Assembly (NCBI GenBank): GCA_043228905.1
Contig: JBHGNT010000001.1
Location: 10,354,001-10,418,000, forward strand
Direction: 5' to 3'
Source of the DNA: Azolla caroliniana
Lineage: Eukaryota; Plantae; Polypodiophyta
Length of the DNA: 64,000 nucleotides
The notes under the pieces are model-generated. The model was not told the DNA's origin. It ran no database searches and saw nothing but the letters and a program-made list of their open reading frames with translations. This document shows positions 1 through 64,000 of this stretch, piece after piece; the first letter of the stretch is position 1; every line of letters begins with the position of its first letter. Made by a program: the position numbers and the translations under genes.

Positions 1-2
1 AA

Positions 3-308
3 CTGCAGCGAGACTTCAACCGGAAGCACCAATTAATGTGCAAGATGGATAGTCGGTTGCATGTGTTAGAAGAATCCCTCCGGTATCACGCAAAAATATC
101 CAGACAAAAACTAGAGCAGTGCAAGCCGGAGGTCGAGGAAGAGAAATCCAGGCTCGTTCGCAAATACGAGTAGGACATGGAGTTGTTCCAGAAAAAGCTC
201 GATGGGGTCATCTCCTTGTACAACATCGCCAAAGCAAAGCTTGAATTCGAGTCCTAGACCGCCACAAGCAAATTGCAAGTGTTGCGAGCCAAATATCAGA
301 TGGGCAAA
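3..308 (+). pseudogene. Fragment of a coiled-coil-like reading frame, origin unknown
   Basis: Manual translation of frame 3: LQRDFNRKHQ...EEEKSRLVRKYE*DMELFQKKLDG...; two TAG stops; abuts the truncated end of element A. Confidence 0.3.
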
Positions 309-309
309 A

Positions 310-3300
310 CCCGAGTCGTCGATAATCCAACTTGTCGCACAGTCGAGTAGTCTTGATGTGATGACGTAAAAGCCATACTCGATCTCCGATGGCAAAAGAG
401 GAGGGAAGCCGATGACGATCCGCGTAAGTCTTCTGTGTCTGTTGAGCATGACGAAGATGAGTAGAGAGATCCATCTAGATCTTGCGTAGTCTCTCCAAAT
501 GATCCTCGGCACGAGGATTGGTAGGTAGCTCTAGGGTGTCGATCATCGACCAACGAGGATGAGAACCGGTATAAGCATAGAATGGGGAGACTCAGGTCGA
601 GGAGTGAACAACATTATTATACGCAAACTCCGCAAAGTGGAGAATCTCGGCCCAATCGTCCTATTGATAACTCAGGAAACACCGGAGATATTGCTCTAGC
701 GTTTGGTTTGTTCGTTCCGCCTGCCCATCGGTCTGAGGATGGTAGCCGGAGGAGAGGTTGCAAGAGACCTTGAGCATCTTGAAGAGATGCTGCCAAAATT
801 TGGAGACGAATTGTGGTCCTCAGTCACTGATGACACTGTCTGAGAGGCCATGATGCCGAAATAACTCACGCATGACAAGGGCGGCGGTTTCCTCGCTAGT
901 GATGACCTTAGTACACGGCACAAAGTGTGCCATCTTCGTATATCGATCAACGATGGTTAAGATAGCATCGAACCCCTTCGAGATTGGTAGATTTGTAATA
1001 AAGTCAAGACAAATAGATTGCCACGGCTTACTTGGAATCGGTAAGGGTTCCAACAAGCCATATGGATGGTGTCGTGGCATCTTTGCTGGGCAGCAAGCAT
1101 CACAGGTCCGAACGTAGTCGTTGACAAAACGTCACATATGGGGCCACCAAAAGGATCGTTGAACTAGATCCAATGTCTTAGTGCTACCGAAATGTCCCGC
1201 CATATGGGTGTTGTGACAACTTTGGACGATTTGAAGGCGACATGAGAAATTGGGGACATATACAAGATTTTTAAAGAATAACAAACCATCATGATATTCG
1301 AATTATCGGTAGTCCATACCTGGTTGTTGAGACTGGGAACAAGATGCCCGAGAGGTATCAATGTGCGCCAGAATGTCTTGAGCAAAATTGTCCATCTTCA
1401 AGTTCGCACGTATGGTGTCGGTAATTTGGGAATCCATTGGGATGTGAAAAATCCGCGTTGTGTGCAATCGTGTTGGTCCCAAGATTACTTGCTTTTGATT
1501 ATCAAACACTGGATCACCAGGATGAGGTGCAAGATATGAACGCCGTGATAGTGCATCTACCTTTCCTTGCTGCTTCCCCGGTCAATATGCGATTTTGAAA
1601 TCAAAACGTGTGAGGAATTGAGCCAACCTAGCTTGCCATCGATTTAGCACACGAGCGTTCTGGAAATAAGAAAGATTCTTGTGATCACTGAAGATGATGA
1701 CCTGATGTGGAGAGCCCTCCAAAAAATGCCGCCATTGCACAAATGAATCCACGATGGCTAATAACTCCTTGTCATGTATTTCGTAGTTGATTTCCGCAAC
1801 ATCGAATTTGCACGAATGGAAAGCCACAAGATGTAACTCTTCTTTATCTCCTTGTTGAGAAAGGATGCTACCGAGGGTGAAATCTGATGCGTCGGCCTCC
1901 ATGATGAATGGTTTGCTTGTATCCACATGAGCTAGAATAGGCGTTGATGTAAAGGCTTTCTTAAGATGCCGAAAAGCCATGTCCGCTTCATTGAACCAAA
2001 GAAATGCTTGTCCCTTCTTCGTAAGTTGTGTGAGAGGTAAAATAATCTTCGAGTAATCCTGTATAAACTTGCGGTAAAAGTTAGCAAAACCTAGAAAACA
2101 TTGTACATCTCGTATTGACCGTGGAGTTTGCCATTCTAGCACAGTTTGGACTTTAGTTGGATCCATGGAGATGCCCTTTGAGGAGATGACGTAGCCTAGA
2201 AATTCCACTTGCTTGCAGTCAAAGCTACATTTTTCTAGCTTGGCATAAAGACCATTCTCGCAGAGTCGTTTTAGTACTAATAGTACATGAGAATCGTGCT
2301 CTTCCTGGGTCTTCGAATAAATCAATAGACCATCCCGATAGATTATCAAACAAATATCCAAGAGGTCTTTGAATATATCATTTGCCATGTGTTGGAAGAC
2401 TGCGGGTGCATTGGTTAGACCGAACGGCATAACAGTATATTCGAAGTGCCCATACCGCGTGCGAAAGGCGGTCTTCCATTCATCTCCTGGTTGGATCCGC
2501 ACGAGGTTATATGCTCCTCGTAGATCGATTTTTGTAAAAAACTTGGCACCATTAACTCGCTCTAAAAGACTTGATATAAGAGGAAGTGCATACCTATTCC
2601 GGATGGTGACTTTACTCAAGCCATGGTAATCAACGATGAGATGAAGTGAGCCATCTTTCTTCTTGACAAAGAAGATGGGTGCACCGGCTGGAGATTTTGA
2701 ATGACGAATAAACACGCTTGCCAAGTTCTCCTCTATGTAGGCTCGAAGGACTTCTAACTCGGTGGGTGACAAGTTGTAAATTGGCCCCCATGGTGGCTCT
2801 GCTCCTGGTTGTAAATCGATGGGAAAATCATAGGGACGATGATGAGGAAGAGTACCGGCTTTTACCTTGTCAAATACATCGGCATAAGGATGATATTTCG
2901 CCGGGAGTTGCCCTAAGGATTCCTCCTTAATAGTGCTGGAAGGATGTACTGATATTGCAAATAGGAACATTGCCTCCTTGTGTCCTTCTTCGCGTAATTG
3001 ACGTAGTGAAATGGTCGAAACTCGATGAGTAGATTCTTGGGGTTGTCGATGTTGGACTTCTCTTGTTCTCCAATCTATGTCTGGATTATGTAATTCAAAC
3101 CAAGGTAATCCCAGGACAATGGGATGCTCTGGACTACTAATTATATTAAATGATACTACACACACAAAACTACCTAGGACAACTTGAATGGGTTCTGACT
3201 CTTCTACAATATTCCCGGAAGCAATGGGACGACCATCAATGACTACTACAGATGCGGGGCAAGGAAGTTTTCTTAAGGATATCTGAGAAGCTTGGGCAAA

Positions 3301-3465
3301 ATTTCGATCCATGAAACAGGAATTAGCTCTGGAATCTAGAAGTGCTAGGACGTGTACTGGGGGAGTACTTTTAGTACTAACCATGACTTGGGCTAGGAAC
3401 ACATTGCTAACTTGCTTGGAGGGAATGGAATCACTAATGGGTTGTACAGATCTAGGGTTGTCCAA
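310..3465 (-). pseudogene. pol: Element A pol (protease, RT, RNase H, integrase), disrupted
   Basis: ORF 1582-3465: ALLDSRA protease, KIDLRGAY, VMPFGLTNAP, YRDG (degenerate YLDD), EADASDF and NYEIHDKELLAI RNase H; integrase pieces LEPLPIPSKPWQSICLDFI (820-1080). Confidence 0.93.
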
Positions 3466-3490
3466 CCAATGGCTCCTATTTTGGCTGGAC

Positions 3491-4648
3491 TCAATTGTTT
3501 AACTCTTCATCTAATTGACTAAGGATTTCAAATTTGTTTGAGATACTTGGGCTATGAGTACTATTAATACTATCAGACACTCTATTAGTACTATTAATAC
3601 TATCAGACACTCCGAAGGGAAGAATTGACTCGGGTTTAGTATAGGCTACGATTTGATTTACCTGTCTTCTTGGCCTATGGGGACAATTGATTGTGATATG
3701 CCCTGGTCCACCGCAATAAAGACATAATCGATTTGCACGTTGTCATTGTTTTTCTTCTTCTGATAACGGGCCTCGTCGACGCATGGTGTCGATCTCCATC
3801 GGTGTCAGAGTATTTGCTTGAGGTATGTCTCGTGCAAATGGTTTAGCCGCGATTGAGGCGTAAGTGGGCTCCGACCTAGAGTGTGGTATTTGTAATTGAC
3901 GTTCCGAACGCCGTTCGAAAAGGCGGTTGTCGCATCGGACCGCTCGACTGATTGCTTCCGTAAGAGACTTTGGTTCTTCAGGGAAGGTTAGAAGTAAATC
4001 TTTGACATCGTTTCGCAGGCTGGAGCGAAACTGCTCCATTAGTGCCTGATCATCCCAGGGGATATCTGAAGTGAGTAGACGGAAATCTGCCACGTAGGCA
4101 GAGGCTGGACGATCGCCTTGACGCAATCGTCGGATCTTGTTGATCGCCATCCTGATGCTGTCGGTGTCTCCAAAGCAGGCTTTAAACTCACTAATAAAAT
4201 CTTCAGAGTTATTAAGCAAGGGCGATTGTTTTTCTAGAAGCGGAGCGAACCATGCTAAGGCTGAGCCGCTAAGCAACGTGCCTATTAGGCCGACTCGGGA
4301 TGCATCAGTGGGGTATCGGGAAGGATGCATTTGGATGACTAATCGTACCTGATTAAGGAATCCCCTGAATTGCAATCGTGTTCCATCAAATTTCACAGGA
4401 AGTCCAATCTATGGCTCTTTATGAAATCATTGGGAACTTGATCCTTGTTGTTGCAATGCTGCTTCGAGTTGTTGTACCCGTAATGCTAACTCCCCATGAT
4501 GTTGCTGCATTTGTTGTTTTTCTAGAGCGATTTGTTGCAAATCCCCTATCAGCTGTTGGTTTTCTTGTTCCAAGGCAACAAATTTTTCTTTTAGGCACTG
4601 TAGCTCGAAGAAAACGGATTGATATTCTTGGGTACTAACAGTAGCCAT
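3491..4648 (-). pseudogene. gag: Element A gag (coiled coil, capsid, CCHC knuckle)
   Basis: ORFs 4427-4648 and 3743-4396 (KFDGTRLQFRGFL...PMEID); frame continues past a TGA into CLYCGGPGHITINC and an in-frame 30-bp duplication (about 3557-3613), ending EELNN*. Confidence 0.88.
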
Positions 4649-4718
4649 AGTATAGGGAAAAGGGTAGGAGGATGAGGGAGAACGACAAGTAGGCTTGAGG
4701 AGGAAAATTGGTTCAAAC

Positions 4719-5138
4719 TGTCAGGAATAGTACTAAAGTAGAGAGAGAATTAGTACTAAAGAAGAGAAGTACTATTAGTACTAAGAGGACGGGACTGCGT
4801 AAGATTCCCGAGAGAGAAAGAGGGAAGAGGAGAGAGAGATAGCGAGGATGAGAGAGAGAGAGATGATGATAACAACTAATATATTATGTGAAGGATAAGT
4901 ACAAAGTGGCTAGAGGCTTAAGACTGGCGTTGAACCAATTTGGTTCAAAACAATGCCTTGTGCCTCCTTTTATAGTGCTCTTAGGAGTAGTCCTTAAGCT
5001 TCTAGAATGTTCCAGAGAAATCTGGAATATGCATTAATTTCTTATAATAAATCATAAATGAAAATGATATCCTACAAATTACAATAGATGGTGTGATGGT
5101 TAAGAGCTCGTGGGTTCGAGTCTTGCCATATCATGACA
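4719..5138 (-). repeat. Element A 5' LTR (420 bp)
   Basis: TGTCA...TGACA inverted termini; TATAAAA on minus strand at 4968-4974; CT-rich tract. Confidence 0.85.
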
Positions 5139-8100
5139 TCAAGTTTCGTAAAATACCGAGCTCCCTGGAGACGGTCAATTAGATCGTCAACCCGGGGCAA
5201 TGGATATGAATTCTTGATCGTCACTTTATTCAGGCATCGATAATTAATACACATAAGCCATGTGCCCTCTTTCTTTTTTACCAAGAGAACATGTGCACCC
5301 CATGGAGATTTACTATAACATATATAACACATTCGTAAATAGTTCTTGAATTGCTTAGTCTAGTATTACATCAGTGGTACAAAGATTCATTACATGGAAG
5401 TCTACTTCCTCTATATAAGTATAAATAGAAATTCCTAATGAACGAATCACCCTGTTGATGTATTGTACTCTTCCATTAGCCAAGTGCACCCTATAGGTGT
5501 GATCACTTATGGTGGGTTGGATTCCCCATATCTGAACCAAACGATCATTCACAAAATTGTGTGAGCTTCCTGAATCAAATAAAAATTGTACGGGAGATCC
5601 ATTGATATACCCGTTTGCACGTAGTAAATCATTGGGTCCCAATACATAGTGAGGGAAAGATCATTGACAATTACTTAAATCATTTGTATAGACCTCAAGG
5701 ACATTAGGAATCCGACCTTTATGGTCTGCAACTTTTGCTTTGTTGTTGTGCTCTTTCTGTTGGAGCTTTCAACATTGTTCTTTTGTATGACCCTTCTTTT
5801 TGCAGAATACGCAAAAAGGATGTTGTCGCTTACAATCGCGATCCATGAATTCGTTGGGTGTCTTGCGTTTCCCAGCGAATTGCAACTGCTTAGTCTCGAG
5901 CGCTTTGTTGGGTTTGTTATGGTCCTTCTTCGAAGTGCGTTGATAGCGAAGAACTATTTCAACGGCCTCTTCAAAGGATTTTGGATCCTTATTGTGCACT
6001 ATCTAGTGATAGTTCGAATTGGGGATGTCAATGACAAAACAAGCTATTAACCAGTTGTCCCCTACTAGACCCGATTTTTGGATTTGGGTTCTAGCATGGT
6101 GAACATAGTCTTCTAGCGAGGAAAACTTCCTGCTAGAGAGGTTCATTAAAGCTTGTGCTGCCTCGACTTGAGAGGGAGGTTGCAAATTTGGCCCTTGAAA
6201 ATTGTGACAAAATTTGTCCAGGTATCAGGCAATTTTCCTAAAGTTCAGAGCCCACGCCACCAGGCGGCGACCTTACCCCCTAGTTCTCGACCGACATATG
6301 CAATCGTCGTACTATCTGGCTTGGGATAGAGCTCAAAATGAGACTCCCATCGGCCCAACCACGTGCAGATTGCTTCTTCGGTTCTTTCCATTTTTGCTCC
6401 CGTAAATGGCTTTACAACAAATGATGGTTCACCCTGATGCTCATCGGGTCTATTAGTGTTATGTTGTAAACTAATGACACATGCCTCAAGAGCACTTTGA
6501 GATTGCCGAAGTTTGGACATCTGATGAGTGGTTGAACTAAGGAAATTTTGTATTTGTAAGAAATACAACTCAATGGAAATTGGTCTAGGAGGATTTCCTT
6601 TAGTTCCTTCCGCTTGAGCGGATGACATCGGGTCGTTATTATTAAGAAATAGGATAAGGTCAAACAAATAGTCATAACATCAAGTCGTGATGTAAACATA
6701 TCATGGGTCAACATTAATCGATATCATGATCTCGCGTCAATACCCCTCTAGACGCATGAGATGAGGTTCAAGATTAGGTTACTATGGTAACACAAAGGTG
6801 TTTTAAAAACCATGGGGGTGACAAATGAATGTCTTTCCCTGATCTCTATATCAATTTTTTCATGGCTGCTCCCTGAGGCTCAACCATGTATGTTCGTGTC
6901 ATGAATAGTTTATACACGAAAAAAATGTTAACAATAAACTATATTTCTGTGCCCACGTATGTGGTTTCGGCTCTTTAAGTCCTATTACGAGGACCCCGAA
7001 GTGCACTTAGACCTAAAGTCTAAACATGTATTATAGTCATATGTATCAACAATGTTGTATGGTCTTGGTCATATTTGAACTCGAGACCTCGAGAACAAAT
7101 GCATTAAACACTTGAGCTAACCAAATAGGTTGCTCGTGTTGAATGTTTAATATTTTAAAAATGCGTATAAGAGATATGTGAGGCATTTGCCCATATATGT
7201 TTTTTTAAAAGAAACATATATGTCAAGAGTCCTTATTTCACTCTCGTTTACCACAAATTATGTTGGTACGTTACCTAACCTCAACTCTCACAATTACGAT
7301 GGCATACGCCAAAGTGCAACCTAATGGTAAAGCGAAATGAGACCTCTTTTCGTAGTAGGCACACGTGGCCCATCACATGGTTACGTCATCACGAATGCCT
7401 TTTGTAAGAATGATCTCATGGTGGCATTGTATCCATGTAATGAGCGAGGGATGTTGGATATGTGTGTCATAGAAGTGACCTCACATGAAGTGGGTCAAGC
7501 CCTACGTTGTCGACATCATTGTGGCTATGATCATTTTGTTACGTAACGAAAAAGAAGTGACCAACGGGGATGTCAACAAAAAAATTGTTGAAAAAAGGAT
7601 GGTGACTACGCCATTCTCACAAAAATGTGAGGATGGCCACCAAGATCCTTTCCCTGAATATACACATACGATATAGAAATCACGCAATAACTAATATACA
7701 CATATGTATATTTATCACATATATACGATCAAATACGTATACACGTGACCGCATATGCATATATTAAAAAAAATTGTAATATCAAATAGCCAACAATGAT
7801 GTAATCGAGATACGTAATCGAGGCATATAGCCTCTACGGATACAAAACATCAAAAAATAAGGGTTAATCATAATACGCAATTGAGGTATTGATCTCTTAT
7901 GCATACAACACCAAACACATATCATTTACTTAGAAATCGAGGTGTTGACCACATACGCATACGTAACATATGTATGTGAACGTATTACACAATTGAGGTA
8001 TTAACCTCGTACGCATACAACACGAATCATATATCAAATATATGTCAAATGAGGTATTGACCTCATACACATATGTAAACGTTTTATACAACCAATTATT

Positions 8101-8310
8101 ACCACTACAACAACATTGAATCAATGAAAGAAAACACATATTGACTATACATGATTAGATTGGGAGAAGAAAGAATAGAAAAAAAAACAAGAAAGAGTTA
8201 CCAAAGTTCCTTTGTTGATCGCTATCTGGATCAAGGTTGACCGCATGTCGATTGATCGACATCCATCAAGAAGACAACAAAAACCAGCAAAAGAAACATT
8301 AGAAACACAA

Positions 8311-8322
8311 GCTCTGATACCA
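8311..8322 (-). promoter_or_regulatory. Primer binding site, initiator tRNA-Met
   Basis: TGGTATCAGAGC on minus strand, 2 nt from an LTR end. Confidence 0.85.
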
Positions 8323-8324
8323 AC

Positions 8325-8767
8325 TATTAGAGTAATGATCAAATGTAAGCATATGATAAGGATATAAGATATATGAAATAAGAAAGGAGAGAGAGAAAGA
8401 AGGGTGCCGATCCACCAGACCACCCCCGAGCGAAGGGATCGAGCCTCAATCGGCGTCCCATACCACTGTTGTGGTGTCAAGTTGTACATCGTGCTGGCGT
8501 GCTCGCTACAAGAGTTGACCCACCACGAAACAGACTCTCGACGTAGTCCGGAGATCATGAAATGAGGGTAGCTAGGCCTCATATTTATAGCAGGACCCAA
8601 GGCCTCCAGGCAAGTTCACACTTGGCCTAATGGGTTGCCTCAATCCCGAGGATTAAAAGTAATCCTCCCCTTCTTTACGCTCTCGTTTAACCCTCACACT
8701 TATCCATGTGTATAGAATACTACGGTAAATTCTCACCATGGGATATTATATGATCATGCCCATAACA
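8325..8767 (-). repeat. 5' LTR of minus-strand element (B)
   Basis: TGTTA...TAATA (mutated TAACA) termini; TATAAATA at about 8582-8589; followed by Met PBS. Confidence 0.72.
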
Positions 8768-8823
8768 AGGTCGGCTCGAACGAGGCCGACACGGTCGGCC
8801 GACCAAAGAGCGTAACTCCCACT

Positions 8824-9104
8824 TGTTGGCATAAAACGTTGACTCCTTCAACTTTGTATCCTAGTGTGAACTCGTCCACATAGTTAGGGCTTAGTATATA
8901 TAAGCAATAACCTAACGTTGTAAAGTGACGATCTTCTTGGTCATGTATTGAATATTGAGTCTCTGAGCGATAGAGACACAGAGAACGTAATAGAGCTTCC
9001 ATTAAAGCTTCAATCTGTGTATATCTTTGCTTCTCTTTTTGTGTTGTTTTCTAAGTACGAATTGAGACAAATACTCATACGTTTTCTCATACACTTATGC
9101 GTCA
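8824..9104 (+). repeat. Element C 5' LTR
   Basis: TGTTGGCATAAAA...TCA; direct repeat of 31646-31926. Confidence 0.92.
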
Positions 9105-9199
9105 ACTGGTATCAAAGCAATTTGTTGTTCGGCGGCAACAGACAACAGAAAAGGCTGAAAGAAAAGACTAGGTTAGTAAATCTCACTTCCAAGAGAATC

Positions 9200-10606
9200 A
9201 TGGCATCAACATCCGATACAGGAATTGAAATTTGAAAATTTGACGGCAAAAACTTTGCCCTATGGAAGGAGATGATGCAGGACGCACTGATGATTTGAAG
9301 ACAGGTCGAGGCCATTCGACACTCCAAAAAGCTTGCTTCAATGTTAGCCGATGAGTGGAGATCAATGGACGAAATCGCACGCTCCACCATTTGAATGCAC
9401 CTAGCCGAAAACGTCTACTTTAGCATGGCAAAAGAGACGACATCGTTCTCACTATGTGAGAATTTACAAGCCATGTACGAGAAAAAGTCCTCATCTTCAA
9501 AATTGATTTTGATCAAACAATTGTTCAACATGAAGATGAGAGAGACCGATCCGGGTACCTCCCACATCAACACCTTTAGCCGGGTGTTGTCAGAACTCTC
9601 CTCACAAGGGATCAACTTCGAAGAAGAAATGAAAGCCCTTGCCCTCCTATCGAGCTTGCCGGAGAGTTGGAAGGTATTCTGCACGACATACGCTAATAGT
9701 CGACCGATCCTAAATCTAGATGAGACGATCGGCCAAGTCCTCACCGGGGACATTTGGCGAAAATTGATGGGACTTACCATCGATGAATCAGTAGAAGCCC
9801 ATCACTCGACCGAGTCATTCGACTGACAGAGTCGATCGAGAGAACAAGCCGACAGAACTAGTCAGAATACCAACTGATAAAAAACGAGGGGAGACCGACA
9901 ACGGTTGAAGTTGAGAACGGGCCAATTAGGTGAATTCTGCACACACTGCAGAAAAGCTAGCCACAATGTTTCTGATTGCTAGTGAATCAAGAGGAAGGAG
10001 AGTGGTCAGTGATCCGAGCGGAATCAAGGATGATCTGACTCGGACCACTCTCCAGTCGGCAACCAAATCAACGTTGCTGACTCCCGATCAGGAGAAGTTC
10101 TCTCCTTAGAAGACTCAATGATCGGAGAAGTCATATACTATGCACAAGGTGCACACACGTGGTTACTGGATTCCGGTTCCACATTCCATGTGACCCCCAA
10201 CATCGAATGGTTTTCAAACTATTCAACCGACGCCAGCGGCACAGTCCAACTAGGAAACGAGCAAGAGTGTAGAATAGCAGGGACAGGAGAGGTTCCCATC
10301 CGATTGGCCAATGACAAAACACAATAACCCTGCACCAAGTTCGGCACATACCCAATTTGAAAAGGAGCCTGGTCTCCATCGGCATGCTAGCCGAAGATGG
10401 GTATCGAACGACTCTTAGTGAGTCAGCATGGATGATCAGCCGAGGAAACCTCAAAATTGGGAGTGGGCACAAGTACAACAACATGCACCCATTAATGGCA
10501 ATCAATCCAGAAGGGGCCCTGGACATAGCCAAAAAGACCAACCCAAACTTATGGCATGGCCGACTCGGTCACATGTCTCAAACTGGACTTGATCGGCTAA
10601 TGGCGG
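9200..10606 (+). pseudogene. gag: Element C gag, protease and pre-integrase
   Basis: KFDGKNFALWK, LIKQLFNMKM, LLSSLPESW, CTHCRKASHNVSDC, WLLDSGSTFHV, LWHGRLGHMS; many stops. Confidence 0.88.
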
Positions 10607-11259
10607 TGTTGTGACGTTTCCATGCCACGATGAGAAAATAACCTCTACCAATTTATATGAGCTCATTCAAATCTTTGTAAAAGGTTATATAGAGTGTGAG
10701 GCCTCGATGAATAGGGGCGTGTGGGGGTTTAGGTGTTGTGAAGGATTTGTTTCACAATAGAAAAATAAACTAAAATATTGTATTGAATAACATTTGAGAA
10801 ACTTGAACCCTCAACCTCACATACCAAACACAAGGCACATACCATTAGGCTAGGTCATTTGTTCTTTTAAAGCTATATTTTAATGTTTGTACTTATGCCA
10901 GTTCATACATGAAAGCTCAAATGTGTGGGATGTCTATCATGCACCACATGTAATGCATGAATGCCATTTAATGGCGATCATGCATCACATGCATGTCTTG
11001 TACCCTCACATGCATCATATGCATGGGGGCACCTATTTAAAGAGGGAAAGGGAAAAGAGGGGGAACAGGAGATGAGGAATATTATTGTAATAGGAGGGAC
11101 AAGCTATATTATTGTACAAGAAATATTTTGTACTCATCTTCAGATATCAATACAAGTTATTTCCGTTTTTCCTCTTTCTTTGACAAGAAGCTTGGTGCTT
11201 ACTTCCTAGATTCACGATTTTCTTTTCGGTTGCTCTTGTACGCCAAGATCAACGCGACA
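10607..11259 (+). repeat. Element D 5' LTR
   Basis: TGTTGTG...CGCGACA; ATGCAT-rich tract; matches both halves of the 3' LTR. Confidence 0.92.
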
Positions 11260-11260
11260 G

Positions 11261-11278
11261 TGGTGAACCCGACGTGAA
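11261..11278 (+). promoter_or_regulatory. Primer binding site, tRNA-Trp
   Basis: TGGTGAACCCGACGTGAA, complement of the plant tRNA-Trp 3' end (recalled as TTCACGTCGGGTTCA-CCA); same site at 33787 and degenerate at 48163-48180. Confidence 0.82.
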
Positions 11279-11295
11279 ATGGGAAGTTAAGAGAG

Positions 11296-13513
11296 ATGGA
11301 GAACCAACAAGAAGTTTCGGAGCCACGAATCAACCAAGAAGTCATTGTGGAGCCACAAATCAACGTGGTGCTTCAAATGATTGAAAGAATGATGCATAAC
11401 CAAGAACGTGCAACTGCTCTTCAACGAATCGATCATGCTATTGACAAGCTTGTAGAGAAAATAGGTCTCTTTGAAGGTAAAAATATAACTAAATTCTTAC
11501 AAGTATATGTTATTGACATGGGTAGTAAAGGATTAAATCAACTTGATGTTCAGATGAATTTTGTGAGCATGGTTGAACTCCCTTTGAGAAATAGAGTCTC
11601 TGAACTCACAAAAAGTTCTAATGATTGGGTTGCATTTGAGCAAGCTTGATTAAATGAATACATGCTTGGTGATACAATCCGAGCATCAAGGAGGAATGTC
11701 TTGGATTGGGTGGACAAAGAGGACAAGAAGATTTCGGTGATGGAGTTGTTGAAAGAGCTTGAAGCTCGTTATAATCAATTAACGACGACAGAAAGGACTC
11801 TTTTGGAAGAAGAAAGGTCATATTATTCTTGAAGGCATCAGAACGATCCTATCGAGAAAAATTAGTTGCCTTCCTTGAAGAGTGGACTACACCCATTGGA
11901 CTAGTGTCTGATTGGAATCGAGTACATGAAGCTTGCAACAGAATCAGCAAAAGAGCCCAATGGTGTGAGGATCTTTCGATTGCTAGAGGTATGAAAGATG
12001 AAGTGAAGACAACCATCAAGGAGGATACTGGGAGTCCGTCAACTATTTCCAAGGTACCCGAATTAGTGATGGACGATCTTATAAAAGGTATAAAAGATCT
12101 TTCATTACATGTTGCAAAGCTACCAGAAGAAAAATCCTCACAACCCCAAAAAGATTATGAAAGAAGATGCATATGGTGTGATAGTGTCGACCATTCAAGA
12201 GGAGGGTGTGATAACTATCAAGAAGCGATAGAAAGAGGGGTGATATCAAAGATGGTAAGATTCATTCTTCTGAAACTCGATTACCTCTCCAAACTAACTT
12301 TAGAAGAGGTGGTATGAGAAGGATAATTGAAGACATGGAAATAACTAAGACACAAGCTGTGTATCAACCAACAACTACAGTCATCCATGTTGGTGAAGGA
12401 GGATCTGAATTTGAATTTTGGAAGTGTATTTTGAAAGCTGCAAGAAAGGGTAAAATCAAGTTGTAAAAGTTGAAGTCTGGAGGTGATGCTGTCTGAAGCA
12501 AAATTGGTTGGGAAGACCCAGTGGATGGCCTCTTAGCTTTCACCAAGGTTGCAACAACCCAAGCCCATGAAGTGATCATGGAAGAGAAACGTAAATGGGC
12601 GGAAAATGAAGATAACAAGAAGAGGGACCTAAGAAGCGCTAACAAGAGGGAGACAGAAAGTCCAAAAATGGTAAGCCCTGACATTGAAAAAGGTAAGGAT
12701 AAGAAGAGTCTCTCGTTCAAATTATTATCTGATATTGAACCTTCAACTGATTTAAAAAAAGTATTAGAAGAAAGAATTTTAGATAGCAAAGTGGAACTTT
12801 CCTTGAGGGAACTTTTGGGCATAGCTAAAAAAGAATTTCATGATGCAATAATAGATGGAATTAAAAGAAAACGACAAAGTATTGAAGCCGTCGAAAACCC
12901 AAGAAGTGAAGTAAAGAAAGCAACGGTGGAAGTCCTCAAAGCTTGCTCTTCCATTGTTGGTACACAAGCTATTACGACAACAACTTTTGAAGAGAAGCTG
13001 AAAGAGCTAAAAAGCTACTATGCTAAGAAACATTGGGCAAGAGCAACAACTAAGACACCCGTGCAGATTGAAAACCTTGAAGATTCGGTCGTGGCCTTAA
13101 TTGACCACGGCTCAGGAATTAATCTAATTTCTTATGATGTTTATAGGAAAGGCGGATGGCCAATGGAAACGAATCATGGGTGGAGGGTAAAATTGGCTAA
13201 TTCAACGACCGAGCAACTTCATGGAGCTTGCCCAAACATCAAAGTCACCATTGGAGATGTGCCAATGGAGCAACATTTCTTTATCCAAAAGACCTCGTCA
13301 TACCTAGTGATTCTTGGTCAACCATATATCACATCTTCTAGGATGGAGACGAAGGTGCTTGAAGATGGCTTGACATATGCTAGAATTCGGAATACTGATG
13401 GTAAAAGGAGTGTTCAATTTCTTACTGTTAGGCAGTAGCATGATAGAAATAAAGAAGAATTACGAATTAACTCATGTGAGCATGATATGTCATCTTATGA
13501 GTTGGATTTTTAA
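11296..13513 (+). pseudogene. gag: Element D gag-protease
   Basis: ORFs 11296-11649, 11829-12317 (CIWCDSVDHSRGGC), 12521-13438 (ALIDHGS protease, ILG); frame ends at GAT TTT TAA 13505-13513. Confidence 0.88.
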
Positions 13514-16500
13514 ATAGGATCATTGATGGGTAGGGACACAATGGTCCCAAAGCTTTTCTTTCCTTGCAAAAATGTTTTCCAATTAATAAAACAATCAATA
13601 CTTTGTCTAATACAATGGATGGATTTACCTATTACTTTGGTGTGGAAAGTCATGCACAAAATAAAGGGAGCAGGAAGATGTTGGATGCATTGTGCACTTC
13701 AGGGATGATTGAAAGGGATGACATAATTTTTGGTATGTTTCTTGAATATTCAAATGTGGATACAATCAGAATATTAGAAAATTGCTTGAATGAGAAAGAA
13801 CGCGACAAGAGATTTGTTCATGTAAATTCTATTGATATGTACCTTCATATTGCTGAGTTTATTGAAAAAAATGGTTGTATAGCTAATAGTGAAATAGTTG
13901 GCAATAGCTATCATGAAATGGCTAAAAAAGCAAGTAAAAATAACTATGCAATAAAAGTTAACACTAAATATAAAACAATAGACAAAAAGGTCAAGCCCGT
14001 GCCATGCATCTACTTATGGATAGTACTGAAATGAAAAAGAATGTCGTGTTTGAGCCAACATTGCGGGATTTTAAGGATATTGGTCATAAGTTTACAAATG
14101 CTACTCTAGATCAACTAAAAATTGGTGAGAATGATTTTCTTTTGCCTGTTGAGATACAATGTTTTCGAAATATGATTGCTAGTCATGGGAAAGCATTTGC
14201 ATTTGAGCCGAGTGAAATTGGTTGTGTAGACCCAACAATTGTGGAACCAATGATTATATTTACAGTTCTGCATATTCCTTGGAATTTAAGGCCTATCCCT
14301 CTTCCTCGGGCCCAAATACCGCAAGTAATAGCTTTGCTTAAGGAAAAAATAGAATTGGGTATCTTGGAGCCATCAGATGCCCCCTACTCGAATAAGTGGT
14401 TTACTGTACCTAAAAAGAACGGTTCATTAAGGTTCATTCAGGATTTATAGCCTGTCAATAGAGTTACTATTTGAAACATCGGTGTTGAACCGATTGTAGA
14501 TGCCTTTGCAGAAGCTTTCGCAGGAAGAGCTATATATTCTATGTGTGATTTGTATTCAGGATATGATCAATTTCAGCTTGCTATTGATAGTTATGATATA
14601 ACTACTATAAGAACACCAATTGGATTGATGCGAATGTGTACATTGCCTCAAGGTGCTACAAATTTTGTAGCACATATGGTGAATGCTATGAATAAAATTT
14701 TAAGAGATTTTGTGCCAAAAATACCTATGCCTTTTCTAGATGATGTTCCAATTAAAGGATGCTCGATGAATAAGAAGGATGAAAAACTCATGCCGAACGG
14801 ATGTAGAAAGTTTGTTGTAGACCACATTGATGCTTGTGAAAGAATCGTTTCAAGGTTAGAAGAGGTTCATCTTACATTTTCAGGTTAAAAATCTATGTTT
14901 GGGGTTCTCGATGTTCTGATTGTAGGGCACATGTGTGGACCCTACGGAAGAGAGCCATCCCCAATTAAGGTAAATGCAATTCAAAATCTAAAGGATGATT
15001 GTAAATCTCTAATAGAAGTGCGTAGGTTTTTGGGTGCTTGTGTGTTTTACCGAATTTGGATTCCACATTTTGCACATGTGGCTGATCCGCTTTATGGGTT
15101 GCTTAAGAAGAATTCAAGTTTCCTTTGGACTAATGTACATACAAATGCAATTCACCAACTAAAGGAAATGTTGTTGAATGCCCCTGTTTTACGGAAGGCT
15201 AGGTACGATAGTGAACACCCCATCATTGTTACTGTGGATACAAATCCAATCGGGATCGGTTGGGCTGTTAGCCAAGAAGAGAAGGATGGGTTGAGATATG
15301 CAGTTCGATGTGGTGCAAAAATCTTAACAGAACACCAAAGAGCTTACCCACAGATTAAAAGAGAGTTATGGGGTATGTTAACAACTATTAAAACAAATCG
15401 TGAATACTTAATTGGTGCTGAAGTTGTGGTTGAAACAAATTGTCGTCCATTGCTAGGAATGATTTCAAGTTGTGAAACATTTGATATAGCTATGCTTAGA
15501 TGGATAGCTTACATAACATCACTATGTCTTGAAATCAAGCACATTGCAGGAACGGATAACCCAGTTGCCGATATGCTCTCAAGAGCGAGGTTTAAAGGTA
15601 AAAATACTATGGTAATGACTGATGAAGAAGATGAGAGTTTTGATTTCTTTTCCATAAATTGTAACTTGAAGGGGTCATGTGATTTGGGTGTTCATGTTAT
15701 TCTTCGTGAATCTGAGTATGAGGGGGAGATGTTACAAATTGGAAAATACTTGAGTATTCACGAGAAAGATGGAACATGGTCAAGGGAGCTATTTCATAAA
15801 ATAAGAAAGAAAGCTTATAAATTTTTTCTTCATGAGGGATATCTTTGGAGACATCCAAAAGTTGTGAAAGGGATCCCGCAAAGAGTGGTTTGAAGAAGGG
15901 AAGAGCAAAAAAAACTAATATTTGAATTTCATGATACTTTATGGGCAGGTCATCGTGGAGTTTGGGCCACCTACTCGAAATTAAAAGAGAAGTTTTGGTG
16001 GGCTAGAATGTACAATGATGTTGCAGATTATGTACAATCGTGTGAGAACTACCAAATGTATTCGAATATTTGGCATCATGATGGGTTGCAACCTACTTAT
16101 TCTTTATCTCTACATTATAAATGGGTTGTGGATATTGTAATGATGCTTGTGGGGGTTTGGCAAATGAGATATCTGTATTGGCAAGAGAAGATTTAACAAA
16201 TCAAGTGGAAGGCCGAGCCCTACGCCAAAAAACCACTTCAGTTGTTTGTAAGTTCCTTCTTGAAGATGTGATCTGTAGGTACGGGTGCGTTGGGAAGATT
16301 GTTGCAGACAGAGGAGAACTAGATTCTGACGAAGCTGAACAATTTTTTTCAAGAATGGGAATTCTACTGTCCTTAACTACGGCATATAATCCTGAAGCTA
16401 ATGGGAAGGTTGAGCGTGGACATAACCCTATAGTAAAAGCTTTGGTGAAAGCTTGTGATGGAAAGATAGCTAACTGGCCTCATCTGTTACCGTATGCACT

Positions 16501-17050
16501 ATGGGCTGACCACACTACTCACAGTTCCGTAACTGACTTTATGCCATCAGAATTGATACTTGGTCAAAAACCAATTATTCCAGTAGAGCAATCGGTATTT
16601 TCCTGGGTTGCCTTGCCATGGGTAGATGAAATAAGTCGAGAAGATTTGCTTGCTCTTAGAATAAGACAACTATAAAGAAGGGGTGAAGATGTTCAAATAG
16701 CTATGGAAAGGATGAAACAATGTCGACTATGGAACAAAGAAAGATTTGATAAAACCCATCACCTTCGACCAAGAAAGCTCCAAGAAGGTGATTGGGTCAT
16801 AGTTTATGATAGCAGCTTGGATAACCAACATAGTACTTCTTGCAAATTTGCCAAAAGATGGTTCGGGTCATATATCATTAGACAACTGAATAAAAATGCA
16901 ACGTATGTCCTAACTGAAATGGATGGAGTTGCTTAAAAGTTACCAATTGTAGGAAAGCAAATTAAGCTATTCAAGAGAAGGGAAGATCAAAGCACTAACT
17001 TCCTCAACGAAGATGACATCCATGAAGCTGAAGAAGGACACATTCGTTGG
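13504..17050 (+). pseudogene. pol: Element D RT, RNase H, integrase
   Basis: DLYSGYDQF, LPQGATN, PFLDDVPIKG, VTVDTNPIGIG, IVADRGE, YNPEANGKVER, KRWFGSY. Confidence 0.93.
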
Positions 17051-17869
17051 CGCATACCAGAGGATGCGTAGGTCTAGAGAGGGAGGATGTCTTGACGTTT
17101 CCATGCCACGATGAGAAAATAACCTCTACCAATTTATATGAGCTTATTCAAATCTTTGTAAAAGGTTATATAGAGTGTGAGGCCTCGATGAATAGGAGCG
17201 TGTGGGGGTTTATGTGTCGTGAAGGATTTGCTTCATGATAGAAAAATAAACTAAAATATTGTATTGAATAACATTTGAGAGACTTGAACCCACAACCTCA
17301 CATACCAAACACAAGACACATGGGTAAAAGCATGCGAGTGGAAACACTATTATAGCTAATTAGCTACTAAAATGGCCATAGCTAATTAGCTATTTGTTTA
17401 GCTAGTTTTTTTTGTGGGAAAATCAAATATTTGAAAAACTAATTTATGAAAAAACTCAAATATTTGAACTTCTGTTTCAGACGTAGTGGAACTTGGGGAA
17501 TAGCACCATCATCTAAGGTCGACTTCAATGTCATCAATTTCCTGTTTAGCCTAAGTCTGATTTTGAACGCAGATGGAGTACTCAGAGCACGAACGCAGAC
17601 GTAGCTCCCGCAACAGCAGAAAATCGACATTGCAGATTGAGAGCTACAACACAGAACCCGCTCGATCATCGTCCAGGTATGTTTCAGTTACAAAAACCCC
17701 AAACATTTGTTTTTTCTTTTTGACTACTGTCTAAACTTTGGTGCCGATTCATATTTCCCCAAAATCGAATAGGGCGAAGTCCTTGGAGTCCCATACAAGG
17801 ATGTCTCGCAAATAAGGGAGTAGCAACATGTGTGTTTATATTACTTTTTTTGTGTTTAATCTTGTCTTT

Positions 17870-18410
17870 AGTGATGATTGGGGTTTCTGATTGAATTTTC
17901 TGATTAGGGTTTTTGTTTATAAATTTCTGATTAGGGTTTGTGATTGAAATTTTTGATTGAAATTTTTTATTAGGGTTTTTGATTATAAATTTCTGATTAG
18001 AATTTCTGAATAGGGTTTCTGGTTACAAATTTTGATTACAGATTAGAATTTCTGAATAGGGTTTTTGTTTATAAATTTCTATTTAGGATTTCTGATTAGG
18101 GTTTGTGATTGAAATTTCTGATTAGGGTTTTTGATTGAAATTTCTGATTAGGGTTTTTGATTATAAATTTCTGATTAGAATTTTTGAATAAGGTTTCTGG
18201 TTACAAACTTCTGATTACAGATTTTGATTAGGGTTTCTGATTTCAAACTTCTGATTACAGATTTTGATTAGGGTTTCTGATTTCAAATTTCTGAATACAA
18301 ATTATGATTAGGGTTTCTGATTTGCTAAGTTAAAGATTTTGCACCATTTTTGTTGTTGTTGATTGGGGTTTCTGATTCTCACATATTCTGATTTTGCACT
18401 ATTTTTGATT
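17870..18410 (+). repeat. Degenerate array containing TTAGGGTTT (telo-box-like) in cargo intron 1
   Basis: Repeated (TTTCT)GATTAGGGTTT units. Confidence 0.8.
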
Positions 18411-19769
18411 TCTGAAATGATATTTCAGATGGCTCGTTCCTTCGTACACGAGAGTGCTAAACTTCGCAAAATTTTGCGAGACAAAGGAGGACTTCCACAA
18501 CACCTATGGTCTGTCACTCGAGGGTGTTGACCCTGCTGTCCTAAGTGATAAATTGATCAGTGATGTAGACTGGATGATAGTATATACGGTGCCTAGAGTC
18601 AAAGGCAAGGTCAAGCTGAAGCATGTACGAGCTGACTTGTACGATGACTGCATGAGACTGCACCAGAAAGTTCATTAGGAGATCCCAGTCAACAACGAGT
18701 TGTCAGTTTCATTTGCTAGAGCATTTGCATATGAGTACTGCAAAACAACGAAGGAATCTAGAGACCCTGAAATGTATAGGGTAGCTTGGGCAGTCTATGG
18801 TGAGGCATCGGTAAAAAGATGCCGAAAGATGGGGACCTTGGCACAAAAAATAGACAGATTTTGGAGCATGGCAGCTGTTGATGCAACTGCCGACTCCCAG
18901 CAAGACCAGGGGCATACACCACACCGACACCCAAGGAAAGCCAATGTCGATGATACAGGTGAGACATTGGTTAGCTATATGCAGAAAAATGTCCATGAAG
19001 CCTGTGAGACATTGGCATTTTTTAAGACTGATTTAGAGAAAGCCACAATGGCTTCTGCAATGGAGAGCAAAGTTACTTCCGCTGTTACAACGATTAGAAA
19101 TAAGATTCAGGTAACTATTGTTTTGTTGGTATGTGATTGTGTTATAAATAACTTTAAGGGTAAAATGTGCTAATCAAACATTATCTGGAATAGGTTGCGC
19201 AACAGGAGCTTGAATTAGAGGGGCCACTGGATCCCCAGCGTAAAATACAACTGCAAATAGAGATCCAGGTTCTTTCAATGAACCTGGACCTTCTAGGTGT
19301 AAATACTGTTGCAGATTACAATTTGGATAAGCTTCAAGTAAGTTAACGATTCCTGACCAAAGTTGGTGTATCTTTCAACAACAGGAATAATTAATCGGTA
19401 AATTTCTCTGTTGCGTTGAAGGAACAATACATTCATCAAGAACAGGTAGTTAGCTGCCTTAAGAAGCAACTACCTTTTGTGGAGGGAATGGTAAGGACCA
19501 GACAGGATTTGGACCTGAACATTCTTGCTCCCTTACCAAATGAAGTAGAACCAGAAAATGATTTATTGACAGTTCAAGCACGTTGCATCGCTTGCGGGTT
19601 AGGTGTGGAGGACAAAACTGCGTCTTTGTTGGTTCACTTACAACAATGCAACCACACATACCATCTACTTTGTTTTTTCAACATGCCCGTCGAATTGCTG
19701 CATTCTGTTTGGGAGATTGCAGTACAACTCTACCAAATGAGTGGAGAAAACTAACAGGTATACCATACT

Positions 19770-20997
19770 GTAGCTAATAAGCTTAGTCTTTTCTAATTAG
19801 ATATCCTACTAGCTAATTAGCTACTGGCAGCTAATGAGCTACTAGCTAATTAGCTATCCTAGTAACTAATTAGCTATGGTACTAGCTAATTAGCTAGTAC
19901 CATAGTTGTGTAAAAAAGCTAATTAGCTATCCTATTAGCTAATTAGCTACTGGCAACTAATTAGCTATCCTAGTAGCTAATTAGCTATCCTACTAGCTAA
20001 TTAGCTACTCCCATAGTTGTGTAAAGTAGCTAATAAGCTATCCTAGTAGCTATTTAGCTACTAGCAGCTAATTAGCTATCCTAGTAGCTAATTAGCTATG
20101 GTACTAGCTAATTAGCTAGTACAATAGTTGTGTAAAAAAGCTAATTAGCTATCCTACTAGCTAATTAGCTACTGGCAACTAATTATCTATCCTAGTAGCT
20201 AATTAGCTACTGGCAACTAATTAGCTATCCTACTAGCTAATAAGCTATGGTATTAGCTAATTAGCTAGTACAATAGTTGTGTAAAAAAGCTAATTATCTA
20301 TCCTACTAGCTAATTAGCTACTGGCAACTAATTATCTATCCTACTAGCTAATTAGCTATCCTAGTAGCTAATTAGCTATCCTAGTAGCTAATTAGCTATC
20401 CTAGTAGCTAATTAGCTACTGGCAACTAATTAGCTATCCTACTAGCTAATTAGCTATCATAGTAGCTAATTAGCTACTGCCATAGTTGTGTAAAGTAGCT
20501 AATAAGCTATCCTAGTAGCTAATTAGCTACTGACAGCTAATTAGCTATCCTAGTAGCTAATAAGCTATCCTAGCTACTACATAGTTGAGAAAGTAGCTAA
20601 TTAGCTATCCTAGCTACTACCATAGTTAGTAAAGTAGCTAATTAGCTATCCTAGCTACTACCATAGTTAGTAAAGTAGCTAATTAGCTATCCTAGCTACT
20701 ACCATAGTTGACTAAAGTAGCTAATTAGCTATCCTAGCTACTACCATAGTTGAGTAAAGTAGCTAATTAGCTATCCTAGCTACTACCATAGTTGAGTAAA
20801 GTAGCTAATTAGCTACCATAGTAGCTAATTAGCTATCCTAGCTACTACCATAGTTGAGTAAAGTAGCTAATTAGCTATCATACTAGATAATTAGCTATCG
20901 TACTAGCTAATTAGCTATCCTAATTAGCTATTGTACTAGCTAATTAGCTATCCTAGCTTCTATCATAGTTTAGTAAAGTAGCTAATTAGCTATCCTA
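19770..20997. repeat. Array of palindromic TAGCTAATTAGCTA units (18-20 bp period plus higher-order units) in cargo intron 4
   Basis: Directly visible; dozens of copies. Confidence 0.97.
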
Positions 20998-23129
20998 AAT
21001 AGTTGCCATGTTATTGTAGAATCTTGTGGATTAAGGACGACACATGATGTGTCTGGTGCTGATGACGCTGCAACAGATGAGGATACTGCTGCCAACGTGG
21101 CTGAAAGTAAGAGTCCTGCTATCACATCTCCTTCAGATAAGCTCCACCCTATTCTTTTGGAACAGTGTACTGAATTAGGCAACGATGTGAAATGCCATGA
21201 AATAGTGGAAACAACATGTAAAACTGAGGTTCACAACAACAGTGTTTATGAACACTTGATGCAACATTTCTTCGAATCTCAAGACCTTGATTCCACCCCA
21301 CCGAGCCCAACTACTGAAAATGTCCAAACAGATCCCTTTGTACTTGAAAAGCTAGTTCAAGAAACGGCTGATGTGCAATTAGCTACTGAGGCGATGGGAA
21401 GGTTGTCGGAGGAGGACACACTTGCGCATTGGGTGAAAGAAGCAAGGCTAAATGGGGAACCGACCAGAAAAAGGCTGAAGAAGGGGCCACGATCGGGAAC
21501 AAGACCAGTTACTCGGTCAAGGGGCCCAGACATAGTGGAGCGAAATACTGTTTAGTTGGATATGATTGTTAGCTTAGGGATTTTGCTAGGGTTTTATGAA
21601 GTTTTACTATCCTGTTGGACAAGTAAAACCTCAGATTGGTTGTTGCTTGATCCACATTATGTAATGGAACTCTATGATGTTTTTCCAAGATAATTTGAAG
21701 AGTGTTGTTCTATGACTGAAACTCTTTGATGTTCAGAATGTTGTTTTGTGAGACTGTTAGTTACTTTGTGAGTGTGAATATGTTGGTGTTTTCTGATGTT
21801 GCAGAGTCTAAAGGGTTTGATTCTATTGCTCGTAAGGCCAATGGCAATGTGGATACTGTTGATGTTGTGGCATGTTTAAAGGGCCCCATCTTGAAAGTAG
21901 ATGTAGCAACTGACACAAGTGATCTGGTCACACAAGTTGATCAAGCATGTTGCACGGATGACTTGGTGTTGTAGGTAGATGCAACATGTGATACCAGTGG
22001 ATTGATATCAAGCAGATCAGTAGCTACATGCACCGAGGTAATCCAAGGATTGATAACTAAGTCGACAAAACAAGAGCACCAGAATGTGAAGCCAGGCCCA
22101 ACACAGTCGACTAGGGGTTTGAAGAGGAAAAGGACGCCAGTTGTGTCGGCTGAACCTGAGCTGATTGAGATTGATCGTATCCTACTAGAAAATGGTGTAA
22201 TAGCGGCTCAGTTTCAGGAATGGAAACCTAAACCACTAGAAGTCGAAAGAAGAGCCTTGATCTTGGAGCTTGATAAAGTCTTGATGAGTGTGAGATATAT
22301 GCAGCCAAGGAGGGACGCGAATCAGTTTCTAGAGTGGGCTGTGCAATACTTTGATTTGTTTATTTGGAGTGAAAAACCAAAATCAGATGTGTGGAAGTGT
22401 TTGGCAAGATTCTTCCCAAAATGGCGAAGTCGTTTTAAAGGTCAATGGGCACGAGAAAATTGTGAGCAAATGGAACCTGCAAGATTCAAGAGACTTTCTG
22501 ATTTTTGGGCTACTTGGCCTGAATATAATGCCGACAATACATTGATTTTGGATACAGAACATTTCCGGCACTAGTTCAATATTCGGAGATGCTGTCTCAT
22601 TCTACCTGAGGAAATGCCTGAACAGTACCTGGTGCAAACAGTGAGCTGCCAACTAGGTGCATGGTTGTGGACTCCATACCGAGCTCGATATGCGGATAAT
22701 ATATGTAGACTCGTTCCACTGACTAGCAAGAGCTTAGATGTTTATAGGAGATTTGTAGACATTTCCAATGGTAATTTATAAATATGTAAAGAGATGACAT
22801 TATTCAATGAAGAATTTAATTACTTGTTCCCACTATACTTATCTACTGTGTAATTTGAGGAATATGTTGCAGATTGTTGATTTCATGCTATTGATGACTA
22901 TTTAACTATTGACAGCTAATTAGCTGCATTTGTACAACTAATTAGCTACTGATGACTATTTCGCTATAACTTATAACTTAAAACTTAACAAAAAAGACAT
23001 GATTTTATTGAGAAAGAAGCATAGAAAGCAGACTGTATACAAGAAATTGATTCTCAAACGAATTTATTTAACTGTTTTCGCGAAATACATGTTTGTTTTA
23101 CAAGAGAACATGGTAAGTGCTACTTGTAG

Positions 23130-26100
23130 CTACAAATTCCATGGCATACTATTGTAAATACATTCATACACATTAGCACCAACAGTGTATAAACCCGAGC
23201 AGCTATTGTATTCTGACATTGGGACGTTGATGCACTTGACCAAATGAGAGTACATGTACGCCGTTGGTTTGTCTTCTAACAGCCTGCACACATATTCGTA
23301 GTCATCTAGTTTTGCATAAAAAATGCCTTCGATGTAGAATGTCCCGGCAGATACAAAATTTCCCCATGCATCTACAATATTCTTCCTTGCACACTGTTTA
23401 CTAACTGTGCACTTTAATATATAGAAATCAGCACCCTCTGAATTGCCTTCTTCAACATTTACAGCGAAGTTATCCCCAACGTTCAGGACATCACTCAAAG
23501 TATCTCCAAGTCCCTCATATGTGAAGTCAGCATTCTGCCCAGTTTCTCCATCAACTGCTTCCTTATCATTCAGAGTGTGATACTCCCAATTCTGAATGTA
23601 TGCTTTGTTTAGACAATATCTCCAATTTCCCTGCACACAATGGAAGCAAAAACAAGTCAATTCTCTAACCGCAATACAATGACCATCCAACCTGGAATAA
23701 CCGCGAACAACATGCAGAGATCGCAATTCGGGAATTCCTTGGCACTCCCAGGTCTTCTCCCTATTTACTTCATCTATCTTCACTTCCCAAAATTCACGTT
23801 TGATATCTCGAACTTGCGAGGAATAAACACCTGTGGCACTCGTTGACATATTTGTTCTTAAAAATTCAACTACATGTGATGCACAATTCATGTGCACACC
23901 ATCTGTCTTTAGTTGTTCATGGGTAAGTGCCCGCTTTATAATAGCCCCTGCACCATCATGTTCACCTTTACCGTGGCCAAACCCAAAAAAATTCCATCTC
24001 ATCTCCAAACCTGTTATGGCAGGATACCTCCCCACAAAATAAAATGGACGTCAAGCCTTGAATTGTGACGTAGCTCCGTCAGACCAGACCCAATGTTGAG
24101 TAAGCTCCAAACGTTGAGCTAATAACCACTGCCAATGTAACTTAAAACAGTGTTGGATGAACAAGGTATCATGCTTCTTATCATCGGAAATAAAGAAATG
24201 AATTACTTTTTTAACATCACCTGAAACTCGAAAATATGTTATGTGCACAAAAATGGTTACCTGAACTGAACACCAATGCATAGATTGAATTTCATTCTGC
24301 TGCTTGAAAGTATAATTCTCTGCGAAATCTACTACTGAGACTACTACATCATTTGGGAAATCAGATATGCAAGTCTTAAACTGATGGGCTTGCCATGAAT
24401 AAATGAAGTTGTGTTTAATGAACTTTCCTAGATATACTACAAACAGAGACACCAAATCCCTTGGTTTAAGCATCTTCCGAACTAGATCCTTTCTTTTACA
24501 CACCTTTCCTTCGAAATTGGTGTTCACTGACTCAAAGAACTTCACAGAGATCAATATTTCACTACTCAATTCATTTGGACACCACCTAAATCTAGTAGGG
24601 CCACAATCTTGACATAAACCCATGACACATTTATGAATATGGAAGATAGCGTCAATTTCTCTCGGATACAATATTGAATCTAATAAATAACTCATGGAAG
24701 AGATAACGTGCTCAGATGATTTACACTCCTCTTGCGGGCTTGATCGACAGATTGGGCACCCACATGTGCAAACTGTATTAGTTAGGGATGCGCTATGGTG
24801 ACGTAGTAGATTAACAGAGTCCTTCAGAAAACCCATCTGGTAAATGCAACAACATGTGTATCGATCCTTTAAGCGTCTCACAAAGTGTGGCTTAAGAGAC
24901 TCGAATGTTCGTAGTTGAACTTTGATAGTTGGATGCATTCGTTTGAACCTAATAAATAAATCGACCTGCGTAATAAAGGGGAATTAGTTATTCTCGTAAC
25001 TAGCTAACTATCCTAGTAGCTAATTAGCTATTCTAGTAGCTAATTAGTTATTCTAGTAGCTTATTAGCTATCCTAGTAGCTAATTAGTTGTTCTAGTAGC
25101 TAATTAGCTATCATGGTAGCTAATTAGCTATTCTAGTAGCTAATTAGCTATCATGGTAGCTAATTAGCTGGTCTAGTAGCTAATTAGCTTTCCTAGTAAC
25201 TAATTAGCTATCATGGTAGCTAATTAGCTGGTCTAGTAGCTAATTAGCTATCATGGTAGCTAATTAGCTATAATGGTGGCTAATTAGCTGTCCTAACTAA
25301 TTAGCTATCATGGTAGCAAATTACTTGGTCTAGTAGCTAATTAGCTATCACGGTGGCTAATTAGCTATCCTAGTAAGCTAATTACCTGTCATGGTAGCTA
25401 ATTAGCTTTCCTAGTAGCTAATTAGCTGGTAATAACGAAATAGCTAACTAGCTACCAGTACAACTAATTATCTGGTAGTACCTAAATTAGCTATTGAGAA
25501 TAACTAATTAGCTATCATGGTAGTAGCTATTGAGAGTAGCCAGTTACCTATGTAGTAGCTATCCTAGTAGCTAATTAGCTATCATGGTAGCTAATTAGCT
25601 TTCCTAGTAGCTAATTAGTTGGTAATAACGAAATAGCTAACTAGCTACCAGTACAGCTAATTATCTAGTAGTACCTAAATTAGCTATTGAGAATAGCTAA
25701 TTAGCTATCATGGTAGTAGCTATTGAGAGTAGCTAGTTACCTATGTAGTAGCTATCCTAGTAGCTAACTGAGGTAAATGTAACTGATAAGCTAATTAGCT
25801 TTTCTGCTAACTGAGCTAATTAACTTTCCGTGTAGAGTCAAAACAAATGTTGAGATAAATGTAAATACCTGAGGTACATCAAGAAGATGAATGGGATGCT
25901 CCTCGTATTGATTTCTTCCAACACGTTTCCTGCATAAATCCTTTTTATTGGGTGAAGCCCTACTCTCATTAGTCCAAAACATTGTGATTACATCCTTGAT
26001 TTCAAATGTTATGGGTGTCATTGGCTTACATCTTGTAGTTAGCTTTAGTAGACTAGTTCCTTCATTCGAGGAAATTATACGGTTCATTGTATTGTACACT

Positions 26101-26570
26101 GTTTTTCTACTAACACCAATTACCTTAGATAGCTCACTGATGTTTATATCGTCAACATCACTATTAAGTAACATCATTAGACTAGACCTTTTTAAGACAA
26201 GATCATCTTCTGACCTGCTCATGGATACAAAACTATTACGAAGATTATTTACTAAAATAGATGATATGTTTGCATTAAGACCATCACAATCAACTAAGTC
26301 CTTTATCGATGGATAATTACATATTCCATAAAGTACTACCTTCTTTTCTTCATTGTTGATGTGCTTGGTTTGAACATTGAAATAGTCTACAACCTTTCTC
26401 TCTATGATGGTAGTTGCATTACTTACATTCTCAACTAAACTATCCTTAACTTTATTGAGTGTGGCTTTCGTATCTTTCAACAATTGACGATGTTTCCTTT
26501 TTTTTTTCTGCCCAATAGTTTCGTATGGCTTGTTGTGTCCTGATAGCATCATCCCTATCCTTATGATCAT
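23130..26570 (-). pseudogene. Sola-like DDD transposase, two exons, one in-frame stop
   Basis: Exon 1 to 25869 (..LLDVPQ) splices in frame to 24965 (VDLFIRFKRMHP..FESLKP); VVDFAENY, EIQSMHW, WSDGATSQFK, FFGFGHGKGEHDGAG, C-terminal CFCFHC; TGA at 24051-24053. Superfamily call from recalled motifs. Confidence 0.8.
24985..25825. repeat. TAGCTAATTAGCTA array in the transposase intron
   Basis: 20-bp units TAGTAGCTAATTAGCTATTC/ATCA, plus a larger duplication. Confidence 0.96.
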
Positions 26571-26949
26571 TGAGGGGTAATTCTAAACACCCTTCTTCCC
26601 CTTCCATTTGGCTGGACATGTTAAAACCCTAAATTTCCAGAAAAAAAAACAAGTATTTAAGATGGCTATGGGCAACAACAATACACAAAAATATTCCACA
26701 ATACACAAGATTAGACACAACAATACACAAAATAATCAATAGACAGAAAAGTTATTGCAATCCAAGACCGAACAGTAGAGGAGTTCACTCTGTTGGATCG
26801 AATAGTTGAGGAGGCGATCCAAGACCGACGACCATGGCGACAACTGAGTGTAGAATGTTGCCGTTGGATGAGTGAACTCCGTCAAATCGAAATGTGGAAG
26901 CAATCCGGGATTGGACAATAGCGGCAATTGAGTATAGAATGATGGCAAT

Positions 26950-27610
26950 GGAGGAGAGAACCCCGTCAGATTGAACAGTTACCGATGATGCTTGGAATGC
27001 ACATAGAAGGCACCTGAGAGTACTGTGGCACAGAGAAGAGAACCTCGTCAGATTGAACAGTTACCAATGATGCTTGGAATGCACAATAGCGGCCCCTGAG
27101 TATAGAGTGGCACAAAGAAGAGAACCCCGTCAGATTGAACAGCTCTTTGATGATGCTTGGAACGCACAGTAGCGGCCCCTGAGTGTAGAGTGGCACAGAG
27201 AAGAGAACCCCGTCAGATTGAACAACTCTTTGATGATGCTTGGAACGCACGGTAGCGGCCCCTGAGTGTAGAGTGGCACAGAGAAGAGAACCCCGTCAGA
27301 TTGAACAGCTCTTTGATGATGCTTGGAACGCACAGTAGCGGCCCTTGAGTGTAGAGTGGCACAGAGAAGAGAACCCTGTCAGATTGAACAGCTCTTTGAT
27401 GATGCTTGGAACGCACAGTAACAGCCCCTGAGTGTAGAGTGGCACAGAGAAGAGAACCCCGTCAGATTGAACAACTCTTTGATGATGCTTGGAATGCACA
27501 GTAGTGGCCCCCTGAGTGTAGAGTGGCACAGAGAAGAGAGCCCCGTCAGATTGAGCAACTCTTTGATGATGCTTGGAATGCACAATAGCGGCCCCTCAGT
27601 GTAGAGTGGC
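26950..27610. repeat. 83-bp tandem repeat (about 8 copies) upstream of the transposase
   Basis: Unit GTCAGATTGAACAGCTCTTTGATGATGCTTGGAACGCAC...AGAACCCC; degenerates leftwards. Confidence 0.95.
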
Positions 27611-28307
27611 GGCAGGTGGACTCGATAGGGTTTAGCAACAGTGGTAGCAACTAACCCACAGTACTCAACTAGAGATGGCCTACGTGATGTGGCAAAGGAT
27701 CATGCATAATGGAGCTAGGAATTCGATATATAATTTATGGTACACATTTATGGTGCACACATCAATTTATGTTGCACATTTATGGCACTCATTTACATAT
27801 GTAATTAAAACACTCTAGTATTTTCAATGGTAGTTTTTTGCATACTTAATTTATTAATGATGGCTTTTTACTTAAATGACTATTTATCAATGGTAGCTTT
27901 TTGCATAGCTAATTAGCTATGTCAAGGACATAGCTAATTGTTTCACTTCTCAAATGCGTGGGATGTCTATCATGCATCACATGTAATGCATGAATGCCAA
28001 ATGGCGATCATGCATCACATGCATTTCATCCACTACATGCATGTCTTGTACCCTCACATGCATCATATGCATGGGGGCACCTATTTAAAGAGGGAAAGGG
28101 AAAAGAGGGGGAACAGGAGACGAGGAATATTATTGTAATAGGAGGGACAAGCTATATTATTGTACAAGAAATATTTTGTACTCATCTTCAAATATCAATA
28201 CAAGTTATTTCCGTTTCTCCTCTTTCTTTGACAAGAAGCCTAGTGCTTACTTCCCGGATTCACGATTTTCTTTTTGTTTGCTCTCGTACGCCGAGATCAA
28301 CGCGATA

Positions 28308-31300
28308 ACGGTAGGCTACATCCCAAAACTCCAAGCAAAGACGAACTTCTGCGAGCATTGTCGATATGGGAAACAAACCTGAAGTCTGCACACTCTCCAC
28401 TACGAGACAGTACGAGACAGTCCCTAGAGCTCGTGCACATAAATATATGTGGGCCCATGCCAGAGCGATCACTAGGAGGCTCATGGTACTTCATCACCTT
28501 TGTAGATGACTGTACACGGAAGGTCTAGCCCTACTCGATCAGGTCCAAAGACGAAGCACTCGAGGTCTTCACTTGGTGGACATCCGAAGTGGAAAACTGG
28601 TCAGGACATAGAGTGAAGACACTCAGATCTGACAATGGAGATGAGTACACCTCCAGAGCCTTCAAATAGTACCTATCTAACAAAGGGATCCGACATCAAA
28701 AGACCGTTCCCTACCCACCCATGCAAAATGGAGTGGCAAAACGGATCAACAGAACGATCCAGGAGAGGGTGACGGAAATGCTCCAGCAAGCTGGACTGAA
28801 ACTAGAATTTTGGGCAGAAGCTTTGCAGACGGTAGTATACCTGATAAATTTGGCGCCGTCAAGAGAAATCGGGCTTGAAGTGCCACAAACACTATGGTCA
28901 GGCAAACAACCGACCTACGATAGGCTCCATACATTTGGATGTGAAGCCTACACGTTCATCCCCAGGGATAAAAGGACAAAATTGGCACCCCATGCAACGA
29001 AATGCATATTTCTCGGCTATGGAACCGATGGGGAATTTGGCTATAGGATATAGGACCCTGATAACCGGAAATTGATCCGGAGAAACGTAATCTTCAATGA
29101 AAACTCTATCTTCTCTCAGCAAAACCAACAGAGAACAGTTGGTAAGAAGGTATCCTTTGAACATGATAGAGTTGTCATAGAAGAACCGACCCACCAAGAC
29201 AAATAAAAGATTCGACAAACAATCGAACTCGAACAAGCCAACAATATACGTGTTGACTCCGAATCGGCAACAAGCCCAATTGTTGCACTCAAAGACAAAG
29301 TCATCAAAGACACAGCTGAATCAACAAGAGTCGAAAAAGGCATAGTCAATAAGATGCAAGTCCAAGATAGAACCGAGTCGACAAAGCTCACAAGGGAAAA
29401 CGGTACGACACCGTTGACGTCCCAACATGGGGGTGGGTCATCTAACAAGACTCTTGACACAAGTGGTTCAACAAATACTAATCGCCCAACCGAGTTGATC
29501 GAAGAATCCGAACCACTTATCTCAACACCCAGGAGATTTGGACGAGCTCGAAAGCCAACAGAGTTTTTCCAATTGGGCCTTGACTACGTCAACTACACCA
29601 ATGCAGGTGAACCAAACACTTATGAAGAATCTATAGGTGCAACAGACACCGACACATGGCTACAAGCCATGAAATCTGAAATGGACTCGATTCACAAGAA
29701 TCAGACATGGGAGGTAGTTGAACTACCAGCTAGAAGGAAGCCGCTACCCTGCAAATGGGTTTTTCGATATGTACAAATATGTATCTGACTCAGAAAAACC
29801 CAAGTACAAAGCTCGACTCGTTGCGAAGGGATTCAAACAAGAATACAGGGTTGACTACGACGAGATATTCTCACCAGTAGTGAAGATGACCACCCTCCGA
29901 CTCCAACTAGGCGGTGTAGGGACAAAATATTTGGAGCTCGAGCAGATGGACATAAAGATGGAAACAAGCGCCGAGGATGTGGTACTAGAAGTTTGACTCC
30001 TACATCAGGCAGCTTGGATACCGCTGATCTGACTCAGACCCATGTATGTACACTTGGCAACTAGCTGACGATTCTAGGATTTATCTGATCCTATACGTCG
30101 ACGACATGTTGATTGCAGGAAGCAATCAAGCAGAGATCGAAAAGCTGAAGCGGAGCCTTCACGACAAGTTCACGATGAAGGAACTCGAACAAGCTTGTCA
30201 CATACTGGGCATGAGGATCGATTGAAATCGGACGACCAAGACTGTTCTCCAACTCTCCTAGTCCGACTATATTCGGAAGGTGTTGAAGCGCTTCAATATG
30301 GAGAATGTGAAGCCAACACCAACACCGCTTCCGACGTCGATCGGACTATCGGACAAAGACTCTCCTGCAACGGACAAGGAGAGAGAGCTTAATGGAAAGA
30401 TGCCCTACGCATCGACCGTAGGAAGTACCATGTACGCAATGGTGGCGACCCGACCCAACCTAGCCCATGCTGTAGGGGTGGTCAGCCGGTACATGTCAAA
30501 CCCAGGGCGGAAGCATTGGGAGGTTGTCAAGCACATCCTTAGGTTTTTGAAAGGAACCATGTGTTATCCGTATAGGTGTACGGGATGGATAAGGTGTAAT
30601 GTGTATGCTGTGTAAAGTCTAAGGTATGTAATATGTAATATCTATATGAGTGTGTGAGCACATGCACAATTATGTGCATGTGACAAGAATGTAATGGTAG
30701 TCTTATTTATAACGGTCATGTAACCATTACATTGGATGTATTATATAAACCCCTTATGGGCATGTAATGAATATGCATTTTTCCTCTCTCACATTTGTGT
30801 CATTTTCTATTTGTCTTTCTGTCTAGCTCTCTCTCTAACTTAACCCCCCCTTGGGAGGGGGGTGAAGCCATTCTAGGCTTCACCCCCCACCCCAACAACA
30901 CCATGGATGCACAACTGACTTTCGGACTGACAACCACAACCAAAGTCGAAGGCTACACCGATTCCGACTATGCCTAGAACATGGACAATCAAGAATCGAC
31001 ATCAAGTTACATCTTCACCTATGGTGGCGGTGCGATATCATGGAGGTCGAAACTTCAAGAGGGCACGACTCTGTCGATAACAGAAGCCAAGTACATAGCA
31101 TCATCGGAGGTAGTGAAGGAAGTGATCTCGTTGCATCGACTGTCTGCCAATTTCTCAACTATAAGCCAAATCGACCGACCTACGCCAACCATCTATTGCG
31201 ACTCACAGAGTGCAATACACCTCATCAATAATCTTGTCTATCACACAAAGACAAAGCACATTGAGGTGCGGTATCATCACATTCGGGAGCTCACAATTGA

Positions 31301-31415
31301 GAAGAAACTCGAGATTCTGAAGATTGACACCGAGGTGAGCATCATCGATTGCTTGACAAAGCTACTCCCAAATCAATGCTTCGGAGCACTAAGGACAAAG
31401 ATGGGACTACAATAA
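28308..31415 (+). pseudogene. pol: Element C integrase, RT, RNase H
   Basis: FCEHCRYGKQ, YFITFVDD, QNGVAKRIN, KARLVAKGF, YVDDM, ATRPNLAHAV, YTDSDYA, KHIEVRYH; internal RT deletion near 29960. Confidence 0.92.
30562..30900 (+). mobile_element. Solo LTR (339 bp) in element C
   Basis: TGTT...AACA with perfect TSD CCATG; TATATAA; removal restores LKGTM|DAQLTFG. Confidence 0.9.
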
Positions 31416-31645
31416 GCGATTGAGCAGAAGAAAGCCGAACGAGGAGAAGAAGATAAGAGTCGACCGAATCAATCATGATAATGAGCCATGCTAGGCTCAA
31501 CACGGACCTCACCTATGCCGAATCAACTATATGCCGACCGACTTGTAACATAAATTTATATTAGTGTTGTAATCTATGTTTACCGGGGAGACAACCCCAA
31601 AACTTTTGTATACATAAGAAAGAGTAGTCCTTTTACGGGGGAGTT

Positions 31646-31926
31646 TGTTGGCATAAAAGGCCGACTCCTTCCATTGTGTATCCTAGTGTGAACTCATCCA
31701 CATAGTTAGGGCTTAGTATATATACGCAACAATCTAACGTTGTAAAGTGACGATCTTCTTGATCATATATTGAATATCGAGTTTCTGAGAGATAGAGACA
31801 TATAGAACGTAATAGAGCTTCCATTAAAGCTTCAATTTGTGTATATCTTTGCTTCTCTTTCTGTGATGTTTTCTGAGTACGAATTGAGACAGATCCTCAT
31901 ACGTTTCCACATACACTTACACTTCA
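31646..31926 (+). repeat. Element C 3' LTR
   Basis: Follows GGGGGAG PPT; matches 8824-9104. Confidence 0.92.
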
Positions 31927-34900
31927 CCACCAATGCCAAGAGGACAGGAACAGTTCCAGAGAGTTCGGTAGAAGGGGGAGCCAGCCGCCGAACCGAGCAA
32001 TCGTAACAGCTCAATCGAATGTGGGTACTGTGGAAAATTCAGCCACTACGAAGAGGAGTGTCGAAAGAAGAAGCGAGAGTTGGCCTCGACCAACCGACAA
32101 CTCACGAACTACACTTCGAATTCCGAGTACGACGATCGTGGCAGAATGTTCGTAATGAGGCAGGAAGCACATTCGATGGACCGGTTTAGGCTCCGACAAC
32201 ACCTCTTCTTCAAACAACGTATGGTTTGTCAACTTGGGTGTGTCCAATCATATGTTGGTTCCAAGAATTACGAAAGCCCGATCGGCCCGGTTATGTCGAA
32301 ACAGGCGATGACAGAACTCATTCAATTCGGCACATCGGAAACGTCCCATTCGAAAACGACGGCAAACAAACCTACCTCAAGAACATCTTCCATGTCCCAA
32401 CCATGACGAAAAACCTTGTCTCGGTAGGCCAGATTGTCGAACAAGGCATGCGAGTACAATTCAGAGGAGATGAAATTGGCTATGTTCGCAAAAGGCTTCA
32501 AAGTCAAAATAGACTTTAAATTGTGGCACAAGAGAATCACCCACATCAATCTCCAAAAGCTCCAAAACATGCAGTCGAAAGGAGTCGTAATCGTACTCTC
32601 GACATTTACCAAGAAAGAGATTACGGGCATATGTGAGGCATGCCAATTTGGAAAACGACGCCGACATTCGTTCTCGAAAGAGAGGAACGCGAGCAAAGGG
32701 ATCATGGATGTAGTACATTCAGATGAGTGGGAACCGGCACAGACATTCACATTTGGCGGATGCCGATATTATGTCACGTTCATTGACAACTTCTCCAAGC
32801 ACACCTGGATCTACCCAATGAAACAACCACTTCCAAAGGTTCAAAAACGAAGTCGAAAAAGCCACGAGTCGGCACGTACGCTGCCTTCGATCAGATGCAG
32901 GCAAAGAATATTTCTTGGATGAGTTTACGGCATATCTCCGAAAGGAAGGACGATGAGAATTCTCGTGTCGACATACACCTTAGCAAAATGGTGTAGCCGA
33001 ATGGAAGAATCGATACATAGTAGAAGTTCCACGGGCAATGATGAATGAGAAGAACCTGCCAAAATCGTATTAGGTACAAGCGGCAAACACAACCATATAT
33101 CTCATGAACATGTGTACAACCTCTGGGGTAAACGACGTTGTCGCATTGTTACGCGCTGTCGTGAAGAAACCCGGCCATAGGCGGAATCGGAGAGAAAGCG
33201 CGTAAACCGGCCCCTGCATGGATGGACGCGTGACTGGTTACTTTGTACGCGAACCGGTGGATGTGACTACTAAGCCACACGCATTTATGAGAGGGGGATT
33301 GTGCGTATCCCAAAAAGGAGGGGGGGTGGGGAATAAAAGGCAAGAGAGGAAGAGAAAGAAGGAGATCGCGCGCGAGGGAGAAGGGAAGCGCTGCTGCAGA
33401 AGGGAAGTCGAGCTCTCTCTCTGCTCGAGCTGTCGTTCTCTGTGGGTCCGTCGCCGCCTGTGGGAGTGCGCTGCCTCTGCTTCGTGGACAGCCCATGTGC
33501 TTCCAGCAGAGTCGCTCCCTTTTCCCTTTGTTTCTTGGAGTCGGGTGACTGTCGTCGGTGTGCGTGAGTAGGGTCCCCGTGTCGGGTCCGTCGCCGCCTC
33601 GTCGGTTGTAACTGTCAGGTATTGTAATCTCTTGTCATTATAATTAAGTGTTACGATTCTATCTATTTCCTTCTTGCTTTTCGTGTCGGTGAATCTCTCT
33701 CCGTCTCTCTCTCTCTCGCTCCTTGGTCCAAGACCCCCCTGGTCCCGCCCCTTTCCACACGTACACGCGTAATAACGTGACATCTTTGGTGAACCCGACG
33801 TGAACAAGCGGCAAAGGAGTTGAAAGATGAGGGGATCGGAGCTAGCGGAGGCAATGGCGGTGGCCGTCGACTGGCTGGTGAGCGCTCATGAGGGAACGGG
33901 TACCCTCGACAGAGCCATTGAATCGATCATCGGCTCTATAGGCCGTTTCGGAGGGAAAGACGCCACAAGTTATTTGGAGGCTTACCGGGCCGAAATGATC
34001 ATGAGGGATATCCGGTGGACAGGCGGTTGTCCGGATTCCCTCGGGTGGTGACGCCGGGCATCCATGCGGAGGTGCTCGAGGTGCTGGCCGGATGCCAGAC
34101 TTGGGAGGAGTTTGAGCTGCAGCTCCTCGAGAAGTACGGGTTCGACGACTGGCTCCGGCTGTCGAGGCGGGACTTCATGGCGTGGGTGGAAAGCCCCGGA
34201 AAAGGGAGGAACACGTCGGTTCTCCTCCAGGAGTTTGGAAAACGGTTCGCGCGGCTGTTGACGCTGGACCGGACAGTGCTCGAAACAAGTCGAGTGCTAC
34301 TGTTTGTCAAGTCGGTGGATGCGCTCGACAGGGAAAAGGTGGGTCCCCTACTGGAAACGGACGAAGGGCTCACGACGGATTGGGCCATGGTGAAACGGGT
34401 CTACAGCCGTTTCGACAAACGACGCGATTGGAGCGACGAAAGCACGTCGGGGTCGGGGCCGGTCTCGGGGAGGAGGCTCGAGGAGCCGGTTTCGGTGCCG
34501 TTTGGGAGGAAGGAAGAGACCCGAATCTGGCCGGAGTCGGGGTCGAGATCGAGCGACGTGGCTAGAGGCCCATCCGGAGGAGTGGCTCTGGAGGAGCTAA
34601 CACAGATGGTGCGCGACCTGCAGATCGCACAGGCCCGGAGAGACAACGGTGAACAACCTCGCGACCGGAGGCCGCCGGCTGGGTAGTGGTGCATGTGGTG
34701 TGACACGATCGGTCACATTCGGAAGGATTGCGCGGATTTCGCCGACGCGCTCAGGACCAACGTGGTGTACCTCTGGAACGAGCTCACGCAAGCGAGACCC
34801 AGAGAGCCCTAGAACTGAATACGGGGCGCGGTGGAATGAAGAGGTTAATGGAAGAGGCCGTGGCATGACACGTCGAAGCCGTTAACTACTCAGTGTCGGC

Positions 34901-35947
34901 GGTAATTCAGGTCGGGGGTGATGAGACCCGGAAGGCGAAGGACTCTGGATTCTGGCCGCTAGTGCTAGAAGGCCTCTCCAGAGTTCGGTTGAGGAAGGAA
35001 GAGGTGGAACAACGGGTCCAGGAGGTCACCGGTTGGGACGATCCGGTCGAAGAGAAAACGGGCTTCGTAGAAGCCGCTTGCCAGAACTACGAGGTTCTGG
35101 TGGAGGACAAACGGGTAGGAAAGGCCGGAGGGGTTGGCCCCCCGAGGTATGAGACCCGTTTCGGACCGAAACCCACCGGTACCGGCAACCCAAGCGTGCC
35201 GGATGGGAAGAAGCAGGCGGGGTTTTGGTTTAGCACCGAAATCGAGAGAACAACGGACCTACGGAATGTCCTTGAAGAGCGGATCCTCGACAGTAAAGTA
35301 GAACTGTCGTTGCGGGAGGTGCTGGGAATCGCCAAGAGGGAGTTGCACGACTCTATCGTAGACTTGGTGAAGCGGAAGAGGCTCTCGACGAAGCCGGTGG
35401 AAGTGCGGACCACGCACCTGGAAGATGGAGCCTTGGAAGATGAGCTAGCGGGAAGCCACTACATGAAGCCGCATTGGGCCAGGGCGACTACGGAAACCCC
35501 AGTACAGATCGGCAATGTTCTGGAACCAGTGGTGGCGTTGGTAACGATGGATCCGAAATCAACCTGATGTCCATGGCTTTCTACAAGAAGGGTAAATGGC
35601 CGATCAACACCAAGCATGGCTGGAAGATACGGGCAGCGACGCACGCCACGGAAGAACTACATGGGGCCTGTCCGAACGTACGGGTGAAAATCGGCGATGT
35701 CGAGATCGACCAACACTTCTTCGTGTAGGAGACGTCCTCGCATCCGGTTATACTGGGAGAACCATATATCATGGCGGCACGGATGGAAACCAAGGTGCTG
35801 GACAATGGTTCAGCCTATGTAAGAGTCAAGAGCCAAGACGGGCGTCACTCGGTCCAGTTCCTAACGGTGCGACCAAACCACGAGCGTAACCGCGAGGCCC
35901 TCGGCAGCGAAACCCGAGGGGATTTTTAGAGAGGGCTGTCAAGGCGT

Positions 35948-37394
35948 TGTCGTGTGAATCTTCACACACTATGTAAAAAAATAATGAAATAATTATTATA
36001 GATTAGATTAGTATCTTACTATAGAAAGATGGATATACTCAAGAGCTTCAAAATGTATTTTACTATATACAAAATGGAGAAATACATATCAAGTTTGAGA
36101 AGATAGGGAAATTAGAACTATCCCACATAGATAGGAAAGTTAAGGCCCTAGCTATATAAACACCTTGAGCTCCCTCAATTTTCATTTGTGCTAAGAGCAA
36201 TTTGGCCACTTTGTCTTGATGGATGATGGTAGCCAAATTCCCTAAAACCGGAAACCGGCCGGTAAGCAAATTCGGAAAACGGGTCTGGTAAGCAAATCCG
36301 GAAAACGGGTTTGGTAAGAAAATCCGGAAACCGGTCGGTATGCAAAACCGGAACCGGCCGGTATGCAAAACTAGAACCGGAACCGGTCGGCAAGCAAAAC
36401 CGGAACCGGTATGCAAATCGGAAACCGGCCGGTAAGCAGAACCGGAACCGGCAAGCAAACCGGAACTGGCCGGCAAGCAAAACTGGAACCGGAACTGGTC
36501 GGCAAGCAAAATCGGAACCGGAACCGGCAAGCAAAATGGAACCGGTCGGCAAGCAAAATCGGAACCTGAACCGGCAAGCAAAATGGAACCAATCGTCAAG
36601 CAAAACCGGAACCGGAACCGGCAAGCAAACCGAAACCGGCCGGCAAGCAAAATTGGAACCGGAATTGGCAAGCAAAATCGGAACCGGAACCAGCCGGCAA
36701 GCAAAATGGAACCGGCTACCAGACGAGGTTGGACACGGACGGACGAAAGATTGGATCATGCAACAAACTAAAGTAAAGTGAAGAGAACTAAAGTAAAGGC
36801 CAAGTGGATGCAAGCAACTAAAGTTGGAGTGCATGGAAAAAGTAAAGGTCATGTGGACAGTCACATGCAACCAAAAGAAAAAGCTAGGCAACTAAAAGTA
36901 GAGGCCATACAACAAAAAGTGGAAAGGCTATGATCAAGGGAGAACTCCATATTTATTCCATTTTTTTTCCTACACTAGGGGGGACTCTCCATATTATCTT
37001 AATTTTTTTTTCTTTTCTTTGGGAGCTCTCTTATATTATTGAAGCCAATAACCCTAATCTTCCCTACGGAAGCTATCTCTCAAGTAAACCATAATTTCCA
37101 TACGGAAGCAATCTCTCAAAATCCAAAATTCCTTGTCAAAGCCATATCACTCAAGAATCCTAATCTCTTATTTCCTCTAATCTATTATTCTAATCATCTC
37201 CATAAGATAAAACTTTTGTAATCCCAATCTTGGGATTGATTGTAATCTTTCTTTCCCTTTTATTAATGAAATTTGTTAATCTTTCTCACTTCGGTTAATT
37301 CTTAGTACATAAATACACGAATTTGATATCCTCTAGACAAAGGCCCCGGGGTCCTGCCTCAACGTTCACGTATCCTCGTTGTATTTTCGCGACA
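35948..37394. mobile_element. Solo LTR (1447 bp) in element G
   Basis: TGTCG...CGACA termini, perfect 4-bp TSD GCGT; removal restores the G reading frame. Confidence 0.9.
36245..36720. repeat. AACCGG / GCAAGCAAA minisatellite inside the solo LTR
   Basis: Repeated ACCGGAACCGG(CCGG)CAAGCAAA units. Confidence 0.93.
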
Positions 37395-40300
37395 GCGTGG
37401 GGCCGCGATAGTCCGGACACCCGGGAAGAACCCCACAAATGTACAGTACGGAAGAAGACTTGTACCATAGGTAGGAAATTTTGGTTCTCCGACAACGGAG
37501 GTTGTACTATAACCAACGTCAGCGGCAGGGAGAGGAAGCAAGCGGAGGAGCGGCTCAGGGGATGCGGAGTCCTCTTCCCCGACGAGGGCATCAGCGGCGC
37601 CATGGAGGCGGTCTCTTTTGACGACACCTTGGGCGAACTACGAAAGGTGATCGGTGAAGACCTTAGAGAAGACCGGACCATTCCGGTGGGGTCAATGGGA
37701 ATGTACGAAGTCATCGCAGACTTCGGGGAAAGGATCGGGTCGGATCGGATGGCCCGCGTGGATACGAAATACAAGATTGTGGACCGGAAGGTGAGGCCAA
37801 TCACGGCACCCTTGCCGGAGGGCAACGAGGAGCGGATAAAGGGGGTCGCGTCGGACCCAAGTTTACAAAATCCGGCTGGCATAGGGCACCGGTTCACCGA
37901 CATAACGCTACGAGAGCTCAAGGTCGGTGGGGGCGGCTTCCTACTGCCGGTGGAGGAGGACCGGTGGAGGAGGACCGGTGGAGGAGGACCGGTTTCGGAG
38001 AATGCTCGGGAGGCACGGGAAGGCTTTCGCATTCTCACCGGAGGAGATCGGGTGCGTAGACCCGACAATTGTCGAACCGATGGTGATCTTCACGGTACTG
38101 CATGTACCGTGGAATCTCAAGCCGATTCCGGTGCCGAGAGCTCACATCCCAAAGTTGATGGAGCTCCTAAAGCAAAAGGTGGAGATGGGCATCCTCGAAC
38201 CGTCGAGTGCCCCGTATTCGAATTGATGGTTTACGGTGCCAAAGAAGAACGGCACGCTGCGCTTCATCCAGGACCTACAACCGGTCAACAAGGTGACCAT
38301 CCGTAACGCAGGGATCATACCGACCATAGACGAGTTCGCGGAGGCCTTCGCTGGAAGGTCGATCTATTCTGTCGGTGATCTGTACTCGGGGTACGATCAG
38401 TTCCAACTAGCTATGGAGAGTAGAGACATTACGACGATGCGGACTCCTCCCGGCCTGGTGCGGATGTGTACCCTGCCACAAGGAGGGACGAACTCTGTGG
38501 CTCACATGGTGAACGCGATGAACAAAGTGCTCAGGGATTGTATCCCGGACATCACCATGCCGTTCTTAGAGGACATCCCGATCAAGGGATGCCCGGTGGA
38601 GAAAAGGGACGAGGCAATCGGGCCGGACGGATGTCGGAATTTCGTGGTGTCCCACATCGATGACTGCGAGAAGGTGCTGCAGAGACTAGAGCGTGCGAGG
38701 CTCACCTTCTCCGGGGAAAAGTCGGCCTTCGGACAATCGGAGATCTTGGTGGTCGGACACTTGTGCGGGCCATATGGTAGGAAACCGTCTCCGACAAAGG
38801 TAGAGGCCATCTCCGCGAATAGGAACGTTTGCGGGTCGGTCACGGAGGTCCGCAAATTCTTGGGGGCATGCGCGTTCTACCACATTTGGATCCCACACTA
38901 CGCACATGTCGCGGAACCCCTCTACGGACTATTAAAAAAGGGGCGTTGCTTTGAGTGGAGGACGGAGCACATGGAGTCGGTTCGGAGACTAAAGGAGGCG
39001 CTTATGGCAGCACCGGCTCTCCGTAAAGCAGTTTACGGCAAGGAAGTTCCCATTTGCGTAACGGTGGACACCAGCCCGACCGGGATCGGGTGGGTAATCA
39101 GTCAGGAGGACAAGGGCGGCGTACGATTCCCGATCCGGTCAGGAGCCGGATACGGAGGAAGACGTACCGATTCTTCCTGCGGGATGGGTGCATATGGAGG
39201 CACCCAAAGAAGAGAAGCGGCATTCCACTCCGAGTAGTGGCAAAGAAAGAAGAACAAGGGATACTACTGACGGCATTTCACGAGAGCCCCTGGGCCGGGC
39301 ACCGCGGAACGTGGGCCACTTTCGAGAAGCTGAAGGAGAAGTACTGGTGGCTTGGGTTGTACCAGGACGTGCATCGGTTCGTAACGACTTGCGAGAGCTG
39401 TCAGATGCACTCCGTAGTCTGACACTGAGACGAGCTACACCCGACCTACCCACCCATGGTCCATTTCAAGTGGATGGTGGACTTGGTGACGATGCCGATG
39501 GGGGTAGGACAGATGCGATACCTGGTGCTTGCACGGGAAGACTTAATGAACCAGGTGCAAGGCCGTGCACTGCAAAGCAAGACAACTGCGGCGGTATGCC
39601 GGTTCCTGATCGAAGAAGTAGTGTGTCGGTACGGGTGCGTTAGGAGGATCGTGGCGAACCGGGGAGAGCTGGATGCGCGGGAGGCCGAGGAGCTGTTCGA
39701 CCGGCTAGGCGTCAAACTCTCCCTCACCACGGTGTACAATCCGGAGGCGAACGGAAAGGTGGAACGTGGGCACAAACCGATTGTAAAGGCGTTGGTGCGT
39801 GCATGCGGTGGGCAGGTCGGGAATTGGCCGCGACTCCTTCCTTACGCGCTATGGGCAGACCGGACTACGCACAATTCGGTGACAGGGTTTATGCCGGCGG
39901 AACTAATGTACGGACAAAAGCCGATCATGCCGGTGGAACGGATGGTTTCTTTGTGGGTGGCGGTAGATTGGAAAGACGAAATGAGCCGGGAGGAGTTGCT
40001 GGCGGCACGGATTCGGCAACTCGAGCGGAGGCCGGAGGACGTGATACAGGCGAAGGAAAAGCTGCGAGCGGCGAGGGAGCGGAACATGACCCGGTTCAAC
40101 CGGACACACCGGTTGCGACCAAAGAAGATCGAGGAAGGCGACTGGGTCTTGGTATACGACAGCAGCCTCGACAATCAAGACAAGGCGGTGCAAAAGTTTG
40201 CTAGGAGATGGTTCGGGCCCTACATGGTGACGAGCGCGAACGGCAACGACATGTACCACCTTGCGGAGCTCGACAGGACACGGTTAGCGGTGCCGGTGGC

Positions 40301-43300
40301 AGGAAAGCGGATCAAAGCTTTCAAAAAGCGGTTCGAAGACGAGCCGGAGCCTGCGAGCCGAAGCGACAACGATGATCAATTCGGGTTCGACGGAGAACCG
40401 GAGAGCAATGAGTGAGGCCGAGTTTCTTCGATATCTACCCGTCTCTGGCGCATACCGGTGGATGCGCGGTTTTGTGGGGGTGGATGATGTGAAGAAACCC
40501 GGCCATAGGCGGAATCGGAGAGAAAGCACGTAAACCGGCCCCTCCATGGATGGACGCGTGACTGGTTACTTTGTACGCGAACCGGTGGATGTGACTACTA
40601 AGCCACACGCATTTATGAGAGGGGGATTGTGCGTATCCCAAAAAGGGGGGGAACGGGGAATAAAAGGCAAGAGGGGAAGAGAAAGAAGGAGATCATGCGC
40701 GAGGGAGAAGGGAAGCCGAGCTCTCTCTCTAGTCGAGCCGTCGTTCTTTGTGGGTCCGTCGCCGCCTGTGGGAGTGCGAGGCCTCTGCTTCGTGGACAGC
40801 CCGTGTGCTTCCAGCAGAGTCACTCCCTTTTCCCTTTGTTTCTTGGAGTCGGGTGACTGTCGTCGGTGTGCGTGAGTAGGGTCCCCGTGTCGGGTCCGTC
40901 GCCGCCTCGTCGGTTGTAACTGTCAGGGATTGTAATCTCTTGTCATTATAATTAAGTGTTACGATTCTATCTCTTTCCTTCTCGCTTTTCGTGTCGGTGA
41001 ATCTCTCTCCGTCTCTCTCTCTCTCTCGCTCCTCGGTCCAAGGCCCCCGTGGTCCCGCCCCTTTCCACACGCACGACAACGTGTGCGTATAGAACGAGGC
41101 GGAACCACGAGGGTCTTGGACCGAGGAATAACCGATCAGGAGTAGGAGCAAGAAGGACAACGGCCGTGCTTCCACACACACACAGACACAAATACACAGA
41201 AACCGCAACCGAATGAAACAACGAAAACGAGACGAATGCGTATATGTATATATATATTTTGATGAAAAGGGGGTTACAACCGGCAAGCTGGTGAGTGACA
41301 ATCTCCTACGCCTATGCACACGCACACAGAAGAGCGAGATGGAGACTCTACAGGAAGCACTCGGGTGTTCCGCAGAGCAGAGTCAACCTCCCGAAAACCT
41401 GCACAAAGCAAATACAGAAAAAGACGGAGGAGAAAACCTCGGTCCCAGTCCGACTACACTTCATCCTCGACAAAAGTGATCCCCTTTACAATCCCTCTCC
41501 CTCTCTTTTATAGCCGAAGGAGGGAGGTCATTACAACTTGTTACATCATCTTTATTCTTTGTCCTTTCGGACAGAGATATGCCTCGATTTCCTATCTATC
41601 AAATCCATGCGACCTAGGATATTCACATCACCCGACTTGTACCTAAATATCTACATAACAGAACTTGTGCCCACATGTAAGAGCCGATTCGCGCGCATTA
41701 CTCTCCAATTCCGCCTAGGGACGGTTTTCTCCACGACATCCGCCCCCACCTAATCGCACATCCACCAGTATGCGCCAAAATAGACTCTTGCTGGAGAAGA
41801 CCGGCCCGCGCTTACCCTTTGTCCTCTAGATCGCCATTCACTCCGAACCGGTCTTCCTCGCTATCCAAGTCGTCCGGGTCTGGTTCATCCTCATGCCGCT
41901 TTTTGAACGCTTTGATCCTTTTCCCGGCCACCGGTACTGCCATCCTCGTCCCGTCAAGCTCCGCAAGATGGTAGGTCCCGTTGTCGTTGGCGCTTCTCAC
42001 CACGTAAGGCCCGGACCACCTCCTTGCGAATTTCCACATCGCCTTGTGCTGGTTGTTGAGGTTGCTGTCATATACCAGAACACAGTCACCTTACTCGATT
42101 TTCTTCGGCCTTAGTCGGAGGATCTGGTCAAATCGTCCCTTGTTCTTTACCCTCGCGGCCCGCAGCTTTTCCGCGGCTCATTCCACATCCTCCGGTCTTC
42201 GCTCGAGCTATTGGATCCACGCCGCTAACAGCTCCTTCCGTCTCATCTCCTCTCTCTAGTCCACCGTGGCCCATGAGGAGTCGTTCACTCCATTGGTATG
42301 ACCGGCTTCTACCCGTACATCAGCTCCGCCGACATGAACCCAGTTACTGAACTGTGCGTAGTTTGGTCGGCCCACAACGCATAGGGTAAGAGCCGCGGCT
42401 AGTTTCCGACTTGGCCTCCACATGCCCGCACTAACGCTTTGACAATCGGCCCGTGTCCGCCTTCCACCTTCCCGTTCGCCTCTGGATTATACGTCGTGGT
42501 GAGCGATAGTTTAACCCCTAGCCGGTCAAACAGCTCTTCAGCCTCTTGTGCGTCCAGTTCTCCGTAGTCGGCTACAATCTTTCCTACGCATCCATACTAG
42601 CATACCACTTCTTCGGTCAGAAATCGGCACACGGTCGCGGTCATTTTGTTCGGCAACGCTCGGCCTTCCACCTGGTTCGTCAGGTCCTCTTGAGCCAGCA
42701 CCAGATATCGCATCTGCCCTACCCCCATCGGCATTGTCACCAGATCCACCATCCACTTGAAGTGGACGGTCGGAGGGTAGGTCGTGTGGAGCTCATCCTG
42801 GTGTCGGACTATGGAGTGCATCTGACAGCTTTCGCAAGCCATCACAAACCGATGCACTTCCCGGTATAGTCCCGGTCACCAGTACTTCCCCTTCAGCTTC
42901 TCGAATGTGGCCCATGTCCCGCGATGTCCGGCCCAAGGACTCTCGTGGTACGCCGTCAGCAGTTCCACCTGTTCCTCTTTCTTTGCCACAACCTAGAGCG
43001 GGATGTCATTTCTCTTCTTCGGGTGCTTCCATATGCACCCATACCGTAGAAATAATCGGTACGCTTTCTTCAGAATACGGTTGGTCTCTTCCTTCGTCTA
43101 CGCCACGTCCGGTGTCATTGTCTTCAGGAACCCGCCGATCTTGAGCCACTCCTCGTCATAATTGCTCTCATCGAACTCGTTAAGCGCCGGAGTGCTCCCC
43201 TTCCTTGTTGTTATATAAGTTGTCTCGAAGAAGTCCACGCCGACTTCTTCGTCCTCCGAGACCATGCCATCCTCATCATCGAATCTCGCCCTCAAAAGCA

Positions 43301-43346
43301 TGTCGGCCATGGCGTTGTCCTTTCCGGAAATGTGTCATATTTCCGG

Positions 43347-46300
43347 TGTCGCGAAGTTTCGCGAGTACATGTAGATCCTAGGCGGGACCACAGGGGTCTT
43401 AGACTAGGGAGAAGAGGAGAAAGGTTAAGACAACGAATGGAAGATTAGGTCATAGCTCAAGAGGAGAAGAGAACGAATATGACATTATGATAGAAGAAGA
43501 AGAAGATGATGATGATGAAGAAGATGGAGTCAAGATACTCAACAAGAAGTTCTATTAAGAAAACATAAACGCTTTACAATGGTGGCCGCCATGGCCACAC
43601 CAAAACGACTATAAGGAAACCCTAAAGGAAACCCAAGAAGAAAACCCTAACCGAAACCCTAAACCCGAATAGGAAACCCTCGACCTAAGTGGTATGCCTC
43701 TCTCCCTCAAAATAGGCAACCCCTCATAAGTGACCCCTCCCTTCCTTTTATAGCCCAAGGAGGGAGGGACCTTACAATATGGGATAGAATTTCCCCCCTT
43801 ATTTCTATGCACCATTTCCTAGTATACATGTGCACATGGTGCACACCACCGATTTGCCTATTCCGCCCCGGTTTCCGCCTATGGACGAAAATCTTCACGA
43901 CATCCACCCCCACCAAACCGCACATCCACCGGTATGTGCCAAGAAAGGAGAAGAGGTGAGATTTTTCGGCCATGGTGATAAAACCGAGCTCCGCCGTGTC
44001 CTCGTTGGCCTTGCTCGGCTTCGTTTTCCATTTCGAGCACACCCGTCCAAACCGTCGTAGTATCCTGTTCCACCATATCCGTCGCACGTCCTCGAGCCGA
44101 CGGCTCCCACCAATCCACCACGTCCACCGCACGCGCCTTCCTCCCCGGTCGGTCCTCCCGAACGCCATTGCCGATCCGGTCACTCTTACTTTGTATGCCA
44201 CGTAGGTCCTCCGATTAGGCCCTTGGTCACCCTGTTTGCTCGCCGGATTCCGCCCCTTGTGTACCGCTTGTGTTCTATCTTTGGCTCGATCCTCTCTTCG
44301 TCTTGAACACCTCGTGCTGATTCCCTCTGTTCCGTGCTCACCTTCCGTAGGCTCTTTCCGTGTGCCTTTGTTGTCTCCGAAACACGCGCTCGTTCTTTGG
44401 TCCCTCGGTGACCTCATTACGCGCTCCTCGCTTCTCCCTCGCTCACCGTGCTCTCTCGCCGTAGAGCGTACCGTCATCCCGACCACCATGTCAGTGTCCT
44501 TCGCGACTCCCGTTATCGCTTCATCCCGACTCTCGTCCTCTTGGCCTGCTTGGCCTCGCATGCCTTCCGGGACGCCACGCTTCCTTTTCTTGGCGCGTAG
44601 CCCGTTGCTCTCCACGCACCTCCCCCAGTTCTCAAGACATAGCCTTTCATGCTCGCCGATCATCCTTGTGCTTGTCGTTCGGCCCTTACGCGGCCACATC
44701 GCACGTCTCGCACTCCGCTCCGCTCTGCGTACCCTTTCGAAAAGGTACGTTGCTTCCCCGACATCCGTGTCGGTGCTCTCGTCTTTGGTGTCCTCCGCAA
44801 CCTCTGATGTTGCCGCTTCGCCCCGAGGTACACCCTCTTGGTCCGCCTCGTATGTCCTCCGGATGCGCTCCGGATCTCTCCAATCGCACTCCCGTTTCCA
44901 CCCTTTGGTTTTATTGTCTCCGCATGCCGAACACCTCGGTGTGTCGACTCTTCCCGCTCCGCGCTTGCCTTCCGTAGGCTCTTCCCGTGCGCCGATGTTG
45001 TCCCCCGAATATGCGCTCATTCTTTGGCCCTTAGGCGGCCCCATTCCGCATTCCTTGCTTCTCCTTTGCCCGTCGTGCTCTCTCGTTGTAGAGCGTACCG
45101 TCATCCCGACCTCCGTGTCGGTGTCCCTCGAGGCTCTTGTTACCGCCTTGCCTCGACTTGCGCCCTCTTGGCCCGCTTGGCCTTGCATGCCCTCCGGGAA
45201 GCCGCTGCGTCTTCTCTTCCCGGTGTGTACCCCGTTGTTCTCCGCGCACCACCCTTCGCTCTCGTCGTTCATCCGCCGATCCCGGCAACTCACCGCTTCG
45301 TTTCTTGCTACGTGCTTGCCTCTCAAAGGCTCGACCTGTCCGCCGTTGCCGCTCACTCGTTGCCGCTCTTCCGGGTGCATGCTTGCTTCTTGGCCCTTTG
45401 TCGTCCGTAGTGCATGCTCCGTTTTACGCCGTAGTGCATACTTCGTATTACGCGCCTCATCCGTCGTAGACCCGACCCCCGCGTCGGTCTCTTCGTCCTT
45501 TGTCGCCGTAGCCCCTTCCGACTCCAGCTTGCCGTCTAGGCCATGCTCGTCCGTCTCCACGCACCGGGTACCCGTTCCGGTAGCCTCGTCCGTTCCAGTC
45601 TCCGACTCCTCGCCGCCACCCACCGTCTCTTCGGTCTTATGTTGATCCGCAACCGCCGAAGTCTCAAGAATAGGTGTGGAGGGTGTTAGGAACTCGACGT
45701 TCCTTATGTCCGACACGTTCAGCCACAACCGAGATTCTTTAATACACAGTAAACAGGTAATGAAACGCGACACAAAAGAAAAAGAAGAGGAGAAATGGTA
45801 CACAGGAGGTATACGTGGAAAACCCCAAAAAATAGGGGAAAAACCCACGGCAGCCCACGAGCTGCAAACTGTCACTATGCAGAAATATACAACAGTGAGA
45901 TCACTGAGGCAACGACCTCGTGTTCTCAGATCTTCGCCACAGGCGGCGGTTACAACAGAGGCAACGACCTCGTCTCTCTCTCTCTTTTCCCTCTCTCTCT
46001 CTCTGTACAGTTACGCGCTCTGATTTCTACTTGCACCAACAAGAAAGAATAACAACAAGAATGACAACAGTAACTAAAAGTTTGCCCTAAGTCATATTTA
46101 TACTAATATGACTTTTCGGCTATTTACAAATGTAGCCTCGATGGGCTCCATCCGGCTCTCCGCAGTCGGGTACTCCTCATCCGGTTCATACCGGGCCTAC
46201 ACCATCCGACTCTCCGCAGTCGGGTACTCCTCACCCGGTTCATACCGGGCCTACACCATCCGACTCTCCGAAGTCGGGTTCTCCCCATCCGTTTGTTCGT

Positions 46301-48722
46301 CGGCACTGTTCTTCTCCCTTCCCATCCGGAGGGACCTGTCTTCCAACAGAGGGTTCCTCTTGCTCTCGGTCTTCTGCCAAGCCGTAATCACCGTGCCCGG
46401 TTAGCCTCCTTCTCGCGCTCACCGGCTCCCACCGGGTGTTGTGGCTCGTTCGCCTCGACCTCCAATCATGCCGACTTAGCCTTCGCCCGGATCGGTCTCG
46501 GCCGATCGAGTTCCGATTTGGTCGGCTCCCTTTCGTAATCGTAACCAGCCGATACATGTTTGTCCGCACAAATCCGGTCTTGCCGACTCTTCTTCGGTTC
46601 CGGCCCGATTGACCGGACCCCGCTCCAATCTTCTTCCGCCTTGCCTTCCAGTCGTTTCGGCTTATCGACCGGTTCATTTTCCAGTCGGGTCGGTTCCTGA
46701 CTCTCTCCTCCTTGCCATTCCCGACCTCTCCGTCGGTCCTCTTGTATATCCCCGTTACGGGCCTCGCATCCTCATCTTCGCACGTGTTCGCTCCAGGCCA
46801 TGCCTCCTCACGGCCACCGTCCTTCTCTCCGGTCTTATGTTGGCATTCAAGCGCAACCGCCGTAGTCTCCGGCCTCGATGTCGAGGGACCTCTCCTCCGT
46901 CTGCTATGACCTTCCTCGCCGTCGTTTCGATCGTCCGCATTGCCAACGCCACCTTCTGTCTCTCCGGCCTCACGTGGGCTCTTGGGGCCGACCGCCGAAG
47001 TCTCTAGAATAGGTGTGGGAAAAGTCCTGGCACCTCCGCTCGTCGTTGCTGTAGTCGCCTCCGTCCGGACGTCGTTGTCCGCGGCTCCCCCATCTCCGAT
47101 TCCGCAAGCCTCGATTATGCTTGCCACCCCTTCTTCCTCGCTTTCCTTGCCGTTGTCTTGGTTTCCCTCCTTGTCACCGCCACCGCCCGTCGCTCTAGGT
47201 CTCACGCAGGCACTTGGGCCGGCCGCCGGAGCCTCCAAGACCGGTGTGTGTAAGGTCGCGGCACCGCCGCTCATTGTGTCCGTAGCCGCTTCCGTTCGGA
47301 CGTCGTTGTCCACGGCTAACCCGCCTCCGATTATGCAAGCCTCAATTATGCTTGCCGCCTCCCCTTTGTTGTCGTTTCGGCTACTCGCCTTCCCGCTTGA
47401 TGTTTTGGGCCGCCGTGTCCCGAATCCGTAGTTACCGGCCTCCATGGCCGTCGCTTCACCGCAAGGCAAGAGGGTCACTTGCTTCACACCCTCTCCCATG
47501 TTGCTGTCGCACGCTCTTTCGGCCTCCGCATAGGCCCCGTCTTCTACGTCTAGGGAGGCTTCTTCGTCTGCATCCTCCGATCGCCTCCGGCCCGACTCCA
47601 TAACAAGCCCTTCTTCGGCTCCGATTTTCGCCTTCACCAGCTCTCGCACGCCTCCCATACCAACGCCTAGAAGTCGTACTCCTCCGGTTGATCGCGCGTC
47701 AAGCTCTTTTCCGGCGGTGGTGTGTAGCCGCCCACCGCCCTCTCCTTTCCGTCGCTCGCGGGCCAAGTCGTTGCCGACCGCTCCCCATCATATTGCCGGC
47801 ATACCCACTTTGGTCTCGCGTATCCATATGCCTCCATTAGAGCTCCCTCGAAGGATTCCCATGACTCGTGAGCTTCTTGAAGCTCCTTGATCTCTTTATG
47901 CACCGATATGGCCGCCACTCGACGAAAATACTCTAGCCGCATCGCCTCGTCTACGCGCCCTTTCGCCATCTCGGCATCGTACGCTTCCAAAAACCTCGGG
48001 ACATCGTCCCCGTTGAATCGACCGACTCGATCGACCACCCTCTCGACGGCTTGTTGAGCCGCATCTCGCCTCGCTTTTTTCCGTCGCACATCCATTATGA
48101 TCTTTGCCATCATCTCCTCGAAGTCGAAGTCTTCTTCCATCTCCGTTCTCCCTTGCCACCTCTTCACGTCGGGTTTAGCAAAGATGTCGCGAAGTTTCGT
48201 GAGTACGTGTAGATCCTAGGTGGGACCACGGGGGTCTTGGACTTGGGAGAAGAGGAGAAAGGTTAAGACAATGAATGGAAGATTAGCTAATAGCTCAAGA
48301 GGAGAAGAGAACGAATATGACATTATGATAGAAGAAGAAGAAGATGGAGTCAAGATACTCAACAAGAAGTTCTATTAAGAAAACATAAACGCTTTACAAT
48401 GGTGGCCGCCATGGCCGCACCAAAACGACTATAAGGAAACCCTAAAGGAAACCCAAGAAGAAAACCCTAACCGAAACCCTAAACCCGAATAGGAAACCCT
48501 CGACCTAAGTGGTATGCCTTTCTCCCTCAAAATAGGCAACCCCTCATAAGTGACCCCTCCCTTCCTTTTATAGCCCAAGGAGGGAGGGACCTTACAATGT
48601 GGGATAGAATTTCCCCCCTTATTTCTATGCACCATTTCCTAGTATACATGTGCACATGGTGCACACCACCGATTTGCCTATTCCACCCCGGTTTCCGCCT
48701 ATGGACGAAAATCTTCACGACA
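43347..48722 (-). mobile_element. Element I: non-autonomous Trp-family LTR element
   Basis: LTRs 43347-43902 / 48185-48722, perfect TSD CCGG, degenerate Trp PBS, PPT 43903-43914; gag N-terminus (47667-48167) then low-complexity ORFs; no RT or INT. Confidence 0.9.
45684..46348 (-). mobile_element. Solo LTR N (665 bp), same family as M
   Basis: TG...CA, TSD GAGGG; roughly 54-bp internal repeats; inverted homolog of 56469-57133. Confidence 0.88.
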
Positions 48723-50716
48723 CCGGATTCAAGGACTTGATGTACGCTATCCACCTGAGCATTGCTAGGTCCGGCGTTGCGCATTTGGAAACTATACCGA
48801 GAATCGGCAGGTAGTCCGTCTCAATTATCACCTCCGTCCCGATCAGCTAGTCTTTGTCGGCCTTGACCGTCGAAACAATACCCCAGAGTTTGCGTTTAAC
48901 CTGGGCGTACCCTCGTTGTCGTTCACTGAGGACTTTCGCGCCGAACCGGATGGGGAACCTCGTGCCATTCTCATCCTCCTAGTTGATCACCCATTCGATT
49001 CTGGTCGGACTCATGTCTACGGTCACGTAAATCGGAATGTCTTTACCGTAGACCGCTTTCCGGAGTGCCAACGCCGCAGCAAGTGCTTCTTTCATTGTTC
49101 GGACCGACTCCGTATGCTCCTCTCTCCACTCGAATCTACGCCCTTTCTTCAACAATCCATAGAGCGGCTCCGCGACGTGGGCGTAATGCGAGATCCAGAT
49201 ATGGTAGAACGCGCATGCTCTCAAGAATCTCCGGACTTCCATGACCAAATTGCAGTCGCGCTTCATCGCAGAGATGGGCTCTACCTTGGCCGGCGACGAT
49301 TTCCGACCGAATGGCCCACATAGGTGTCCAACGACCATGATCTCTGATTGCCTGAAGGCCAATTTCTCTCCGGAGAAGGTGAGCCTCGCGCACTCTAGTC
49401 TTTGCAGCACCTTCTCGCAATCATTAACGTGGTCCGCCACAAATTTCCGGCATCCGTTCAGTCCGATTGTCTCGTCCTTATCCTCCATCGGGCATCCTTT
49501 GATCGGGATGTCATCTAAGAGTGGCATGGTGATGTCCGGGATACAATCCCTTAGCGCTTTGTTCATTGTGTTCACCATATGGGCTACCGAGTTCGTCCCT
49601 CCTTGCGGAAGGGTACACATCCGTACTAGGCCGAGAGAGGTCCGCATCGTTGTAATGTCCCTGCTCTCCACGGCTAGCTAGAACTGATCGTATCCCGAGT
49701 ACAGATCACCGACCGAGTAAATTGACCTTCCGACGAAGGCCTCTACAAACTCGTCTATGGTCAGTCTAATTCCTGCGTTTTGAATAATTGTCACCTTGTT
49801 GACCAGTTGCAGGTCCTGAATGAAGCACAACATGTCGTTCTTCTTGGGCACGGTAAACCACCGATTAGAATACGGGGCACTCGACGGTTCGAGGATGCCC
49901 ATATCCACCTTCTGTTTCAGCAGCTCTATCAACTTCGGGATGTGAGCTCTGGCTACTGGGAATCGGTTTGAGATTCCACGGTACATGCGGTACCGTGAAG
50001 ATCATCATTGGCACCCGATCTCCTCCGGCGAGAATGCGAAGGCCTTTCCATGCCTCCCAAGCATTCTCTGAAACCAGTCCTCCTCCGCCGGCAGTAGAAA
50101 GCCACCCCCACCGACCTTGAGCTCTCGTAGCGTTATGTCGATGAATCGGTGTCCTATGCCAGCCGGATCTCGTAAACTTGGGTCTGACGCGACCCCCTTC
50201 ATCCGTAACTTGTTGCCCTCCGACAAGGGTGTTATGACTAGCCTCACCTTCCGGTCCACAGTCTTGTACTTCGTATCCACTCGGGCCGTCCGATCCAACA
50301 TAAGTCCTCTACCGAAGTCGGCGATGACTTCGTACATCTTTTCCAAACATACCGGAATCGTCCGGTCTTCACTAAGGCCCTCTCCGAACATCTTCCGTAA
50401 CTTCCCCAAGGTGTCGTCAAGAGAGACCGCGTCCACGGCTCCGTTGATTTCCTCTTCGGGGGCAAGGACTCCACATGCCCCGAGTCACTCTTCTGCCCGC
50501 TTCTTCTCCCGGCCAACGACGTCGGCTATTGTACAACCTCCGCTGCCGGAGAACCAAAACTTCCTACCTACATTACAGGTTCTTCTGCCTACTGTACATG
50601 TGTGGGGTTTTTCCGGAGTGTCTAGTGTTGAGGAGCAAGCTCAACATGGTATGCGATGCTTATTGGGAAATAAGCTATAGTAGTTATTTAGCTACTTGTG
50701 AACATAAAGGAGAAAC

Positions 50717-50874
50717 AGCTAATTAGCTACTGACAGCTAATTAGCTACTGACAGCTAATTAGCTACTGACAGCTATTTAGCGACTGACAGCTATTTAGCG
50801 ACTGACAGCTAATTAGCTACTGACAGCTATTTAGTGACTGACAGCTAATTAGCTACAGGCAGCTAATTAGCTGC
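50717..50874. repeat. 18-bp tandem array AGCTAATTAGCTACTGAC in J 5' LTR (about 9 units; about 7 units at 55769-55890)
   Basis: Counted directly in both LTRs. Confidence 0.95.
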
Positions 50875-51312
50875 ATACGTAAGTAACTTATTACTTAGGT
50901 AGAAAGTAAGAGAGTAAGAATATAGATGAAGATATACAGGAAGTAGAACTCTAAGAGAGAGATAGTGAGCATAGAGAGTGAGAGCAAGAGAGAGAAACAA
51001 AAAAGAGAGCAAGTAGAGCTCCGCGTATAATGAAATAGAAGAAGTTTTGGCTGCTACAGAGGTAAGTCTCCTTCCCCCTTCCCTTCTGTGTTTGAGCACT
51101 AAACGATCTAGCACACCACGATCCGCCGCGCACATAAGAAGAGCTCGAGTGCCTTCTTCACGTTTTATTAACATGGTATCAGAGCAGAGTTGCTCATAAA
51201 GAAGATTACAAAAGTGCATAGATCTGAGAAAGGTATTTCTCTGTTTGTTGATCTGAATCAGAAAGTTACTTGTTGAAGTAATTGTAACAGAAAACCTAGT
51301 TTGGAAGAGATA

Positions 51313-54300
51313 ATGGCTGCAGAGAATGCGGGCCAAATAGTTACAGAGAAACTAGATAAAAATAATTTCCCGGCGTGGAAATTTAGAATGACAAATTTCC
51401 TAATGGGGAAAGGATACTGGGATTACATTGAAGGAGACCTAGAAGAGGCTCCGGAGATCCTAGAAGAAAATGCCACAACAGCACAGATTAAAGCATTCAA
51501 AGATTGGAATCAAGGGGCAAGGAAGGTAATGCATTGGCTCTCACTTAGCATCTCAGATTCGATGCTTGGGCACATAAAGGTGCTATGCTCCCAAAAGAAG
51601 CTTGGGACAGTTTGGTAAAACTGTTTGCAGTAAACACAAAAGCTAGAAAGCTACAGTTGAAGACTGAGCTAAATACCTTAGAAAAAGGTAAGATGTCAAT
51701 AAATGAGTATGCCTTGAAAATAAAGAGCATATGTGAATCACTTGCTTCTATCAATGTAAAGATAGAAGATGATGATAAGGTAGAAATATGCTTGAGAGGC
51801 TTGGGACCCCAATACAAAAGCTTTAAAACCTCTATGCTTACAAGGGATAGTATCCCAAGTTTCTCAGATCTGGTTTCAATGCTTGTAGTAGAAGAAAGGA
51901 ATCAGATGGATGATGTAAATAAAGGAAATCTTGAGAATGAGGGGCAAGCCCTATATAATAGTGCCGGAAGAGGCCGAGGAAGAGGCCATGGAAGATTTGG
52001 CTCAGCAAGAACCAACAATAATGGTTATCAAGGAAGAGGACAACAAACCATTAGAGGAAGAAACAACAACAGAGGCAGGGGGAGCAACCAAGGTAGAGGT
52101 AAGCAAACATATGTAAATGATGATGGTTGTTGGTATTGTGGAAAACCAGGCCACACACAGGCTGAATGTTACAAGAAGCAAAATGATGAGCAAAGAGGAA
52201 AGAGACAGCAGAATAACTATGCCCAAACTAGTGAAGATTGTGAAAAAGATGGTGCATTTGTGGTACAACATGAGATAGCAGCAGTGGCTGAAAGCTCACA
52301 GAAATGTAATGAAGAGTTTACATGGTATGTAGACTCGGGGGCATCTAACCATATGACTGGACATGCAAACTGGTTTGAAAGGTTGAGAGAACCAGAGATT
52401 CCTGGCTATGTACAGACGGGTGATAATAGTACTCACCAAATAGAACATGTTGGAGATATTCCATTGTGGGAAGAAAAAGGAAAGACTAAGTATATGTTGA
52501 ATGTAATGCATGTTCCAAATCTTGCTAAGAATCTGATTTCTGTTGGACAGATAGTAGAGCAAGGTATGCAAGTAAAGTTTAAGCAAAGTGGATACTATAT
52601 AGAAAAGAATGGGAAGCTCATTGCAAAAGGAAAACGACAAGGAAGAATGTTTATTTTGGATGTTGACATGCCTAGACAGATTTCAGCTATGTTTGCAAAT
52701 GGAATGAGTGTAGTCTCAGATGTGGAAATGTGGCATAAAAGGATTGGCCACATAAGTATGCAAACCCTAAAGAATATGTTGAGAAAAGATGCAGTGGCTG
52801 GACTGCCAAAACTGAAAAATTGTGAAATGGGAAAGATATGTGAAGCATGTCAATATGGAAAGCAAAATAGGTTGCCATTCCCTCATGAAAGACATGTAAG
52901 TAAAAATTTGTTGGATTTGGTACATACGGATGTATGGGGACCAACTAAGAATGCATCTATCGGTGGCTGCAGATTTTATGTAACTTTTATTGATGATTGC
53001 TCAAGGAAAACATGGGTGTACTTCATGAAAGAGAAAAGTGAAGTGTTTGAATGTTTTCGTAAGTTTAAATGCATGGTAGAAAAGCAGACAGGTACAAGAA
53101 TAAAATGTTTAAGATCTGATGGAGGAGGAGAGTATTTCTCCAATGAATTTTCTGATTTTCTATGCAATCAGGGAATAAGAAGACAGTTCACATGTAGATA
53201 TACTCCACAGCAAAATGGAGTTGCTGAGAGGAAAAACAGAACATTGGTGAACATTGCAAGGGCTTTGATGACAGAGAAGAATATGCCATTGTACTATTGG
53301 GCAGAAGCTGTAAATACAGCAAATTATATTCTAAATAGATGTATAACATCGGGAGTACATGAAACAACTCCTGAAGAGTGTTTCTACGGAAGGAAACCTA
53401 GTATAGAACACTTAAAAGTGTTTGGATGCCTTGCATATGTACATGTGCCTGTAGAAGTAAGAAGTAAGTTGGATCCAAAGGCAGAAAAATGTATTTTTGT
53501 TGGCTATTCAGAAGAACAAAAAGGGTATAGATGCTATAACCCTGTAACAAAGAAGATTGTGACAAGTAGGGATGTAATCTTTGATGAGTTAGCCAGCTGG
53601 TATAGTCCAAAACAGAATCCAGAGACTGATGAAGACAATGAGATTGAAGACAAAGACAAATCTGAAAATGTAGAAGACTGCCACAGAGATGGAAGCAAGG
53701 TTGGACAGCAAAGTCCAACATCAACAGAATGTTCCGGACCATCAAAAAGCTCAGATGGTAAATCTGATTCAAATTCTTGGAGTGGAAAAAGTGGAGGACA
53801 CAAAAAATGTGATGATAAAAAAGGAAAACAGAAAATGCCAGAGTATGAAATGTTGGATGACTTGTCTAAAAACATGGAAGATGAGGATTCAGATGTGTCA
53901 TTGGATGACCTTCTTGGTATAAGAGGATTGAAGATCCCTGGTATGGAAAAAGCATTGAAGGATGCAAATCAGAAACTGAGAAGATCAGATAGAGAGAAAA
54001 AAACTGTTGAAAGATTTGGTTATGATACATACATGGCTATGCATTATGCATACATGTCTAAGGTGGTACAGATCCCTGATCCAAGTAGTTTTGATGAGGC
54101 TAAAACTGAGAAGAAATGGGTGGACGCAATGCAAGAAGAGATTGATGCATTGGCTGAAAACAGAACATGGGATTTGGTGAAGTTACCAAAGGGAAAAAAT
54201 GTGGTAGGTTGCAAATGGGTCTACAAGACAAAGCATGATTCCAGTGGGAATGTAAGTAGACATAAAGCAAGATTGGTTGCAAAGGGATATGCCCAAATGC

Positions 54301-55659
54301 AAGGAATTGATTATGATGAGACATTTGCACCGGTTGCAAAGATGGCAACATTGAGGACATTACTGGCTGTAGGTGCAGCCAGAAGATGGTTTCTTCATCA
54401 TATGGATGTAAAAAATGCCTTTTTACATGGTAACTTGGAAGAAGAAGTGTATATGTGTCAACCACCAGGTTTTGAAGATAGGAAGCATCCAGATTATGTA
54501 TGTAAGCTGAAAAAGGCTCTCTATGGACTGAAACAGGCACCAAGAACATGGCACAGGGAACTTTCAGATTATCTGAAAAAACTTGACTTCAAAATGTCAA
54601 AGGCTGATTCATCATTGTATGTTAAAAGGAAAGATGATTGTATGGTTGTGATTCTGATTTATGTTGATGATCTCATCATTGGAGGTGATTTCATGGATGA
54701 GATAAGTAAGCTGAAAAGAAATTTGGAAATGAATTCATATGAAAGATTTGGGAGATCTGAGATATTTTTTGGGTATTGAAATCATCAGATCTGAAAGTGG
54801 TATATGTGTGTTGCAAAGACAATATGCAACAACTATGTTGAAAAAGTATGGTATGCTTGGATGCAAACCTATTGGAGTACCACTAGATAAAAACTGCAAA
54901 TTGAGGGCTGATTTGGGAGCCAAAATAGAAGATGTAAACATGTACAGGTCTATGGTGGGCAGCCTTATTTATTTGACCATAACAAGACCTGATTTGAGTT
55001 ATGCAGTTGGATTAGTCAGCCAATTTATGCAACAACCAACAAAGCCGCATTTGGACTGCATTAGAAGAATTCTGAGGTATGTAAAAGCTACTCAGAACTA
55101 TGGATTGTTTTACAGGGCTGATTTGGACATAAATCTGGAAGGATATACAGATGCTGATTGGGCTGGAAGCCAAACAGATAGAAGATCCACAAGTGGATAT
55201 ATCTTTACATTGGGAAGTGCAGGTATTTCATGGAGTAGCAAGAAACAGGCTACTGTTGCATTGTCTAGTACTGAAGCTGAGTACAGAGGAGCTGCCATAG
55301 CCACTTGTGAAGAGGTATGGATCAGAAGATTGCTTGCTGATTTGGGAGAGTATATAGACGGTACTGTCACAATCTGGTGTGACAACATGAGCAGCATTCA
55401 ACTTGCAAAGAACCCTGTGTTCCATGCAAGAACAAAGCATATTGAAGTGCATTATCACTTTGTTAGAGAAAAAGTGATTGAAGGAGAAGTTGATCTGGTG
55501 TATGTGAATACAAATCAGCAGGTTGCTGATATTCTCACAAAGGGATTGAGTGTGGAAAAGCATACACAGTTTCAGAACATGATGGGAGTTGTAGACATTG
55601 ATATGATGGCTGAAAAGCATCATGAAAAAGGAGTTGTAGATAACCCCAAGAAAGGATAA
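51313..55659 (+). pseudogene. pol: Element J gag-pol polyprotein with two frameshifts (near 51580 and 54735)
   Basis: ORFs 51301-51618, 51585-54779, 54739-55659: CWYCGKPGHTQAEC, WYVDSGAS, QQNGVAER, YVDDL, YTDADWAG, KHIEVHYH. Confidence 0.95.
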
Positions 55660-56468
55660 GTTGAGCTTGAGGGGGAGTGTTGAGGAGCAAGCTCAACATG
55701 GTATGCGATGCTTATTGGGAAATAAGCTATAGTAGTTATTTAGCTACTTGTGAACATAAAGGAGAAACAGCTAATTAGCTACTGACAGCTAATTAGCTAC
55801 TGACAGCTATTTAGCGACTGACAGCTAATTAGCTACTGACAGCTATTTAGTGACTGACAGCTAATTAGCTACAGGCAGCTAATTAGCTGCATACGTAAGT
55901 AACTTATTACTTAGGTAGAAAGTAAGAGAGTAAGAATATAGATGAAGATATACAGGAAGTAGAACTCTAAGAGAGAGATAGTGAGCATAGAGAGAAAGAA
56001 CTCAGAGAGTGAGAGCAAGAGAGAGAAACAAAAAAGAGAGCAAGTAGAGCTCCGCGTATAATGAAATAGAAGAAGTTTTGGCTGCTACAGAGGTAAGTCT
56101 CCTTCCCCCTTCCCTTCTGTGTTTGAGCACTAAATGATCTAGCACACCACGATCCGCCGCGCACATAAGAAGAGCTCGAGTGCCTTCTTCACGTTTTATT
56201 ACTATCGCGTCCCCGTGACTTGATAGCCCTCTCTAAAAATCGGGTCTCGTGGTTCGGTCGTACCGTTAGAAACTGAACGGAGTGACGCTCATCCTGGCTT
56301 TTGACTCTGGCATACGCCGAACCGTTGTCCATCACCTTCGTCTCCATGCGTGCCGCCGTGATGTACGGTTCTCCGAGTATTGATACCGTACGAGACATAC
56401 GTGCACCACCCCCCACCCCACAATGCTTCTCAATGCTTGTCGTCTCTCTCACCATCGATCCCATAATG

Positions 56469-59400
56469 TGTTGGGAGACAGGTCCCTCCAGATGGGAAGG
56501 GAGAAGAACAGTGCCGATGACGAGTACCCGGCTATGGAGAGCCAGATGGTGCAGACCCGGTGAGAACCGGATGAGTACCCGGCTACGAAGAGTTGGATGG
56601 TGCAAACCCGGTGAGAACCGGATGAGTACCCGGCTTCGGAGAGCCGGATGGTGCAGACCCGGTGAGAACCGGATGAGGAGTACCCGGCTACGGAGAGCCG
56701 GATGGTGCAGACCCGGTGAAGAGTGCTCACCGGATGAAGAGACATATTCGTAAATATGTTTCTGAGAGTCCATCATGGCTATATTTGTAAATAGCCGAAA
56801 AGTCATATTGGTATAAATATGACTTAGGGCAAACTTTTAGTTGTGTCATTATTCTTGTCTGCGTGAGATTGGAGCGCGTAACTGTGTACAAGGAGAGAGA
56901 GAGAGAGAGGAAGAGGTTGTTGCCTCTATTGTAACCGCCGCCTGTGGCGAAGATCGTGAGCACGAGGTCGTTGCCTCCGTGAACTCACTGTTGTACATTC
57001 TAACATAGTGATAGTTTGCAGCCTGTGGGTTGCTGTGGTTTTTTCCCTAGTTTGGGGTTTTCCACGTAAACATCCTGTGTACTCTTCTCTTCTTTATGTC
57101 GTGCATTTATTTCCCGTTTTCTGTGTATGATTCTGTTGAGAGACAAGCTCAACATCGGCTGGATCGGTTGAAGAAGCCGAGGACCGGATCGGTTGGGACC
57201 GATCGGTTAGGCCGAGTGCGTAAACCGGGAGGCCGTTAGGAAAGATATTCCGTGAGGAATATATTTGGGAGTTAGTGTAGGAGCTCTTAAAGAGCATTGA
57301 AGTACGGTCAGTACTTCGGTCAGTCCTTCAAGGACTTGTATAAAAGTGTTCATGGAACACACATATGGGTAGAGTAGTGAATCGAGTTTTTTTGTTGAAT
57401 ATAGTTCTTGTGTTTTCTCTCTCTCACTCTCTCTGTCTCTCCCGCGTATACTGCGTAAGCTCAAGCTCTCCATTAAACCTGAGTGTTCTTCCTTCTGTTC
57501 TGTCTTCATACTTGCTTCCGCACACTACTTTCTACATGGTATCAGACCGCGAGGGTTGAGAACCTCTCTGCAGCCGACACAGCTTGACGAAGAAGAACAA
57601 GAAGAACGATGGATAGAGGCATGGCGAGCTCGCTTCCAACAGAGAAGCTCGACAGAACCAACTACGCGTCTTGGCCTTACAAGATGCACTAGTACCTACT
57701 CGGGCACGGCTACTGGAGTTATGTCGAAGGAGCTAATGACGCGGCACCCGAATCGACACACAGAGACTTCCCGTCGTGGGAGCAATCGGCGAGCAGGGTA
57801 TTATACTGCTTCGCGTCGTGTGTGGGCGAACAGCTATTGAGCTATGTTCGGGATGCAAAGACGTCGAAGGGTGCGTGGGAAAATCTGAAGAAGATCTTCG
57901 CCGCGAGCACCACAGCCAAGAAGCTTCAGCTCCGACAGGAGTTGAGCAACCTACGACAACGCGACCTGTCGGTGGCGGACTATACCTCGAAGATCAAGGA
58001 TATCTGCGACTCCCTCGCCTCCATAGAGGTGAACATCGAGGAGAGGGAGATGATCCAAATCTGTCTCGGAGGTTTGGCGTCGAAGTTCGGAGCGTTCTGG
58101 ACGGCGGTGTGTACCCGGGAGAATACGTCGTCCTTTTTCGACTTACAGTCAATGCTCCTGGTAGAGGAGAACCACGCGGGTGCGTCTACAAGCACGCACA
58201 CCGACAACAGAATGTTGTACACGGAGGGAGATAGGCCCCGTGGACGTGGAGGACGAGGCGAGTCGGCGCGCAATGGAGGCGGCTGACGAGATCAAGAAAG
58301 AAGGCACCGAAGTGATGCCGACAACAACTCCGGACCCTCCGGAAACAGGGGGAGTCGAAGCGATGAGAACCGGCAAGGGAAGTCCATCGCGGAGTGCTGG
58401 TACTGTGGCAAGAAAGACCACAGGGAAAGTGAGTGTTGGAAGAAGCGCGCCGATTCGGAGAGAACTGGTTCCGGAAACGGCTCCAGACATACCGACAAGG
58501 GAAATCGATAGCGATCGCACTACGCCGAAGACTCCGGGAGAGCTAGAGAAGGGACTGCCTTCGTGACAAGACACGAAGCAAACTCAATGAAACAGACCAC
58601 CCCGAGATCGGACGAGGTGTGGTACGTAGACTCCGGAGCGTCAAACCACATGACGAGCCATAAGGAGTGGTTCTCGTACCTTGAAAAACCAATACAACCT
58701 GGAGTAGTCGCAACTAGAGACGACACTCCGCATCCAATCGCGAATGTCAGAGAAGTTCCCCTTAGCCATGTTGGGCAGAAAGGGAAACTCATGAACGTGC
58801 TGCATGTTCCGACAATCACGAAAAACTTGGTCTCCGTCGGACAGATCTTCGACCAAGGGATGGAGGTTCGGTTTACACACCTCGGGTGCTTCATTGAGGA
58901 AGAAGGCCGTGTGATTGCGCAAGGGCGCAGAGACGGGAGGATGTTCATCCTCGACTCCACTGACGGCGGTACCACAATGTTCGCGAAGGGACAAAAATCC
59001 AAGTCGGACATCGACTTGCGGCACAAGCGGATAGGCCACGTCAACTACCAGCGTCTTCAAGACCTGCAATCGAAACAAGTGGTGTTCGGATTGCCCAAAT
59101 TTGGTGGCCGAAAGGCACAAATTTGTGAAGCCTGCCAGCTCGGGAAGCAACACCGACTTCCTTTCCCCAACAAGCGAAACCGGAGCCGGAACAAGCTCGA
59201 CCTTATACACTCCAATGTATGGGGGCCGGCACAAAACGTTAGTCTTGGCGGGAGTCGATATTTCGTCTCCTTCATCGACAACCACACGCGGCACATGTGG
59301 ATCTACCTCATTGATAGGAAGAGCGAAGTCTTCGACTGTTTCCGGGACCTCAAAGGGTTCGTGGAAACGGAAACGGGACGAAAGATCAAGTGCCTGCGGT

Positions 59401-62400
59401 CGGATGGCGGGAAAGAGTACTTTTCCAGTCAATTCAACGGTTACCTACAATAAATGGGAATTCGCCGCGAATTCAGTTGTAGATACACACCGGAGCAGAA
59501 CGGCGTGGCCGAGAGGAAGAATCGATCAGTTGTGGAAGCGGCACGGGCAATGCTGGAGGAGAAGAGCTTGCCCAAGTTCTACTGGGCCGAGGCCGTAAGG
59601 ACCGCGGTATACATCCAGAACCGGATCGGAGACAAAGTGTCAGCGCACGAGCTATATTTCGGAACGAAGCCGAACTTGCGACACTTGAGGGTGTTCGGTA
59701 GCATTGCGTATGTGCATATACCGAAGGAGAAAAGGAAGAAGCTGGACACAAAGGCCGAGAAATGCATCTTGGTCGGTTACTCGGACGAACAGAAGGGTTA
59801 TAAGTGCTATAACCCTCGCACCAAACAAGCGCGTGTCAGCCGCGACGTTGTGTTTGACGAGTCCGCGTCCTGGTACATGCCCCCGACTCCGAACCCTGCC
59901 CCCAATCCGAGCTCTGACGATGGGGTCAGCGAGGCCGAGATGCCTCCGGATGAGCCCGAAATCGGACCCGCGATGAGAGTCCGATTTCACTCCGTTTAAC
60001 TGGACCGATTGGACGACTGAGTCGGTACGATCAGTCCAATGAAGAGCCAGCGAGTTGTGGAGACTCGGCCGTGCATTCCCCGCGCAGGAAGCCGAGGAGA
60101 CGGCTTACGCGCAAAGAGAAAGGGAAGAAGAAGGTGTCGGATTCCGGCACGGATAGGAACGAGTCAGACCGACGCGAGTCCGACTCCGAGGGAACCAGTG
60201 ACGGGTGTTTGAAGGTGAAGTTCGCGTCGACCGAGAAGGCCTCGACATCGGCTAATGTGAGATTACGCCGATCTACCCGCCAGAAGAATCCTGTTTTGCG
60301 GTTCGGATACAACGAGTACATGGCGCATCATTATGCGTACATAACTCGTGTAGCGGAAGTGTGTGAGCCGGAGAGCTACGCAGAAGCGGCTAAAGACACG
60401 AATTGGCGTGCCGCGATGGAGGAAGAGATGCACGCATTGGCGGAGAACGAGACCTGGGACCTGGTTGACGCTCCAAAAGGGGTAAAACCGATCGGGTGTA
60501 GGTGGGTGTACAAAGTCAAGTACAATACCGATGGCTCGGTCAACCGGTACAAGGCTCGGCTAGTGGCAAAGGGCTACGCGCAGAAACACGGCATCGACTA
60601 TGATGAGACATTTGCGCCGATCACGAAAATGACGACCGTCCGTGTTATGCTCGTAGTAGCCGCGGCCAAGGGGTGGCACCTACATCAAATGGATGTAAAG
60701 AATGTGTTCCTGCAAGGTGACCTTGAGGAACAAGTGTACATGGTACAGCCCCCCGGATTTCACTCTGGAACGAACTCCTCGGTAGTATGCCGACTGAAGA
60801 AGTCCCTTTACGAACTGAAGCAAGCCCTGCGTGCCTGGAACGCAAAGATCACGCAACAACTGCGTCGGATGGGCTTCGTCACGTCAAAATCGGACTCTTC
60901 CCTGTTCATCCGGAAAGGTCGACTCGGACCGGTTAGTATTCTACTATATGTCAATGACTTGGTCATCACCGGCGCCGACCTAGGTGAAATCGACCGCGTG
61001 AAGCTCCAACTTGCGGCATCGTTCGACATGAAGGATCTGGGGGACCTTCATTACTTCCTCGGGATCAAAGTGATCCGTACCCCCGAAGGAATATTGATCA
61101 GTCAACGTCATTACATGCTGGGTATGCTCTTCAAACTCGGGATGGCCGACTATAAGTCCGTCTCGACTCCTCTGGACAGAACCATCAAGCTTCGTCCCGA
61201 TACGGGAAAGGTATGCGACCCGACGAGGTTCCGACAAATTGTCGGAAGCCTCATATACTTGACCATCACCCGACCTGACCTCAGTTATCCGGTCGGGGTG
61301 ATCAGTCAGTTCATGGCGCGACCTACCGAGGAGCACCTTTAGTGTGCGCAACGCGTACTGCGGTACGTAAGCGGCACTAAGGACCGCGGACTGCTATATC
61401 GGACCGGTGCAGCCGCGCAGTTAGTTGGCTACACCGATGCTGATTGGGCTGGCAACGCCGCCGATCGCCGATCCACGTCTAGATACGCGTTCTCCCTCGG
61501 GAGTGTCGCGATCGCGTGGAGCAGTAAGAAGCAACCGACAGTTGCACTGTCGAGCACCGAAGCTGAGTACCGAGGAGCGGCTTTCGCGACATACGAAGCC
61601 ATATGGCTGAAGCGGCTACTTAAGGATCTGCAAGTGGAGGTGTCCGATCCAACAACAATCTACTGTGACAACCTCAACAGCATCCAGCTCGCGAAAAACC
61701 CCGTTTTCCACGCACGGACCAAGCACATTGAGGTGCACTACCATTTCGTCCATGAGCATGTCCTTTCTGGTGAAGTCGAACTTCAGTACGTTCCGACGAA
61801 TCGGCAGACTACCGACATCTTCACCAAGCCTCTTGGTCTAGACAAGTTGCGGCAATTCTCAGGTGCGCTCGGGTTGCGTCACCTTGACGTGCCGAACTTG
61901 AGGGGGAGAACAGTTCCGAACGACCAAGCAAAGCAGCAGGAAAGGAGCGGCCTCCGCGACACCGAGTTCCGCGACACCGAGTCGGTTGACTCGACTGTTG
62001 ACTCGGTTGTCGAGTTCGACTTCGGATCGGTTGAAGAAGCCGAGGGCGGACCCGCGGAAAAGTCCGGAAGCGGACAGAAGGGGAGCAACTGAAGGAGAGA
62101 GCCAAAGCCAACCACGCATGGGGAAGATGACGCCACCGAGGGCGAGAAGACCGAAGACGAGTTGGAGAAAGCCAACTCGGACGAGAGCGAAAACCGATCG
62201 GAGGTAGCCGAATCGGTTCGGATGGTTGATTCAGATACGATGAATCAACTGAGGCCCAAGCGGAAGAAAAGGCAGCAGGAGAAGCGTCAACACCGCAATA
62301 GCAGAAGAGCTGATAAGGGCCACATGACCAGACAAGCCGACCGGAAGGGTCGAAGCGTGCGGAGTCAAACAGGTCGTGGAGCGTGAGCGAGGCCTGAAGC

Positions 62401-62912
62401 CAGGAGGAACCGGAGCTGTGAGCCCGAAGATCCCGAAGAGCCTCAAGTTGAGCTTGAGGGGGAGTGTTGAGAGACAAGCTCAACATCGGCCGGATCAGCT
62501 GAAGAAGCCGAGGACCGGATCGGTTGGGACCGATCGGTTAGGCCGAGTGCGTAAACCGGGAGGCCGTTAGGAAAGATATTCCGTGAGGAATATATTTGGG
62601 AGTTAGTGTAGGAGCTCTTAAAGAGCATTGAAGTACGGTCAGTCCTTCGAGGACTTGTATAAAAGTGTTCATGGAACACACATATGGGTAGAGTAGTGAA
62701 TCGAGTTTTTTTGTTGAATATAGTTCTTGTGTTTTCTCTCTCTCACTCTCTCTGTCTCTCTCGCGTATACTGCGTAAGCTCAAGCTCTCCATTAAACCTG
62801 AGTGTTCTTCCTTCTGTTCTTTCTTCATACTTGCTTCCGCACGCTACTTTCTACAGATTCTAAGCTCGGTTGTGGCCGAGCGTTGCGTATAGGGAGCGTG
62901 CAGCTCCTGTCA
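56469..62912 (+). mobile_element. Solo LTR M (56469-57133 + 62856-62912)
   Basis: TGTTGGGAG...TGTCA, TSD TAATG; 51-54-bp tandem units 56520-56720; TATAAATA. Confidence 0.86.
57134..62855 (+). mobile_element. Element K: full-length Ty1/Copia, GC-rich relative of J
   Basis: LTRs 57134-57536 / 62465-62855, TSD GATTC, Met-type PBS at 57537, PPT; gag-PR-INT-RT-RH with several stops. Confidence 0.95.
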
Positions 62913-64000
62913 TAATGCTCATCATCCTCATTAAACACACCATCTCCATCACCAATCATCATTACCATTAACCCTAACCCTAAAACCTACAACAAGTATC
63001 ACCGAATGCGAGGACGTCTCCTGCACGAAGAAGTGTTGATCGATCTCGACATCGCCGATTTTCACTCGTACATTCAGGCAGGCTCTATGTAGCTCCTCCA
63101 TGGCGCGTGTTGCTGCATGTATCTTCCACCTGTGTTTGGTGTTGATTGACCACTTTCCCTTCTTGTAGAAGTGCATGGACATCAAGTTGATCTCCGAACC
63201 GTGGTCTACCAACGCCACCACCGGCTCCTGGACGTCCCCGATCTGAACAGGGGTTTCCGTAGTGGCCCTAGCCCAATGTAGCCTCGAGTAGTGGCTTTCC
63301 GCCAACTCCTCCTCTAGGGCCATGTCTTCTAGGTATGTCGTTCACACCTCCATCGGCTTCTCCGGCTCCGGCTCCGGCGAAAGCCTTTTTCGCTTCACCA
63401 AGTCTACGATGGAGTCGTGGAACTCCTTCTTGGCAATACCGAGCACTTCCCTTAGTGACAGCTCCACTTTGCTGTCAAGGATCCGTTCCTCCAGGACCTT
63501 TCGTAGGTCCGTGGTCCTTTCGATCTTTGTGCTCAACCAGTAATCGGCCTTCTTGGCCTTGTCCGGTGCGCCAGATGCACCGACATCATTCTACTTCGGC
63601 TCGAACTGGGTCTCATACAGTTGTGAGGTTCCAACCCCCCTTGGTCTTTCTCACGTGCTTGTCTTCCACCAGAACCTCGTAGTTCTGGCACGCGGCTTCC
63701 ACGAAGCCCGACTTCTCTTCGACCGGGTCACTCCACCCAGTTACCTCCCGGTCCCGTCTTTCTGCGCGGTCCGCTTCCTCTTTCCTTAGCCATACGCCGG
63801 CTAGGCCTTCCAGCATCAACAGCCAAAACCCGGAGTCCTTCGTTTTCTGGACTTCATCACTCCCGAACCGGATTCCCGCCGACGCCGAGTAGTGGATGGT
63901 CTCCGCGTGGCGAGCCGTCCCTTCCTCCATCAGCCGTTTCATCCCCCCTCATCCGACGTTTAGATCCAGGGCCCTCCGGGTTTCACTAGCGTGTACCCGC

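Follow-up and report, generated by a model that had tools for sequence, protein, structure and literature searches.

The window, a 64-kb stretch of Azolla caroliniana DNA, contains a copy of a Sola2-like DNA transposon of ~10.6 kb (17322..27951, strand unassigned), which we delimited from the LTR that it splits, from contigs that define its left end, and from comparison of its junctions. A preliminary description of the locus had proposed a 10.6-kb insert within a single LTR, and both halves of that LTR do match the same unsplit partner: the 5' half (17093..17321, plus strand) matches 10612-10840 at 95.6%, and the 3' half (27949..28305, plus strand) matches 10916-11257 at 90.6%. In contigs from all four of the DNA runs, a match starts at or adjoining 17322, with unlike flanks, and read depth rises stepwise at this position. 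The left terminal region (17322..17411, plus strand), which many contigs match, begins with GGG and, as motif counts indicate, has copies of a subterminal palindrome inside it. The right end could be placed only within 27948-27951. Sola2 insertions are characterised by an AT-rich target-site duplication of 4 bp and by short terminal inverted repeats that are often imperfect. Relative to the unsplit partner, ~75 nt of LTR are absent at the right junction; hence, no target-site duplicate of the ACAT flanking the left end is readable. The extreme right terminus of the element has likely been deleted, and the left and right ends match only loosely. A scan of 31 longer related loci for TIR/TSD gave no convincing pair. 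The window has a single occurrence of the terminal motif, for which no match was obtained among 80 related loci, viral contigs and prokaryote genomes.

The transposase gene lies on the minus strand and consists of two exons (26619-25869 and 24965-23130; 862 codons). Exon 1 encodes a helix-turn-helix (HTH_11, E 1.5e-4, below the cut-off) and matches the relative L001 at 92%; exon 2, which matches P0002 at 94%, encodes a Cys-rich region, a Sola2-type DDD core and a C-terminal domain. The motifs DFAENY, Q-EIQS-HW, ISDD-HD, SDGAASQFK and HGKG-DG-G are those of the published Sola2 alignment, in the excerpts of PMC3627910 and PMC10741241 consulted, and comparison by eye with the alignment in the excerpted supplement S10 of PMC3627910 showed agreement for L001, in whose model the motifs lie at codons 464, 547 and 583. 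A Pfam search detected no transposase domain in the element's transposase, and Sola transposases likewise lack a Pfam transposase match (PMC5751038). Comparison of these motifs by eye supports assignment of the element to the Sola type, as proposed in the preliminary description, and specifically to a Sola2-like group. In the window, one extra base within a T run near 26500 shifts the frame of exon 1, and exon 2 has a single stop (24051-24053); the transposase model of L001, a 95% relative, is open over 863 codons.

Converging on the transposase gene is a multi-exon accessory gene on the plus strand. Its first exon (17439..17676; donor score 11.0) is likely 5' UTR, with its true start not fixed, and is followed by a 57-nt micro-exon (17773..17829) with AG/GT bounds and a predicted ATG at 17801. 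The third exon (18429..19110) begins in phase 2 and encodes an unnamed helical N-terminal domain (~18520-18837; Adiantum profile E 5.4e-9). One spliced contig from a presumed-RNA run (X18 record 9) covers these first exons, the length of the micro-exon fitting its unplaced part. There follow a phase 0-0 exon (19194..19337) that, from its sequence, likely forms a coiled coil; an exon (19422..19757) with a RING-H2-like finger (19584-19720; Adiantum RING profile E 1.6e-6); an acidic/basic exon (21020..21555) that ends in a stop, contains an internal phase-1 donor at 21107 (score 7.8), and has the same layout in the related element L004; and a terminal exon (21805..22781) with an NIF/FCP1-fold domain (~22230-22700), which is open in P0157, a 93% relative. 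The first four splice junctions had been described as preserving frame. Frame is kept at three of them (17829/18429, 19110/19194 and 19337/19422), but at 19757/21020 only if a T-run frameshift near 19676 is crossed; a family contig bridges this fourth junction with two gaps. Premature stops lie in the micro-exon (17813), the N-domain exon (18676) and the NIF exon (21972 and 22572). The layout first described, with a spliced DDD transposase gene converging on a multi-exon gene, is correct, but both genes are pseudogenised in the window copy. This copy has decayed and would be passive, unable to make transposase or either accessory protein; stops and frameshifts rule out an intact autonomous element.

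The accessory gene recurs elsewhere. The N-domain, RING-H2-like finger and NIF domain occur in the same order in 34 of 77 dispersed gene models, all computational predictions, from the fern Adiantum nelumboides, and the three Adiantum profiles all match the window in that order. None of the 77 models holds a transposase domain or could be placed beside a transposase. What had been described as cargo is also present in other transposon copies: a convergent NIF exon lies 3' of the transposase in two other families, L004 and L007 (transposase identity to the window family, 45-49%). An N-domain convergent with the transposase was found as well: 20 related locus groups have at least 4 kb of downstream sequence, and 8 of them contain it. 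All 13 N-domain matches in these groups are on the strand opposite the transposase. We found NIF in only 2 of 34 locus groups with at least 1 kb downstream. Other families have N-domain and RING without NIF, and in L018 and the L055 group a RING-H2-like pattern is on the same strand as the N-domain. In a transposase tree made up of fetched homologues alone, all three NIF-bearing transposases fall within one nine-row clade (support 100). N-domain and RING are the older core of the accessory gene, and the gene itself is a conserved, multi-copy part of the element. Multiple copies and conserved orientation argue against chance capture of a host gene.

An FCP1-like domain had been proposed for the terminal exon, and we detected a match to PF03031 (NIF) in the window above the cut-off (E 1.2e-7; 32 bits versus 21.8). 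The SCP/Tim50 fold was also recovered: a model of the 93% relative aligned with SCP2 at Z 18.1 (rmsd 2.6, 147 aligned), and comparisons with solved FCP1/SCP members gave Z 15-18, rmsd 2.5-3.9 and 15-19% identity, with Tim50, UBLCP1 and CTDNEP1 scoring about equal to SCP. Motif I of the window domain reads ELDKV (22266-22280) instead of the canonical DxDx(T/V), which is found in only one of 29 element-type rows, that of P0203, a 48-aa relative with DLDKV. In the 22 of these 29 rows that are readable, D, E or N occupies the nucleophile position, and N, D, Q or E is found two residues on (+2). Such variability suggests that there is no catalytic constraint, and the domain has likely lost catalysis, as the preliminary description had supposed; motif I excludes a canonical CTD phosphatase. 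Its further proposal, binding of phospho-CTD-like substrates, is unsupported, since the canonical motif is absent and the nearest cellular relatives (the P0223 cluster, Sphagnum) are already of a DxN subfamily rather than CTD phosphatases.

The preliminary description missed the N-terminal domain, which lies upstream of the RING. This domain had no match in Pfam or the Atlas, and a word-indexed search with the N-terminal exon gave no longer homologue. Its structure model is middling (pLDDT 61). VANC21 tied for top match among 48,161 chains, at noise level (Z 3.3, rmsd 5.8, 126 aligned), and sequence comparison gave no support for this likeness; Foldseek returned nothing at E 0.001 or better. 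Searching PDB sequences with P0170 gave no match, and the sole match there to the N-domain profile, a designed protein (E 0.0012), was dismissed as chance. When the locus N-domains were the sole input to a profile, it detected Adiantum proteins at E ~1e-5 and the window at just E 0.29; hence, the link between locus and window N-domains is transitive. For the finger, the RING-H2 assignment made earlier holds for the first six ligands (C-x2-C..C-x-H-x2-H-x2-C, from 19584), which are in place in the window, Adiantum, L018 and the L055 group. It does not hold for the last cysteine pair, which is C-x3-C in the window or C-x4-C, rather than the C-x2-C of RING-H2, and Pfam RING matches all fell under the cut-off (best E 0.026).

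The palindrome AGCTAATTAGCT forms arrays within introns of both the accessory gene (19793..20997) and the transposase gene (24982..25805), and eight 83-bp tandem repeats (92% matches) lie upstream of the transposase (26951..27610); no strand is assigned to any of these. Among 15 sequences examined, we identified distinct clustered top 10-mers in the window and L001, L002, L004/L005, L006/L008, L007 and L051, and no clustered 10-mer array in L003, L011 or L016. The elements have family-specific motif arrays in their non-coding parts, as VANDAL/VANC elements do. VANC proteins target introns, intergenic regions and terminal regions of VANDAL elements, according to the excerpt of PMC5735166 consulted, and the per-family arrays parallel these targets, which is in favour of an anti-silencing reading.

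We suggest, at a little under an even chance, that this is a two-gene Sola2-like element whose accessory protein is a sequence-specific anti-silencing adaptor, with the NIF domain added by alternative splicing. The N-domain would likely bind the element's own repeated motif, reading the arrays as VANC reads those of VANDAL. A short isoform (574 codons) would comprise N-domain, coil, RING and acidic/basic tail; in a long isoform (750 codons), the internal donor at 21107 is predicted to be spliced to 21805, placing NIF at the end. We infer that RING and NIF are on a single polypeptide because splice phases are conserved and gene models predict the fusion. The RING-type finger is predicted to recruit ubiquitination machinery and would tag a histone or silencing factor that is bound close by. 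NIF, a predicted binding module without catalytic activity, would dock a (phospho)protein partner, not necessarily the Pol II CTD. Counter-silencing by the accessory gene is a hypothesis that the family-specific arrays strengthen; the transposase HTH could equally be what binds the arrays. We consider it somewhat unlikely that land-plant Sola2 elements have an anti-silencing system of their own, independent of or older than VANDAL/VANC. In such a system, a DNA reader coevolving with the intronic arrays would be linked with a ubiquitin ligase; ferns would add an alternatively spliced pseudo-phosphatase, which would trap a host regulator in its phosphorylated form. Copia LTRs with copies of the motif would hitch-hike on the system.

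CACTA TnpA and the Harbinger Myb-like protein are transposition cofactors. That the accessory protein is another is unlikely, if less so than the remaining alternatives. The accessory protein or the transposase HTH would then bind the subterminal and internal motifs so as to assemble the transpososome or direct it to its target. RING and NIF would serve turnover or chromatin docking, and silencing would be unaffected. Consistent with such a role, palindrome copies are present just inside both element ends, accessory-gene orientation is constant over deep transposase lineages, and a TnpA-TnpD complex is modelled in the excerpt of PMC13547354 consulted. However, palindrome copies are chiefly intronic, kilobases from the ends. 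Moreover, there are 11 exact palindromes outside the element, every one of them within two Copia LTRs (0 in 100 simulations), and a cut-and-paste cofactor would leave unexplained the presence of the same motif in an unrelated element.

It is doubtful that only the core of N-domain, coil and RING is functional, with the NIF exon a piece of host sequence that was captured and is seldom, if ever, spliced on, or is separately transcribed. The exon before NIF does terminate in a stop in both the window and L004, L002 has no NIF within 2424 nt despite being nearer to the window than L004, and motif I is highly variable. No presumed-RNA run was listed as matching the NIF/transposase stretch. Two presumed-RNA runs with small shares yielded no contig over 21020-21805 and no RING-NIF join, which is uninformative either way. 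Set against capture, the NIF acceptor is in phase 1 in all three elements checked (window, L004 and L007), the internal phase-1 donor is top-scoring in the window and L004, and the window NIF exon has no in-frame Met ahead of motif I. Frames are open and the fold is retained in families diverged to 25-40% identity. In a quick tree of the 63 domain rows, from 78 sequences, that passed a length filter, with group labels set by eye, a single branch (SH-aLRT 99) sets the 29 element-type NIF domains apart, and their internal branches are long.

We give no more credence to a self-limiting regulator, in which the RING degrades the element's own transposase, or to an active atypical phosphatase, in which NIF uses non-canonical chemistry: in alignment A2 the motif III Lys (K251) is invariant and the motif IV Asp (D272) nearly so, the cellular DxN subfamily is conserved and P0203 has the canonical motif, but the range of residues tolerated at motif I argues against catalysis.

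We found no description of a transposon-borne ubiquitin-ligase/pseudo-phosphatase adaptor in the literature searched, in agreement with the earlier suggestion that such cargo is new for this superfamily. Most anti-silencing proteins known from plant transposons belong to VANDAL elements, which are dicot-specific according to the excerpt of PMC13547354 consulted. A Sola2 clade of spore-bearing plants in which a conserved accessory gene is paired with matching arrays would provide a second, testable anti-silencing system, and Ceratopteris, a model fern, has close relatives. Many fern genes that carry the label 'FCP1 homology domain' or hypothetical protein (77 Adiantum and 4 Ceratopteris models) are probably cargo of transposons rather than phosphatases of the host.

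We compared the element with known systems, using the available excerpts of the papers cited. Sola2 elements, including Sola2-Fanzor1 chimeras (PMC3627910, PMC10741241), share its transposase motifs and a carried second gene, and its size is inside their reported range; unlike Sola2-Fanzor1, it belongs to a land-plant clade and carries a spliced, convergent N-domain/RING/NIF gene and no Fanzor. Sola1-1_Ec32 of Ectocarpus (PMC12477816) also has an opposite-strand accessory gene, proposed to act on the element's own DNA, but is Sola1 rather than Sola2, with unrelated ParB/methyltransferase domains. The HAD/SCP fold is common to the element NIF and the FCP1/SCP family (SCP1-3, CTDNEP1, UBLCP1, Tim50 and plant DxN proteins), whereas the element domain is mobile and multi-copy and has ELDKV or DLNG at motif I. 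PMD-PP7 fusions (MAIL3, and the MAIN/MAIL1-PP7L complex; PMC7156037) similarly combine transposon-related and phosphatase-fold domains in chromatin regulation, an analogy only; they are host genes with a PPP rather than HAD fold. VANDAL/VANC (PMC5735166, PMC13547354) is of another transposase superfamily, MuDR, and differs from the present element, which adds RING and NIF and has a palindromic motif. Both systems pair an accessory gene with family-specific short motifs placed in introns, in intergenic stretches and close to the termini, and in both the motif is common to an unrelated element: AT9TSD1, which shares motifs with VANC6 (PMC5735166), in the VANDAL case, and Copia LTRs here.

The Sola2-like stretch (17322-27951) is inserted inside one LTR of a retrotransposon: the two halves of the split LTR, at 17093-17321 and 27949-28305, are 95.6% and 90.6% identical to the unsplit partner LTR. 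In contigs of all four DNA runs (4/4), matches begin at or adjoining 17322 with dissimilar flanks, and depth increases there. Hence, the left end of the element lies where the preliminary description had placed it, and its view that the insert splits one LTR is borne out. At the right junction, ~75 nt of LTR are absent and a triplet, CTC, can be read as element or LTR; we infer that a small deletion took the extreme right end together with the second TSD copy. All 30 bins of the stretch were covered in 2/2 DNA runs, and part of it was present in 20 of the 22 runs listed; with the protein clusters described below, this coverage indicates a multi-copy family. For many contigs the match is confined to the first 90 nt (17322-17411, 80-93% identity), which suggests related families or non-autonomous derivatives with the same end. 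The interrupted LTR belongs to a Gypsy-type element (DUF4100, RNase H and integrase at 11775-16675). That element in turn appears to have inserted into a Copia, whose gag lies at 9395 and whose integrase/RT pieces lie at 28670-29788, so that the nest runs from 9395 to 29788.

The transposase occupies two minus-strand exons (26619-25869 and 24965-23130) whose motifs agree, by eye, with the Sola2 alignment of PMC3627910 (supplement S10). The spliced DDD transposase described earlier stands in strand and splicing, but the window copy is broken: the frame shifts near 26500 and is cut by a stop codon at 24051-24053. The model from L001, a related locus, is open over 863 codons. Exon 2 of the two copies gives a dN/dS of 0.26, indicating that the transposase lineage was under purifying selection. 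Between exon 24965-23133 and L001 we counted 25 C-to-T or G-to-A differences (14 CHG, 7 CHH, 4 CG), a CHG-heavy pattern that fits the decay of methylated DNA. Eight 83-bp tandem repeats (26951-27610, 92% alike) precede the transposase start. A protein search returned 82 homologues, headed by P0002 (94%, 34 members) and with named members from Calypogeia, Adiantum, Taxus, Cryptomeria, Klebsormidium and rotifers. Sola elements are known from moss and Azolla, as the consulted sections of PMC10741241 and PMC6786969 report.

The accessory gene, on the plus strand, is predicted to be alternatively spliced into a short and a long form. A contig from a run presumed to be RNA, from a related organism, splices 17439-17674 to 18426-19108, and an AG/GT-bounded micro-exon of 57 nt (17773-17829, plus strand) fits in size the part of that contig left unplaced. 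The exons are in frame from the ATG at 17801 through 19757. Of the four frame-preserving junctions claimed previously, those up to 19757 hold, but the next does so only across a frameshift in the RING exon, where a family contig has two gaps. Counted across this frameshift, the short form has 574 codons up to 21555, with two premature stops, and the long form, in which 21106 is spliced to 21805, has 750 codons up to 22781, with four premature stops. In the window and in related locus L004, the penultimate exon terminates in a stop codon and its top-scoring donor is phase 1, as is the NIF acceptor in the window, L004 and L007; alternative splicing would follow from this arrangement. No contig crossing the 21106-21805 junction was seen in small shares of two runs presumed RNA. 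In the second intron, an array at 17884-18322 is built from 13/40-bp units in which ATTAGGGTTT, similar to the plant telo-box, is frequent.

Each gene has one intron with dense arrays of the palindrome AGCTAATTAGCT, which also occurs in a few copies near both element ends and between the genes. Other families have different clustered motifs, and 3 of the 15 sequences examined have none. Outside the element the exact AGCTAATTAGCT palindrome occurs 11 times, and all of these copies fall within the two LTRs of one Copia (0 in 100 simulations). This Copia (50624-56201) has a 1076-codon pol frame, and the palindrome sits within 18-bp tandem repeats in both LTRs; possibly it hitch-hikes on the Sola2 accessory protein. 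The N-terminal domain of that protein (N-domain) had no match in Pfam, Atlas or Foldseek searches. Compared with 48,161 chains, its model placed VANC21, of the anti-silencing VANC proteins of VANDAL MuDR elements, tied first (126 of 139 residues aligned), at a Z of 3.3 that makes the match a lead only. We tentatively favour, at somewhat short of even chances, a model in which the accessory protein would read the arrays of its own family and counter silencing; its RING would tag a bound factor and, in one isoform, its NIF domain would act as a docking module. Less likely is a role as a transposition cofactor, and less likely still are a passenger NIF exon or a self-limiting or atypically catalytic accessory protein.

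Searching with the NIF exon returned 73 representatives, the top one an open relative (93%). One representative, P0181 from Adiantum, led to 77 Adiantum nelumboides gene models, which are predictions, some seemingly containing intron sequence; N-domain, coil, RING and NIF profiles are all present in 34 of the 77, and a transposase domain in none. Profiles derived from Adiantum match the window in order (N-domain, E 5.4e-9; RING, 1.6e-6; NIF, 1e-12), the coil profile having no match there. After 80 related loci were collapsed into 53 groups, a convergent N-domain was found in 8 of the 20 groups with at least 4 kb downstream, two of the eight being seeds picked by eye, and a convergent NIF in 2 of the 34 with at least 1 kb (L004, L007). 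L018 and the L055 group also have a RING-H2-like pattern, and it lies on the same strand. Transposases of NIF-bearing elements fall within one clade of nine rows that also includes L002 (transposase 60% identical), which has no NIF within 2424 nt. Since the N-domain is thus wider than NIF, N-domain and RING are likely the older core, NIF being added later and sometimes lost. L002 has a convergent gene (6469-8892, minus) with repeated short exons and an acidic/basic last exon. L014 has an open accessory frame of 568 codons (7029-8732, minus) that encodes the N-domain, an acidic tract and probably a coiled coil, with neither RING pattern nor NIF match.

As proposed in the preliminary description, the NIF domain is FCP1-like: it scores above the Pfam cut-off in the window, and the structure model of the homologue P0157, confident across the domain, matches SCP2/SCP1 (Z 18), Tim50 (17.3) and UBLCP1 (17.1), Foldseek also having been run. 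The suggested binding of phospho-CTD-like substrates gained no support, since nothing singles out the Pol II CTD, with Tim50 and UBLCP1 scoring near SCP. HAD catalysis requires both aspartates. Motif I, readable in 22 of 29 rows, takes forms such as DLN, NLN, DLQ, DLE, ELD and EVE, the canonical DLDKV occurring in one fragment; the closest non-element NIF relatives, a Sphagnum host gene among them, read DxN. The domain is likely to be an inactive binding module, in line with the earlier expectation of a catalytically dead domain. Named relatives within the accessory gene's NIF clade come from Ceratopteris and Adiantum, which makes a fern the likely host.

The preliminary description knew of no such cargo in this superfamily. 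For this gene and its clade we likewise found no description in the full-text literature searched, a scope mostly outside subscription papers and Repbase, but accessory genes as such are known in Sola elements: the parts consulted of PMC3627910 and PMC12477816 report Sola2 elements carrying a Fanzor gene and a Sola1 with a ParB-methyltransferase gene. The arrangement proposed here resembles the VANDAL/VANC system in two respects, as far as the consulted part of PMC5735166 describes it. VANC proteins bind arrays that differ by family and are found within introns as well as in intergenic and terminal regions; here too the motif lies in introns, between genes and near the ends. In both systems, the motif is shared with an unrelated element, there for VANC6 motifs and here in the Copia LTRs.
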